IMG/VR virus record: IMGVR_UViG_3300045988_093246
Location: 1-44,640 of that record
Strand: one strand, 5' to 3'
Length of the DNA stretch: 44,640 nucleotides
Source of the DNA: a virus
In this document: positions 1-44,640 of the stretch, piece by piece
Layout of the letters: every line of letters begins with the position of its first letter
How positions within the stretch are numbered: the first letter of the stretch is position 1
Notes under the pieces: model-generated
The model's input: only the letters and a program-made list of their open reading frames with translations
Told to the model about the DNA's origin: nothing
Database searches by the model: none
Program-made: the position numbers and the translations under genes

Positions 1-99
1 ATTTTTTTTTTGGGCTTTCATTTTTTTAATTTACCAATTTAAATTATGCTGATTATAAGGGCATTTTTTTAATTGCATGATTAAATTTTCTAATTGTGA
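1..99. repeat. Terminal direct repeat / circular overlap copy 1 (identical to 44542-44640)
   Basis: Positions 1-99 are identical to 44542-44640 by direct comparison. This indicates either terminal redundancy or a circular assembly overlap, and defines a ~44,541 bp genome unit. Confidence 0.9.
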
Positions 100-775
100 A
101 AATTTTAAAAAAACACTTGACAAGATTGTATACAATAAAAACGTGACAAAAAGTGAAAAACATTAAAAATAGTATGCGCAACCCATTTTATATATATGCG
201 CAATATACTTTATAGCCCATTTTCTACCATTTTATGATTTTGGGAGTAAATTTGGGAGTAAACATTGATATACCAAAACAGCATTCTTTTCATCAACTAT
301 TGCGGTGTTTTAAATAAACATAGTCGAAATACACTTGCGCACTATCATTTATATGTATGCGCATATCATTTTAACATTAATATTTAATTATGCGCTATTT
401 ATTTTATGCTTCTCCCTTGTGTTCCCTTTTTCTTCTCCTTCTGCTGGTGTTCTTCTTCTCCTGTTTGTGTTCCCTTCTCTCTTAGGTGTATAAGCACATA
501 TATAGCCTATAAAGCCAATATAAGCCCTATAAGAGATTATAAGCATATAAGAGGTAGAACAACACCAATATATATAAAAGTCTCTCATAATGGCTATATG
601 GGCCAAATAGAAGCATATCATCATAGAAGGATATAACAGCCCTCTTTATGGTACAACCAATCAATAGCCTTCATAACCTTAACCAATTGATAGCATAGCA
701 AGGATATAGCCCTAAATGGCTGAACAAGGTGTTCTAAGAGACTTCTATAATAGTTAGGCATAATAACACCTGCAT

Positions 776-806
776 AAAAAAAAACCTACAGAGGTTGTTC
801 TGTAGG
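776..806 (-). terminator. Rho-independent terminator ending the leftward transcription unit
   Basis: A 7-bp perfect stem (cctacag 785-791, ctgtagg 800-806) with an 8-nt loop is preceded on the plus strand by an A9 run (776-784), which is a U9 tail on the minus-strand transcript. It sits just downstream of the last small minus-strand gene. Confidence 0.6.
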
Positions 807-841
807 CTGTAGAAGTATTCAATTGTCTAATTATAATAAGA

Positions 842-988
842 TTATAATAGTTCTTTTAGTTTGGTTTCTAGCTTGTCTATATACTCTTGTACTACGATAT
901 TTTGAAATAGTTCATTCTGCTCGTATAAGTCAAGTAGTGTCTTCATTAATATTACCTTTTCATTCTGTCTCTTTTCTTCGCTGTTCAT
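842..988 (-). CDS. Small hypothetical protein (~48 aa, below ORF-track threshold)
   Basis: Hand-translated ATG ORF MNSEEKRQNEKVILMKTLLDLYEQNELFQNIVVQEYIDKLETKLKELL. An AAAGGAG SD lies ~10 nt upstream, and the ORF is followed by the intrinsic terminator at 776-806. Confidence 0.35.
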   Translation of the reverse strand: MNSEEKRQNEKVILMKTLLDLYEQNELFQNIVVQEYIDKLETKLKELL

Positions 989-1060
989 AATCATTATACT
1001 CCTTTTCTCTTGATTCCTCATCTGTCGAATCTGTATGTATCAGGCTTAGAGAGTCTCTGT

Positions 1061-1090
1061 AGCTGTTAGCTGTTAGCTGTTAGCTGTTAG
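1061..1090. repeat. Tandem heptamer repeat (AGCTGTT)x4
   Basis: Four perfect tandem copies of agctgtt in an intergenic region. Confidence 0.9.
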
Positions 1091-1239
1091 AAGCCTTCCT
1101 TTATCTGTCATCATATTAATACCTCTATAATTGTAATGCTGTATAAAAGCCTATATAAGGCTTGTAGTGGCTGTTACTGCTGTATAGGATAAATTGTACC
1201 TGTAATATATAAACAGCCCTTAGAATTGATATATGGGGC

Positions 1240-1617
1240 TTATAGAAGCCCTTTACGTTCTAAGAAGTCCTCTAAGTCTGCCATATATAGAATCAGTTCT
1301 GATAGCCTGTCTTGATTGATTGACACTTCTCCGTATTCATCTTCATCTGTAAAACGCTTGGCGGGGGTTGGAATGCTTGAACCTTTATTAATCTTATTCG
1401 CATATGACTTCGAATAGTAAGATATCAAATAAACTATAATCGGAATAGCTAGATAGATATAATCTAATCTTAATCTGACGCCTAGAAAATACATAAGATA
1501 CGGCAGAACTATATCCAATAGTGATGGTAGGTTCCTTATGTTGTTATCAAACCAATATCTAACGTTTCTTATGATGTCCTTCGTTATGTCTAGAATTATA
1601 TGAACTGTATCATGCAT
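1240..1617 (-). CDS. Hypothetical protein with predicted transmembrane segment
   Basis: ORF track, 125 aa; hydrophobic stretch LAIPIIVYLISYY. Confidence 0.5.
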   Translation of the reverse strand: MHDTVHIILDITKDIIRNVRYWFDNNIRNLPSLLDIVLPYLMYFLGVRLRLDYIYLAIPIIVYLISYYSKSYANKINKGSSIPTPAKRFTDEDEYGEVSINQDRLSELILYMADLEDFLERKGLL

Positions 1618-1623
1618 GTTGTC

Positions 1624-2055
1624 TTATTCTCCTTTCAGTTTGTCTAGTTTCTTTTGTCTTCGCTTCTCTGCTTCTGCAGGTTGTCTAACAGGTATGTTCT
1701 TGCTCTTTATCTCTGCCCATAGTTTAATGCATAGCTTAACGAACAGCTCATAGATAGACATAGCGTAAACCCTGCCTAACCATACGTGATTATATGTGGT
1801 CTTTACGCTTACGCTATACAGGCACTTGATAGAATCATCATAAGCTAGATTAATCCACTGCGGGGTTATCTCGTATTTATTGACTAGCATATAAACTAGC
1901 TTCTCTAATTTCTTCAAAGGTATCTGTACGTCCATCGGGTACTTCTTAAAAGGCTTTATCTTCCTTAATGTCTTGTCTATTGCCTGCCTTCCTTGCTGGT
2001 CTGAATAGTCTAAGTTTAATATGTGTTCAATCTTTGCTACCTTTCCAATCTCCAT
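1624..2055 (-). CDS. Hypothetical protein
   Basis: ORF track 143 aa; tightly packed with its neighbours. Confidence 0.5.
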   Translation of the reverse strand: MEIGKVAKIEHILNLDYSDQQGRQAIDKTLRKIKPFKKYPMDVQIPLKKLEKLVYMLVNKYEITPQWINLAYDDSIKCLYSVSVKTTYNHVWLGRVYAMSIYELFVKLCIKLWAEIKSKNIPVRQPAEAEKRRQKKLDKLKGE

Positions 2056-2160
2056 TATCTTATTTTCTCCTTATCTCAATCTTAATCTGAAAACATAAAA
2101 AGGAGTAGACTGACCGCCTACCACCTTAATTAGATTATATGACATTGTAACGTAGCTAGA

Positions 2161-2868
2161 TTAGATGTCCCATGATTCTTCATCATCTTCATCTTCTTCG
2201 ATGAATGCTGACTTATTAGGCTTCTTCACTTCTTCTGGTTCATCTTCAATGTCCCAATCATCATCGTCTTCTGCTTCTTCTACCTTCTTGGCTTCTGCCT
2301 CTGCTTTTGCTTCATCATCTTTCTTAAGAACGTCGATATAATATTTTGCTGACTTCTTTGTAGTTACTTTCAGACCTCTTGACTTGCATAGCTTGAATAA
2401 ATCGATGGCTTTCTTACCTTCATAGTTATTTGCTGTTTCTTCTGCTTCTGTAGGCTCTTCATCTTCAGCTTCTGCCTCTGGTTCTTCTGCAGGTACAGCT
2501 TTAACCTTTGCTTTTGGCTTTCTACCGCGTTTCTTTGGCTCTACAGACTTGTTTTCATTTTCTTCTGGTTCTTCTACCTCTTTGGCTGTTTCTTCTTCTA
2601 CGGGCTTATTTTCGGCTTCTTTAACGTCTTCTGCTTCTGCCTTGGAATCATTAGCTGTCTTCACTGCATTGTTTACTTTCTTGATTGTCAGATACTCGGG
2701 CATATACTGCATTAAATCAACTATCTCTTTTTCTGCCTTTGCTGCTAGTCTTGCAATCTTGATTGATAAAATAGGGAATCTTTTCCCTAAGTCTGCAATT
2801 GCTTCTGAATCCTTGCCTTCTGCAATAATTTCAACTGCTTCTTTTAAAGTATAATTTTTAACTGCCAT
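2161..2868 (-). CDS. Acidic protein with Rho_N/HeH-like DNA-binding module and W-containing acidic tail
   Basis: 235 aa, extremely D/E/K-rich. The segment KKAIDLFKLCKSRGLKVTTKKSAKYYIDVLKK resembles Rho_N/SAP-like helix-extension-helix domains and also the MTPLKLYKLCKEREI...KPAKYYINLL segment of the gp32-like SSB at 17306-18148. C-terminal tail ...DDDDWDIEDE...EESWDI. Confidence 0.55.
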   Translation of the reverse strand: MAVKNYTLKEAVEIIAEGKDSEAIADLGKRFPILSIKIARLAAKAEKEIVDLMQYMPEYLTIKKVNNAVKTANDSKAEAEDVKEAENKPVEEETAKEVEEPEENENKSVEPKKRGRKPKAKVKAVPAEEPEAEAEDEEPTEAEETANNYEGKKAIDLFKLCKSRGLKVTTKKSAKYYIDVLKKDDEAKAEAEAKKVEEAEDDDDWDIEDEPEEVKKPNKSAFIEEDEDDEESWDI

Positions 2869-3053
2869 GTTTATTTTCTCCTTCTGCTTTATATAGTCTT
2901 ATTTTAAATACTAGTTTTTTTCTTGTAGTTCATCCTTGATTCTACAATAGTTCATATAGCTTATGATTTTGCTTATCATTTACTTTTCTCATTTTTCTCC
3001 TGTAGGTACAAAACAAAAGGTTTACCGATTGGCAAACCTTAGAATTGATTTTG

Positions 3054-3362
3054 TTAGAATACGAAAGTGTAGCCTTTCCATTTGTTGTTTACTGCTTCAA
3101 TCTCTCTACTCATTTCATTCAGAACTTCTGCAAGTCTCTTCATTGCGTCGGTATCCAAACAAACCAGCTGCATGAATGTAAGTCTAAATTCAACATTGTA
3201 AACTTGATTAATATTTAAGTCTTCGTCCTTAAATCGGATACGTGCTATTCTATGACCAAATCCGTTTTTAAACAAGCACATCTCTAGCTTATCTCTCAAG
3301 TCTTTCTTGATTTCGCTCACTTCTTTAAATGTTATTCTTTTTAATAGTTCTTCGTTTGTCAT
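3054..3362 (-). CDS. Hypothetical protein
   Basis: ORF track 102 aa; preceded by the conserved promoter/leader element. Confidence 0.5.
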   Translation of the reverse strand: MTNEELLKRITFKEVSEIKKDLRDKLEMCLFKNGFGHRIARIRFKDEDLNINQVYNVEFRLTFMQLVCLDTDAMKRLAEVLNEMSREIEAVNNKWKGYTFVF

Positions 3363-3455
3363 AATGTTCTATCCGCCTTTTCTAAGTATTCTGTAAGTTC
3401 GGTTCGCTTACCTCTGTTACAATCACTATTATTGCGCATTTATGACATCTGTAAA
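3363..3455 (-). promoter_or_regulatory. Promoter plus conserved hairpin leader, copy A (family of 3)
   Basis: Minus-strand -35 TTTACA (plus tgtaaa 3450-3455), 17-nt spacer containing TGCGCA, and -10 ATAATA. An upstream A-rich UP-like tract follows. The leader carries a GTAAG...CTTAC inverted repeat and a ...TTAGAAAAGG RBS region, homologous to 6937-7023 and 13738-13859. Confidence 0.5.
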
Positions 3456-3521
3456 GAGTTTTTTAATTTTATTTTAACCAATTCTAATTTTACCTATTTA
3501 TTTTGATTCTCTTTATTTTGT

Positions 3522-3788
3522 TCAGTCTGCCCACATTTCTTTATCTCCTTCTTCTGCTACCTTGTCAATAGCAACGTTTAGAGCATTTCTCAGGTTATAT
3601 AATCCATCTAAATTATCAATGTGTAGCGCACCTTTCATAAAAACTTTTGTACCATCTGCCTTCAACTGCTGGGCTACAGTGAACCCGCCTTTTGAACACT
3701 CTGAAATAACAATGTTTCTGTTTTCTGTAATTTCTGCATTAGATAATTCTGTATAATGCGCTTTTTTATAAACTGCTTTATTTTCCAT
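3522..3788 (-). CDS. Hypothetical protein
   Basis: ORF track 88 aa. Confidence 0.5.
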   Translation of the reverse strand: MENKAVYKKAHYTELSNAEITENRNIVISECSKGGFTVAQQLKADGTKVFMKGALHIDNLDGLYNLRNALNVAIDKVAEEGDKEMWAD

Positions 3789-4169
3789 TTAATTTTCTCC
3801 TTCTTCTGTTTCTTCTTCATCTTCTTCAATTTCCGCCTGCATTAGAATTACAAATTCTTTTGTTTCTTCTGTATTTAACGGCAATAGGTTCAAATTATCC
3901 ATTTCAATATAATCATTTAAACCGTTAAACTTGATTCTGCTTTCACCATCGCCATCAACTTGAATCTGCTTAATTCTGAATGCGCCCAACTTCATCGGAT
4001 GACCGTTTGGAATCTTAGCCTTGATACTTACATCGTTGTTTAGCATCTGCATCAGTTTGATTGTGTTTGTTAGTTCTGAATAGCTAGCCTTGAGTGTTAG
4101 ATTGACTGAACCATTAGCGCTCAGGCTGTGACCGCTATAGCTAACAACCTCTTTAATTTTTAAGTTCAT
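3789..4169 (-). CDS. Hypothetical protein (start trimmed to internal Met MNLKIK...)
   Basis: The ORF-track version (to 4238) overlaps the upstream gene by 68 nt. The internal ATG at 4169 abuts the upstream stop at 4171, which is the more plausible start. Confidence 0.4.
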   Translation of the reverse strand: MNLKIKEVVSYSGHSLSANGSVNLTLKASYSELTNTIKLMQMLNNDVSIKAKIPNGHPMKLGAFRIKQIQVDGDGESRIKFNGLNDYIEMDNLNLLPLNTEETKEFVILMQAEIEEDEEETEEGEN

Positions 4170-4170
4170 T

Positions 4171-4653
4171 TTACTTTGCTGACCTTCTTTCTTTTTTAAA
4201 CTTCTTCTCATTTTCCTCATTAAATCTAATACGTGCACTTGAACTAGATTTAATTTTTCTTCTTGTTTTTACAGTTGTTTCTTCAACGTCTGAAACATCT
4301 AAATCTAAAAAATCATTTTGACTTGTATAAGTTCCTGTTTCAATATATTCTGCTATATCCGTAAGCATATCGGGCTTAACCAATAAATACACCTCGTTAG
4401 ACTGCAAGAACTGAATAGCAAACACGGGCATTTTATGACATACACCCGCATTATAATCTAAAACGTCAATATCTCTTTTATTTAATTTAATGCTTTCCTT
4501 ATCCGTGCTTTTCAACTGACATATAACCGCGTCTGATATACCATCCTCTTTTTCTACCCAACCGCTACCGCTGTTTTTTGTAGGCTTCAAGCCTAAACTT
4601 TCCATAACTTCCGCTTCGTTCTTTCTGTAGAATCTGAATGACCTTTTCATCAT
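4171..4653 (-). CDS. Hypothetical protein; weak nuclease-like motif
   Basis: 160 aa. EDGISD...CQLKST is faintly reminiscent of PD-(D/E)XK/VRR-NUC-type motifs. Not firm. Confidence 0.4.
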   Translation of the reverse strand: MMKRSFRFYRKNEAEVMESLGLKPTKNSGSGWVEKEDGISDAVICQLKSTDKESIKLNKRDIDVLDYNAGVCHKMPVFAIQFLQSNEVYLLVKPDMLTDIAEYIETGTYTSQNDFLDLDVSDVEETTVKTRRKIKSSSSARIRFNEENEKKFKKERRSAK

Positions 4654-4656
4654 AGT

Positions 4657-4998
4657 TTACATACCTCTTATAACGTCTGAAATAAGAAAATCATAATCGC
4701 TTTTGGTTTGTATCTCCTCTTTCAAGTACAAATCAAAATATCTAAGCCCTACCGCACATATAAGGCTTAAAGTCGCTTTAGAATTAGGCATGATATAATT
4801 AAAGTTGTATACTTGACTGTCTGCGTCTCGTGTCCTTTCAATTATAACGCGCATATTCCATTGATTCTCATTTTCTGCACTTCTGAAAAATTCAAACCTC
4901 TGTAGCACTTCTTTTTTCTCATTTCTCAAGTTGTACGTAAAATACATACACGTCTTGTCTAGATACATTCTATTCTCTAAATCTTTCAATGTCAACAT
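4657..4998 (-). CDS. Hypothetical protein
   Basis: ORF track 113 aa. Confidence 0.5.
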   Translation of the reverse strand: MLTLKDLENRMYLDKTCMYFTYNLRNEKKEVLQRFEFFRSAENENQWNMRVIIERTRDADSQVYNFNYIMPNSKATLSLICAVGLRYFDLYLKEEIQTKSDYDFLISDVIRGM

Positions 4999-5000
4999 CT

Positions 5001-5306
5001 TTATTTAATTTTCTCCTTTTTATTTTTATTCTGCATATCCTGCTCATACAGCTTATAAACGTGTTGCGCTATATCTAACAGGTATCTATAATCATAATCC
5101 GTTAGTCTCTGCGGTATGCCGCAACCTGTAGAACCGTCAGAATCATAGAATACATAATAGTAGGTTGATTGTTCGAGTTCCTTTATATCTGCGCTTTTCT
5201 GCATTTCTAACAACTGTATGCATAATTCATCGAAACTTTCATCGCTTATACAGTTTACATTCAATTCATAACATAGCAAGCTATGTATAATGATTCTGCG
5301 TTGCAA
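5001..5306 (-). CDS. Hypothetical protein
   Basis: ORF track 101 aa. Confidence 0.5.
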   Translation of the reverse strand: MQRRIIIHSLLCYELNVNCISDESFDELCIQLLEMQKSADIKELEQSTYYYVFYDSDGSTGCGIPQRLTDYDYRYLLDIAQHVYKLYEQDMQNKNKKEKIK

Positions 5307-5377
5307 GTAGCTTATTTTACACTGTCACACCAATATATGCATGGGGCTTTATTAAAATTAATCATGATACAGACTTA

Positions 5378-5662
5378 CTACCTCTTCGCGCTCTTGCTTG
5401 CTCTAGCTTTTTCACGCTTCAAGCATCCACATGATAGCGTTGTTCCTGCCTGCAGCACACAACGTCTTACAACTACAAAATTACCACATTCACATTGGCA
5501 CAAATAAAAATGACGCTTTCTTAGCAGTGTTCTTTTGCTCTTCAATGAATAATCATCCTTATACCCTGCATAACTGATGACTTTTAATCTGCCAACCTTC
5601 TTACCGATTATATCGTTAGGGTTTATTTTCATCGGATAAATATATTTTCCCTGCGTATACAT
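5378..5662 (-). CDS. Small zinc-ribbon protein (CxCxCGN...SCGC motif)
   Basis: 94 aa. CQCECGNFVVVRRCVLQAGTTLSCGC is a Cys-cluster motif of the kind seen in small phage DNA-binding or HNH-associated proteins. Confidence 0.5.
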   Translation of the reverse strand: MYTQGKYIYPMKINPNDIIGKKVGRLKVISYAGYKDDYSLKSKRTLLRKRHFYLCQCECGNFVVVRRCVLQAGTTLSCGCLKREKARASKSAKR

Positions 5663-5800
5663 TTTGATTTCTCCTTTTCCTTTATATTTAATTTAGCCTA
5701 TTTAAGCGTTCTAAGAGATGTTTTACATTGATTGGTGTATTTGTACCTCTGATATGTCAACACCTCTTATAACGGCTATATTAGGCTTATAACAGCACTT

Positions 5801-5829
5801 AAGAATAAAGGGTTGACTTAGCAACCCTT
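5801..5829 (-). terminator. Hairpin / candidate terminator at end of AAA ATPase gene
   Basis: An 8-bp perfect stem aagggttg (5808-5815) / caaccctt (5822-5829) with loop acttag spans the gene's stop codon. On the minus transcript it is followed by a UUAUUCUU tract. Confidence 0.4.
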
Positions 5830-6936
5830 TTTAACTTCTCGTAAAGCTTTATGGTATCTTGAGTGTCCTACCATTGTAAAGGTATTGATTGTATCTTTGT
5901 CCAATCCTTTTACAACTGCAATCTTCATTGCTTCTTTTAGTTCCATCCCGCTCTTTTCTAACTTCGTTATCATCGTGATACATCTGTATGAGAATGTTGC
6001 TCTTATACCCTTGAAAGTTGCTTCATTTCTTAATTCATGGATAAATTCGACTAACTCTGTATTGTTGTTTGAGATTGATAATTCAATGTTTCTAGAATAA
6101 TCAAATTCGATAATAGCGAAACGGTCCAAAGTTGCTTGGTCTAGAACCATTCGACCTGTATATAGCTCGTCTGCCCCGCTACCTACAGTATTACCTGCTG
6201 AAACAAAATGAACCTTTTCACCAAAATTCAAGCGACCACAAGGAAATTCAAAATAACCATTTGCAATAGAAGCATTTAATAATACTAATACTTCTGGTAT
6301 GCTTGCGTCCATCTCGTCTAAGAAGAAGACCACATCTTTTCCTTCGCTTGCTTCTTTACAAGCCTTAAAGAATTCTGTTTCATGATACTTACCGCCTGCA
6401 TCAATGAATCCTGTTAGCTTGTATTCCTGCTGAACGGAATTACTAAAATAGAAATTCCATCCTAGTTCATTAGCAATCTGTTCAATTGTAAAGTTTTTAC
6501 CACTGCCAGCAGGTCCTGCTAAATAAACAGGTATTGAATTTTTTAAACAGCACTTGATAACATCATATTTTTCATGTTTAGCTTGCTTAGTTTCTTTCTT
6601 CTGTTCTTTAGGCTTTTCAGTTTTAGGCTTCTCAACCTTAACAGCTTTCTTTGCTGTTATTTTTGGTAAGCTGCCATTTTCACTGTTTGCAGTTCTTCTT
6701 TTTCCGCTTGTGCTGTATACCTCTCTGATTTCATAAGGCTTGTAATCTTTCTTGTTAAAATACACGTAACAACCTTCAACAATCACATATCCTTTATAAT
6801 ACTTACGTACATAGGTAAACTGCGCACCTGTCTTTTTAAATTCAATTGTGATTGCAACCTTACCACGCTTTGTAGAAGGTTCAATCTTTAAAACCTTGAA
6901 ATTAACTTTTCCGTTTTCTATTACTTTGTTTTCCAT
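5818..6936 (-). CDS. AAA+ ATPase, MoxR/CbbQ-like (AAA_5) with N-terminal extra domain and Lys-rich linker
   Basis: 372 aa. Walker A LAGPAGSGKN (atypical Asn after GK) and Walker B VVFFLDEMDAS. N-terminal ~75 aa domain followed by a K/E-rich linker. Confidence 0.65.
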   Translation of the reverse strand: MENKVIENGKVNFKVLKIEPSTKRGKVAITIEFKKTGAQFTYVRKYYKGYVIVEGCYVYFNKKDYKPYEIREVYSTSGKRRTANSENGSLPKITAKKAVKVEKPKTEKPKEQKKETKQAKHEKYDVIKCCLKNSIPVYLAGPAGSGKNFTIEQIANELGWNFYFSNSVQQEYKLTGFIDAGGKYHETEFFKACKEASEGKDVVFFLDEMDASIPEVLVLLNASIANGYFEFPCGRLNFGEKVHFVSAGNTVGSGADELYTGRMVLDQATLDRFAIIEFDYSRNIELSISNNNTELVEFIHELRNEATFKGIRATFSYRCITMITKLEKSGMELKEAMKIAVVKGLDKDTINTFTMVGHSRYHKALREVKKGC

Positions 6937-7023
6937 ATTTCTTAACCCCTTTTCTAAAGTACTTGTAAGTTTTGCTTACCTCTCTTACAGATATAATTAT
7001 ATCACATCTGCGCACTTTATCAA
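6937..7023 (-). promoter_or_regulatory. Promoter plus conserved hairpin leader, copy B
   Basis: Minus-strand -35 TTGATA (plus tatcaa 7018-7023), 16-nt spacer containing TGCGCA (7009-7014), and extended -10 TGaTATAAT (plus attata 6996-7001). Leader hairpin GTAAG-caaaa-CTTAC (6966-6980), then TTAGAAAAGGGG RBS and ATG at 6936. Confidence 0.6.
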
Positions 7024-7096
7024 CGGGTTATTTAAAATAATTTAAATAAATTCAATTTTGCGCTTAATTTTCAAAAGGGGCTTTTACACCCCTGTT

Positions 7097-7924
7097 TTAT
7101 AAGTTTTCTAAATCTTCTACGCTTGTGATTTTGTTTACATCTTTTACTATTGTATCAGGTAATAATATTTCATTTTTATCAAGAAATTCTCTAAGCGCTC
7201 CGCCCTTAATGGGATGACCATATTCACAGCTGAAAGCTTCTGTAACTTTTGGGTATACCTCGATAAAACGGAAAAATAAACGTCTTAACATAGATGGATG
7301 AACCATCGGGAATGCTAATTTTGAAACATTCAATTTCTCATTGGCATTCTTTATACGTACCTTCACAATGAATCTTCTTGTTCCTCTGAAAATACCTAAA
7401 ACTATATTCAAATTGCATCTATATCCTTGAGATTCTAAGCGTTTCACAATCTGCATTGCTTTTATGCTTTCATCTTCAATTTGCTTAGTTGTTATATACG
7501 CGCTGTAAGTAACGCTTTTGTTTAGCGTTATTATTTTCTGTTTCACGCTTACCATTTTGGAATTAACCATGTTTTGCGGGCATCCATTCAAATAAAGCGG
7601 TACTATTGCTTGATACCCTTGTACGCTTAAGATTGTTTTTGGTCTTCTGTTGCTTCTTAAGTTCTTATCTGCAACGTTCAGCTTTTGTGTTAACTTGGTA
7701 GACATATCAACCCAACCGTTTTTGAAAAGTTTAACCGCTTCGTCAAAACTGTAGGTCTTTGTAAAACTTTCTGAACCTGTCTCGCTTGAATGACTATGAT
7801 GTTCAAACGTCTTGTTGTAAGGCGTGTTCATAATGTAATCGTAAAACTCTGATAGGCTGTTATACTCGATAACCTCTGTTATACACTTGTCTGTTGCTTT
7901 TTGTTTTAGTCTTGTTACTTTCAT
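7097..7924 (-). CDS. Hypothetical protein (276 aa; start revised from ORF-track 8080 to 7924)
   Basis: An AGGAG SD lies 8 nt upstream of the internal ATG (MKVTRLKQ...). The ORF-track N-terminus runs through a pair of 30-bp direct repeats that look regulatory. The gene immediately precedes the AAA ATPase and may be its partner. Confidence 0.5.
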   Translation of the reverse strand: MKVTRLKQKATDKCITEVIEYNSLSEFYDYIMNTPYNKTFEHHSHSSETGSESFTKTYSFDEAVKLFKNGWVDMSTKLTQKLNVADKNLRSNRRPKTILSVQGYQAIVPLYLNGCPQNMVNSKMVSVKQKIITLNKSVTYSAYITTKQIEDESIKAMQIVKRLESQGYRCNLNIVLGIFRGTRRFIVKVRIKNANEKLNVSKLAFPMVHPSMLRRLFFRFIEVYPKVTEAFSCEYGHPIKGGALREFLDKNEILLPDTIVKDVNKITSVEDLENL

Positions 7925-7934
7925 TTTGTTTTGC

Positions 7935-8010
7935 TCCTCTCTAGCACTCTTTGTGATGTTGTTTTCTAACTTGCAGACTTTGTGGTGTTGTTTTCTAACT
8001 TGCAGACTTA
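7935..8010. repeat. Two tandem ~33-bp direct repeats (tgttgttttctaacttgcagactt) upstream of gene 7097-7924
   Basis: ctttgtgatgttgttttctaacttgcagacttt, then gtggtgttgttttctaacttgcagacttat. Located just upstream of the SD/ATG at 7924. Confidence 0.8.
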
Positions 8011-8080
8011 TAGTACCACAAATAAATAAACTTGTAAAGTATTTTATTAAATTATTTTTAAAACTTTTTACACATAACAT

Positions 8081-8330
8081 AAATACTAACAGTTAACAGA
8101 TAATATAATTACTTAACAGTAAACAATACTAACATTAAATACTAAATACTAACATTAAATACTATAGGTATATAACATTTAAGTTAGTAGGTTAAATACT
8201 CTAAGTAAATAATAATACTCTAAGTAAATAATAAAGAATTACTAATAAAGAATTACAAAGAAAATATATATATATAAATATATATATACAAAAGAAAGTA
8301 AATAAGAAAGTAAGCGCACTTTTATACATT
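8081..8330. repeat. Iteron-rich AT-rich intergenic region with (TA)n tract; candidate origin
   Basis: Direct repeats atactaacattaaatact x2, atactctaagtaaataataa x2, taaagaattac x2, aaagtaaataagaaagtaag, plus atatatatatataaatatatatatac. It shares ggttaaatact with the 44.3 kb array. Confidence 0.6.
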
Positions 8331-8362
8331 GCCTGTTTGCGCGCTTTTCTTCTATTACTGCG

Positions 8363-8581
8363 CTACCATCTGCGCTGTCCGTTGTGTCCGCTTTTCTTGC
8401 TTCTGCGCATATCTGCACTAGCAATTCTATTTACATCATAATCAGTAACATCATGGTGTTTCTTGTTGTATTCCTTCTCTTTATGCACTTCTTCAAGTTC
8501 TGCTTTATACGTTGCGCAACTGTCATGACAGCCTAGAAAACGCTTTTTGCAGTCCTTACAGCATTTAATACCCATTGCCAT
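8363..8581 (-). CDS. Small Cys-rich (zinc-binding) protein, candidate regulator
   Basis: 72 aa, N-terminus CCKDCKKRFLGCHDSC. Preceded by a near-consensus promoter and a GGGGG SD, with three TGCGCA boxes upstream. Confidence 0.5.
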   Translation of the reverse strand: MAMGIKCCKDCKKRFLGCHDSCATYKAELEEVHKEKEYNKKHHDVTDYDVNRIASADMRRSKKSGHNGQRRW

Positions 8582-8607
8582 ATTTACACCCCCATTTCTT
8601 TAATTAA

Positions 8608-8735
8608 ATTATATCATAAATTAAATAAAATGCAATACAATAATTAAATTAAAATACATATAAAATAGCACTGCGCAACATATGCGCACATACTAAAACA
8701 GCATAAAATAAAAATTCGCATTGTCTGCGCACTGT
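8608..8735 (-). promoter_or_regulatory. Promoter (TTGCAT-16-TGaTATAAT) with three upstream TGCGCA boxes
   Basis: Minus-strand -10 at plus 8608-8613 and -35 at plus 8630-8635. TGCGCA at 8672-8677, 8683-8688 and 8726-8731. Confidence 0.55.
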
Positions 8736-8753
8736 TATAATTTTAATTTAATT

Positions 8754-9359
8754 TTAATGTTCCTGTTTTAATTTTTCTTTATCACCAACAAAATAAAACA
8801 TAGATATGGCGCTACTATCGCAAGCATCATTATCATACATATATCTTATACCGTTTCTTGTGAAAGTTCCTTTTACCTTTCTGCCTTTCACTGTTCTCAA
8901 TACGCTGTTTTCAAAACCCTGCTTGATACACCATTCAACGGTTGGGTACTTCTCTTTTGGAACGCCTAAGCTATTATCCTTTGGTTTGCTCGTACCGATT
9001 ACCTGTGATTTCCAGCATCTTGTATCTACGCTATATACAGGTATATCGTATTCGTCCATAATATCGATTATGACGGCGTTTAATGCACCCATTGACTTTA
9101 TATAGTCTATGTTTAAAAAGCCTTGAGAGTGAAGCCTTATGCGCTCTATAATGCATATTATACTATCTGCCTTGCATGTGATAGCTTTTAGCATATTGTC
9201 TAGATACGCTTTCAAAAGTCTCCTTCTATCGGTGTTGGTTCTGCACTGCTCCAGTTTGACATGAGTAACCTTCAATAGCTGCCCATCTGCTGAAATACTA
9301 ACACCACAATTCTTATACGATTGGTCTATACCTATGCTTAACTTATTATACTTTGCCAT
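8754..9359 (-). CDS. RuvC-like Holliday junction resolvase
   Basis: 201 aa. N-terminal LSIGIDQSYKNCGVSI (RuvC motif I-like, catalytic D), IIERI (Glu), and a DNDACDSSAI acidic motif near the C-terminus. Confidence 0.55.
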   Translation of the reverse strand: MAKYNKLSIGIDQSYKNCGVSISADGQLLKVTHVKLEQCRTNTDRRRLLKAYLDNMLKAITCKADSIICIIERIRLHSQGFLNIDYIKSMGALNAVIIDIMDEYDIPVYSVDTRCWKSQVIGTSKPKDNSLGVPKEKYPTVEWCIKQGFENSVLRTVKGRKVKGTFTRNGIRYMYDNDACDSSAISMFYFVGDKEKLKQEH

Positions 9360-9515
9360 TACTTTGCTCCTTTGCCATTGTTAAACTCCTTTATATTAAA
9401 ATAGCCCATATTTCCATTCTAAGAGACTTTATATATAAACATGATAACTAATACCCAATTTATATAAACACCCCTCATAATTGAAATATGGGCCAAATAA
9501 CAATACTTATATGAT

Positions 9516-9776
9516 TTATAACTGCTTATACCTCTTGTATATGTCCTCTTTGCCTAGATACTGCATATAGAAGTTATTTTTGTCTACCCTAGTGCATTTG
9601 TAGGTCCTGCTATTAGTCAACCAAAGACAGATTGAATTATGATTCCAATATTTAAACTCTTTCACTAAATAAGCTATATCGGGGTTGCACTCTTTCAAGT
9701 CATTGTAAATTGATATACCTATCTCATAGTGTTCTTGTAGCTCACCTATAAAGGTTTTATCATCATTCTTCCTCAT
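9516..9776 (-). CDS. Hypothetical protein
   Basis: ORF track 86 aa. Confidence 0.5.
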   Translation of the reverse strand: MRKNDDKTFIGELQEHYEIGISIYNDLKECNPDIAYLVKEFKYWNHNSICLWLTNSRTYKCTRVDKNNFYMQYLGKEDIYKRYKQL

Positions 9777-10638
9777 CTAGTCTAACCTTTCCGTTTCCAA
9801 TGTTCCAGCACGCTTCTCGCATAAAACAGTCCTTGCATCTCTTACATGTTGGTTCTTTTGCGTCTTGTGGTCTCTTAACCATCTTATGTTCGTTAAATAC
9901 GCGTTCATAATGGTAGATAATGCTATCTGCACGGCTTGCGAACGGTTCTATTAATGTAGGGTCATAATCATACACTTCTATTTTAAAATCCTGCGTGTTC
10001 TTATCATCACACAGAACAAAACCTTTTGTATAGTCTACCCCATTCCATGTTCCTTCTGCTTTTGCCTGCTTGATGCATAAATGCATATACCATTGACACT
10101 GTTTCCATGCGCTTGGATGCTTCGTCATCTTGCTATACTGAAATGTATTTACAGATTTAATTTCCCCTATCATCCTACCCTTGAAAAACTCGGGTATATA
10201 ACAATCTATATCGGGAGTATATGATAGCTTATAATCTTTATCAAATCTTGTATAGTCCATATCCTTAGCCTTGCCAAAACCGCCCCTAATAAAAAGGCGT
10301 TGCCACTTCTCATGTATAGCGTTTCCTTCTTCAAATATGCGCATCAAGCCAACGCTTGTTTGACTGCCCTGTAGCTGCTTATAAATAAGGCTTAGAACTT
10401 GAGCACGTAAACAAAAGTCCTTTTCACCCTTTAGCATTGCGCTGGCGTGTAAACCTGTTCGTTCTTGGGTTTCTAAACCTCTAGTCATAACCTGCTTCAC
10501 AAACTTGGTTTCCTCTTCTATGTCCTTATCTAAAAAGAATAATCTATTTAAGATTGTTTCTAGCTCTCGCGCTTCTGTACTCTGTATTTTGGTTCCATTC
10601 CCTTGCGCTTCTTTCTTGATATTACTAATCAATCCCAT
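9763..10638 (-). CDS. Cas4-like / RecB-family PD-(D/E)XK exonuclease with Fe-S cysteine cluster
   Basis: 291 aa. PDIDCYIPEF...GEIKSV (D...E.K core), QWYMHLC (QxxxY-like) and a C-terminal CKRCKDCFMREAC cluster plus an N-terminal Cys. Typical partner of a Sak4/RecA-like recombinase. Confidence 0.6.
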   Translation of the reverse strand: MGLISNIKKEAQGNGTKIQSTEARELETILNRLFFLDKDIEEETKFVKQVMTRGLETQERTGLHASAMLKGEKDFCLRAQVLSLIYKQLQGSQTSVGLMRIFEEGNAIHEKWQRLFIRGGFGKAKDMDYTRFDKDYKLSYTPDIDCYIPEFFKGRMIGEIKSVNTFQYSKMTKHPSAWKQCQWYMHLCIKQAKAEGTWNGVDYTKGFVLCDDKNTQDFKIEVYDYDPTLIEPFASRADSIIYHYERVFNEHKMVKRPQDAKEPTCKRCKDCFMREACWNIGNGKVRLDEEE

Positions 10639-10659
10639 TTCTTTATTTCTCCTTTCTAT

Positions 10660-10731
10660 CTATCCAATTATCATTAAAATAATCACAAACCATACAATCA
10701 ATAAAATCAAAAACGATTGTATATTTAACAT
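10660..10731 (-). CDS. Small hydrophobic peptide (23 aa) MLNIQSFLILLIVWFVIILMIIG
   Basis: Hand-translated. A GAGGTG SD lies 8 nt upstream of the ATG. Single predicted TM helix. Confidence 0.4.
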   Translation of the reverse strand: MLNIQSFLILLIVWFVIILMIIG

Positions 10732-10774
10732 AATTTATTCACCTCTTTTTATTTTCTGTATGCATTCCATCATA

Positions 10775-10867
10775 TCACATAAGCATAGATAACAAATAAT
10801 AATTACACACAAAAAGACAAATTAAAAACGGAAAATACAGATATAATAATATAAGCATTTTAAACAT
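10775..10867 (-). CDS. Small hydrophobic peptide (30 aa) MFKMLILLYLYFPFLICLFVCNYYLLSMLM
   Basis: Hand-translated. An AGGAGA SD lies 7 nt upstream of the ATG. Confidence 0.4.
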   Translation of the reverse strand: MFKMLILLYLYFPFLICLFVCNYYLLSMLM

Positions 10868-10938
10868 TTATATATCTCCTTTTTAATTTAAATATAATAA
10901 CAGCCCTACTACTTTAATTAGTAGCAAGGCTTTATTTA

Positions 10939-11034
10939 TCAAGGTCTAAACCTTTCAATGAATAGGCACAATAGAATAAATACTATCATACCTACAGTAA
11001 TCACATTACCTATTAAGTCAATTTCTTCACTCAT
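10939..11034 (-). CDS. Small hydrophobic peptide (31 aa) MSEEIDLIGNVITVGMIVFILLCLFIERFRP
   Basis: Hand-translated. An AGGAGA SD lies upstream, embedded in the conserved ttttattctcctttt element. Confidence 0.4.
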   Translation of the reverse strand: MSEEIDLIGNVITVGMIVFILLCLFIERFRP

Positions 11035-11146
11035 TTTTTATTCTCCTTTTAATTTAATTTGTTTTTACTTCTTCTTTCTGATTTAATGCTACCACATTTC
11101 TAATACTTTGTAAAGCATTTTTTTTAATTTATTTTTAATTTTATTT

Positions 11147-11383
11147 TTAAAACTCTATATATATAAAAAAGAAGGGAAAATTTAAACCCCTTCTATTTAT
11201 TCTTTCTATGCTTTCTTTTTCTTCTGCGCTTCTTATTCTTTTTTTCTTTTCAGGCTCTAACATTTTAGCGCGTGATTTTATAATTTCAACTATCAATTCT
11301 TCTTTGTTATAAAACGATGCGTTATCAATATTAAAAATACCCTCTGCAATAGTTCTTAATTCTGATAAATCTTTCTTTTGCAT
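11147..11383 (-). CDS. Small protein with Rho_N/HeH-like motif
   Basis: 78 aa. KDLSELRTIAEGIFNIDNASFYNKEELIVEIIK matches the Rho termination factor N-terminal (HeH) pattern. Confidence 0.45.
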   Translation of the reverse strand: MQKKDLSELRTIAEGIFNIDNASFYNKEELIVEIIKSRAKMLEPEKKKRIRSAEEKESIERINRRGLNFPFFFIYIEF

Positions 11384-11391
11384 TCTTTCTA

Positions 11392-11655
11392 TTATCCATT
11401 TTTATTTTCCTTTTCTTTTCCTGCATCTGTTGTATAGATTTTAATTTTACCAAAATTATCGACTAGCTTATAAACTAGTGCATTTAACAATTTATCTTCT
11501 AGCACATCCAATAAATCGATAACAGCTTTCGCTTCTTTTGTCTCAATAACAACAACGCCATCATATACAACATCAATGATTTCATCTAAACCGCACATCA
11601 TTAAAATATCATATAATGTAATTTTCTTATTTTTCTTAATTTTCTTATTTTCCAT
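11392..11655 (-). CDS. Hypothetical protein
   Basis: ORF track 87 aa. Confidence 0.5.
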   Translation of the reverse strand: MENKKIKKNKKITLYDILMMCGLDEIIDVVYDGVVVIETKEAKAVIDLLDVLEDKLLNALVYKLVDNFGKIKIYTTDAGKEKENKNG

Positions 11656-11656
11656 T

Positions 11657-11830
11657 TTATTTTCTCCCGTTGCTTTCTATTTTCTCAATCTCTTTGCTTG
11701 CACTTGACATTGTGCATATGTTAGCAATTAGCAGAATTATTCCAATAGGCGGAATAAATACACAAATAATCAACGATACAATAACGCCTATTATTGATAC
11801 TATCTGAACTAAACTCCAAAAACCTTTCAT
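11657..11830 (-). CDS. Small membrane protein (57 aa) MKGFWSLVQIVSIIGVIVSLIICVFIPPIGIILLIANIC...
   Basis: Hand-translated. An AGGAGA SD lies upstream. It abuts the start of 11392-11655. The ORF-track entry 11721-11927 is the antisense or overlapping alternative and is less likely. Confidence 0.45.
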   Translation of the reverse strand: MKGFWSLVQIVSIIGVIVSLIICVFIPPIGIILLIANICTMSSASKEIEKIESNGRK

Positions 11831-11874
11831 TTTTTTTATTCTCCTTTTGATTTAATTTGTTTTTAATTTTAACC

Positions 11875-12828
11875 TTATTCGCTTTCTTCTTCATCATCCG
11901 CAAACTCTTTTGGTACTCTCTTGCCAAACTGTTGCGCTCTCTGCTTCATAATTTCTTTACGTATCTGCGGTACTTCATCAAAGCTAACAAATCCTCTGTC
12001 AAAAATTAAAGGTATTTCACATTCACCCATTGGATTACTTACTTTTGATTTTACAACCTTACATTTCATAATCAAGCCTATCTTTTCAGTCTTCGCGCTG
12101 TTTCTTGGGTCTTTGTTTGGTATCTCAATCCATGCACGCCTTGCTACCTGTATCCTTAAACTACATGCGTGTTTTAATTTTCGACCGCCTGGCGTGTCTG
12201 TCTTCTCCCCAAACAGCATAGCGTTCATCTTGTCTCTTACTTGGTTTATAAATATAACTGTTGTACCTGTTACCTCTATAATTTCTTCCACGGTTGGCAG
12301 ATACTTATTTAACAAGCGGGCTGTTCCACCTATGCGCTGTTCCTCTATGCTGTCCTTTTCTGCTGACTTTAAAACCTTTTCAGCGTCCTCTTTTGGCGTC
12401 ATACTTGGCACGCTGTCAATACCTATAAGCGGCATACCAGCCTTTGCAAACCTGATTGTTTTGTTTAACGCGTCCTCTCCGTACTTTGCTCTATATATTA
12501 ACATCTGTTTTGGTTTGTTGCCAAAAACTTTTGCTCTTTCTGCGTCAAAAGTTCCTTCAATTGGAATATCTAAACATAATTCATGTAAACCGCATAAATG
12601 ATATAGCAGTGTTGTCTTACCGCTTGATTCTGCCCCAAATATTTCTACTATTCTACCTTCGGGCATTCCACCGCCTATAATAGCGTCTAAATCTTCAATA
12701 CCTGTTGACCATCTATTTATTTTTAAATTCGCATTTTTTGAACCTATCGAATAAATAGAACCTTCACCCTCTTTCTTGTTGATACTATTACATAACGTTA
12801 TAATCGCTTTTTTATTTGTTTTTGCCAT
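11875..12828 (-). CDS. RecA-family recombinase (Sak4/UvsX-like)
   Basis: 317 aa. TGIEDLDAIIGGGMPEGRIVEIFGAESSGKTTLL is the classic RecA/RadA N-terminal core with a Walker A motif. Confidence 0.7.
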   Translation of the reverse strand: MAKTNKKAIITLCNSINKKEGEGSIYSIGSKNANLKINRWSTGIEDLDAIIGGGMPEGRIVEIFGAESSGKTTLLYHLCGLHELCLDIPIEGTFDAERAKVFGNKPKQMLIYRAKYGEDALNKTIRFAKAGMPLIGIDSVPSMTPKEDAEKVLKSAEKDSIEEQRIGGTARLLNKYLPTVEEIIEVTGTTVIFINQVRDKMNAMLFGEKTDTPGGRKLKHACSLRIQVARRAWIEIPNKDPRNSAKTEKIGLIMKCKVVKSKVSNPMGECEIPLIFDRGFVSFDEVPQIRKEIMKQRAQQFGKRVPKEFADDEEESE

Positions 12829-12845
12829 TGTAGTATCTCCTCTCT

Positions 12846-13364
12846 TTATCTATAAATCTCTTCAAATACAATTTGTTTGGGTAGCATTTTATGACATATA
12901 TATATACTGCTAAAAGGCGGGTTTAAACTTGGTTTTTGGTCTTCATAATTCTTGAAATAAGATACCCTTTTATTTAAATACATACATTCAAATTCATTGT
13001 TTTTAAACATCTCAAACCTTCTCTGACTTTCAAAAAGCCCGACAACACCAACCAGCATTGCAAACGGTATATTTAATTTAAACAATCTTTGTAGCACTTC
13101 TGTTTTTACGCTATATGGCGGGTTTGAAATAATATAATCACATTCGGGCGGTTTCATCTTAAAGAAGTCTTTACCTTCACTTATATGTGAATAAATAACC
13201 CAATGTCCTGCGTTTTCAAACTCCTTGACGTATAAGCTATCCTTAGTATCAAACGGGCACCAAATAACAGAATTAGGCTCTATATACTTAAGAATAGGCT
13301 TGATAGCATATGATGGGGTATAGAACTCATCATTCTTACTTTTCGCAACTTGTGCAACTATCAT
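12846..13364 (-). CDS. DNA N6-adenine methyltransferase, phage Dam-like (small)
   Basis: 172 aa. DYIISNPPY (motif IV NPPY) and an EFYTP... N-terminal region; the size is consistent with the phage Dam (pfam05869-like) family. Confidence 0.65.
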   Translation of the reverse strand: MIVAQVAKSKNDEFYTPSYAIKPILKYIEPNSVIWCPFDTKDSLYVKEFENAGHWVIYSHISEGKDFFKMKPPECDYIISNPPYSVKTEVLQRLFKLNIPFAMLVGVVGLFESQRRFEMFKNNEFECMYLNKRVSYFKNYEDQKPSLNPPFSSIYICHKMLPKQIVFEEIYR

Positions 13365-13440
13365 TATTTAACAATCTCCTTTAACTTTATTTTAAAAGGG
13401 GCGGAAATTAACCACCCCTATTTAATTTTAATTTAACTAT

Positions 13441-13737
13441 TTAATTTTCCATATTGTGACGCTTTTCTAACATTAACATAGATGTTATACCATACAATTC
13501 TAATTCACTATCGCCCTTATGGGTATCTGCATAGCAAGCAAAGATGGCTAATTTATCATCATTGTTCAGCTCACCGCTTTCGATTAACTCGCTTACTTCT
13601 TCGGGCTTAGCGTCCTTTGTCATATTGTAAACATAATCTGCAAAACCTTTGCTGGCGTTGTCTGCCATTTCTTGGGCTACTTTGCATTTTAGTTCATAGC
13701 CCTTCTTGTTTTCAACAAAATCTTTTAACTTGCTCAT
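13441..13737 (-). CDS. Hypothetical acidic protein
   Basis: ORF track 98 aa. Confidence 0.5.
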   Translation of the reverse strand: MSKLKDFVENKKGYELKCKVAQEMADNASKGFADYVYNMTKDAKPEEVSELIESGELNNDDKLAIFACYADTHKGDSELELYGITSMLMLEKRHNMEN

Positions 13738-13859
13738 TTTACATTCTCTTTTATTTTAATTATTTTTTTATCTCCTTTTCTAAGTATTTGTAAGTTTGTT
13801 TGTTTATCTACATATCTCCCTTACAAGTATGATTATATCACTTTTTAGGTGTTTGTCAA
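13738..13859 (-). promoter_or_regulatory. Promoter plus conserved hairpin leader, copy C
   Basis: Minus-strand consensus promoter TTGACA (plus 13854-13859), 16-nt spacer, extended TGaTATAAT (plus 13832-13837). Leader homologous to copies A and B (cttacaagtat..gtaag..., TTAGAAAAGGAG). Confidence 0.6.
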
Positions 13860-13888
13860 TATGCTTTTAAAAGTTTTTAAATTATATA

Positions 13889-16600
13889 TTAATCTCTTAG
13901 CGCACGCGCATATAAAGAACTGTTATACTTAACTACCCTTTTAATATATGTCTTCTTGTCAAACTCAAGCGCTCCCTGCTCCTTTAATATGCCAATTACT
14001 CTAGTAGTAACAACTCTACTTTTACATCTATCGTAGAAATTATCATAGCTTGTAAATATTCCATGCGCTTTTCTTTCTGCTTCAATTTCAAGTGACGCCT
14101 TTTCTCCTACACCTTTAAGAGAACTTAGCCCCTCTTGAATAACTCTTTCTCCGTCCACTTTTCTAATTGTAAAATCGGCTGAATAGTTAACGTGTGGCAA
14201 AAACAGAAGCGCTCCGTCTCTTACTGCCTTTTCTTTAAACTTGGCTATTTTACCATCATCTTTTGTATACTTCATTTTAACATACCAAAATTCTAAAGGA
14301 TAGTAAACTTTATAATACATCTCTTCTAGAGATATAAGGCTATATCCTGTCGCATGACCTTTATTAAAAGCATAATTGAAAAACTTATCAAAAATATCTC
14401 TTGCCTGTAAACGGCTCATACCGTGCTCTTGAGCGCCTTTCTCAAACTTTTTAAGATAGTTATCATAATTTTCATTAAACGCCTGTATAGCCTTTTCTGT
14501 TCCGCCCCTCTGCATTTTAATAATCTTGTCTGCTTCTGTCCACTCTAAACCACCGATATTTACAGCTATAGCCTGTACCTGCTCTTGGTATAGCACACAT
14601 CCATATGTCTTTTCTAAATATTTCGCATACGGTAGCGTACTATCTATATTACTTCTATCATGTTTATTTAAAGCGTAAACATCTTGCATTTTCAAAGAAA
14701 GCGGACCTGGTCGGTTTAATGAGTTACACGCTACAATATCGTCAAAGCTGTCTACGTTTATTTGTTGTAAAATGTTATGAGCAGTTCTCTTTTCAAACTG
14801 AAACACCCCGTCGCAATCCCCACGGCTAAATGCTTCAAGTACCTTTTTATCTTTCGCTATATTTTCATCAAAACCTTCATGGCCTGTTAGCTCTCTCAAT
14901 TCCCCTAAGCTTGACATTGTTGTAAGCCCTAGAATATCAAATTTAATTACATTGATTTTTTCCATATCGTTTAAATCGTAGTTTGTAAAATACTTTCCCG
15001 TCTTGCTGTCAATTCTAATTGCGGTATACTGTAATATATTGTTACCTGTAATCGCTACACCAGCCGCATGTGTTCCAATAAAACGGACTTTATTATACAG
15101 CTTACTGAAATGTTTTATAACATTATCATACTCCGCATTCCATAATTCTGCTTCTTTGGAATTGACTATCGCATCCATATTGATATTACCATCTAAAATA
15201 TGCTTATTTATAAATGCTTTAATTTGTTTTAATTCTTCTTTATTTTCTGCTAAATTACCGCAAACTTTAGATAAATCATTCAATAGATTATCAACCCTAT
15301 ATAAACCATATGAACAAATTTGTGATGCATGATGCGAGTATCTTTTTACAAGGTAGTCTATTACCTCATGTCTTCGTGATGTTTCAAAATCTAAATCAAT
15401 ATCGGGCATTTTCTTTTTATCAATTCTTAAGAACCTTCTAAAATCTAAATCGAATAAAACGGGGTCTACGTCTGTAATATGCAATGCATAGTTTACTAAA
15501 CAGTTGCAACCACTGCCACGCCCCGGACCTACTTTTATACCTACCTTCTTCGCATAGTTTGTATAATCCTGCACCATCAAGAAATAATTTTCAAAACCAT
15601 GATACTTAATTACCTCTAGCTCTTCTTTAATTCTATCAATATATGTTTTTGTCCATTTTCCGCGCTCTTTCAAACCTTCTTTAATTTCTTTTTTTAACAG
15701 TTTCATAGAATCATAATTTTCATCAAACTGCGGTAGTTTCTGCTCTAGCGTGTCCAAAATATCATCACTTACTTTATTTTCTATTTCTTCTAGATTTTTA
15801 ACCATTTCTTTCGCAAGTGCTTTTGTTTCTTTCTCGCCAAAATCTTTTGCGTGCATTTTATAAAAGCGTCTCATTATTTCCTTTTCGGTTGGCATATAAC
15901 GTTCTTTATAAGTTGCTTCTACATCCATAAAATCATGCTTCGCTATCTCATGCATTTTCATATAGGTATCAAAATCCTCTTTACGTCCTCTATGGCTATC
16001 TGACGTCAAAATTAACTTGATACCTAACTTCTTCGCAAGCATGATTGATTGTACATTTACTTTTTCTTGTACGCCCTCGTCTGTAATCTTATAAGGCTGT
16101 ACCTCGATATAAAAATCATCGCCAAAAATACTAACCATTTTTTTTAGATATTTTTCAGCCTGTTTCAAATTATCATTAACGATGCATTGTGCTAAATATC
16201 CAGCAACACAAGCACTAGTACATATCAAACCATTATGATACTTTTCTAATAATTTAAATGTCCAGATAGGGTTATAATATTTAATTTTCTCACCCTCAAA
16301 TTGAATTGTATTTAAATTAGTATATCCTTCTTGGTTCTTCGCAAACAAACATAAATGATAACCCCTTGTTTGTGGTTTATAGACAGGTAAAAAATATCCC
16401 TCGCAACCCATAACGGGTTTTATCCCATTTTCTTTACAAGCATAATAATGCTTTACTAATCCGTTAGTGTTACCGTGGTTTGAAATACCTAAAGAAGTAT
16501 AGCCTAACTCTTTTGCTAACTCCGCTAATTCTTCAGGCTTTCCAAAACCGTCAAAAGTGGAATACTCATCATGTCTATGTAAATCAATCATGTTTAGCAC
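13889..16600 (-). CDS. dnaE: DNA polymerase III alpha subunit (DnaE/PolC-type, PHP domain), compact 903 aa
   Basis: N-terminal PHP motifs MIDLHRHDEYSTFDG, ISNHGNTNG and GCEGY, followed by a long polymerase core. It is shorter than cellular DnaE (lacks C-terminal domains). Confidence 0.8.
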   Translation of the reverse strand: MLNMIDLHRHDEYSTFDGFGKPEELAELAKELGYTSLGISNHGNTNGLVKHYYACKENGIKPVMGCEGYFLPVYKPQTRGYHLCLFAKNQEGYTNLNTIQFEGEKIKYYNPIWTFKLLEKYHNGLICTSACVAGYLAQCIVNDNLKQAEKYLKKMVSIFGDDFYIEVQPYKITDEGVQEKVNVQSIMLAKKLGIKLILTSDSHRGRKEDFDTYMKMHEIAKHDFMDVEATYKERYMPTEKEIMRRFYKMHAKDFGEKETKALAKEMVKNLEEIENKVSDDILDTLEQKLPQFDENYDSMKLLKKEIKEGLKERGKWTKTYIDRIKEELEVIKYHGFENYFLMVQDYTNYAKKVGIKVGPGRGSGCNCLVNYALHITDVDPVLFDLDFRRFLRIDKKKMPDIDLDFETSRRHEVIDYLVKRYSHHASQICSYGLYRVDNLLNDLSKVCGNLAENKEELKQIKAFINKHILDGNINMDAIVNSKEAELWNAEYDNVIKHFSKLYNKVRFIGTHAAGVAITGNNILQYTAIRIDSKTGKYFTNYDLNDMEKINVIKFDILGLTTMSSLGELRELTGHEGFDENIAKDKKVLEAFSRGDCDGVFQFEKRTAHNILQQINVDSFDDIVACNSLNRPGPLSLKMQDVYALNKHDRSNIDSTLPYAKYLEKTYGCVLYQEQVQAIAVNIGGLEWTEADKIIKMQRGGTEKAIQAFNENYDNYLKKFEKGAQEHGMSRLQARDIFDKFFNYAFNKGHATGYSLISLEEMYYKVYYPLEFWYVKMKYTKDDGKIAKFKEKAVRDGALLFLPHVNYSADFTIRKVDGERVIQEGLSSLKGVGEKASLEIEAERKAHGIFTSYDNFYDRCKSRVVTTRVIGILKEQGALEFDKKTYIKRVVKYNSSLYARALRD

Positions 16601-16892
16601 CTTCTTTTTCTGATAATTCTATATACTTGTTTAAATACCATTGCGCTTTCTTAATATCCTCTAACCCGTTCTTATTTGCATGACGGTATAAATATTTAAA
16701 AGCATTACAAATACAAAAGCTTTTAACCGCTTCTATTCCTTGTGTTTCTTGCATCACTTCTATACATTCAAATTTTCCTGTATCATAATGACAAGGATGG
16801 TTCACATAGTCCATATAAAAATACCTCTTTTTCTTCCTTTTCTTTTGTCTGTCTCTATCATATACAATTATAGGGGGTTTTTCAACCCCCAT
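16584..16892 (-). CDS. DUF3310-family protein
   Basis: 102 aa. NHPCHYDTGKFECIEVMQ...CICNAFKYLYRHANKNG...EDIKKAQWYLNKYIE matches the DUF3310 pattern common in phage nucleotide-metabolism neighbourhoods. Confidence 0.6.
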   Translation of the reverse strand: MGVEKPPIIVYDRDRQKKRKKKRYFYMDYVNHPCHYDTGKFECIEVMQETQGIEAVKSFCICNAFKYLYRHANKNGLEDIKKAQWYLNKYIELSEKEGAKHD

Positions 16893-16896
16893 TTAA

Positions 16897-17382
16897 TTAT
16901 TGCTTATTTAATTTAGTTATGCGCCCTTTTACAATCTTAATTTTATTTTCAATTGCTTGTGATAATTCTTTAGCGCTGAAATTAGAAAACATAGCAATAT
17001 TTAATAATTCTATAAAGCAGTCTGCTAATTCTTCAAGTTTAGCGTCTTTATCAAATTTATCATTGCGGTAGTTTTTCCATCTTTTATCGCATTCCAGCAC
17101 CTCGCCAATCTCTGACATTAATTGCTGTATATGATAACTTGATAAGCTGACATCATCGCACGGCACCTCTTTTGTAGTGTCCTGTTTAAAATTATCATAT
17201 GCACCTTTAATAAATAGCAACCTTTGATTTAATAACTGCGCATTATATAATTTTTCTAAAGTAGTATCTTTTGCGCATTGACAAATACACTTATTTTTAT
17301 TTTCTTTACTCGTCTTCTTCTTCCCATTCATCTTCGCTGTCTTCGTCTTCTTCTTCGCCCCAATCTTCCTGGGCATTGTCAT
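16897..17382 (-). CDS. MazG-like nucleotide pyrophosphohydrolase
   Basis: 161 aa. SEIGEVLECDKRW...DKDAKLEELADCFIELLNIAMF matches the MazG/all-alpha NTP-PPase EExxE...ELAD pattern. The 5' end overlaps the SSB gene, so the true start may be the internal Met at 17331. Confidence 0.6.
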   Translation of the reverse strand: MTMPRKIGAKKKTKTAKMNGKKKTSKENKNKCICQCAKDTTLEKLYNAQLLNQRLLFIKGAYDNFKQDTTKEVPCDDVSLSSYHIQQLMSEIGEVLECDKRWKNYRNDKFDKDAKLEELADCFIELLNIAMFSNFSAKELSQAIENKIKIVKGRITKLNKQ

Positions 17383-18148
17383 ATTCTTCTAACAGATTAA
17401 TATAATATTTTGCGGGTTTCTTTTTCTCCGCTTCAATTTCTCTTTCTTTGCATAATTTATATAATTTTAGCGGTGTCATGCTAGAATAATCATTTTCGTT
17501 TTCTTCTTCATCCCATTCTTCTTCACTATCATAATCGTTTTCTTCTTCGGGTTCTTCAACTACTTTCTTAGCAGGCTTCTTTGTTGCTTTCTTTTTCTTT
17601 CTTTTTAGGGCTTCATCCTCTTCTTCATCTTCTGTTTCTTCGCATGGGTAAGCTTTATCAATCATCTGTAATACCGCTTTGTTTGAATAAGGCTTTGCCT
17701 TAGCGTTTCTAAATTTAACTTTATCCATCGGAACAACTGAATAAGTTTTATTTTGCGCTTTTCCTGTTACGCTAATAACATAGTCTCTGTCTGTTAGTGT
17801 TCCATAGTTCTCATACATTGCCATTAACGCTGGAATTGGTGTACAGTTATTAACAGCATACATAAACAGCTGTACTTCTTTTGCTTCATAGTTGTATACT
17901 GACCAAACATATTGGTTACGTGTTCTTAAGCTTTCATCATCACAATATGGGCATTCCCTATCAAACAATTCTTGGCATGGTACATTGATACCTAACTCAT
18001 ATGAATCATGGAACGGAATTTCCATCCCCTCGTCCATATCCTGTAAAAATCTAATGCGCTGTTTCTGCCCTTCTTTGAAATACGTAAATTTTCTTTTATT
18101 CTGTCCGCCTTTTTTAACGTCTGCTTTAATCTTATCAATTAAACTCAT
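17306..18148 (-). CDS. gp32-like single-stranded DNA-binding protein with zinc site, Rho_N/HeH insert and acidic tail
   Basis: 280 aa. QRIRFLQDMDEGMEIPFHDSYELGINVPCQELFDRECPYCDD parallels the T4 gp32 IRFL...PF...H...C...CxxC Zn-binding region. Very acidic C-terminus ...EDEDSEDEWEEEDE, with an embedded MTPLKLYKLCKEREI..KKPAKYYINLL HeH-like module. Confidence 0.6.
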   Translation of the reverse strand: MSLIDKIKADVKKGGQNKRKFTYFKEGQKQRIRFLQDMDEGMEIPFHDSYELGINVPCQELFDRECPYCDDESLRTRNQYVWSVYNYEAKEVQLFMYAVNNCTPIPALMAMYENYGTLTDRDYVISVTGKAQNKTYSVVPMDKVKFRNAKAKPYSNKAVLQMIDKAYPCEETEDEEEDEALKRKKKKATKKPAKKVVEEPEEENDYDSEEEWDEEENENDYSSMTPLKLYKLCKEREIEAEKKKPAKYYINLLEEYDNAQEDWGEEEDEDSEDEWEEEDE

Positions 18149-18174
18149 AATCTTTATATCTCCTTAACTTAATT

Positions 18175-19197
18175 TTATTTTTTATTTCTAAAATCTTGCA
18201 TTGTTTTATTTAAACATTTTTCAAACTGCTCTTTTGTCATTTCTCCTGCGTCTTTTATACCTTTTAGGTATCTAAAACGTGTAACTTTAAAATACTTCTT
18301 CAAATATCTGTAGCCCTTTCTACCGCATTCATCGTTATCAAGCGCACAAATTATTTTTGTTATTCCTTTGTCTTTTAATTTCTGCATCTGTTGCGCTGAC
18401 ATTTTCCAGCCTAATATAGCAACTACATTATTTACGCCGTATTGTATGAATTTTAACATATCCATATAACCCTCAACAACAAACACGTATTGTTTAGCGC
18501 CATAATTTCCAACTAGAGTAGTAGCACGGCTAAATCCTTTGTTGTATAAATATTTTCTTCTGCTCTCTATTTCTTTTATCATTGTACGACAAACCCAACC
18601 TCTGAAAATACCGTTATCAAGCATTGGAAAAATTAAACTATAATCACGTTGATATGTTATTTTTGCTTTGGCTTTCAATAACGCTTTGTCTGTAAAACCT
18701 CTTTTATGCATATATTCGCTTGCTTGTACTGCTTCTTGCTCCGTTTCGGCATCTAAAGCGCCCCATGCGGTTTTTTTCAAACCATGGTAATAATCATAGG
18801 CTTCATCATATAGCTGTCTCTGTAGTGGCTTATTTTTAATTTTAGGGGCATTTAATTTAATATTGCTTACTTTGTTTGATTTTAATATCTTCACAAACTT
18901 TCTACACGCCTGTAATTCGTTTAAATTATGATATTTATTTTCCATCAATTTAACAAACGCCAATGCGTCACCCGATAAACCACAACCAAAACAATAAAAT
19001 GAGCCTTCTTCTAAATCTATAACCATACTTGGGTTCATATCCTCATGAAAAGGGCATACTATTTTTTGTTTTAAATTTATTGTATTAGGTATTAAATTAT
19101 AATACCACAATACTTTTGCTAATTCTTCACCACTCTTTTTATTCCTCATTTTCTGCGTTAATTGCTTTTGTTTCTTTTGGTTCTTTTGGTTCTTCAT
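18175..19197 (-). CDS. DnaG-type DNA primase (zinc-binding domain plus TOPRIM)
   Basis: 340 aa. CPFHEDMNPSMVIDLEEGSFYCFGCGLSGD (CHC2 zinc finger) and VVEGYMDMLKF (TOPRIM EGYMD). Confidence 0.75.
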   Translation of the reverse strand: MKNQKNQKKQKQLTQKMRNKKSGEELAKVLWYYNLIPNTINLKQKIVCPFHEDMNPSMVIDLEEGSFYCFGCGLSGDALAFVKLMENKYHNLNELQACRKFVKILKSNKVSNIKLNAPKIKNKPLQRQLYDEAYDYYHGLKKTAWGALDAETEQEAVQASEYMHKRGFTDKALLKAKAKITYQRDYSLIFPMLDNGIFRGWVCRTMIKEIESRRKYLYNKGFSRATTLVGNYGAKQYVFVVEGYMDMLKFIQYGVNNVVAILGWKMSAQQMQKLKDKGITKIICALDNDECGRKGYRYLKKYFKVTRFRYLKGIKDAGEMTKEQFEKCLNKTMQDFRNKK

Positions 19198-19735
19198 CGT
19201 GCTTACCTCGTTTCATTTTAACAGTGAAATAAGGTTTCTGACGCTTCAATATATAACACCCTTCAAGTTGTTCTTTGCTGATTAAACCTAAATCCGCTAA
19301 TTTATCAAGTTTCTTTTCATCAACTGTTTTAGTGACATTTATAAAACTCTTAAATATCTTCGGGTCTACACCACAACTTTTTAGATAAACAATCAATCTA
19401 TTAATATCGGTAATAGTGTAACTTTTATCAATAACATCTTCACACATTTCTTTAGATAAATTATTTTCTAAAACATCAATATCAAAAATAACTGATGTTT
19501 TTTGTACTTTATTTACAACTAATTCATTACCTTCTAAATCATCGTTATCAATAACTAATTTACTGATACCTTCATAATTAAACAATTCCTCTGCGTCATT
19601 ATAAAATAACTGCTTAATTGTGTTAAATCTTTCCTGTCTTTCTTTAAATTCCTTTTGCTCATTATAAAACTCTTTTATAAAAGGTATAAACTGCTCCTTC
19701 GTATAATCAGGCTTTTTCTTCTGTTCTACAAGCAT
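19139..19735 (-). CDS. Hypothetical protein
   Basis: ORF track 198 aa; overlaps the annotated primase start (the primase may start at the internal Met). Confidence 0.5.
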   Translation of the reverse strand: MLVEQKKKPDYTKEQFIPFIKEFYNEQKEFKERQERFNTIKQLFYNDAEELFNYEGISKLVIDNDDLEGNELVVNKVQKTSVIFDIDVLENNLSKEMCEDVIDKSYTITDINRLIVYLKSCGVDPKIFKSFINVTKTVDEKKLDKLADLGLISKEQLEGCYILKRQKPYFTVKMKRGKHDEEPKEPKETKAINAENEE

Positions 19736-20081
19736 CTCTATGCACTCCTTTTCCTTTCAATGCTTCATATACTCCTTTAGGGAATCTACTCCCTGTCTTA
19801 ACCCAAACAACATCATTGAAATCAACAATAAATATTTTTCCGTATTCTGTTTCAAGTTTCAATTTTCTCTTAGTACTTGACTTTGCCACAACCATAGCGC
19901 TCTTTACTTTGCCATTAGGCAATTTAAACGCTACAATAGTACCATTCGACACATTTTCAATGTATGGCATTTTCTGCGCCATATCAATTTTAGTAGTGCT
20001 TTTATAATCTTCATTAGGCACTTTATCGGCAATCTTTACGCCGTCCATTTTTAAAATCTTTTCTTTCTGTTCTTCTGTCAT
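19707..20081 (-). CDS. Hypothetical protein
   Basis: ORF track 124 aa. Confidence 0.5.
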   Translation of the reverse strand: MTEEQKEKILKMDGVKIADKVPNEDYKSTTKIDMAQKMPYIENVSNGTIVAFKLPNGKVKSAMVVAKSSTKRKLKLETEYGKIFIVDFNDVVWVKTGSRFPKGVYEALKGKGVHRDACRTEEKA

Positions 20082-20182
20082 TTCTTATGACCCTCTCTTT
20101 CTAATATTTGTGGTGTTTACCACCGACACCCTTTTATGGGTGTTTCGTATTAATTTTCAAATACTCATCGGGGTGATTTTAT

Positions 20183-20407
20183 TTACCATTCATAAATATA
20201 TTCGTTCTCAACCGTATCAACTAATTTACCATCCTCGAAATGTAAATCAATCATACAGATGTAGGCTAAATCTTTCAAACGCTCTTGTAACTCAATTTCC
20301 TCTAGCAATTTGCGACCCGCTTTGTACGCTTCTTTTGATGTGTCAAAAACAGCATCCAACATTTCTTTTTCTTCACCTAAAACAAATTCTACACCATACT
20401 TAATCAT
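20183..20407 (-). CDS. Hypothetical protein
   Basis: ORF track 74 aa; first gene after the promoter at 20464-20492. Confidence 0.5.
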   Translation of the reverse strand: MIKYGVEFVLGEEKEMLDAVFDTSKEAYKAGRKLLEEIELQERLKDLAYICMIDLHFEDGKLVDTVENEYIYEW

Positions 20408-20463
20408 AATCTTACGTCTTCTTTATTTAGTTTTCTTTATTTCCTTCTGTATATTCTGTATAT

Positions 20464-20492
20464 ATTGTACCGCTTTATTATGTTCCTGTCAA
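20464..20492 (-). promoter_or_regulatory. Near-consensus sigma-A promoter TTGACA-17-TACAAT (start of replication-module transcription)
   Basis: Minus-strand -35 = plus tgtcaa 20487-20492; -10 = plus attgta 20464-20469; 17-nt spacer. Lies immediately downstream of the late-operon terminator. Confidence 0.6.
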
Positions 20493-20494
20493 CC

Positions 20495-20528
20495 CACAAA
20501 ATTAAAAAGTGGTCTTTGTTTGACCACT
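20495..20528 (-). terminator. Rho-independent terminator ending the late (structural/lysis) operon
   Basis: A 7-bp perfect stem agtggtc (20508-20514) / gaccact (20522-20528) with loop tttgttt. On the minus transcript it is followed by UUUUUAAUUUUG. Sits 24 nt after the XhlA stop. Confidence 0.65.
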
Positions 20529-20551
20529 ATATATAATATGATTTAATTTCA

Positions 20552-20863
20552 TCATAGCCCTAGTTTGTGAAATAGATAGCCTACTACTAGACCAATAATG
20601 CTAGTAATTACATATCCCGATACTTTACGCCACATCTCGCCGTCTCTGTTTTCTAACTCGTCCAATTTTTCGCCCTGCTCCTTCTGCGTCTCGGCTAGCT
20701 GCTTCACACTCTGCGCTAGCTCTCTAACTGATAAAACTAATTCTGTAAACTGCTCTATCTGTTCTTCTAGAATCTCAAGTCGCTTATTCTGTCGGCGGTC
20801 TTCATCTTCTAATCTTCTGCAAAATTCCTCATGTTCTGCACGTGTTATTAGTGTACTATCCAT
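20552..20863 (-). CDS. xhlA: XhlA-like protein (coiled coil plus C-terminal TM helix; lysis-associated)
   Basis: 103 aa. Charged coiled-coil N-terminus and a single C-terminal TM helix (VSGYVITSIIGLVVGYLFHKLGL), as in PBSX XhlA. Confidence 0.55.
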   Translation of the reverse strand: MDSTLITRAEHEEFCRRLEDEDRRQNKRLEILEEQIEQFTELVLSVRELAQSVKQLAETQKEQGEKLDELENRDGEMWRKVSGYVITSIIGLVVGYLFHKLGL

Positions 20864-20878
20864 CTAATCACCCCTTCT

Positions 20879-21814
20879 CTATGCATATGAATAAATGAAT
20901 GAGCCACAAATATATGCAGTACTTACATTTGCACTGCCATGCATCGACGTGAGTGTCCAATGGTTGGCGGTCACGTCGCCTGTGCTTGGATAAAAACGTA
21001 AGGTTAAATCGGTGCTCTGAGTCTGAACTGGAACGAATAAATTTATTTTTGGTGCTTTATCTTTTGGGAATCCTTCCCACATAAACCCCATAGAATTACC
21101 GATAATCGTTTGAGTAAGTGAACCGTCCCAATTCAACTCAACAATTTTCGCACCTTCGTTATATCTGTATTTTAATGTAATACCACAACCATTCTTGCCA
21201 CACGATTTCCAATCGCTCCACTGCATAGAAGTATTTAAATTAGTAATATTTTTTTGCAATCGTTCAACATCTTTATTTAATAGCTGTATCGTGTCTAATA
21301 ATGTATCTTGCGAACCTATACTTGTAACCCAACCACATACAGTATCATCATTTCTAGTGTCTGTAATCATTGACTGCGTCAAAACTGCTGTATTTGCGTT
21401 AACTCTTACTGTTGCCAATTGTAATTCATAAATATCGTTATTTCTTGTAATTGTTGGTTTAACTGGTGATGTTGACAAGCTGCCTTTCTTAACGTGTATC
21501 TTAATTTCTCTGTTGGTAATATCCAATCTAACAATAATACTATCAATGCGTGATTGTACACCATCCGCGCTATCAAGCGTAATAGAGAAACTACTATCAT
21601 TTTCGTATCTGTAACCATTAATCCACGCCACGCCACTTTTAACAATAATCGACATACCGTTATTAACAACTACCTCTAATTTACCGCCTAACTCTTCAAA
21701 TACACCGTTTGTAATAAAGCTAGCAAAATAGTTTGCAAAATCTTCGGCTAAATATGACCTGTCATATTTTCCATCTGCTGTCGCTACAGCATTGAAAAAA
21801 CCGTATTTCTCCAT
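20879..21814 (-). CDS. Tail fibre / receptor-binding protein
   Basis: 311 aa. The N-terminus MEKYGFFNAVATADGKYDRSYLAEDFANYFASFITNGVF is typical of siphovirus fibre/upper-baseplate proteins. Last gene of the tail module. Confidence 0.6.
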   Translation of the reverse strand: MEKYGFFNAVATADGKYDRSYLAEDFANYFASFITNGVFEELGGKLEVVVNNGMSIIVKSGVAWINGYRYENDSSFSITLDSADGVQSRIDSIIVRLDITNREIKIHVKKGSLSTSPVKPTITRNNDIYELQLATVRVNANTAVLTQSMITDTRNDDTVCGWVTSIGSQDTLLDTIQLLNKDVERLQKNITNLNTSMQWSDWKSCGKNGCGITLKYRYNEGAKIVELNWDGSLTQTIIGNSMGFMWEGFPKDKAPKINLFVPVQTQSTDLTLRFYPSTGDVTANHWTLTSMHGSANVSTAYICGSFIYSYA

Positions 21815-21847
21815 GTATATTCATCTCCTTTTCTATTTAATTTTATT

Positions 21848-22996
21848 TTATAGCTTTCTCTTTATTTTCTGTAAAATAGTTGGATATGAATATCCAAAAG
21901 TCAAAGCTAAGTTATATTCTTCTCCATAGTCTTCTTCTACTTCTGTAATTCTTGCTGAAATCATAACGCCTAACTGATTATCCCTTATTGTAACTTTATC
22001 GCCTTTAAAATAATCCTTATTAAATTTATACTGCACATCACCTAAAACGCGTATCTTTGTCTCGAAAGTTTCTGTAGTTATGCATTCTGATAACTTGTCA
22101 TTTCCTCTATTCAACAAAACTTGTTTATATTGACTAGGCGTTAGCTCTATAGCATTTCCGTTTTCATCTGTACCGTTACTCTGTAAGTCTCTAGCATCAA
22201 TATATAATTCTTTTCTGTCGAACCCGATTAATTTATCATCACCAGATACCGTAGAAACCCTATCTGCTCCTTCACCTTCGCCTTGAACAAAAGCCACGTT
22301 CTTTTCATCTTGGTTGTTAGAATAATATGAACTAGACAAAATATCATCTAAATCTGTAGAAAACTCTACTACTTCGCTACCTTCTGCGGTAGTTGTCTGC
22401 ACCGTTCTATCTACACCCTCAACAACCTCAAAAATTATCTTCTTTTCTTGCGGTTTAAACAGTAAATTATAACCTAAATCTGCGCTACTTGCTATATCTG
22501 TTATAGCGTCATAAACTTCATCGCCTGTCTTTTGCAGTGATATTTTATCACCTAGAAAATTATCAACCGCACATTCTAAATAAGGTATATTTCTGTTAGC
22601 ATATGAATTATTTATACAGTTATTTTTGACTATCTCATACATGATAGTAGAAACATTCTTATTACTAGCTATATATGTTCCCCATATAATCCTAGTTGTC
22701 AATATTGCTTCTAATGTTCGACCTTTAATATTAAACTTTTTGTTTCCGTCTTCATCCATCTCACTTTTAACTATTTCAATAATTCCCGCGGTATCACCGC
22801 CACACCAAACAAAATAGCCTTTCTTGAATAGTTCCGCGTTTTCGTCTGTAATCGGCGCCCATATCTCAAAGCTAGCGTAACCATTGTACTTATCGCACCA
22901 CATCAAACTACTAAAGTTATTTACTTCTCCGACTAATTCAAAAGCTGTATTGTCAACTTTGAAAATATTGATTGATACTTGACTATTTAATAACAT
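21848..22996 (-). CDS. Tail-associated (Tal-like) baseplate protein
   Basis: 382 aa; positioned after Dit in the canonical TMP-Dit-Tal order. Confidence 0.5.
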   Translation of the reverse strand: MLLNSQVSINIFKVDNTAFELVGEVNNFSSLMWCDKYNGYASFEIWAPITDENAELFKKGYFVWCGGDTAGIIEIVKSEMDEDGNKKFNIKGRTLEAILTTRIIWGTYIASNKNVSTIMYEIVKNNCINNSYANRNIPYLECAVDNFLGDKISLQKTGDEVYDAITDIASSADLGYNLLFKPQEKKIIFEVVEGVDRTVQTTTAEGSEVVEFSTDLDDILSSSYYSNNQDEKNVAFVQGEGEGADRVSTVSGDDKLIGFDRKELYIDARDLQSNGTDENGNAIELTPSQYKQVLLNRGNDKLSECITTETFETKIRVLGDVQYKFNKDYFKGDKVTIRDNQLGVMISARITEVEEDYGEEYNLALTFGYSYPTILQKIKRKL

Positions 22997-23898
22997 TCCT
23001 GTACCTCTAAATAACTACCATTAAAATAAATATATACATCTAAATTTTGTACGTTCGCATCGGCGTCAAACTGTAATACATTATCGCCAACATCTAATTG
23101 TAGCCAATCGCTGTTTAAATCGCGATATTTAAAGTAATTTACTTCTTCTCCGTCCCGTTTGCCTGTTATCTTTTTACTTCCAATAACAGTATTAACAGTT
23201 ATCTCTTCTTTATTTGTCATAGTCTTATTTAACTTAAAATAGCTTTGCGTTTTGATGTTTGTTATGCTTGGGTTGGTTACTGCGCCATTTGCTTTAAATA
23301 ATATCTTCATACCTGTAGGCACATCACCTTTATTTAATACATTAAATATTCTATTTTTCTGCTTTATACCAAAAGTAACCCCTTTGTTTGTCTGCACCGC
23401 TCCGCTCCATTTTTCTATTTTCAATGGAAAATGAAAAGTTGATTCAATCTGCGATGCTGATATAACTGTTGTTTGAATATCTTTAAATAATGGATATGCG
23501 CATAAACCTTCAACCTTAAATTTACAAACAACCTCGTTATTTTCTGCATTAGTTGTAGAATATTTAATAGTTGTATTAGGTAGAAAACTAATAGTATAAC
23601 TCTTATAAAATAATTCAATTTCCTGTTGTGGGTTGATAAATCTATTTAATTTTCTTTTTCTATCCGTCATGACCGTATCATTATCGGCAATAACCCAGCC
23701 TGTAATTGTTATCGTTCTAGTACCTAACTCTGTATTAGTTACATATACGCCATTTTGATTTATGTATTTGTAAGAGTGATGTGTGCTTTCAATCGCTCCC
23801 CAATCAACATTTTCTAAAACATAATCGGGGGTTGCTGTCATACTCATTTCAATCTTATCACTAGTTGTTGTATTCTGCAATATAATATCTTCAACCAT
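22987..23898 (-). CDS. Distal tail protein (Dit-like)
   Basis: 303 aa; immediately downstream of the tape measure in the conserved siphovirus order. Confidence 0.55.
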   Translation of the reverse strand: MVEDIILQNTTTSDKIEMSMTATPDYVLENVDWGAIESTHHSYKYINQNGVYVTNTELGTRTITITGWVIADNDTVMTDRKRKLNRFINPQQEIELFYKSYTISFLPNTTIKYSTTNAENNEVVCKFKVEGLCAYPLFKDIQTTVISASQIESTFHFPLKIEKWSGAVQTNKGVTFGIKQKNRIFNVLNKGDVPTGMKILFKANGAVTNPSITNIKTQSYFKLNKTMTNKEEITVNTVIGSKKITGKRDGEEVNYFKYRDLNSDWLQLDVGDNVLQFDADANVQNLDVYIYFNGSYLEVQECY

Positions 23899-23916
23899 TC
23901 AACTACCCCCTTTTAT

Positions 23917-26900
23917 TTAAAAGCCTTCTGCCAATTCCTGTTTTGTCTTCTTCATCTGTCTTGATGCTTCTATCTCGTCTATTGGTTTTGGACTATTAAA
24001 GATAAATGTATCACCGTTTCCATTGTCTCCCTTTGGTTCTTTAATATCAACATATCCACTTGAATCGTTGCTTTTGTCAAAACCGTTATAACCTACATAA
24101 CCGATTGAACCATCTGAATTAATAAATAAATTGCCCGCCTGAATAAGCGTATTTAACGATTTAAGCATGTTATTAACCGATTTACCTATTCTAGTATCAA
24201 TACTGTCAAACCATACCGCTATATCTTTATATATTGATTTAACAGCGCTTGAGAAGTCACCAACTGAACCAACCATACTTACCGCTATATCGTTTACACT
24301 TAAATTGTCAACGCCTTTATTTAACATACCTTGTATATTTCTTAGCATGGCAGGCATTGCTGACTTAAAGCCGTTTGTAACACCAGGCGGTAAATATGCA
24401 CCAATCTCGTTAGCGAAAACTGTAGATGGGGAGTGAATACCTAAAGCACTCTTGGCACCGTCCACAACCCCTTTAAAGAAGCCTTTAACGTTAGAAACGA
24501 ATCTGTTCTTTGCTGATACAATACCTTTCCACACACCATCAACAATGTTTGAACCAATACTTAACATTTTTGACGGTATGCTTTTAGCTATATTAACAAC
24601 ATTGTTTAATAGACTTACACCTGCTTCTCGACCTTTAGCACCTAATCCGCTCACAAAATTTCTTGCACAGTTTATAGTGTTGTTAAACCATTTTGCTATA
24701 CTGCTTGGTAAATTTCTAATAAAATTAACTACATTGTTCACAAAATTAATACCAACCTGTTTTGCGCTGTTAACCATGTTTATATCCCATTGTCTTACTG
24801 TATTAAAAGCACTAGTCAAAAAGTTCATAATATTTGTCGGTAAATTTCTAAAGAATGTAACTACTGCATTGATAAAATTAGTTCCCATCTCTCTCGCTTT
24901 ATTTACCATGTTAACTGTCCAAGTCGCTACAGTTGTAATAACATAACCTAGAAAATAACCGATTTTATAGGGTAGATTTGTAAAGAACGTAACAACCGCA
25001 TTTACAAAATTAACAGCCATCTCACTACCTTTATTAACAACATTTACCGCGAAACTAGAAACCGTGTTTACTATTGAACTGCCCATGTTAGTAAAGAAAC
25101 CTGTTATACTACTCCATATACCGCTTAAAGAAGTACCAAACCAACTTAATATTGAATTTGCTACGCCACCCAATAATGAACCAACATTACTAAATGATGC
25201 TTTAATTCCTTCCCAAACTGAACCAAATATTTCTTTTACACCGTTCCACGCCTGCGTCCAATTACCCGTAAATACACCAATAAATATATCTACAATACCT
25301 AAAATAACATTTAACACTGTATTAATAACTGTACTCACTTGAGAAAAAGCACCTTCAAAAATCGGCGCTAACAAGTTACAAAAACCTAGCCATACAGACT
25401 TTATCACATTTACGATTGATTCTAGATTAATACCTAAAGCGCTGAACCTTTCGGAAATACCGCTAAAAAATGCACTAAAACTTGCGGTTATCTCTTTAAA
25501 TGTTGCCATCATGTTATTTCTAAATTGTTCATTAGTTTTCCATAGCGTCATAAACGCTGTAACTAGTACCCCGACCGCAGACGCAGCTGCAATCGCTGGG
25601 GCACTTAGTCCACCTAAGAACGAACCTAAAACAGATGCTTCTTTTCCTAATCCACTGAACCCCGCTTTAGATAATGCAAACCCTTCTTGTATATGTGTAA
25701 TACCTAACTGCAATAATCCAAAGTCTTTTTGTACTGTACCGATAACCTTTGGAACTGCTCCAAACGCTGACATTAATTTACCAATAGTTGATGTTAGCTT
25801 ACCAAAAACAATCAATGCTGGACCGATTGCACCCACAAACATACCCCATTTTACTATCTGTTCTTTTTGCTCTTTTGTCATTGATTGTAATTTTAACACA
25901 ACCCTCTGAACCCAATCAACAAAACTTTTAAAATAAGGTAAAAGCACCTCGCCAAACTGTATAGCAACACCCTCTAATGAACTCTTAAGTATTGTTAGCT
26001 GTCCGCCAAAATTATCAAGCATCGTTTTTGCGGTGTCTTCTGCTACGCCCTTGCAATTGTTCATGCTGTCGGCTAATTTGTCATACTCGCCTTGTGATAA
26101 ACTCAACAAACTTAACAAACCGCTCATACCTTCCTGTCCTGCTAAAACAGTGGCATAATATGTTTTTTGTTCATCCGTCATACCGCTAAAACTTCCGCGC
26201 ATTTCTGAAACAATTGTATTTAAACTTTTAAATGAGCCATCTGAATTAGTCAATTTTATACCTAATTCATCCATAGCGCTCTTAACATCATCTGTCGGCT
26301 TAACCATTCTTGCAAGCATAGTACGTAACGCCGTTCCTGCCTGCGAACCTTTAATGCCCGACATAGACATGGCAGAAATAGCCGTTGTTACATCTTCAAT
26401 GCTGAACCCCATTGTTTTTGCAATTGGTGAAATATATTTAAATGATTCCCCTAAATCTGTAATGTCAATAGTTCCTGCATTTGCTGACTGCGTTAACAGG
26501 TCAGCTACTCGTGATGCGTCTTTTGCTTTTAGTCCAAAGCCTGTTATAGCGTCCGCAACTATTGTTGATACCTGCGCTAAATCTTCACCGCTCGCACTCG
26601 CTGAATTTAAAACGCCAGCCATACCATCAATAATATCGTTTGCACTCCAACCAGCCTTCGCCATCTCTGTCATACCGTCCGCAACTTCACTCGCTGACCA
26701 TGCAGTAGTTGCGCCTAGCTCTTGGGCTTTCTTATTTAACTTCTGTAATTCGCCACCGCTTGCACCACTGACCGCCTGCACTCGTGACATAGCACTCTCG
26801 AAAGTAGAACTAGTTTTTATAACTAAACCGCCTAAGCCAATAATTGGCGCTGTAACTGTCTTAGTAAGAGTTGACCCGACCGCTTCTAGATTCTTGCCCG

Positions 26901-27042
26901 CGCTCTGTAAACGTCCGCCTATCGTGCTAGATATTCTTTTTGTAGTGTCTTCCGCTTCGTTTTGCGCTGTCTTTAAACTTTTCAAAAAACCGTTTATATC
27001 AAGGTCTAAATGTCCAACCGCTGAACCTACGTCTATCGCCAC
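23917..27042 (-). CDS. Tail tape measure protein
   Basis: 1041 aa, the largest gene. Internal repeats VNFVNAVVTFFTNLP / TNFINAVVTFFRNLP / INFVNNVVNFIRNLP / VSLLNNVVNIAKSIP, with hydrophobic Gly/Ala-rich segments. Sits between the chaperone ORFs and Dit. Confidence 0.85.
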   Translation of the reverse strand: MAIDVGSAVGHLDLDINGFLKSLKTAQNEAEDTTKRISSTIGGRLQSAGKNLEAVGSTLTKTVTAPIIGLGGLVIKTSSTFESAMSRVQAVSGASGGELQKLNKKAQELGATTAWSASEVADGMTEMAKAGWSANDIIDGMAGVLNSASASGEDLAQVSTIVADAITGFGLKAKDASRVADLLTQSANAGTIDITDLGESFKYISPIAKTMGFSIEDVTTAISAMSMSGIKGSQAGTALRTMLARMVKPTDDVKSAMDELGIKLTNSDGSFKSLNTIVSEMRGSFSGMTDEQKTYYATVLAGQEGMSGLLSLLSLSQGEYDKLADSMNNCKGVAEDTAKTMLDNFGGQLTILKSSLEGVAIQFGEVLLPYFKSFVDWVQRVVLKLQSMTKEQKEQIVKWGMFVGAIGPALIVFGKLTSTIGKLMSAFGAVPKVIGTVQKDFGLLQLGITHIQEGFALSKAGFSGLGKEASVLGSFLGGLSAPAIAAASAVGVLVTAFMTLWKTNEQFRNNMMATFKEITASFSAFFSGISERFSALGINLESIVNVIKSVWLGFCNLLAPIFEGAFSQVSTVINTVLNVILGIVDIFIGVFTGNWTQAWNGVKEIFGSVWEGIKASFSNVGSLLGGVANSILSWFGTSLSGIWSSITGFFTNMGSSIVNTVSSFAVNVVNKGSEMAVNFVNAVVTFFTNLPYKIGYFLGYVITTVATWTVNMVNKAREMGTNFINAVVTFFRNLPTNIMNFLTSAFNTVRQWDINMVNSAKQVGINFVNNVVNFIRNLPSSIAKWFNNTINCARNFVSGLGAKGREAGVSLLNNVVNIAKSIPSKMLSIGSNIVDGVWKGIVSAKNRFVSNVKGFFKGVVDGAKSALGIHSPSTVFANEIGAYLPPGVTNGFKSAMPAMLRNIQGMLNKGVDNLSVNDIAVSMVGSVGDFSSAVKSIYKDIAVWFDSIDTRIGKSVNNMLKSLNTLIQAGNLFINSDGSIGYVGYNGFDKSNDSSGYVDIKEPKGDNGNGDTFIFNSPKPIDEIEASRQMKKTKQELAEGF

Positions 27043-27077
27043 ACTCTCACCCCTTTTCGTAAATAAATTAATTTTAT

Positions 27078-27345
27078 TTAATTTTCATATTGCGCGTATA
27101 AGTCTTTAAATGATTTATATTTTTCCTTGAAAATTGGTTCTTCTCCGTCTTCTAATTTCTGTATGATATATGCGCACGCTTCATCAAAACAAAAACTAGT
27201 ATATGGGTCTGAAATGTCTAAAAGCGTGCTTGGTCGGCACTTGTAGATGTTAGCCAACCCTAGCACGTTTAAAATCTTCTTGTTCGCTACGAAAGTTTTC
27301 CAAAGCCTTAACTCCGCTTTGTGTATAGTTAAAAATTGCCATTAC
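27078..27345 (-). CDS. Tail assembly chaperone frameshift extension (T-like segment, +1 frame relative to 27250-27834)
   Basis: An open frame of ~88 codons with no ATG start overlaps the 3' end of the upstream chaperone-like ORF in the +1 (-2) frame. This is the usual G/GT position before the tape measure. Confidence 0.4.
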
Positions 27346-37306: not shown

Positions 37307-37321
37307 AACTTAACACTCCTT

Positions 37322-38215
37322 TTATTTTTTAGTTCCCTTCAATAGCCATTCCCACGTATTTCTACCTACGATACCATCTTGAGATAATCCTCTGTTTCTC
37401 TGAAAAACCTTTACTGCGTTTTCTGTTCCACCGCCAAAAATACCGTCTACTGAAATATGAAAACCTACACTATTTAATCTTTCTTGAATAAGTCTAGTGA
37501 TGTTGCCTTTTGCGCCTTTTTTAACAGTTACACAAGCGTCTAAAGTTTTTGGACCTCTTAAGCCATCAACGTTTAAACCTTTATGAAACTGATTATTTAA
37601 CTCTGTCTGTAGTCTTGCTACCCAACCATCATAATTTAATTTAGCTGTATTGTTATTTGGTGTTGGTATAGGTTTTGGCGCTTCTGTATGAGTTGCATTA
37701 TTTACTGTAGCATTTAGAATACCTTCTACAATTGCCTTTGCGCATTTATCAACGTTCCATCTCACTTTATCTATTGCATTGTCAACAAAACAGCATTCAA
37801 TTAATAAACTTGGGCTTTTTGTCTTTCTCAGCACATATAACTTAGTAGTTGTCTTAACTCCTCTGTTTCTGATACCTAGAGAATTGGAAATGTTATTAAC
37901 GATTCTCTGCGCGTATCCTTTCGCTCTAGAACTATCACTATATACATATACCTCTGTACCTGTTCCACCGCCAGCATTTAAATGGATTGAGACATCTAAA
38001 TCTACTTTATTCGCATTACACTTATTAACGATATTTCTTAGGTTCGCATTCTGCGTTGCGCCTACATCATCCGTACAATCATAAGCTGTATGTCCATTTG
38101 CTCTTAATAACTCAATCACTCTATTTTTTACCGCTCTATCTTCGTTCACTTCGTCTAGCAATCCGCTTGCTCCTCTGCATTTAAGAGAATGTCCACCGTG
38201 TACATTTAATTTCAT
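37322..38215 (-). CDS. Endolysin: N-acetylmuramoyl-L-alanine amidase (Amidase_3) with C-terminal PG_binding_1 repeats
   Basis: 297 aa. MKLNVHGGHS..., ...VDLDVSIHLNAGGGTGTEVYVY (Amidase_3 zinc-ligand motifs), then two peptidoglycan-binding repeats (GLNVDGLRGPKT..., VDGIFGGGTENAVKVFQRNRGLSQDGIVGRNTW). Confidence 0.8.
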   Translation of the reverse strand: MKLNVHGGHSLKCRGASGLLDEVNEDRAVKNRVIELLRANGHTAYDCTDDVGATQNANLRNIVNKCNANKVDLDVSIHLNAGGGTGTEVYVYSDSSRAKGYAQRIVNNISNSLGIRNRGVKTTTKLYVLRKTKSPSLLIECCFVDNAIDKVRWNVDKCAKAIVEGILNATVNNATHTEAPKPIPTPNNNTAKLNYDGWVARLQTELNNQFHKGLNVDGLRGPKTLDACVTVKKGAKGNITRLIQERLNSVGFHISVDGIFGGGTENAVKVFQRNRGLSQDGIVGRNTWEWLLKGTKK

Positions 38216-38217
38216 AC

Positions 38218-38514
38218 TTAATCACCTTCTTCAAAAATAATCTTAATGTCATAATCTGATGCGCACATATATTCAATCTTACACCCGCGCGCTTTGTTCC
38301 ATCCTTTACACAAATAAATAATATCTGCTTCTGATAATAGTTCAATTGACTTACCTAACTTAAATAAGGGCTTTTCATTACCGCCAAAATAATTATCAAT
38401 AATCTCTACATCATTATCGTATAATCTTTTAATGTTTTCAGCAGCCTTCGCTCTATTTAATTTAATTTCACGTTCTGACAACCCTCTAATAGGTTGGGAA
38501 ATAAAGACTTTCAT
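38218..38514 (-). CDS. DUF4406-family protein (nucleoside 2-deoxyribosyltransferase-like fold)
   Basis: 98 aa. MKVFISQPIRGLSEREIKLNRAKAAE... and ...ADIIYLCKGWNKARGCKIEYMCA match the DUF4406 pattern. Confidence 0.55.
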   Translation of the reverse strand: MKVFISQPIRGLSEREIKLNRAKAAENIKRLYDNDVEIIDNYFGGNEKPLFKLGKSIELLSEADIIYLCKGWNKARGCKIEYMCASDYDIKIIFEEGD

Positions 38515-38527
38515 CGTATTACTCCTT

Positions 38528-38761
38528 TTATTCCTCTTCTACTTCTGGAATACCGCCAATGGATGTTAGAATAGAAACGATACCTGCAACAATAGCGCTT
38601 GAAATTACCATTTTCCAATCTACAGCATCGATGACTGTTGCTGTACCGATTACAGCTACTGCTGTTTGCGCTACTGTTTTAATCGCTCTAATAAGTGATG
38701 CTTTTAACCATTTAACAGTATCAACATTTGGTTTGAATACACAATTCTTAAACATAATCAT
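38528..38761 (-). CDS. Holin, phiLC3/LL-H family
   Basis: 77 aa. IRAIKTVAQTAVAVIGTATVIDAVDWKMVISSAIVAGIVSILTSIGGIPE matches the phiLC3-family holin pattern (RAIKTF.Q...G...VDW...S...SILTS..GIP). Two TM segments. Confidence 0.75.
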   Translation of the reverse strand: MIMFKNCVFKPNVDTVKWLKASLIRAIKTVAQTAVAVIGTATVIDAVDWKMVISSAIVAGIVSILTSIGGIPEVEEE

Positions 38762-38778
38762 TTACCTTCCTTTCTTAG

Positions 38779-38916
38779 TTATCCTTCTAACTGCATTAAT
38801 TCTTCACACTGTGATTGTGTAATCCTTTTGCCTAAAAGGTATACATCTAATAAATTCTCATTTTCTTCTGTCAAGCTTTCTCGTTTAATTTTATTTTTCA
38901 TTAGTCTGTAAATCAT
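38779..38916 (-). CDS. Small hypothetical protein (45 aa) MIYRLMKNKIKRESLTEENENLLDVYLLGKRITQSQCEELMQLEG
   Basis: Hand-translated. A GGGGGAAtaaacATG SD lies upstream. Directly upstream of the holin. Confidence 0.4.
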   Translation of the reverse strand: MIYRLMKNKIKRESLTEENENLLDVYLLGKRITQSQCEELMQLEG

Positions 38917-38918
38917 GT

Positions 38919-39064
38919 TTATTCCCCCATTAATTGTTCAAATAAAATTGAATCATATTCACATTTTAGATATGCTTCTTCAAGTGATTCTTCTTTGTTT
39001 ATAGGTTCAAAGTCCTCTTTTGATAGCCCTAATTTTCCATCATTTTTCTTCGTAAGTCTGTCAT
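38919..39064 (-). pseudogene. Frameshift-interrupted small gene (MTDLRRK / NDGKLGLSKEDFEPINKEESLEEAYLKCEYDSILFEQLMGE)
   Basis: A strong SD (GAGGTtacaccATG) and ATG at 39064 open an 11-codon ORF ending in TAG. Shifting frame at the A5 run gives a further 41 codons ending at the next gene's RBS. Confidence 0.4.
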
Positions 39065-39906
39065 GGTGTAACCTCACTCAGTTTAACAGTATATTCCACA
39101 TCGCTATGCACTGCCACATGGCAGCTATCGCCGTTTGAGTTTCTGAAAGTAAGAGAGCCTCCAGCTTCTACATTAAAAGGTTCTTGAAATGTATCTTCGA
39201 TAATGTCTGAGATGTCTGTAACGATTGGTTCTGCAAGTTCATAACAAATAATTATAGAGCCGCCACTATCGTATAGGTTTTCACAAAATTCTTCAATTGC
39301 GTTCGCAGCTTCGCTTGGGCTTTTTCGTTGTCGTTTTCAAATCGGTATGAAATGCCTTTATTTAAATCCCATAAAGCAGCTAAACTTCTGTTTGCTCTTG
39401 CGTCTGCTTTTGTGTTGCTGTCAAGGTCTTCTCTTAACTTGCTTATAGTGCCTTCCCTTTTTGCTTCTGCTTGAGTTCTAGCGGTTTCTGCGCTAACTCT
39501 TTCGCTTTCTGCTGTATCTCTATTTGCTTCTGCTTCAATTCTTGCGCTTTCGTTAGCTTTCTAATTCATCTGCTTTTCTTATCTCTTCATTCTGTTCATG
39601 CGCTTTGTCATTCAAATCAGCGGGTGATGTCTTGCAAATTAAATTTAATTCCCAAATACCGCTAATCTTAGTTATCTTACTTGATACAATAAATTCATCA
39701 TCTGCTAAGGTGATATACCTGTTACCCTTTGATTGTTATTGCTATATGAGTATGTAATATACTTATAATAGTCTTTGTATTCTTGCGGAAAAAGAAAATG
39801 TAACGTTTCATCTAGATTCTCATGCTGATTACCTAAAAAAAATATCTTCTTTCGATGTCTTACCGCTTTTGTCGATTAGAATATTAATCATTATATTATT
39901 CCCCAT
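39065..39906 (-). pseudogene. Decayed ~280-codon gene broken by at least 3-4 frameshifts (N-terminal MINILIDKSGKTSKEDIFF..., central coiled coil ...KANESARIEAEANRDTAESERVSAETARTQAEAKRE..., C-terminal ...GGSIIICYELAEPIVTDISDIIEDTFQEPFNVEAGGSLTFRNSNGDSCHVAVHSDVEYTVKLSEVTP)
   Basis: No intact ORF of 60 aa or more exists here on the minus strand. Hand translation shows continuous protein-like sequence jumping between frames at 39845 (A8 run), ~39725, ~39565 and ~39330 (A5 run). The segment is flanked by intact TerL and the lysis genes. Confidence 0.5.
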
Positions 39907-39929
39907 TTCTTGAAATAATTTTATTTAAT

Positions 39930-41297
39930 TTACCACTTATTACCGCTTCTAGAATTAAAATCTTTTTGTTTTAAGTCTGCAACCGTAACGGTATCCAGCG
40001 CATACCATATAGCACTAAATGAATGCGGGTCTATATTGAACTTATCATATACCGTATCGCCGTTCGGTTTTCTTAAATAAGTAAGGTCTCTTAGCTCTCT
40101 TATTGTATTCTTACACTTTGGACTACATATTATCTTTCTAAATCTCTTTATCTTACGCGTATTGCTTAGCCTACTTCCTGCAAACTTATTACGGCACGCG
40201 CGCATCTGATAACCTTTTTGTCTGTAATAGCTGATAGCCTTCGGGTCTTCATTATCTGCTACAATCTGCTTATATACGCCTTGAGTAGCGTAACCTTCTA
40301 AGCGGTGTTTTAACTCTACCATAGGCTCATAGCTTGCGAACTTATCATCTGTAACATGGTTCATGTATATTTCATCCCATATGTATAAATAACCGCGCTT
40401 TATATCTACGCTCATACTGATTACCGCATTAAATGATTCCTCAAAACCAAAGTCAAAACCAAAATACATATTTTTAGCACCTAGCGCATTTACTGCATCC
40501 TTAAATGTCTTCGCATTGCTTGCTACTCTAAATTGCGGTAAAACTCTAACACCATTTGCGCCAAACCTTCCCCAACGCGCTACACGATATAAAGGTTTAT
40601 CATAGTTTTTAATATCCTCTAATCGCTTTTTGTAGCTCTCTGGTAAATAAGGGTTATCATCCATTAAACTATGATGATAATATACGCCGTTATGTATTAG
40701 TGTTCTTTTCTTATATAGTTCTTCATCATCAAGTATAGTATGTTCATTTCCCTTTTCGTCAACAGATTTAAAGAAATGTCTATACACCCAATTCTCTTTT
40801 CCAACAGGGTTACATGACAATATAAAATGCATACTTATGTTAGGTGTTCTAATACGTCCTAACAACTCTTTATAACCCTCGTATTTAATTTCGCTACACT
40901 CTTCTAACCATACAATAGATACGCCGTTTAATGATTTCACTTTTTCGGGTTTATCCATTCCCTTGAAAATAATGCGCGAACCATTAGGGAATCTAAATTC
41001 CATCGGCGCCTTTAACGCTCTTACTCTTGTCTTAGTGTCGCGCTTTTCTTCCTCTACTAAAAGGTTCATACTGCTTAATATTTCTTTAAACAAGTCATAA
41101 CATGATTCGCTTAATGTATCATATACTTCACGTACTACCAATACTTTTCGCTTTTCCTGTAGGCATTTTAATATAATCTTAAGCGCTATATGATAACTTT
41201 TTCCGCTACCATAACCGCCTACTAATAAATAAGTTTCATAATACCAATCAAAAACAAAATCACTAAATCTTTCTGTTACTTCCTTAACTATATTCAT
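39930..41297 (-). CDS. Terminase large subunit (PBSX/Terminase_3 type)
   Basis: 455 aa. Walker A LVGGYGSGKSY, then a nuclease domain; follows TerS. Confidence 0.8.
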   Translation of the reverse strand: MNIVKEVTERFSDFVFDWYYETYLLVGGYGSGKSYHIALKIILKCLQEKRKVLVVREVYDTLSESCYDLFKEILSSMNLLVEEEKRDTKTRVRALKAPMEFRFPNGSRIIFKGMDKPEKVKSLNGVSIVWLEECSEIKYEGYKELLGRIRTPNISMHFILSCNPVGKENWVYRHFFKSVDEKGNEHTILDDEELYKKRTLIHNGVYYHHSLMDDNPYLPESYKKRLEDIKNYDKPLYRVARWGRFGANGVRVLPQFRVASNAKTFKDAVNALGAKNMYFGFDFGFEESFNAVISMSVDIKRGYLYIWDEIYMNHVTDDKFASYEPMVELKHRLEGYATQGVYKQIVADNEDPKAISYYRQKGYQMRACRNKFAGSRLSNTRKIKRFRKIICSPKCKNTIRELRDLTYLRKPNGDTVYDKFNIDPHSFSAIWYALDTVTVADLKQKDFNSRSGNKW

Positions 41298-41300
41298 AGA

Positions 41301-41909
41301 TTATTCATCGTCCCACTCTAACGCATCCCATTCTTCTTCCGTGCTGTCTTGCGCGCTTGCGCTTTGTTTGGCATTACTTTTGTCTGCGCTATTTGTTTTA
41401 TTTTCTTGCGCGTTTACTTCCCATTCTTCGCTATCATCATTTTGCGCATCCTTACGAATAATATTAACTGTAATATTACTGTTTTCTTTACTCTCTGTCT
41501 TGAATTGGTCTCTGTTGCGCTTCCAATTATCTGGTTTTCGATTATTTAACCAACACATGATAGCGGTCGGGTTTGGGGGCATTTCTTTAACTAATTCTTC
41601 AACCCTTACTTTTCTATTTCCGTTTTTATCTGGCGGGCTTATAATTGTTTTAACTTCTTTTACTTTGTAACCGCCTAGCGCTGTTTTTAATAGCGCATTT
41701 TCTACTTGATAATCAACGGTTTCTTTTCCTTCTTCTATTGCTTCATTTATTGCGGGGTATTTCTTGCGCCACTCACAAAAAACTTTATACGATATACCTA
41801 TTTTACGCGCAATATCTGCAAGAGTAAAATCACGCGCATAGCATTTTAATAATTCTATTTTATCGGGTCTTAACCAATAATCAACCTTGCTTTCTCTCTG
41901 TCTACCCAT
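41301..41909 (-). CDS. Terminase small subunit (HTH)
   Basis: 202 aa. N-terminal HTH FTLADIARKIGISYKVFCEWRKKYP and an acidic C-terminus; immediately upstream of TerL. Confidence 0.65.
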   Translation of the reverse strand: MGRQRESKVDYWLRPDKIELLKCYARDFTLADIARKIGISYKVFCEWRKKYPAINEAIEEGKETVDYQVENALLKTALGGYKVKEVKTIISPPDKNGNRKVRVEELVKEMPPNPTAIMCWLNNRKPDNWKRNRDQFKTESKENSNITVNIIRKDAQNDDSEEWEVNAQENKTNSADKSNAKQSASAQDSTEEEWDALEWDDE

Positions 41910-42737
41910 TATTATTTATTCACTTCCCTTTTATTTAATTTTCTTTATTATGCGCTACTTGCGCACTGCTGTTTTTAAAATACCTTTAAATAACACAAAT
42001 AGACAGTCTTCTGACTGCCTTTATTAAACTTAATATTTAAATTGTTTTATTTATTTTTTACTTTATTTTTATATATTCACCACAAATAATTATTTATATA
42101 TTCATTTTGTTGTTTTAATTTGTAAAAGCTATTCCCTGTTCTTATTCACCTTTGCGCACGTTGTCTCACTCGACATTGTGTATATTTCACTTATAATAAA
42201 TCAACAAAATTAGTTTAAAAAGTATATTGGGAAATTTAAGATAAACATTAACGAAATTATTACTATAAGTTGCTTGCTTGTATTCTATGGATTAAAAAGT
42301 AACTGAATGTGAATAAATTGTACTAAGTTATAAGGGGACTTAATTCTTATAACTATTTTATAAAAATGATTAAATTAGTTGGATAATCAACCATTAAAAC
42401 AAAGGTATGATAAATCAAAAAGTATTGTTTTATGAAATTAGAAACACACTTTGTATTGTTTTAAAAAATATTTCAAGGATTATTCTACATCTACATTCTA
42501 CAATGTGAAATATAAACACTTTCAGAAATGCATATTTACAACTTTAAATGAATATTTAATTTTAATTAACTAAGATATGTATAGCGCTTTTACATAACTC
42601 AATTATTTACTTACTAACTTAATTTTCTTATTACTCTTTGTCTTAAACACTTCTTAACTTAGTACTTTGTTACCCGCCCTTTTCTTTTGCTGTATTCTGT
42701 CTTTTTCATTGACATCGGTAACTAACTTTCTAAATAT

Positions 42738-42766
42738 ATTGTACTACAATCTTATAGACTTGTAAA
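42738..42766 (-). promoter_or_regulatory. Promoter TTTACA-17-TACAAT with A-tract UP element
   Basis: Minus-strand -35 = plus tgtaaa 42761-42766; -10 = plus attgta 42738-42743. An upstream (minus) A-rich tract and a GTGAAGCGATAACAC box (plus 42805-42822) follow. It is ~830 nt upstream of TerS. Confidence 0.5.
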
Positions 42767-42887
42767 GTACTTTTTAATATTTTTTTTAATTTAATAGTGT
42801 TTTACTACGGTGTTATCGCTTCACTCTATTTTTTTAACCTGCCCATGTATGCGCTCTTTTTAAACGATAATTGTGCTATACAAACTT

Positions 42888-43069
42888 TCATTTCAATTTA
42901 TCATTTTTAATGATTGCACACTCTCTTTCTCCACTAAATCTACTTTTGTTGTTTGATACCCATGTATAACCATTAGGCGCTGTAAGTGCTCCTTTTATTT
43001 TAACCCAACCTTTAGGAAGTTCACCTTTTATCACATGATAATTTTTACAATTATTTTTTTTCGTTTTGA
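42888..43069 (-). pseudogene. Open frame without start codon (…KGELPKGWVKIKGALTAPNGYTWVSNNKSRFSGERECAIIKNDKLK), possibly frameshifted
   Basis: ~60-codon stop-to-stop frame, protein-like, with no ATG. An A9 homopolymer lies at its 5' end. Confidence 0.3.
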
Positions 43070-43208
43070 TTACCTCTTTTCTAAGAAATTTGTTTATCTC
43101 TTTTCTTTATGTCTATAAACTACCATGACCATGTTTTTAATGTTTTGTAAACACTTTTTTTAATTTTTTTTAAGATTGGTGTTGTTGTGTTATCGCCTCA
43201 CATGAGTT

Positions 43209-43487
43209 TTATAATTTGATGTAATAAATACTACCATCGTGTGTTTTAACGATTGTCATATATAAATCATAATCTTTTTTATAAACTACCTTGATTTCTA
43301 CACAAGCACTATAATTGATTCTTAGTGGTTCTCCTTTATAGCTGTCGCTGTCTGATGTTACATCATAACTATCATTTACATAAAAGATATCGCTATTGTT
43401 ATCTAGCATATTCTTAGCGTTAAATTCTGTGTACATAGTCATATCTAATTCAAAACTTTCAATGTCTGTTATCTTTACTGTTTTCAT
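43209..43487 (-). CDS. Hypothetical protein
   Basis: 92 aa. AGAGAGGTAAA SD; downstream of promoter 43551-43579. Confidence 0.5.
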   Translation of the reverse strand: MKTVKITDIESFELDMTMYTEFNAKNMLDNNSDIFYVNDSYDVTSDSDSYKGEPLRINYSACVEIKVVYKKDYDLYMTIVKTHDGSIYYIKL

Positions 43488-43550
43488 ATTCGTTTACCTC
43501 TCTAATCTTAGAATTTTTATTTTTTTATTTCCTCTTTAACTTACAAACTA

Positions 43551-43579
43551 ATATTAACATATAATTTAATATTTGTAAA
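43551..43579 (-). promoter_or_regulatory. Promoter TTTACA-17-TAATAT with UP element and upstream GTGAAGCGACAACAC box
   Basis: Minus-strand -35 = plus tgtaaa 43574-43579; -10 = plus atatta 43551-43556. Box at plus 43623-43640. Confidence 0.5.
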
Positions 43580-43708
43580 GAGTTTTTTTTAATTTTATTT
43601 AAAATAAAGATTTGTGTTTATAGTGTTGTCGCTTCACTTTCTAACTATTTGTTATAAGCATCAAACAGTTTTCTATTTTTGTTGTCTACATAGTAAACAG
43701 CACCTTCG

Positions 43709-43942
43709 CTACCACCCAACCAACCAACATAAATCGTCTTGGTTTTTTAAAACATCTTCTAAAGGTTTTAGGTATGTTCTCGTACCGTTAGATGTATAAT
43801 CTGCACCTACCATAACTAAATCCATACCGTTGACAGTAAATACACCACCATTAAAACCTAACTGTTTTAATTCCCAATTAAATGCAATTTTTTCAACTTT
43901 CTTAAATGTAACTTTTCTCGTTTTTCTGTTCTCCTTTAACAC
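43709..43942 (-). CDS. Hypothetical protein (GTG start)
   Basis: 77 aa. Apparent GTG start; 31 nt downstream of the -10 of promoter 43973-44000. Confidence 0.4.
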   Translation of the reverse strand: MLKENRKTRKVTFKKVEKIAFNWELKQLGFNGGVFTVNGMDLVMVGADYTSNGTRTYLKPLEDVLKNQDDLCWLVGW

Positions 43943-43972
43943 TTTTATTTGTTTATCTCTTTTACAACTACT

Positions 43973-44000
43973 ATTATACTGATTTTTAACCGTTTGTAAA
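43973..44000 (-). promoter_or_regulatory. Promoter TTTACA-16-TATAAT
   Basis: Minus-strand -35 = plus tgtaaa 43995-44000; -10 = plus attata 43973-43978. Confidence 0.55.
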
Positions 44001-44039
44001 TAGTTATTTTAAATATTTTTAAATTAATTTAATAACTGT

Positions 44040-44440
44040 GCATATTGTTTATATACTGCAATAATTATTATATTTGTTAAATACCGTAAATAATATAACT
44101 TATATTGCTGTTAAATACTACTAATGTATATAGCTTTATGTTAAACACTATTAATGTATATAGCTTTATAGGTTAAACATAAGATGTTATCTTAGTAAGA
44201 TGTTATCTTAACAAGATTTTATCTTAGTAAGATGTTATCTTATTTACGTTAAATACTATTAACGTATATAGCTTTACGTTAAATACTATTAATGTATATA
44301 ACTTTATAGGTTAAATACTATTAACGTATATAACTATTAATGTATATAACTTTATGTTAAATACTTTATAGGTTAAATACTTTATAGGTTAAACATAAGA
44401 TTTTATCTTAGTAAGATGTTATCTTAGTAAGATGTTATCT
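44040..44440. repeat. Iteron/palindrome array: ~9 copies of the gttaaatactattaaYgtatataRctttat unit interleaved with two clusters (4+3) of palindrome TAAGATnnnATCTTA
   Basis: Read directly. The palindrome ataagatgttatcttag occurs at 44179-44245 (4 copies, some as ataagattttatctta) and 44395-44445 (3 copies). Direct ~29-bp repeats lie at 44110-44175 and 44268-44390. Confidence 0.85.
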
Positions 44441-44441
44441 T

Positions 44442-44458
44442 ATTTATGTGAAGCGAAC
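44442..44458. other. GC-rich hairpin GAAGCG-aac-CGCTTC adjacent to the iteron array
   Basis: A perfect 6-bp stem in tgaagcgaaccgcttcg, followed by a relatively GC-rich 60-bp block. Confidence 0.6.
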
Positions 44459-44498
44459 CGCTTCGTTGCCCCACCTCGCTTACACTCCTTACTCCCCA

Positions 44499-44528
44499 AT
44501 AGTACCACTGCGCATTCCATTTTGTCAA
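44499..44528 (-). promoter_or_regulatory. Right-end promoter TTGACA-18-TACTAT with long upstream A-tract (UP element) and TGCGCA in spacer
   Basis: Minus-strand -35 = plus tgtcaa 44523-44528; -10 = plus atagta 44499-44504; spacer contains TGCGCA (44509-44514). Plus-strand T8 and T10 runs at 44533-44552 act as an A-tract upstream of the -35 on the minus strand. Fires leftward from next to the terminal repeat. Confidence 0.5.
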
Positions 44529-44541
44529 CTACTTTTTTTTG

Positions 44542-44640
44542 ATTTTTTTTTTGGGCTTTCATTTTTTTAATTTACCAATTTAAATTATGCTGATTATAAG
44601 GGCATTTTTTTAATTGCATGATTAAATTTTCTAATTGTGA
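44542..44640. repeat. Terminal direct repeat / circular overlap copy 2 (identical to 1-99)
   Basis: Exact identity to window positions 1-99. Confidence 0.9.

What the first reader, a model, noticed from the sequence alone, without database searches (positions are those of the whole stretch)
3363..3455. Three copies of a conserved ~90-bp promoter-plus-hairpin leader (3363-3455, 6937-7023, 13738-13859)
Each copy comprises a near-consensus promoter, a leader containing a GTAAG-loop-CTTAC (TGTAAG...CTTACA) inverted repeat, and ACTTAGAAAAGG(A/G)G adjacent to the start codon. They precede three different operons: 3362, the AAA ATPase, and 13737. The hairpin abuts the RBS, suggesting shared post-transcriptional control (translation or attenuation) or a common protein-binding site.
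Basis: seen in the sequence. Interest (0 to 1): 0.55.

Follow-up and report, generated by a model that had tools for sequence, protein, structure and literature searches.

The report
Repeated phage promoter and leader cassette
A gut-phage genome carries three related copies of one promoter plus 5' leader; they are real and conserved, but the small hairpin in them neither blocks the ribosome site nor stops transcription, so this looks like an ordinary shared expression cassette.

Summary
The three copies exist, on the minus strand, at the stated coordinates. They are homologous well beyond generic promoter and RBS signals: a specific leader pattern hits exactly these 3 sites, against 0 in shuffles. 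The transcribed leader is the best-conserved part. Both c1 and c2 recur in sister phages, and c3 recurs in others, giving 17 distinct versions. In the more diverged comparisons they are more conserved than third codon positions.

The "hairpin" is UGUAAG...CUUACA. It starts at the predicted transcript 5' end and is weak (-3.7 to -5.4 kcal/mol, not better than shuffles for c1 and c2). Its loop varies from 14 to 25 nt, and 17 sequences show no compensatory change. It has no U-tract, and the SD stays about 80% unpaired, so attenuation and SD occlusion are rejected.

The two halves also occur apart. TTGTAA(G/A) follows the -10 at two other promoters that lack a partner arm. CTTAG just 5' of the SD marks promoter-proximal genes across the whole phage family.

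Best reading (about 0.4): a paralogous host-sigma-A promoter plus 5'UTR cassette, with a 5'-terminal stem-loop and a very strong RBS, resembling Gram-positive 5' mRNA stabilisers. A site for a trans-acting factor, including antitermination, is not excluded, because each first gene ends at a strong terminator. Interest is modest.

The parts
3428..3455 (-). c1 core promoter: -35 TTTACA (3455-3450), 16-nt spacer, -10 AATAAT (3433-3428). An A/T-rich UP-like stretch lies upstream to about 3500.
   Evidence: 10/12 match. (A/T-rich upstream). Sister phages have TATAAT.
3392..3421 (-). c1 leader hairpin region: outer 5' arm TGTAAC 3421-3416, inner 5' arm GTAAG 3411-3407, 3' arm CTTACA 3397-3392.
3363..3387 (-). 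c1 RBS block: ACTTAGAAAAGG (3387-3376), then CGGATAGAACATT up to the ATG at 3362 of the 102-aa gene (3054-3362).
3007..3040 (-). Intrinsic terminator directly after the 102-aa gene driven by c1.
   Evidence: -13.0 kcal/mol, z -4.7, U-tract.
6996..7023 (-). c2 core promoter: -35 TTGATA, 16-nt spacer containing TGCGCA (7014-7009), TG-extended -10 TATAAT (7001-6996).
6964..6989 (-). c2 leader hairpin region: outer arm TGTAAG 6989-6984, inner arm GTAAG 6979-6975, 3' arm CTTACA 6969-6964.
6937..6960 (-). c2 RBS block: ACTTTAGAAAAGG (6960-6948), then GGTTAAGAAAT up to the ATG at 6936 of the AAA+ (MoxR/CbbQ-like) ATPase gene (5818-6936).
5801..5830 (-). Intrinsic terminator overlapping the end of the ATPase gene.
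   Evidence: -11.3 kcal/mol, z -3.0.
7076..7093 (-). Terminator hairpin just upstream of the c2 promoter. It insulates c2 from the upstream unit.
   Evidence: Conserved in relatives.
13832..13859 (-). c3 core promoter: TTGACA-16-TGaTATAAT, 12/12.
13788..13826 (-). c3 leader hairpin: 5' arm TTGTAAG 13826-13820, 25-nt loop, 3' arm CTTACAA 13794-13788.
13738..13785 (-). c3 RBS block: ACTTAGAAAAGGAG (13785-13772), followed by a 34-nt remnant left by deletion of a 75-aa gene, up to the ATG at 13737 of the 98-aa gene.
13394..13418 (-). Intrinsic terminator after the 98-aa gene. The methyltransferase gene starts 30 nt further on, with no promoter in between.
   Evidence: -16.2 kcal/mol, z -3.9.
43485..43579 (-). 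Partial paralogue: promoter TTTACA-17-TAATAT followed by TTGTAAG (43546-43540), with a CTAAG/CTTAG-type RBS context but no CTTACA arm.
   Evidence: Relatives read TTGTAAGTTAAAGAGGTAAATAAATTCTTAGAAAAGAGG.
43925..44000 (-). Partial paralogue: promoter TTTACA-16-TATAAT followed by TTGTAAAAGAGATAAACAAA, with no 3' arm.

Best explanation
The three elements are paralogous copies of one expression cassette of a virulent-looking siphophage of gut Clostridia. Each has an A/T-rich UP-like region, a host sigma-A-type promoter, and a 45-55-nt 5' UTR. The UTR begins at or within 1-2 nt of (U)GUAAG.

That 5' end can pair with CUUACA 14-25 nt downstream, which sequesters the very 5' end of the mRNA. The UTR ends in an unpaired, extended purine-rich Shine-Dalgarno block, CUUAGAAAAGGNG.

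Most likely function: give three separate transcription units the same timing and high output. The 5'-terminal stem-loop and the tightly ribosome-binding RBS would protect the transcript's 5' end from 5'-end-dependent decay (RNase J1 or RNase Y type). This is how known Gram-positive 5' stabilisers work.

Shown: homology, conservation, position, the predicted fold, SD accessibility, and the absence of a terminator tail.
Inferred: the transcription start site, the host sigma factor, and the stabiliser function.
For: (1) The copies are specific and non-random: 3 hits against 0 in shuffles. The leader is the most conserved segment.

(2) Purifying selection. c1 and c2 are both kept in six to seven sister genomes, and c3 in others. 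Promoter plus leader identity to the window is 0.89-0.94 where third codon positions of the adjacent gene are 0.72-0.82 (L306, L308, L314). The two closest relatives show no excess.

(3) TGTAAG starts exactly 6 nt after the -10 hexamer in all copies. The 5' arm is therefore the predicted transcript 5' end.

(4) The partition function gives the CUUAC arm 0.84-1.0 paired (apart from the first C in c1), the first 4-5 nt 0.76-0.99 paired in c1 and c3 (0.35-0.64 in c2), and the SD only 0.16-0.25 paired.

(5) The arms are kept while the loop changes in length (14, 20 and 16-25 nt) and in sequence.

(6) Three of the five substitutions in the stem give G.U in the sense RNA.

(7) In sister clades the orthologous ATPase leader often has a hairpin of different sequence starting 0-3 nt from the predicted +1. 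This holds for L008, L009, L012, L016, L019 and L020, six of 14 distinct leaders.

[quoted passage not shown] Its reference list also includes the aprE leader 5' stem-loop study.

(9) The RBS block is complementary to the 16S 3' end.
Against: The hairpin is weak: -3.7 to -5.4 kcal/mol. For c1 and c2 it is not better than shuffled sequence.

There is no compensatory covariation in 17 sequences. The 3' arm is invariant, whereas the 5' arm carries two disruptive changes: TGTAAC in window c1 and TGCAAG in L303 c2. This pattern fits sequence-specific constraint as well as it fits pairing.

TTGTAA(G/A) also follows the -10 at promoters with no complementary arm. It does so even in an unrelated temperate phage. 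The 5' arm may therefore be conserved for promoter reasons.

About half of the sister-clade leaders are unstructured.

No transcription start or RNA half-life data exist.
Confidence: 0.4

Rival explanations
1. The leader is a cis-acting RNA site for a trans-acting factor, encoded by the phage or the host. One version is a nut/put-like processive antitermination signal that lets RNA polymerase read through the terminator after the first gene. The other is a translational operator shared by the three mRNAs, in the manner of RegA.
For: Each of the three first genes is followed by a strong intrinsic terminator (-11 to -16 kcal/mol, z -3 to -4.7). At c3, the methyltransferase, RecA and following genes start 30 nt after it with no promoter, so read-through is needed.

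AACUUAC and UACUUAGAAAAGG are invariant in sequence, while the 5' arm and the loop vary. That pattern fits sequence-specific recognition.

The layout is promoter-proximal and multi-copy, as for nutL/nutR and putL/putR (own knowledge).
Against: There is no Rfam match at gathering threshold or at E<=10.

Loop length and sequence are not conserved, whereas a boxB-type site is read through its loop.

The element is far smaller than put.

No candidate antiterminator or RNA-binding protein was recognised among the 40 window ORFs scanned.

Terminators are frequent throughout this genome, so 3 of 3 is weak evidence.

The resemblance of UACUUAGAAAAG to a Gram-positive boxA (GUUCUUUGAAAAC) rests on memory and could not be confirmed. 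It is also confounded by the SD purine run.
Confidence: 0.2
2. The hairpin is incidental. The cassette is simply promoter plus RBS. TTGTAAG is a conserved initial-transcribed or promoter-proximal sequence of one promoter class. CTTACA is a tandem near-duplicate of the family-wide CTTAGA motif that precedes the SD. Their complementarity has no function.
For: TTGTAA(G/A) without a partner occurs at P43973 and P43551, at their orthologues, and in temperate phages L309 and L312.

CTTAG before the SD is a hallmark of promoter-proximal starts across the family: 37/112 against 45/1605, odds ratio 17. Most of those leaders have no complementary 5' TAAG.

ACTTACA and ACTTAGA lie 10-11 nt apart.

There is no covariation, and the z-scores are near 0.
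Against: A perfect 6-7-nt complement to the transcript's first bases within 40 nt is unlikely by chance. My own rough estimate is 1-2%.

It is retained in all 17 versions of three long-diverged paralogues, while the intervening loop changes.

Sister clades place other hairpins at the same spot.
Confidence: 0.2
3. The inverted repeat is a double-stranded DNA operator at +1 to +45. A phage regulator binds GTAAG/CTTAC half-sites and switches the three promoters off or on together.
For: c2 shows a symmetric array, GTAAG-4-GTAAG-5-CTTAC-5-CTTTAG. A position overlapping +1 is typical of repressors (own knowledge).

Separately, the palindrome TGCGCA is enriched: 27 sites against 9.3 expected. It sits in the -35/-10 spacer of c2, of window c1 and of P44499. 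DNA-level co-regulation therefore probably exists in this phage, though through another motif.
Against: The distance between arms differs among copies and orthologues (14, 16, 20, 21 and 25 nt) and is not in helical phase.

TTGTAAG is not enriched in the genome (10 against 10.4).

Three observed A-to-G changes keep RNA G.U pairing but would break DNA symmetry.

The inner arm is absent in c3.
Confidence: 0.1
4. The conserved cassette serves mainly as a homology patch at module boundaries. It promotes gene shuffling by recombination, as the promoter-stem-loop cassettes of T4-type phages do. This reading does not exclude the others.
For: L314 keeps the c1 leader at 92% identity in front of a gene only 53% identical in protein.

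L156 and L157 have an extra 75-aa gene directly behind the c3 leader.

In L088, homology to the window breaks inside the c1 promoter.

L158 and L159 carry deletions starting in or beside c3.
Against: The breakpoints are not all inside the cassette, and this whole region is variable. The c3 deletion used an AGATAAAAA microhomology, not cassette-to-cassette recombination. No exchange between c1, c2 and c3 is seen: their loops stay distinct in every genome.
Confidence: 0.1

Closest known systems
Gram-positive 5' mRNA stabilisers: aprE leader (5' stem-loop plus RBS), cryIIIA STAB-SD, phage SP82 polypurine stabiliser, ermC leader
   Same: A structure at the extreme 5' end plus a very strong SD in the 5' UTR. 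In c3 of the window the SD is no longer followed by a start codon, as in STAB-SD. The review PMC3997798 names 5'-end occlusion and a strong SD as the common determinants.
   Different: The stem is only 5-7 A/U-rich pairs with a large loop. It is no more stable than shuffled sequence for c1 and c2. No half-life data exist. The element comes in three paralogous copies with conserved sequence, which the known stabilisers do not.
Lambda nut (boxA + boxB) and HK022 put promoter-proximal antitermination sites
   Same: Multi-copy RNA elements with a small hairpin just downstream of early promoters, ahead of terminators that must be read through.
   Different: The loop is not conserved, whereas the boxB loop is the recognition surface. 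There is no verified boxA. The element is far smaller than put's two stem-loops. No N-like or Q-like protein was recognised. There is no Rfam hit.
PeSL (promoter-early stem-loop) regulatory cassettes of T4-type phages (own knowledge, not checked in the literature here)
   Same: A short conserved promoter-plus-stem-loop cassette repeated in front of different small early gene units, found at the boundaries of swapped or lost genes.
   Different: In PeSL the stem-loop is a terminator-like structure upstream of the promoter. Here the hairpin lies downstream, in the 5' UTR. Only c2 has a terminator directly upstream (7093-7076).
T7 gene 10 leader (epsilon enhancer plus SD: UUAACUUUAAGAAGGAGAUAUA; own knowledge)
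   Same: Sequence look-alike of the 3' block: ACUUUAGAAAAGG and ACUUAGAAAAGGAGAUA. Both are U/A-rich elements directly 5' of a strong SD on a highly expressed phage mRNA.
   Different: Unrelated phage and host. Here the CUUAG motif is complementary to the rrn sequence just beyond the canonical 16S 3' end, not to 16S nt 458-466.

Membership tests
Intrinsic-terminator attenuator (leader terminator) | G+C-rich stem immediately followed by a U-tract | tested here: not met
   The stem is A/U-rich with 5-7 bp. It is followed by AGAAUAC, AAGUAC or AAAUAC, not by U's. The terminator scan lists nothing here.
SD-sequestering translational operator or RNA thermometer | The SD or start codon is base-paired in the regulatory hairpin | tested here: not met
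   Mean pairing probability of the SD is 0.16-0.25. The 3' arm ends 13-14 nt before the SD core.
Any curated RNA family (Rfam 15) | Covariance-model match | tested here: not met
   No hit at gathering score over the whole window. Over 3300-7100 at E<=10 there were only chance eukaryotic lncRNA and snoRNA hits, away from the elements.
Conserved structured RNA element (generic) | Compensatory base changes supporting the helix | tested here: not met
   17 distinct sequences: 97.6% paired, 0 pairs with two-sided change, 1 G.U, 2 disruptions. The 8-sequence set gave the same result.
Gram-positive 5'-terminal stem-loop stabiliser | Hairpin within a few nt of the mRNA 5' end | tested here: inconclusive
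   TGTAAG begins 6 nt after the -10 in all copies, so the stem would start at +1 or +2. The start site is predicted, not measured.
Gram-positive 5'-terminal stem-loop stabiliser | Strong ribosome binding site in the leader | tested here: met
   AGAAAAGG(A/G/C)G gives -9.2 to -11.2 kcal/mol duplexes with a canonical Gram-positive 16S tail. The SD is unpaired.
Gram-positive 5'-terminal stem-loop stabiliser | Measured increase of mRNA half-life that depends on the element | not testable with these tools
   Needs rifampicin-chase or reporter experiments.
Lambda-type nut site | boxB hairpin with a conserved loop, plus a boxA sequence | tested here: not met
   Loops differ in length (14-25 nt) and in sequence. 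The boxA resemblance was recalled from memory and is unverified.
HK022-type put site | Two adjacent stem-loops of about 70 nt acting on RNA polymerase | tested here: not met
   Only one weak helix is predicted in a 45-55-nt leader.
Dimeric-repressor operator (DNA) | Inverted half-sites at fixed spacing | tested here: not met
   Spacing between arms is 14, 16, 20, 21 or 25 nt. The heptamer is not enriched.
Sigma-70/sigma-A-type promoter | -35 and -10 hexamers at 16-18 nt spacing, optionally with an extended -10 TG | tested here: met
   12/12, 11/12 and 10/12 matches. TG is present in c2 and c3. Conserved in relatives. Activity was not measured.

The most novel reading that the evidence does not exclude
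The leader is a previously undescribed cis-acting regulatory RNA, specific to this clade of gut Clostridia phages and recognised by sequence (AACUUAC...UACUUAGAAAAGG). One version is a minimal processive-antitermination signal. It would let polymerase from these three promoters pass the strong terminator that follows each first gene. The other version is the shared operator of a phage translational regulator.

A second, broader reading concerns the family-wide CUUAG-plus-SD signature. It may show that promoter-proximal phage mRNAs pair with a 16S rRNA 3' tail longer than the canonical one (...CCUCCUUUCUAAGG).
Probability: 0.15. Interest if true: 0.6.

Novelty: new member of a known kind. Interest (0 to 1): 0.3.

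Why it matters
Repeated promoter-leader cassettes are how many phages coordinate gene classes, so the finding is not surprising as such.

It does give a compact, portable expression module for poorly studied gut Clostridia phages. The module has a strong promoter, a 5'-end hairpin and a very strong RBS. The copies and orthologues supply a natural set of variants for testing 5'-end protection.

If the leader proved to be an antitermination or operator site, it would be a new small regulatory RNA class in Firmicutes phages.

The side observation on CTTAG could bear on how first cistrons recruit ribosomes in these hosts. Across the phage family CTTAG precedes the SD at promoter-proximal genes. 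It is complementary to the rrn sequence just past the canonical 16S 3' end.

Tried and rejected
- Rfam, at gathering score and at permissive E-value: nothing relevant.
- tRNA/tmRNA scan: none.
- Megablast of 20 kb against GenBank phages: no match.
- First IMG/VR pattern scan: too loose, more than 119 mostly chance hits.
- Tighter 3'-block pattern. It returned only the close clade in IMG/VR and in JGI metagenomes. In GTDB genomes it gave 3 chance hits and no prophage or host.
- Inner stem GGTAAG/CTTAC as the conserved helix. Rejected: it is absent in c3, and G25 changes to A in L303 and L305.
- The 102-aa and 98-aa first genes as paralogues. Rejected: BLASTP E = 0.92.
- A general rule that CTTAG pairs with a 5' TAAG. 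Rejected: 22 of the 40 CTTAG leaders have no such partner.
- P44499 leader as a fourth hairpin copy. It shares GTAAG-N4-GTAAG-CGA but folds differently.
- D5/D8 repeats as terminators or structured RNA. Rejected: z is about 0.
- boxA resemblance. The Firmicutes consensus could not be verified in the held literature.
- Leader peptide. No start codon follows the 5'-proximal GAGG/GGAG, except a window-specific AUG-UAG in c3 (read).

Full report
CONTEXT. The window has identical 99-nt ends (1-99 = 44542-44640). This is most simply an assembly overlap of a complete circular phage genome of about 44.5 kb. All plausible genes are on the minus strand.

Read on the minus strand from coordinate 44640 downward, the order is:
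- a repeat-rich region and several small genes with promoters (44.5-42 kb);
- terminase small and large subunits (41.9-39.9 kb);
- structural, tail and holin genes, down to about 20.5 kb;
- a replication block with primase, SSB-like protein and PolIII-alpha (20.4-13.9 kb);
- c3, then a 98-aa gene, a methyltransferase and a RecA-like gene;
- Cas4-like nuclease and RuvC-like genes;
- DUF7192;
- c2, then an AAA+ (MoxR/CbbQ-like) ATPase, an HNH gene and others;
- c1, then a 102-aa gene and others.

No integrase turned up among the 40 ORFs scanned. No GenBank phage matches the first 20 kb at the DNA level. By ATPase protein, the nearest cultured relatives are Clostridium phages CS266P1-P4, at 65% identity over two thirds of the protein. 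IMG/VR holds a large family: 36 ATPase loci and at least 148 RecA loci.

On the minus strand the three regions align from the UP-like A/T stretch to the RBS. A leader-specific pattern hits exactly these three sites, against none in 100 shuffles. The promoters score 12/12, 11/12 and 10/12 against the sigma-70-type consensus. The transcribed leader is the most similar segment, at 70-80% against 59-69% for the core promoter.

Four corrections apply:
- c1 has GGCGG.
- c2 has ACTTTAG.
- c3's conserved SD is 36 nt from the ATG. In L156 and L157 a 75-aa gene follows the leader. That gene has been deleted in the window between AGATAAAAA microhomologies.
- The 3' arm lies 13-14 nt upstream of the SD core.

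ANATOMY. TGTAAG (TGTAAC in c1) starts exactly 6 nt after the -10 hexamer in every copy. This is where sigma-A-type transcription is expected to begin; that start site is an inference. The complementary CTTACA lies 14 nt (c2), 20 nt (c1) or 25 nt (c3) downstream. In addition, c1 and c2 have an inner GGTAAG arm. Then follows (A/G)(A/G)(A/T)ACTT(T)AGAAAAGG.

Predicted RNA folds are weak, at -3.7 to -5.4 kcal/mol. Their z-scores against dinucleotide shuffles are -0.24 (c1), +0.36 (c2) and -1.5 to -2.3 (c3). In the Boltzmann ensemble the CUUAC arm is 0.84-1.0 paired, apart from the first C in c1. The first nucleotides are 0.76-0.99 paired in c1 and c3, and 0.35-0.64 in c2, where the two 5' arms compete. 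The SD stays open at 0.16-0.25. No U-tract follows the stem. The element is therefore neither an attenuator nor an SD-sequestering switch.

CONSERVATION. I searched IMG/VR, JGI metagenomes and GTDB genomes with the 3' block. I also fetched contigs that encode homologues of the 102-aa protein. These searches show the leader only in this phage clade. They yield 17 distinct versions: 6 of c1, 7 of c2 and 4 of c3. A seventh c1 variant, in L291, was seen but not included.

c1 and c2 coexist in every sister genome that covers both positions, and they keep their own loop sequences. They are therefore old paralogues, not recent copies.

Promoter plus leader identity to the window is 0.89-0.94 where third codon positions of the neighbouring gene are 0.72-0.82 (L306, L308, L314). 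This indicates purifying selection. The two closest relatives show no excess.

Within the leader, the invariant blocks are AACTTAC, TACTT(T)AGAAAAGG and GAG.TA. The loop and the discriminator region vary.

Counting the outer helix on the 17 sequences gives 97.6% paired cells and no two-sided change. There is one G.U (L288, A to G) and two disruptions (window c1 G to C; L303 c2 T to C). Two further A-to-G changes at the base after CTTAC give U.G (L306/L307 c2 and L308 c1). The stem is thus neither proven nor refuted by covariation. The asymmetry, with the 3' arm invariant and the 5' arm variable, fits sequence-level constraint at least as well.

THE TWO HALVES OCCUR SEPARATELY. TTGTAA(G/A) directly after the -10 is also found at the promoters ending at 43973 and 43551, and at their orthologues, with no CTTACA partner. 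It is found again in front of the 102-aa homologue in unrelated temperate phages (L309, L312).

The RBS context CTTAG + SD is a family-wide signature of promoter-proximal genes. It occurs at 37 of 112 unique promoter-proximal starts against 45 of 1605 other starts: odds ratio 17, Fisher p about 1e-24. That p-value is optimistic, because the sequences are related. Of the 40 such leaders, 22 have no complementary 5' TAAG.

(T)CCTTAGA..GGAGG is the complement of the Gram-positive rrn sequence GGATCACCTCCTTTCTAAGGA at the 16S 3' end/ITS junction. Published primers confirm that sequence. Duplex calculations show that leader RBSs would gain 5-8 kcal/mol if the 16S tail reached ...CUAAGGA, while internal RBSs would gain 0-0.5. 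Whether the host's mature 16S is that long is unknown. The canonical Bacillus end, from my own knowledge, is ...CCUCCUUUCU(A).

FAMILY-LEVEL STRUCTURE. Across sister clades, promoters are strong, with a TG-extended -10 and an A/T-rich upstream region. Leaders are A/C-rich. About a quarter of unique leaders fold significantly better than shuffles.

For the orthologous ATPase leader, 6 of 14 distinct versions have a hairpin starting 0-3 nt from the predicted +1, built from other sequences. Examples are GUAAGGUAC..GCCUAC, GAUUGAG..CUCAAUC, GUUAAGGG..CCCAUAAC and GCUCA..UGAGC. The remaining versions are unstructured. This supports recurrent, non-essential selection for a 5'-terminal hairpin at this position.

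SURROUNDINGS. Each cassette drives one gene that ends at a strong intrinsic terminator: 13394-13418, 5801-5830 and 3007-3040. These have free energies of -16.2, -11.3 and -13.0 kcal/mol and z-scores of -3.9, -3.0 and -4.7. At c3 the next genes start 30 nt later without a promoter. Some read-through must therefore occur, which keeps an antitermination role open. However, terminators are common throughout the genome.

Several gene-content differences among relatives begin at or next to the cassettes:
- L314 has the c1 leader at 92% identity in front of a homologue only 53% identical in protein.
- L156 and L157 carry an extra gene behind c3.
- L088 breaks homology with the window inside the c1 promoter.
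- L158 and L159 carry deletions in or beside c3.

CONCLUSION.

The best-supported model is a shared expression module. Its 5'-terminal stem-loop and very strong RBS resemble Gram-positive 5' mRNA stabilisers (PMC3997798). I give this about 0.4.

Three readings remain open. The first is recognition by a trans-acting factor, including antitermination (about 0.2). The second is an incidental hairpin formed from two independently conserved motifs (about 0.2). The third is a DNA operator (about 0.1). A role as a recombination patch is compatible with any of these.

Nothing here is far from known phage regulatory architecture, so interest is modest.

Noticed in passing
Family-wide: window 3376-3387, 6948-6960, 13774-13785, about 43090-43110; loci L001-L036, L156-L235, L303-L314: CTTAG/CTTTAG within 14 nt 5' of the SD core marks promoter-proximal genes: 37/112 against 45/1605 other starts. 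Together with the SD it is complementary to the rrn sequence CCTCCTTTCTAAGG at the 16S 3' end/ITS junction. It may reflect extended pairing with a longer 16S tail or another leader-specific function.
   Followed up: partly
window 175-363, 8404-8731, 3433-3438, 7009-7014, 44509-44514 and others: The palindrome TGCGCA occurs 27 times against 9.3 +/- 3.0 expected. Pairs lie 22 bp apart (175/197, 336/358) or 11 bp apart (8672/8683). Single sites sit inside the -35/-10 spacer of c2, window c1 and the promoter ending at 44499, and in several promoters of relatives. This is a candidate operator for a phage regulator, or a methylation/restriction-related site.
   Followed up: partly
window 44096-44442: A dense repeat region. 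It holds arrays of the 16-nt palindromic unit TAAGATAACATCTTAC, interleaved with GTATTTAACCTATAAAG and TTATATACATTAATAG repeats, downstream of a strong promoter (44528-44499). The promoter's leader folds at -18.5 kcal/mol, z -2.6. It looks like an origin or operator array.
   Followed up: no
window 565-609, 1188-1244, 5735-5791, 9443-9499: Four copies of a 45-57-nt repeat, reading ...GGTGTTTATATA...GGTACAA... on the minus strand. At least three of them lie just after operon ends or terminators. It is not a stable RNA structure (z about 0) and not a sigma-70-type promoter. It may be a promoter for another polymerase specificity, or a protein-binding site.
   Followed up: partly
window promoters with -10 ending at 8010, 11086, 33466 and 43551, and one near 42740-42790: A second promoter family (repeat D3): A/T-rich UP element, TTTACAAG, and a TG-preceded -10 such as TGTGGTACTAT in the reference copy. 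There are five copies of about 53 nt. Their leaders differ from c1-c3.
   Followed up: partly
window 7925-8009 (minus strand), leader of the DUF7192 gene: The leader contains a direct tandem repeat, AAGTCTGCAAGTTAGAAAACAACAYCACAA x2. Relatives have one copy.
   Followed up: no
window 13738-13772; L157 2832-3059: A 75-aa gene present behind the c3 leader in relatives is deleted in the window between AGATAAAAA microhomologies. The deletion leaves an orphan strong SD and an AUG-UAA mini-ORF just before the 98-aa gene.
   Followed up: yes
L309-L313 (contigs of 49-55 kb): Homologues of the 102-aa protein (62-79% identity) also sit in temperate phages with a different gene layout. L309-L312 carry a serine recombinase and an HTH repressor. 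In L309 and L312 the gene lies behind a different promoter that again has TTGTAAA right after the -10.
   Followed up: partly
window 1-99 and 44542-44640: An exact 99-nt terminal direct repeat. It is most likely an assembly overlap of a circular or terminally redundant genome.
   Followed up: no
L008, L011, L012 (about 4521, 6669 and 6588 in locus coordinates): Sister phages have a long, strongly structured leader: CAAGAGGTGG...GTCCTGAGTTCAGGA... at -20 to -28 kcal/mol, with z down to -7. It lies downstream of another promoter and was not examined.
   Followed up: no

Follow-up and report, generated by a model that had tools for sequence, protein, structure and literature searches.

In T4-type phages, PeSL cassettes consist of a strong sigma-70-like promoter, an AT-rich upstream sequence and an adjacent folded element; these blocks flank ORFans in a variable region, and the breakpoints of insertions, deletions and replacements between close relatives lie within the blocks (PMC2839356, PMC4122927). 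Here, we analyze a stretch of viral DNA of 44,640 nucleotides (IMG/VR virus record IMGVR_UViG_3300045988_093246; hereafter the window), in which a promoter and a short conserved element upstream of it, which we refer to as the box, recur between small ORFans. Compact pseudoknots of invariant sequence usually bind a specific partner, i.e., a metabolite, a nuclease, the ribosome or RNA polymerase. In the preQ1-I aptamer of Thermoanaerobacter, the loop is GCAGUAA and the tail is UUAACAAAAC. The explanation that we favor for the window, and that we consider reasonably probable, is that each cassette has its own sigma-A promoter, that the box is a separate RNA pseudoknot acting in cis post-transcriptionally, and that the junction blocks are recombination linkers.

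Results

The window comprises a complete contig of a siphovirus, with a terminal overlap of 99 nt, its last 99 nt being identical to its first 99 nt in an end comparison. The host is probably a gut member of the Bacillota, and all genes lie on the minus strand. One ORF of 903 aa encodes a DnaE-type polymerase, and one of 1041 aa the tape measure. The region at 42738-44000 had initially been annotated as a non-coding part of the right arm. Given the terminal overlap, the right arm is an artefact of where the contig was cut, and the region contains three small ORFs (43942..43709, frameshifted; 43487..43209; 43034..42888). It is a small variable gene array immediately 5′ of the terminase genes and, in gene orientation, directly upstream of the small-terminase gene. 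The region has no nucleotide match among GenBank phages, and ORF1, ORF2 and ORF3 have no family match. The array is made up of three ORFan cassettes:

43645..43942, minus strand: cassette ORF1, 77 aa as it stands (43942..43709)
43209..43487, minus strand: cassette ORF2, 92 aa
42888..43064, minus strand: cassette ORF3, 48 aa from a GTG at 43034

ORF1, which has a homologue in L076, carries a frameshift near 43715, beyond which a plausible C-terminus ends at the TAG at 43647-43645. The ancestral ATG of ORF3, 10 codons upstream of the GTG, reads ACG in the window (43064-43062) and is kept as ATG in the same leader of the relative L131. Moreover, a gene that is intact in L131, where it ends in ..LKRAHTWA and a stop codon, survives in the window as a 3′-terminal relic at about 42835-42866.

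The initial annotation listed a repeated plus-strand element, TTGTAAANNNTTTTTTT, and a search allowing ≤2 mismatches recovered it at the same places (3449, 11108, 42760, 43145, 43573 and 43994) together with additional copies at 8032, 33488 and 44522. Read on the minus strand, which is the coding strand, there are ∼11 promoter-like sites, in which an A-tract is followed by TTTACA or TTGACA, a spacer of 16-18 nt and TAnnnT:

43973..44000, minus strand: promoter P1, -35 TTTACA (44000-43995), 16-nt spacer, -10 TATAAT (43978-43973); predicted to drive ORF1
43551..43579, minus strand: promoter P2, TTTACA, 17-nt spacer, TAATAT, with an A-tract at 43580-43612 upstream; predicted to drive ORF2
43117..43151, minus strand: promoter P3, TTTACA, 23-nt spacer, TGgTAGTTT
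42738..42766, minus strand: promoter P4, TTTACA, 17-nt spacer, TACAAT; opens the small-terminase leader
44499..44528, minus strand: promoter, TTGACA, 18 nt, TGgTACTAT, with a long A-tract upstream; reads into a GC-rich hairpin and iteron region
33466..33494, minus strand: promoter, TTTACA, 17 nt, TGgTAAAAT; within the structural gene block
20464..20492, minus strand: promoter, TTGACA, 17 nt, TACAAT; downstream of a terminator-like hairpin, where the replication module begins
13832..13859, minus strand: promoter, TTGACA, 16 nt, TATAAT, with an A/T tract upstream
11086..11114, minus strand: promoter, TTTACA, 17 nt, TGgTAGCAT, with a long A-tract; listed earlier as the copy at 11109
8010..8038, minus strand: promoter, TTTACA, 17 nt, TGgTACTAT, with an A-tract upstream
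3426..3455, minus strand: promoter, A-tract and TTTACA followed at 18 nt by a weaker -10, TAATAG, upstream of ORF 3362..3054; listed earlier as the copy at 3450

A strict pattern (TT[TG]ACA-N16-18-TAnnnT with ≥15 A within the 30 nt upstream) matches 10 times on the minus strand, compared to 0.53 ± 0.73 (maximum 3) in 300 dinucleotide shuffles, and 0 times on the plus strand of the window. Intergenic -35 elements upstream of ORFs start at 44528, 44000, 43579, 42766, 33494, 13859, 11114 and 8038, and the sites at 20492, 43151 and 3455 fit a slightly looser pattern. With the exception of P3, all of the sites (10/11) have a -35 with ≥4/6 matches to TTGACA, a spacer of 16-18 nt and TAnnnT. The sequence upstream of the -35 contains 15-21 A per 30 nt, as in UP-like A-tracts; five sites have an extended -10 (TGg), and the promoters are kept in relatives with ∼90% nucleotide identity. 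P1 matches the consensus in 11/12 positions, has an A/T tract that extends upstream to about 44030, and is kept in L131 and L132. As judged from their sequence, the repeated elements are ordinary, strong host-type promoters, i.e., canonical sigma-A promoters with UP-like A-tracts, and it is plausible that they are early and UP-dependent. Four of them lie within 42738-44000, in front of the three small ORFan genes and the small-terminase leader. P3 is probably impaired; its spacer is 23 nt because of a tandem catggt duplication. The leader downstream of P4 is ∼830 nt long and ORF-free, reaches the small-terminase gene (41909..41301), and has neither excess structure nor an Rfam match.

The box, GTGAAGCGATAACAC with ≤1 mismatch, is present in exactly three copies in the window, all on the minus strand (42810-42824, 43187-43201 and 43623-43637). 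The three sites named in the initial annotation are thus real, with coordinates a few nucleotides off. Neither an nhmmer profile nor a covariance model search detected a fourth copy in the window. A partial inverted copy, GTGAAGCGA, at 44448-44456 on the plus strand was rejected: for such a 9-mer, ∼0.3 copies are expected by chance, and its nhmmer E-value is 1.1. Together with their downstream AACAC blocks, the three copies are:

43613..43638, minus strand: box copy 1, A, then GUGAAGCGACAACAC, then U-AUA-AACAC-A; 7 nt after the ORF1 stop
43178..43202, minus strand: box copy 2, U, then GUGAGGCGAUAACAC, then A-AC-AACAC-C; 7 nt after the ORF2 stop
42796..42825, minus strand: box copy 3, A, then GUGAAGCGAUAACAC, then C-GUAGUAA-AACAC-U; just downstream of the gene relic

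All three lie 7-9 nt past the upstream stop codon. Because transcripts from P2 to P4 begin downstream of the box, any action of the box there would have to involve read-through RNA or a role as a 3′ element.

The initial annotation took the box for part of a co-regulated promoter class; in this model, an activator or operator would bind ∼45 nt upstream of the -35 and jointly control the A-tract/TTTACA promoters. The promoters of this proposal stand, as they exceed chance expectation, lie on the coding strand and precede ORFs; the box as their co-regulatory site does not, and we regard that role as very improbable. In its favor, every box in the window and in close relatives is followed by an A-tract promoter, and the two AACAC direct repeats, ∼9 nt apart, could suit a DNA-binding protein. 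However, the distance of ∼45 nt is only roughly right: from the end of the 15-mer to the -35 it is 43, 35 and 43 nt, and from the end of the AACAC block 34, 27 and 30 nt for boxes 1, 2 and 3, so that the spacing is neither constant nor phased. Moreover, no box accompanies the eight remaining promoters of this class elsewhere in the genome, and only ∼5% of the boxes in the family are near a strong sigma-A promoter on either side: among 100 nonredundant copies, such a promoter is present ≤110 nt downstream in four and upstream in one. Finally, the covariation described below indicates single-stranded pairing.

With G1 of GUGARGCGAUAACAC as position 1, the proposed fold has a stem NGUG/CACN′, the loop ARGCGAUAA and an A-rich tail that ends in CACY and pairs back to the loop. 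Stem 1 (P1 of the pseudoknot) joins N(-1)G1U2G3 to C13A14C15N16; the second pairing joins R5-G8 of the 9-nt loop to C22-Y25 of the downstream AACAC-Y, with C7.A23 mismatched; and L3 is the A-rich linker.

Several lines of evidence support this fold. First, p-1:p16 forms a Watson-Crick pair in 103 of 142 copies, with 56 expected. In a pair-counting test, 94.7% of cells were paired vs. 89.1 ± 0.6 in shuffles (0/500 as high), and the covariation score was 0.211 vs. 0.106 (0/500), and at most 0.123 when the partner column was shifted by 1-3 positions; relatedness among copies can inflate such statistics. Second, in a replication with 91 new copies, p-1:p16 formed 76 Watson-Crick and 6 wobble pairs (53.5 expected) and p5:p25 70 + 10 pairs of all four types (43 expected), each with a permutation p < 2e-4, and neighboring position pairs in this sample were without excess. 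Third, compensated stem variants are present, i.e., CUGG...CCAG in L125/L129 and GUGG...CCAC in L092. The direct covariation evidence comprises two pairs and three stem variants because the procedure for collecting copies left little of the 15-mer free to vary. The partner assignment is unambiguous (71 vs. 19 and 77 vs. 49), and an alternative pairing of GUG with the second CAC was ruled out by the partner test. Because p-1:p16 and p5:p25 show Watson-Crick covariation in two independent samples and stem variants are compensated, we predict that the box folds as an H-type pseudoknot of ∼27 nt. The covariation also points to a transcribed RNA element rather than a double-stranded protein-binding site; the transcription start sites, the RNA ends and the existence of a box RNA are what we infer from these sequence patterns.

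About 24 nt, including unpaired nucleotides, are near-invariant across hundreds of box copies. Stem 1 alone is marginally stable (-0.7 to -3.3 kcal/mol), and standard folding of the boxes gives no excess structure (z-scores -0.9 to 0.05); the pseudoknot would have to be stabilized by tertiary contacts, a ligand or a protein. According to the initial annotation, boxes that belong to the terminators of upstream genes would speak against its model, and this is half the case: the boxes do lie past the stop codons; however, the box is not an intrinsic terminator, as it lacks a GC-rich hairpin and a U-tract and has the low folding z-scores given above.

The window copies are weaker members of the family, with 30-38 bits vs. 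45-60 bits typically and unusual L3 lengths, and copies 1 and 3 have one mismatch each. In copy 1 (38.4 bits, E 2e-5 in the covariance model search; nhmmer E 1.5e-6), the outer pair of stem 1 is A:U and p5:p25 is an A.A mismatch. Copy 2 (35.2 bits by covariance model) has U:A as the outer pair and G:C at p5:p25; the outer pair is G:C in its L131/L132 homologue, which is a compensatory change. Copy 3 (30.6 bits, E 1.4e-3 by covariance model) has an A.C mismatch as the outer pair, A:U at p5:p25 and a long L3.

The box is a small, undescribed motif, predicted to fold as RNA, that is common to hundreds of uncultured gut and rumen phages. More than 300 copies were found in uncultured phage and metagenome contigs: the exact 15-mer occurs at no fewer than 119 viral-contig loci, in about 96 of which AACAC follows 2-8 nt downstream; a variant with G at position 5 (GTGAGG...) adds 39 copies; and a metagenome scan of human gut and rumen adds at least 120. 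A further variant, ATGAAGCGACAACAT in L010/L086, was left out of these counts because it apparently lies in antisense coding sequence. By comparison, 185,579 reference genomes yielded only 11 matches; in the one inspected closely (L120, Absicoccus intestinalis), the box lies among small phage-like genes. GenBank phages gave none except for one chance match in a coliphage coding region, no Rfam family matches the box, and it was not found in the literature searched.

The box normally stands alone, past a stop codon and a few nucleotides before a ribosome-binding site (RBS) or a tRNA array. A stop codon is present 6-11 nt upstream in 58 of 89 copies, and an RBS and start codon follow directly in 70 of 111, otherwise often a tRNA/ncRNA array. 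The RBS lies 2-12 nt downstream of the box, and in the copies with G at position 5 it begins 2-3 nt past AACAC. The 5′ ends of tRNAs lie 5-6 nt past AACAC, and in tRNA arrays only the first tRNA has a box. The box always has the same orientation as the genes. Its copies are single and dispersed between genes, occur in several unrelated phage lineages as well as in 3′ UTR positions, and are optional, in that a given pair of orthologous genes may or may not have a box between them. The downstream genes are mutually unrelated and include ORFans, a DnaC-like loader, a clamp loader, a sigma factor and tRNAs; clustering of the proteins encoded around boxes returned replication proteins and no shared regulator. 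A sigma-like gene follows the box in L001, and such a gene is present in only two loci.

Some of these observations would also fit a DNA-level role, in which the box is a phage-specific promoter, recognized by a host RNA polymerase that the phage has modified or by some other polymerase or sigma factor, giving tandem promoters of two temporal classes. It is a conserved intergenic motif of ∼26 nt that is always co-oriented with the next gene, its conserved footprint (-7 to +30) is promoter-sized, it heads tRNA arrays, and it is optional between orthologs. In homologues of the 92-aa ORF2 gene (L106, L096, L090 and L070), either a sigma-A promoter or the box itself is directly upstream, so that the box takes the place of a promoter before homologous genes. 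In L120, the box is followed after ∼40 nt by an intrinsic terminator, as in a small-RNA unit. Even so, we consider a phage promoter unlikely. Watson-Crick covariation and compensated stems are unexpected in a double-stranded promoter, and the box occurs across unrelated lineages. In copies with G at position 5, the RBS is so close to AACAC that it leaves no room for a start site beyond the motif. Within the lineage of the window, blocks 1 and 2 are separated by anything from 3 to 11 nt, and a terminator never precedes the box (0/100 copies). Moreover, Pfam and PHROGs searches of ∼50 ORFs in the window, many small ones of which were unmatched, revealed no cognate RNA polymerase, sigma factor or regulator, and PDB sequence searches with two window ORFs that lack an assignment gave nothing useful. 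Separately, sites for sigma-D, extracytoplasmic-function sigma factors, sigma-G, cre and DnaA were compared with the box and rejected, as spacings or key bases do not fit.

At the RNA level, one reading is that of a small riboswitch, with the pseudoknot folding like preQ1-I and tuning translation of the next cistron to a global metabolite. The architecture fits (a 4-bp P1, a loop paired with the 3′ end of an A-rich tail, and ∼27-30 nt in total), and the GCGAUAA and UUAAAACAC of the box resemble the loop and tail of the Thermoanaerobacter aptamer. The near-invariant unpaired nucleotides are typical of binding pockets, the marginal stability of P1 recalls ligand-dependent folds, and the box is close to the RBS. 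By contrast, no Rfam family including PreQ1 matches any box even at E ≤ 10. Searches with RF00522 gave no match at the gathering threshold, none at E ≤ 1 in the window region and none at E ≤ 10 in the four boxes of L128, and in the window and box-rich loci, Rfam (at gathering and E-value thresholds) and tRNA searches identified only the neighboring tRNAs. L2 is AUAA, without the C that pairs with the ligand in preQ1-I; neither the RBS, which is not part of the fold, nor a terminator is sequestered; and the box precedes mutually unrelated genes and tRNAs and occupies 3′ UTR positions. A riboswitch of this kind therefore has a low probability in our view. Programmed frameshifting or readthrough was also considered and rejected, with no consistent slippery heptamer at the right distance and a poor fit to the copies that precede tRNAs.

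Alternatively, the box could be a decoy that mimics a host RNA, i.e., the pseudoknot of a type III antitoxin, a CRISPR repeat or the D-arm of a tRNA, and absorbs a defense nuclease. The box is phage-restricted and shared by unrelated phage lineages of the same habitats, and its near-invariance would be expected if the partner is a conserved host protein. The flanks are A-rich, the pseudoknot is of antitoxin-like size, several dispensable copies occur per genome, and the loop AAGCGAUAA shares 8/9 nucleotides with the D-loop of the phage tRNA-Gln frequently found downstream of the box. However, the scan of reference genomes revealed neither a tandem array nor a matching host repeat, no linked toxin or Cas gene was seen, and it is not obvious why a decoy should keep such tight distances to stop codons, RBSs and the 5′ ends of tRNAs. 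We consider a decoy role quite unlikely.

Comparison of the window with its relatives L131 and L132 shows how the junctions behave. Homology between the window and L131 begins exactly at the 5′ end of each box and continues through the promoter and leader, with unrelated genes in between, and L132 represents a deletion between two junctions. In an alignment of the nine junctions of the window, L131 and L132, the recurring block comprises a strong sigma-70-like promoter and AT-rich sequence upstream of it, with ORFans on its flanks. Insertions, deletions and replacements between the three genomes have their breakpoints in the repeated blocks. The junction block as a recombination linker is thus seen directly by comparing relatives. 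The more distant relatives L136-L145 are uninformative because they lack the box and have other upstream genes. These breakpoints, together with the optional presence of the box between orthologs, would also be expected if the box were functionless on its own and conserved merely within a recombining or selfish junction repeat. By contrast, the near-invariance of ∼24 nt and the compensatory pairing in hundreds of copies from diverse phages and habitats argue for purifying selection on the structure, and we find a functionless box hardly credible.

Discussion

Here, we suggest that the array upstream of the terminase genes combines three elements with separate roles. Each cassette would be driven by a host sigma-A promoter composed of a UP-like A-tract, the -35 TTTACA, 16-17 nt and TAnnnT. 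The box would be present in read-through transcripts of the array, just past each stop codon, and would act on these transcripts in cis via a conserved host or phage factor or a ligand, in that way marking cistron boundaries, with effects on how the RNA is processed, how stable it is or how the next cistron is translated. The block of box, A-tract, promoter and leader would, in addition, serve as a linker for swapping or deleting ORFans. Our best guess for the box, based on its pairing pattern and its positions, is that its role is post-transcriptional and cis-acting.

More tentatively, GUGARGCGAUAACAC...AACACY may define a new class of ∼27-nt pseudoknots of Bacillota phages, either a preQ1-I-like sensor or a protein-binding or decoy RNA, that controls the expression or survival of transcripts; this idea is possible but, on balance, doubtful. 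If true, a pseudoknot would exert this control where one cistron of a phage ends and the next begins, as well as in front of the tRNA operons of these phages. The strong purifying selection, the base-pairing support and the occurrence in hundreds of gut and rumen phage contigs of several lineages mark the box as a valuable part. Identifying its partner could reveal how these phages organize the expression of polycistronic RNA and tRNAs or evade RNA-targeting defenses of the host.

The promoters resemble the strong early sigma-70/sigma-A promoters with UP elements of lytic phages in their -35, spacer and -10, in A-tracts at about -40 to -60, and in being intergenic, coding-strand-specific and located before small genes. 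Their sole deviation, a minor bias, is that the third base of the -35 is consistently T. As a family, these promoters are routine, and their chief use is as a transcription map for an uncultured phage.

The box is comparable to T7-type 23-bp promoters and T4 middle/late promoters in being conserved, oriented, intergenic, 20-30 nt long and located before many genes and tRNAs. It differs from them in its base-pair covariation, in that a cognate polymerase or sigma factor was not found, and in that unrelated phage lineages carry it in identical form instead of each having a version matched to a polymerase of its own. With preQ1-I (RF00522) and compact H-type pseudoknots of the luteovirus type, the box shares size, topology, marginal stability and proximity to the RBS. 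However, unlike preQ1-I, it has no expression platform, no link to queuosine genes and no covariance-model match, and unlike the luteovirus-type pseudoknots, it has no slippery sequence at a frameshifting distance. ToxI-like type III antitoxin RNAs are tandem arrays before a toxin gene, whereas box copies are single and dispersed.

The closest parallel to the junction blocks as a whole is PeSL, which they resemble in composite layout, flanked ORFans and the position of breakpoints. The folded elements differ: PeSL has a stable, GC-rich terminator stem-loop, whereas the window boxes are sequence-invariant mini-pseudoknots with a weak 4-bp hairpin and no U-tract, and the box also occurs alone, without a promoter, in many unrelated phages. 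Moreover, PeSL is known from T4-type phages of Gram-negative hosts, while the window is a siphovirus with a Bacillota-type host. Altogether, the box-promoter junctions carry the PeSL idea, i.e., repeats as linkers for the shuffling of ORFans, beyond the T4-type phages of Gram-negative hosts.

A probable structured RNA motif shared by uncultured Bacillota phages

Here, we identify the box that lies upstream of leftward promoters in the window as one copy of a structured RNA motif that is widespread among uncultured Bacillota phages and apparently undescribed. The box comprises a 15-mer (GUGARGCGAUAACAC-type), an A-rich linker and an AACAC block. No Rfam family matches it, permissive thresholds included, and its sequence is absent from the literature searched. 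The initial annotation had combined promoters and box into one co-regulated promoter class; the promoters stand, as ordinary sigma-A promoters, while the box as a promoter accessory does not.

Genome and promoters of the window

Nucleotides 1-99 of the window are identical to 44542-44640. Thus, the contig is complete (circular or with terminal overlap), left and right arms have no biological meaning, and the "right arm" to which the promoters had been assigned is a product of the cut site. Nor is 42738-44000 a non-coding region, as had been proposed: it holds three ORFs and, in gene orientation, is flanked by an iteron-like block (44040-44442) and the terminase genes. Every long ORF is encoded by the minus strand, and the top protein matches are phages of Clostridium and other Bacillota; none of the GenBank phages is close at the DNA level. 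Neither Pfam nor PHROGs identified an integrase, RNA polymerase or sigma factor among the roughly 50 window ORFs screened.

Window genes identified with Pfam and PHROGs
41909..41301, minus: small terminase
41297..39930, minus: large terminase
38761..38528, minus: holin (r1t-type)
38215..37322, minus: endolysin
between the lysis genes and the minor head protein gene, minus: portal
35725..33905, minus: minor head protein with Alt-like ADP-ribosyltransferase domain
minus: major capsid
27042..23917, minus: tape measure
replication block: primase, DnaE-type polymerase (16600..13889, minus), methylase, RecA, Cas4-like exonuclease, resolvases

The lysis genes and a nucleoside 2-deoxyribosyltransferase gene (37322-38761, minus) occupy an unusual place between large terminase and portal. 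A stand-alone 101-aa protein (5001-5306, minus) corresponds only to the N-terminal Ia domain of NAD-dependent DNA ligase, and its homologues lie near boxes in six other loci. The iteron-like block, a candidate replication origin or operator array, contains six 15-bp palindromes TAAGATnnnATCTTA in two triplets with 16-bp spacing, which flank a 30-nt repeat present in about five copies; upstream of the block are a strong A-tract promoter (44528) and a GC-rich hairpin GAAGCGguuCGCUUC (44449-44466). A second origin or regulatory region could lie at 7949-8292, a non-coding stretch with 29-, 26-, 20-, 19- and 14-nt tandem repeats directly upstream of the 8038 promoter. Few ORFs are found at 100-1240, where odd short repeats occur, e.g., TAGCTGT x4.4 at 1060-1090 and TATAAGCCA-like repeats at 489-551.

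The A-tract/TTTACA element reported to recur in the window does so, at all the reported sites and at three more. On the minus strand, each copy reads A-tract, TTTACA or TTGACA, 16-18 nt and TAnnnT. A strict pattern matched 10 times on this strand and never on the plus strand; 300 dinucleotide shuffles gave 0.53 ± 0.73 matches. With slightly looser copies included, −35 elements start at 44528, 44000, 43579, 43151, 42766, 33494, 20492, 13859, 11114, 8038 and 3455; each of the 11 sites occupies an intergenic spacer that precedes an ORF, and a TGg extended −10 is present at five. Their sequences identify them as putative canonical sigma-A promoters with UP-like A-tracts, as is usual for the strong promoters of lytic phages. 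The ADP-ribosyltransferase domain of the minor head protein (33905-35725, minus) is C-terminal and T4 Alt-like. T4 Alt modifies the alpha subunit of RNA polymerase; the minor head protein might enter the cell together with the DNA and influence transcription at UP-element promoters.

Four of these promoters (P1-P4) lie within 42738-44000. P1 drives ORF1 (43942..43709), which is frameshifted near 43715, P2 drives the 92-aa ORF2, and P3 (43151), in which a tandem catggt duplication displaces the −10 to a 23-nt spacer, drives the 48-aa ORF3, whose ancestral ATG is ACG in the window. P4 (42766) opens an ORF-free leader of about 740-830 nt reaching to the small-terminase gene, with neither excess RNA structure nor an Rfam match. 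The leader (41990-42735) ends in a terminator-like hairpin (42001-42020, minus) directly before that gene, a layout that recalls late operons under antitermination control.

The box stands alone outside the window

Boxes of the window (15-mer)
43637-43623, minus: box 1
43201-43187, minus: box 2
42824-42810, minus: box 3

Profile searches found no fourth copy in the window. Each box lies 7-9 nt past the stop codon of the preceding ORF, and the distances from the end of the AACAC block to the next −35 (34, 27 and 30 nt) are neither constant nor helically phased. In viral contigs, the exact 15-mer was found at no fewer than 119 loci, of which about 20 represent one unrelated coding sequence; nearly all others carry the extended motif GTGAAGCGATAACAC followed by 4 nt (sometimes 5) and AACAC-T. 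A GTGAGG... variant adds 39 loci, and a metagenome scan at least 120 further copies from human gut and rumen. Only 11 matches were found among 185,579 reference genomes, among them Absicoccus intestinalis, whose copy is surrounded by small phage-like genes, and several metagenome-assembled Bacillota genomes. Three contigs binned as Dojkabacteria or Saccharibacteria (L125, L127 and L129) carry canonical and stem-variant boxes; they are probably mis-binned phage contigs, and otherwise the host range would be much wider.

A same-strand ORF ends 6-11 nt upstream of the box in 58 of 89 copies, and 70 of 111 copies are followed by a ribosome-binding site (RBS) and start codon. Other boxes precede a tRNA or tRNA-like array, only at its first tRNA, the first mature 5' end lying 5-6 nt past AACAC. 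A strong sigma-A promoter within 110 nt was found downstream in 4/100 copies and upstream in 1/100. Because the box stands alone in this wider family, the proposal that it is an upstream activator does not generalise, and the arrangement in the window is a local juxtaposition.

Several features accompany boxes in other phages. Box-headed arrays often hold unusual ~100-nt tRNA-like genes GGGATAGTAGTCAAGTGG... and other conserved non-coding RNAs, GTGAGTGATATGCAAGAGGC... and CCTGGCAGACAAAAG... (downstream of boxes at L004 2625-2725 and in L005, L023, L033, L080 and L092); these RNAs match no Rfam family except tRNA. Related phages also repeat another intergenic module, which consists of a sigma-A promoter with the palindrome ATGTTTCaaaaaGAAACA, likely an operator, in front of it and alternates with boxes along the same operons (L115 2803-2900, 4629-4725 and 5360-5500; L106 1777-1920; L096 about 4300-4448). 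Directly behind a box in L001 (reverse strand 5567-6070; locus coordinates 2113-1613) and near a small-terminase gene, a 167-aa sigma-70-family protein is encoded, likely a late sigma factor of that phage group; it has a homologue in L028 and no window counterpart.

Covariation supports a pseudoknot

With G1 of the 15-mer as position 1, p-1 and p16 form a Watson-Crick pair in 103 of 142 copies (56 expected), with all four pair types, which lengthens the invariant GUG/CAC inverted repeat into a stem of 4 bp. Likewise, p5 (A or G) covaries with p25, the base after AACAC (U or C; Fisher p = 8e-15). In a 114-sequence alignment, 94.7% of cells are paired under the proposed structure versus 89.1 ± 0.6% after shuffling (0/500 reached), and the covariation score is 0.211 versus 0.106 (0/500); shifting the partner column by 1-3 positions as a control yielded at most 0.123. 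Because p5 had been fixed in the first search patterns, the test was repeated on 91 new metagenome copies with p5 left free. Here, p-1:p16 gave 76 Watson-Crick and 6 wobble pairs (53.5 expected) and p5:p25 gave 70 and 10 (43 expected; permutation p < 2e-4 for both), with A:U, G:C, U:A and C:G all found at p5:p25; the neighbours p-2:p17 and p4:p26 showed no pairing excess. Copies with different bases at p16 and p25 tell the partners apart: p-1 is complementary to p16 more often than to p25 (71 versus 19), and p5 to p25 more often than to p16 (77 versus 49).

Rare boxes carry compensated inner-stem changes (CUGG[AAGCGAYAA]CCAG in L125 and L129) or a paired insertion (GUGG[AGGCGAUAA]CCAC in L092); all three variants lie between genes and precede the usual A-rich tail and AACAC. 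The outer pair is U:A in window box 2 and G:C in the homologous box of L131 and L132, close relatives of the window phage. Altogether, an H-type pseudoknot is reasonably well supported by these comparisons.

Proposed pseudoknot
S1: N-G-U-G with C-A-C-N'
L1: A4
S2: R5-G6-C7-G8 with C22-A23-C24-Y25, one C.A mismatch
L2: AUAA
L3: A-rich linker, variable length

By itself, S1 is weak (−0.7 to −3.3 kcal/mol), most 15-mer positions were set in advance by how copies were collected, and the three window boxes are sub-optimal members (30-38 bits). The box loop AAGCGAUAA (e.g., window 43634-43626) matches the D-loop AAGCGGUAA of a tRNA-Gln (L009 8812-8885) at 8/9 positions, and phage tRNA-Gln with this D-loop frequently follows a box; mimicry of a tRNA, descent from one or chance may explain the likeness.

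Proposed role of the box

At first, we favoured a phage-specific promoter. However, box positions covary, and in GTGAGG variants the RBS begins as little as 2-3 nt past AACAC, too close for transcription to start between the motif and the RBS; that reading is therefore no longer favoured. The box is oriented with transcription and nearly invariant, unpaired bases included. It is common to phages with differing replication modules (DnaE-type in the window, L038 and L050; PolA-type; temperate-looking), optional between one pair of orthologous genes, and found in intercistronic, 5'-leader (L033) and 3'-UTR (L120) settings. These properties fit a cis-acting RNA bound by a conserved partner, which might be a host nuclease, the ribosome, RNA polymerase, a phage protein or a small ligand. 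Such an RNA would determine the ends or the stability of transcripts, or how the following cistron is translated. A metabolite riboswitch with an architecture like that of preQ1-I and a decoy for a host defence nuclease are possible and, like the promoter, weighted below a cis-acting RNA with a conserved partner.

Boxes mark junctions of exchanged cassettes

L131 and L132 share 96-97% small-terminase identity and about 90% nucleotide identity with the window. Both retain the iterons, P1 and blocks of box, A-tract, TTTACA promoter and leader, and the intervening genes vary: in L131, two different ORFs take the place of the window cassettes, and L132 has a deletion fusing two cassettes. Directly upstream of box 3, window ~42835-42866 holds a 3'-end relic (..LKRAHTWAG*) of a gene intact in L131, left by recombination. 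Homology blocks start exactly at the 5' end of each box, suggesting that the junction blocks act as recombination linkers. Two of the three window cassettes are decayed, by the ORF1 frameshift (43709-43720) and, in cassette 3, by an ACG start (43062-43064; ATG in the same L131 leader) and the displaced P3 −10 (43117-43145). This decay fits dispensable ORFans, and sequencing error may alternatively account for these changes. The same gene swapping between repeated blocks is described for T4-type PeSL cassettes (PMC2839356, PMC4122927); however, the folded part is a terminator stem-loop in those cassettes and a predicted mini-pseudoknot at the window junctions.

What the first reader, a model, noticed from the sequence alone, without database searches (positions are those of the whole stretch)
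44040..44458. Dense iteron array with 7-8 TAAGATnnnATCTTA palindromes next to the genome terminus: candidate origin, partition or packaging site
There are two blocks of the perfect 6-bp-arm palindrome TAAGAT-N3-ATCTTA (4 + 3 copies on an 18-19 bp period). They are embedded in ~9 degenerate direct repeats of a 29-bp unit, and the array ends in a GC-rich hairpin GAAGCG-aac-CGCTTC. This architecture resembles iteron-type origins, parS-like centromeres and pac/terminase recognition arrays. It lies ~100 bp from the terminal repeat. No matching initiator, ParB or other HTH gene is obvious, so the binding protein is unknown.
Basis: seen in the sequence. Interest (0 to 1): 0.65.

Follow-up and report, generated by a model that had tools for sequence, protein, structure and literature searches.

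The report
Amplified palindromic protein-binding array in phage
A gut Clostridia-type phage carries, in its one large non-coding control region, a fast-evolving tandem amplification of a 15-bp palindrome whose 16-bp repeat unit is almost identical to repeats flanking plasmid partition operons, yet no partition genes or binding protein were detected in the phage.

Summary
The array is real but was partly mis-measured. There are 6 perfect and 1 one-mismatch TAAGAT-N3-ATCTTA palindromes, in blocks of 4 and 3, on a 16-bp period rather than 18-19 bp. They are interleaved with a ~30-bp bipartite direct repeat, and a conserved GC hairpin sits beside them. The "genome terminus" is an assembly artefact: the ends overlap by exactly 99 nt, and a near-identical k99 contig crosses the junction.

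The array lies in the only large non-coding region of a ~44.5-kb siphophage genome that assembles as a circle. It sits between two strong promoter-like sites. Relatives carry one or two palindromes at the same spot. Near-identical genomes carry 7, 9 or at least 9, so this is a rapidly expanding tandem repeat built on a conserved site.

Only two plasmid records matched the array, and both matches abut small ParA / ~100-aa partner-protein partition operons. No ParA, ParB, ribbon-helix-helix protein or replication initiator was detected in the phage.

Best reading: a high-avidity loading platform for a dimeric DNA-binding protein, most likely acting as an operator or roadblock in early transcription. 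Packaging site, origin and orphan centromere remain live rivals.

The parts
44180..44242 (.). Palindrome block A: 4 units of TAAGAT-N3-ATCTTA on a 16-bp period (the third unit is CAAGATTTTATCTTA).
   Evidence: The sibling genomes k99_98782 and scaffold_320 have 5 copies here.
44396..44442 (.). Palindrome block B: 3 units on a 16-bp period. It starts 22 nt after the start of the conserved hairpin, read on the minus strand.
   Evidence: k99_98782 has 4 copies. The scaffold_320 contig breaks inside this block, with 4 copies at one end and 2 at the other.
44243..44395 (-). Middle repeat field: ~30-bp bipartite units (TATATAC-N6-AGTATTTAAC, minus strand) and 16-bp truncated units (TATAAAGTATTTAAC).
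   Evidence: TRF period 30 x 3.1 copies, and periods 16 and 62. Motif scan.
44076..44179 (-). Promoter-proximal repeat field: 2-3 further ~30-bp units. Contigs of two close relatives (L001, L002) end here.
44450..44464 (.). GC-rich hairpin GAAGCG-aac-CGCTTC, with an identical sequence in six relatives' lineages.
44467..44497 (-). G-rich leader GGGGAGTAAGGAGTGTAAGCGAGGTGGGGCA (minus strand), directly after the P1 -10 element. Its position is conserved, with three sequence types among relatives.
44499..44528 (-). P1: promoter-like TTGACA-18-(TG)TACTAT, reading into the leader, the hairpin and the array. The hexamers are conserved while the spacer varies in relatives.
43973..44000 (-). P2: promoter-like TTTACA-16-TATAAT (11 of 12 matches), ~75 bp downstream of the array. 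It heads a variable cassette of small ORFs (43942-42888) that ends at a terminator-like site at 42020-42001.
8135..8211 (-). The second and only other locus with the bipartite TATATAC-N-AGTATTTAA motif (2 copies, plus extra TTAAATACT copies). It lies in the intergenic region inside the replication/recombination module.
783..808 (-). Intrinsic-terminator-like site that closes the last minus-strand operon. It marks the start of the ~1.3-kb non-coding region that runs (minus strand, across the junction) to P2 and contains the array.
44542..44640 (.). 99-nt exact duplicate of 1-99. This is an assembly k-mer overlap, not a physical terminal repeat.

Best explanation
The array is a tandemly amplified cluster of one conserved 15-bp palindromic protein-binding site. 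Each 16-bp unit, TAAGATGTTATCTTAG, reads as two inverted 8-bp subsites. It sits in the phage's single large non-coding control region, downstream of promoter P1 with its conserved G-rich leader and GC hairpin, and upstream of promoter P2, which drives a variable cassette of small early-type ORFs.

Inferred mechanism: dimers of a small sequence-specific DNA-binding protein coat the units cooperatively. By analogy with plasmid systems the protein would be of the ribbon-helix-helix type. It is either encoded by an unrecognised phage ORF or supplied by the host. The resulting nucleoprotein block would stop or modulate P1 read-through and shape the P1-P2 region, acting as an operator or roadblock.

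One site is the ancestral state. In this clade, replication slippage plus a ~216-bp segmental duplication raised the count to 7 or more, which would raise avidity.

Shown here: the sites, their period, their position, their conservation and their copy-number dynamics.
Inferred: that a protein binds, its fold class, and the transcriptional consequence.
For: 1. The palindrome is unique to this locus and far beyond chance. This fits a single cis-acting site rather than a dispersed regulon.
2. Ten relative loci from independent assemblies, in about six sequence-distinct forms, keep the same palindrome at the same place, 21-36 nt after the start of an invariant hairpin and downstream of a conserved promoter-like P1. 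They have only 1 copy (L127, L128, L136, L138, L139) or 2 copies (L081, L090, L137). A single dimer site is therefore the conserved functional core.
3. Near-identical genomes differ almost only in copy number: 3+4, 4+5, and at least 4 (contig broken) + 5.
4. P1 and P2 are strong sigma-70-type matches whose hexamers are conserved while the sequence between them drifts.
5. Only two PLSDB records matched the array, and both matches abut ParA / ~100-aa partner-protein operons. One Cronobacter unit, TAAGATGTTATCTTGG, is 15 of 16 identical to the phage unit. A homologous operon on an E. coli IncI-gamma/K1 plasmid is flanked by 8-bp GTTATCTT repeats. In the type Ib system of plasmid TP228, such arrays serve both as operator and as centromere for the ribbon-helix-helix protein ParG, with one dimer per 8-bp step and stronger binding with more boxes (PMC3130281).
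6. In 13-14 Actinomycetota genomes, 2-3 copies of TAAGAT-N3-ATCTTA on the same 16-bp period lie about 10-20 bp from a start codon. This is an operator-like position.
Against: - No binding protein was identified. No ribbon-helix-helix or helix-turn-helix Pfam or PHROG match was found in about 55 ORFs, apart from the N-terminus of TerS.
- The two conserved flanking small ORFs that I modelled are a single helix and a dsRBD-like fold, not DNA-binding folds.
- The nearest palindrome is ~180 bp from the P2 -35 element and ~50 bp downstream of the predicted P1 start. That is unusual for a simple operator.
- P1 and P2 are consensus matches only; there are no transcript data.
- Sharing a motif with plasmid and actinobacterial arrays does not prove a homologous binder.
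- The ribbon-helix-helix assignment of the plasmid partner protein itself rests on weak hits (RHH_1 E = 0.097; MazE9 E = 0.82).
Confidence: 0.35

Rival explanations
1. Packaging (pac) recognition region. The small terminase subunit TerS, the only recognisable helix-turn-helix protein in the phage, would load on the two palindrome blocks, and the large subunit would cut between or beside them, for example at the conserved GC-rich hairpin or G-rich element. This is the arrangement I recall for SPP1 pacL-pacC-pacR and for the 4+3 hexamer layout of P1 pac.
For: - TerL belongs to Pfam Terminase_3, the portal is SPP1-type, and sibling contigs break at scattered positions. I take this to fit headful packaging.
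- The array has two blocks ~216 bp apart that flank a repeat field.
- It lies upstream of terS on the same strand.
- The TerS recognition helix is identical in all palindrome-bearing lineages and differs at 4 positions in the L131 lineage, which lacks both palindrome and hairpin.
Against: - The site lies ~2.1-2.5 kb from terS, separated by an independent promoter, a variable ORF cassette and a terminator-like site.
- Most relatives have a single palindrome, so the two-block layout is not conserved.
- A perfect dyad fits a two-fold dimer better than a ring-shaped TerS.
- The TerS difference in L131 is also explained by overall divergence (72% identity).
Confidence: 0.2
2. Replication origin region. 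Transcription from P1 through the G-rich leader would form an R-loop or primer, in the style of the transcription-primed origins of T4, T7 and ColE1 as I recall them. The very AT-rich repeat field would act as the unwinding element. The palindromes and the bipartite units would be initiator or accessory-factor sites.
For: - A strong promoter-like site is followed at once by a G-run-rich leader in an otherwise low-GC window (0.27-0.30). This arrangement is conserved in position across three sequence types.
- The phage encodes its own DNA polymerase, primase, UvsX/RecA-like recombinase and SSB.
- The bipartite unit recurs only in the intergenic region of the replication module, in the same orientation. 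This recalls the paired origins I remember for SPP1.
- GC skew is monotonic, with the coding strand G-rich.
Against: - No initiator gene was recognised.
- There are no DnaA boxes in or near the array.
- The skew is equally explained by one-directional transcription.
- The palindromes are dyads, not direct iterons.
- The 8.1-8.7-kb region, with an (AT)n run inside the replication module, is at least as good an origin candidate.
Confidence: 0.2
3. Orphan centromere-like or decoy array. The phage would carry the cis site of a type Ib partition system or another ribbon-helix-helix system, without the genes. It would use a protein made by the host or by a resident element, either to position phage DNA or to titrate that protein.
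For: - The unit is near-identical to repeats flanking ParA / small-partner-protein operons, with the same period. These were 2 of 2 PLSDB hits.
- The copy number is rapidly expanding.
- No ParA or partner protein was detected in the phage.
Against: - The plasmid matches are in Enterobacterales, whereas the phage's closest cultured relatives infect Clostridia.
- A scan of 185,579 species genomes found only one Clostridia genome with a tandem pair of this motif, and it is not next to par genes.
- No integrase or plasmid-maintenance gene was found.
- One copy suffices in most relatives.
Confidence: 0.1
4. RNA-level element. The P1 transcript would fold the tandem palindromes into an extended imperfect duplex that grows with copy number, to be bound or processed by an RNA-binding factor.
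For: - The P1-proximal 115 nt fold at -28.2 kcal/mol, z = -3.4, with the three palindromes nested into one long stem.
- A conserved 143-aa ORF two genes upstream of the region has a dsRBD-like alpha-beta-beta-beta-alpha core.
Against: - Any tandem palindrome array folds this way.
- The stems are AU-rich and weak.
- There is no Rfam match.
- There is no terminator and no covariation, because the sites are invariant.
- The dsRBD similarity is weak (Foldseek E about 0.02-0.03).
Confidence: 0.07
5. A neutral tandem repeat. A slippage-prone expansion of a short hairpin-forming sequence, with no function beyond that of the single ancestral site.
For: Copy number differs among 99%-identical genomes, and assemblies break inside the array.
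Against: - Units stay perfect or near-perfect palindromes despite the turnover.
- The central triplet is kept (AAC on the minus strand).
- Two blocks are maintained in three independent assemblies.
Confidence: 0.08

Closest known systems
Type Ib plasmid partition centromere/operator arrays bound by ribbon-helix-helix proteins (TP228 parH/OF with ParG). By context, also the uncharacterised ParA / ~100-aa partner-protein operons of Cronobacter NZ_CP141995.1, Pantoea pPAG04 and E. coli IncI-gamma/K1 p15648-2.
   Same: - Short subsites repeat every 8 bp in direct or inverted orientation and are packed without gaps into two clusters.
- More boxes give stronger binding in TP228 (PMC3130281).
- The Cronobacter unit is 15 of 16 identical to the phage unit, on the same 16-bp period.
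- The 8-mer GTTATCTT is the repeat on the E. coli plasmid.
   Different: - No ParA ATPase and no partner-protein homologue were detected in the phage, and the array does not abut a par operon.
- The host phylum differs.
- Most relatives of the phage have a single site.
- Binding by any ribbon-helix-helix protein is untested.
SPP1 pac (pacL-pacC-pacR) and P1 pac (4 + 3 hexamers flanking the cut). Recalled from the literature, not re-read here.
   Same: - Two clusters of terminase-binding repeats ~150-200 bp apart, upstream of or in the terminase region.
- A headful-type packaging module (Terminase_3 TerL, SPP1-type portal).
   Different: - The array here is 2.1-2.5 kb from terS, behind its own promoter and ORF cassette.
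- The sites are perfect dyads.
- The two-block layout is absent from most relatives.
- No cleavage data exist.
Iteron or transcription-primed origins (lambda ori dyad-symmetric iterons plus an AT-rich region; T4 oriF and T7 primary origin, promoter plus unwinding element). Recalled from the literature.
   Same: - Tandem dyad sites lie next to a very AT-rich repeat field, downstream of a strong promoter-like site.
- The phage has its own replisome genes.
   Different: - No initiator gene and no DnaA boxes were found.
- Copy number ranges from 1 to more than 9 between relatives.
- The array is not inside or beside the replication module.
Paired palindromic operators of controller (C) proteins and similar Xre-type dimers (for example C.Esp1396I OL/OR). 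Recalled from the literature.
   Same: Adjacent palindromes with a 3-bp centre and ~15-16-bp centre-to-centre spacing, bound cooperatively. The layout matches the 2-3-copy actinobacterial arrays seen here.
   Different: Those operators have two sites, overlap the promoter and sit next to the regulator gene. No Xre-type gene was found in the phage.

Membership tests
Type Ib partition locus (ParA + ribbon-helix-helix partner protein + centromere) | Centromere made of closely packed short repeats (7-8-bp step, direct or inverted) | tested here: met
   The 16-bp units read as two inverted 8-bp subsites. The unit is 15 of 16 identical to a repeat next to parA on Cronobacter NZ_CP141995.1. The 8-mer GTTATCTT is the repeat on a homologous E. 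coli plasmid locus.
Type Ib partition locus (ParA + ribbon-helix-helix partner protein + centromere) | Walker-type ParA ATPase encoded at the locus | tested here: not met
   Strict Walker-A patterns occur only in TerL and the RecA-like protein. tblastn with the plasmid ParA gave no hit in the window.
Type Ib partition locus (ParA + ribbon-helix-helix partner protein + centromere) | Small ribbon-helix-helix centromere-binding protein encoded next to the array | tested here: not met
   phmmer and tblastn with both plasmid partner proteins gave nothing. No RHH Pfam hit appeared in 51 ORFs. The adjacent 48-aa ORF is predicted as one long helix. A very divergent ribbon-helix-helix protein cannot be excluded.
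Type Ia ParB-parS | parS-type 16-bp palindrome (TGTTNCACGTGAAACA-like) and a ParB helix-turn-helix protein | tested here: not met
   The sequence read directly is different. No ParB family hit appeared in any ORF.
Iteron-type origin | Direct repeats (17-22 bp) bound by a Rep initiator encoded nearby | tested here: not met
   The palindromes are dyads. The ~30-bp units are direct repeats, but no Rep-, O- or DnaA-like gene was found.
Iteron-type origin | AT-rich unwinding region and DnaA boxes | tested here: inconclusive
   The surrounding 1-kb windows have GC 0.27-0.30. No DnaA box with 1 mismatch or fewer lies within 1.7 kb.
pac site of a headful phage | Site of the first terminase cut, giving a permuted and terminally redundant genome | not testable with these tools
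   Only assemblies are available. Scattered contig breakpoints and k-mer overlaps are compatible with permutation.
pac site of a headful phage | Located in or immediately next to terS and bound by TerS | tested here: not met
   The location criterion is not met: the array is 2.1-2.5 kb upstream of terS (41301-41909), with P2, three small ORFs and a terminator-like site between them. TerS binding was not tested.
cos site or physical direct terminal repeat | Fixed genome ends at this position | tested here: not met
   The 99-nt overlap equals an assembler k-mer size. k99_98782 is contiguous across the junction. Other contigs break at different places, or inside the repeats themselves.
CRISPR array or repeat-mimicking RNA anti-CRISPR | Repeat matching a host CRISPR repeat | tested here: not met
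   A 21-nt core of the 30-bp unit has no exact match in 185,579 species genomes. There are no spacers. An exact-match scan would miss diverged repeats.

The most novel reading that the evidence does not exclude
The phage carries an orphan centromere-like or operator-like array, the cis half of a ribbon-helix-helix system without its genes. The array recruits or titrates a protein supplied in trans by the host, a resident plasmid or another phage. It could position or retain phage DNA in a carrier state, or it could disarm a partition, toxin-antitoxin or defence regulator. Its copy number would be tuned by rapid slippage in an arms race.
Probability: 0.1. Interest if true: 0.8.

Novelty: new variant of a known kind. 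Interest (0 to 1): 0.45.

Why it matters
If a protein does coat this array, it would be a compact natural example of binding avidity being tuned by repeat slippage, from 1 to more than 9 sites among close relatives, in the control region of an abundant human-gut phage lineage.

The near-identity of its unit to repeats flanking enterobacterial ParA operons gives a direct experiment: does that partner-protein family, or a Clostridial counterpart, bind the phage DNA? It also raises the possibility that phages borrow cis sites of plasmid maintenance systems.

Practically, the array breaks short-read assemblies of this phage group. The 99-nt terminal repeat should not be read as a physical end.

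Tried and rejected
- **Physical terminus or direct terminal repeat: rejected.** The overlap is exactly 99 nt, and the k99 sibling contig is contiguous across the junction.
- **Known RNA families and tRNAs: none found**.
- **CRISPR-repeat mimic for the 30-bp unit:** no exact match in species genomes.
- **Close DNA relatives in INPHARED:** none. Only 80-90-nt AT-rich chance-like hits, and none in the array.
- **Conservation across 80 TerL relatives:** none of the 80 loci contains an array of this palindrome (two have a single isolated core match), and their upstream regions mostly lack comparable arrays. The L006 repeat lies inside an ORF. L075 has different arrays on a 16-17-bp period upstream of terS.
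- **Flanking ORFs as the binder:**
  - The 48-aa ORF is a single helix.
  - The 143-aa ORF is dsRBD-like, and its family also occurs in the lineage without the palindrome.
  - The 77-aa first early ORF is replaced by unrelated ORFs in other palindrome-bearing lineages.
- **ParA or partner-protein homologues in the phage or beside the bacterial hits:** none.
- **DnaA boxes:** none nearby.
- **Literature search for the motif:** nothing relevant.
- **A short ORF in the P1 leader:** not conserved; it is frameshifted in L081 (sequence read).

Full report
**The observation**

The region holds six exact copies of TAAGATNNNATCTTA, at 44180, 44196, 44228, 44396, 44412 and 44428. A seventh copy with one mismatch sits at 44212. 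Chance expectation is 0.02, and no other copy with one mismatch or fewer exists in the window.

The period is 16 bp, not 18-19 bp. The blocks are 44180-44242 (4 units) and 44396-44442 (3 units).

Between and before the blocks lies a second repeat family. Read on the minus strand it is a ~30-bp bipartite unit, TATAAAG-YTATATAC-RTTAAT-AGTATTTAAC. There are five full copies and several 16-bp truncated copies. The whole array is a ~216-bp super-unit present twice. The hairpin GAAGCG-aac-CGCTTC is at 44450-44464.

**The "terminus"**

The two ends of the window are identical over exactly 99 nt. A 99.3%-identical contig from another assembly is literally named k99_98782. It is 44,673 nt long and carries the array and the junction in its interior. 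Other sibling contigs break at different places, or inside the array itself.

The genome therefore assembles as a circle, and the break next to the array is arbitrary. Proximity to a terminal repeat carries no information.

**Genome context**

All recognisable genes are on the minus strand. The minus-strand order is:
- P2, then small ORFs;
- TerS (41301-41909) and TerL (39930-41297; Pfam Terminase_3);
- holin and amidase endolysin;
- an SPP1-type portal, a head-morphogenesis protein, then head and tail genes;
- primase, SSB-like protein, family-A DNA polymerase, methyltransferase, UvsX/RecA-like recombinase, Cas4-like exonuclease and RuvC-like resolvase;
- a MoxR-like AAA protein and small ORFs;
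- a terminator-like site at 808-783.

The closest cultured phages are Clostridium phages CS266P1-4 from human faeces (TerL ~59% identity), which share the one-strand layout.

The array lies in the only large non-coding stretch. This runs on the minus strand from 782 across the junction to 44000, about 1.3 kb.

**Local anatomy (minus strand)**

1. A promoter-like P1 at 44528-44499: TTGACA-18-TACTAT, with an upstream TG.
2. A G-rich leader at 44497-44467.
3. The GC hairpin.
4. Palindrome block B.
5. The repeat field.
6. Palindrome block A.
7. More repeat units.
8. P2 at 44000-43973: TTTACA-16-TATAAT.
9. Three small ORFs, then a terminator-like site at 42020-42001 just before terS.

**Comparative evidence**

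I recovered the same region from IMG/VR, ENA and Logan contigs.

The P1 hexamers, the hairpin (identical sequence) and P2 are conserved across the palindrome-bearing lineages. The G-rich leader keeps its position but occurs in three sequence types.

The palindrome is always present 21-36 nt after the start of the hairpin, but the copy number varies:

| Genome or locus | Palindrome copies |
|---|---|
| L127, L128, L136, L138, L139 | 1 |
| L081, L090, L137 | 2 (one unit in L081 and L137 has a 2-bp centre) |
| window | 3 + 4 |
| k99_98782 | 4 + 5 |
| scaffold_320 | contig broken inside block B (4 copies at one end, 2 at the other) + 5 |

A more distant lineage (L131) keeps a promoter followed by a G-rich leader and a P2-like promoter (consensus -35 and -10 hexamers read in the sequence; the P2 pattern scan missed it). 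It has other repeats, no hairpin and no palindrome.

Contigs of close relatives often end inside the array. This is expected for a polymorphic tandem repeat.

The conserved element is therefore one palindromic site. The array is a recent, still-changing amplification.

**Is the motif known elsewhere?**

- A blastn search of the array against 72,556 plasmids gave only two hits. Both lie directly beside operons encoding a 208-aa ParA-family ATPase and a ~100-aa partner protein.
  - In Pantoea pPAG04 the arrays lie both upstream of parA and downstream of the partner gene.
  - In a Cronobacter plasmid the array lies upstream of parA.
  - One Cronobacter unit is TAAGATGTTATCTTGG. The phage unit is TAAGATGTTATCTTAG.
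- The partner protein has a disordered N-terminal tail. Its C-terminal segment gives only weak hits to RHH_1 (E = 0.097) and to the antitoxin MazE9 (E = 0.82). The ribbon-helix-helix assignment is therefore my inference.
- tblastn with the partner protein matches 1,501 plasmid records. On an E. coli IncI-gamma/K1 plasmid the homologous operon is flanked by six, and by five plus three inverted, copies of the 8-mer GTTATCTT. That 8-mer is the right half of the phage unit.
- The phage palindrome can therefore be read as two inverted 8-bp subsites.
- This is the architecture described for ParG on TP228 parH/OF. There, 4-bp boxes and 4-bp spacers occur in direct or inverted orientation and in two clusters. 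One dimer binds per box, binding strengthens with box number, and the arrays act both as operator and as centromere (PMC3130281).
- A scan of 185,579 species genomes for two consecutive palindromes found 28 places.
  - 13 are in Promicromonospora and Nocardia, and one is in an unclassified Actinomycetota MAG. Each has 2-3 copies of TAAGAT-N3-ATCTTA on the same 16-bp period, about 10-20 bp from a start codon. In the one locus I translated (L104), the gene encodes a ~477-aa P-loop protein.
  - Four copies lie upstream of an acetyltransferase-like gene in a Treponema MAG.
  - About 3.5 copies lie upstream of an aspartokinase-like gene in a Clostridia MAG.
- These hits show that this unit and this period are used as operator-like arrays in bacteria. 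They do not show homology of the binder.

**Search for a binder in the phage**

- No ParA: strict Walker-A patterns occur only in TerL and the RecA-like protein.
- No homologue of the plasmid ParA or partner protein.
- No ribbon-helix-helix, helix-turn-helix, ParB, Rep or integrase family among about 55 ORFs, apart from the helix-turn-helix at the N-terminus of TerS.
- The conserved 48-aa ORF just before the non-coding region is predicted as one long helix (pLDDT 96).
- The conserved 143-aa ORF has a dsRBD-like core (pLDDT 88; weak Foldseek hits to ADAR1, PKR and Staufen dsRBDs). Its family also occurs in the lineage without the palindrome.
- The first early ORF differs among palindrome-bearing lineages.
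- The TerS recognition helix is identical in palindrome-bearing lineages and differs in L131. This is compatible with TerS being the binder, but overall divergence explains it equally well.

**Interpretation**

That this is a protein-binding array is very likely, about 0.85. It is a unique locus with a perfect dyad at a conserved position, it is maintained through repeated turnover, and its unit matches repeats next to ParA operons.

Which process it serves is not settled. I commit to an operator or roadblock platform between two early promoters (0.35), because:
- the conserved core is a single dimer-type site at a fixed distance from P1;
- the flanking promoters are the other conserved features;
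- the same unit lies at operator-like positions in bacteria and on plasmids.

Rivals:
- pac recognition by TerS (0.20);
- a transcription-primed origin region (0.20);
- an orphan centromere or decoy (0.10);
- an RNA-level duplex element (0.07);
- a neutral tandem repeat (0.08).

The evidence for and against each is listed in the Rival explanations section.

**Novelty and score**

Tandem dyad arrays for small DNA-binding proteins are a known kind. Three things are unusual here:
- the orphan status, with no cognate genes detected;
- the 1 to more than 9 copy dynamics among close relatives;
- the near-identity of the unit to repeats flanking enterobacterial ParA operons, in a phage whose closest cultured relatives infect Clostridia.

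I rate it a new variant of a known kind, with interest 0.45.

Noticed in passing
window 1-99 and 44542-44640: The exact 99-nt end overlap equals an assembler k-mer size. A sibling contig is named k99_98782. Any direct-terminal-repeat or completeness call based on this overlap reflects circular assembly, not virion ends.
   Followed up: yes
window 170-365, 8670-8745, 41951-41965, 44509-44515: The motif (A)TGCGCA(A/T) is enriched (21 matches against 5.9 expected) and clusters in intergenic regions. It occurs in the P1 spacer, just upstream of terS, and in the 8.6-kb intergenic region. It may be the site of a second regulator or a promoter element.
   Followed up: partly
window 8081-8362 and 8582-8753: A second repeat-rich intergenic region lies inside the replication/recombination module. 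It has 20-, 19- and 14-bp direct repeats, an (AT)12-like run and the same bipartite TATATAC-N-AGTATTTAA motif as the array. It flanks a 72-aa Cys-rich ORF (8363-8581). It is a plausible origin or middle-promoter region.
   Followed up: partly
window 1624-2055 (-): A conserved 143-aa ORF of unknown function is predicted with high confidence to contain a dsRBD-like alpha-beta-beta-beta-alpha core. Foldseek hits to the ADAR1, PKR and Staufen dsRBDs are weak (E about 0.02-0.03).
   Followed up: partly
window 842-988 (-): A 48-aa ORF just before the terminator is 77-98% identical across 44 protein clusters and is predicted as a single long helix (pLDDT 96). Its N-terminal ~10 residues are variable and the rest is nearly invariant.
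   Followed up: partly
window 44467-44497 (-) and 400-480: A G-run-rich leader follows P1 directly. Its position is conserved in three sequence types (GGGGAGTAAGGAG..., GGGGGTAGAGGG..., GGGGGTAGGGGGAAAGGGAG...). There is also an ~80-nt polypurine tract on the minus strand at 400-480. Both are unexplained, and both are R-loop- or G-quadruplex-prone.
   Followed up: partly
window 42030-43942 (-): The cassette between P2 and terS carries different small ORFs in otherwise close relatives: 77/92/48 aa here, 90/74 aa, and 116/90 aa. This hypervariability is typical of early host-takeover or anti-defence genes. None has a family match.
   Followed up: partly
window 38917-39929: About 1 kb between terL and the holin contains only 25-64-aa ORFs. 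In the cultured relative CS266P1, the terminase region is interrupted by HNH (I-HmuI-like) endonuclease genes, so this may be a decayed homing-endonuclease or intron remnant.
   Followed up: no
window 33905-35725 (-): The 606-aa head-morphogenesis (SPP1 gp7-like) protein has a C-terminal part that matches ADP-ribosyltransferase and Alt-like families (phrog_3895, phrog_802). This suggests an injected ADP-ribosylating effector.
   Followed up: no
L096-L098, L102-L105, L110-L112, L114, L116, L117, L119 (Promicromonospora, Nocardia and one Actinomycetota MAG): A conserved operator-like element, AAACT-(TAAGATnnnATCTTA)x2-3-GTTT, lies about 10-20 bp from a start codon. The N-termini read MEFxGR.... 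In L104 the gene encodes a ~477-aa P-loop protein. The regulator is unknown.
   Followed up: partly
L140 (E. coli p15648-2) 700-760 and 1800-1870; L125; L126: The widespread enterobacterial ParA / ~100-aa partner-protein partition operon (tblastn with the partner protein matches 1,501 PLSDB records) is flanked on both sides by GTTATCTT-type 8-bp or 16-bp repeat arrays. The partner protein is annotated only as hypothetical.
   Followed up: partly
L075 758-945: A distant relative (TerL 64% identity) has three different arrays on a 16-17-bp period directly upstream of the terS promoter. One has the dyad TAATC-T-GATTA. Arrays on a 16-bp period may be a recurrent feature of this phage group, with lineage-specific sequences.
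   Followed up: partly
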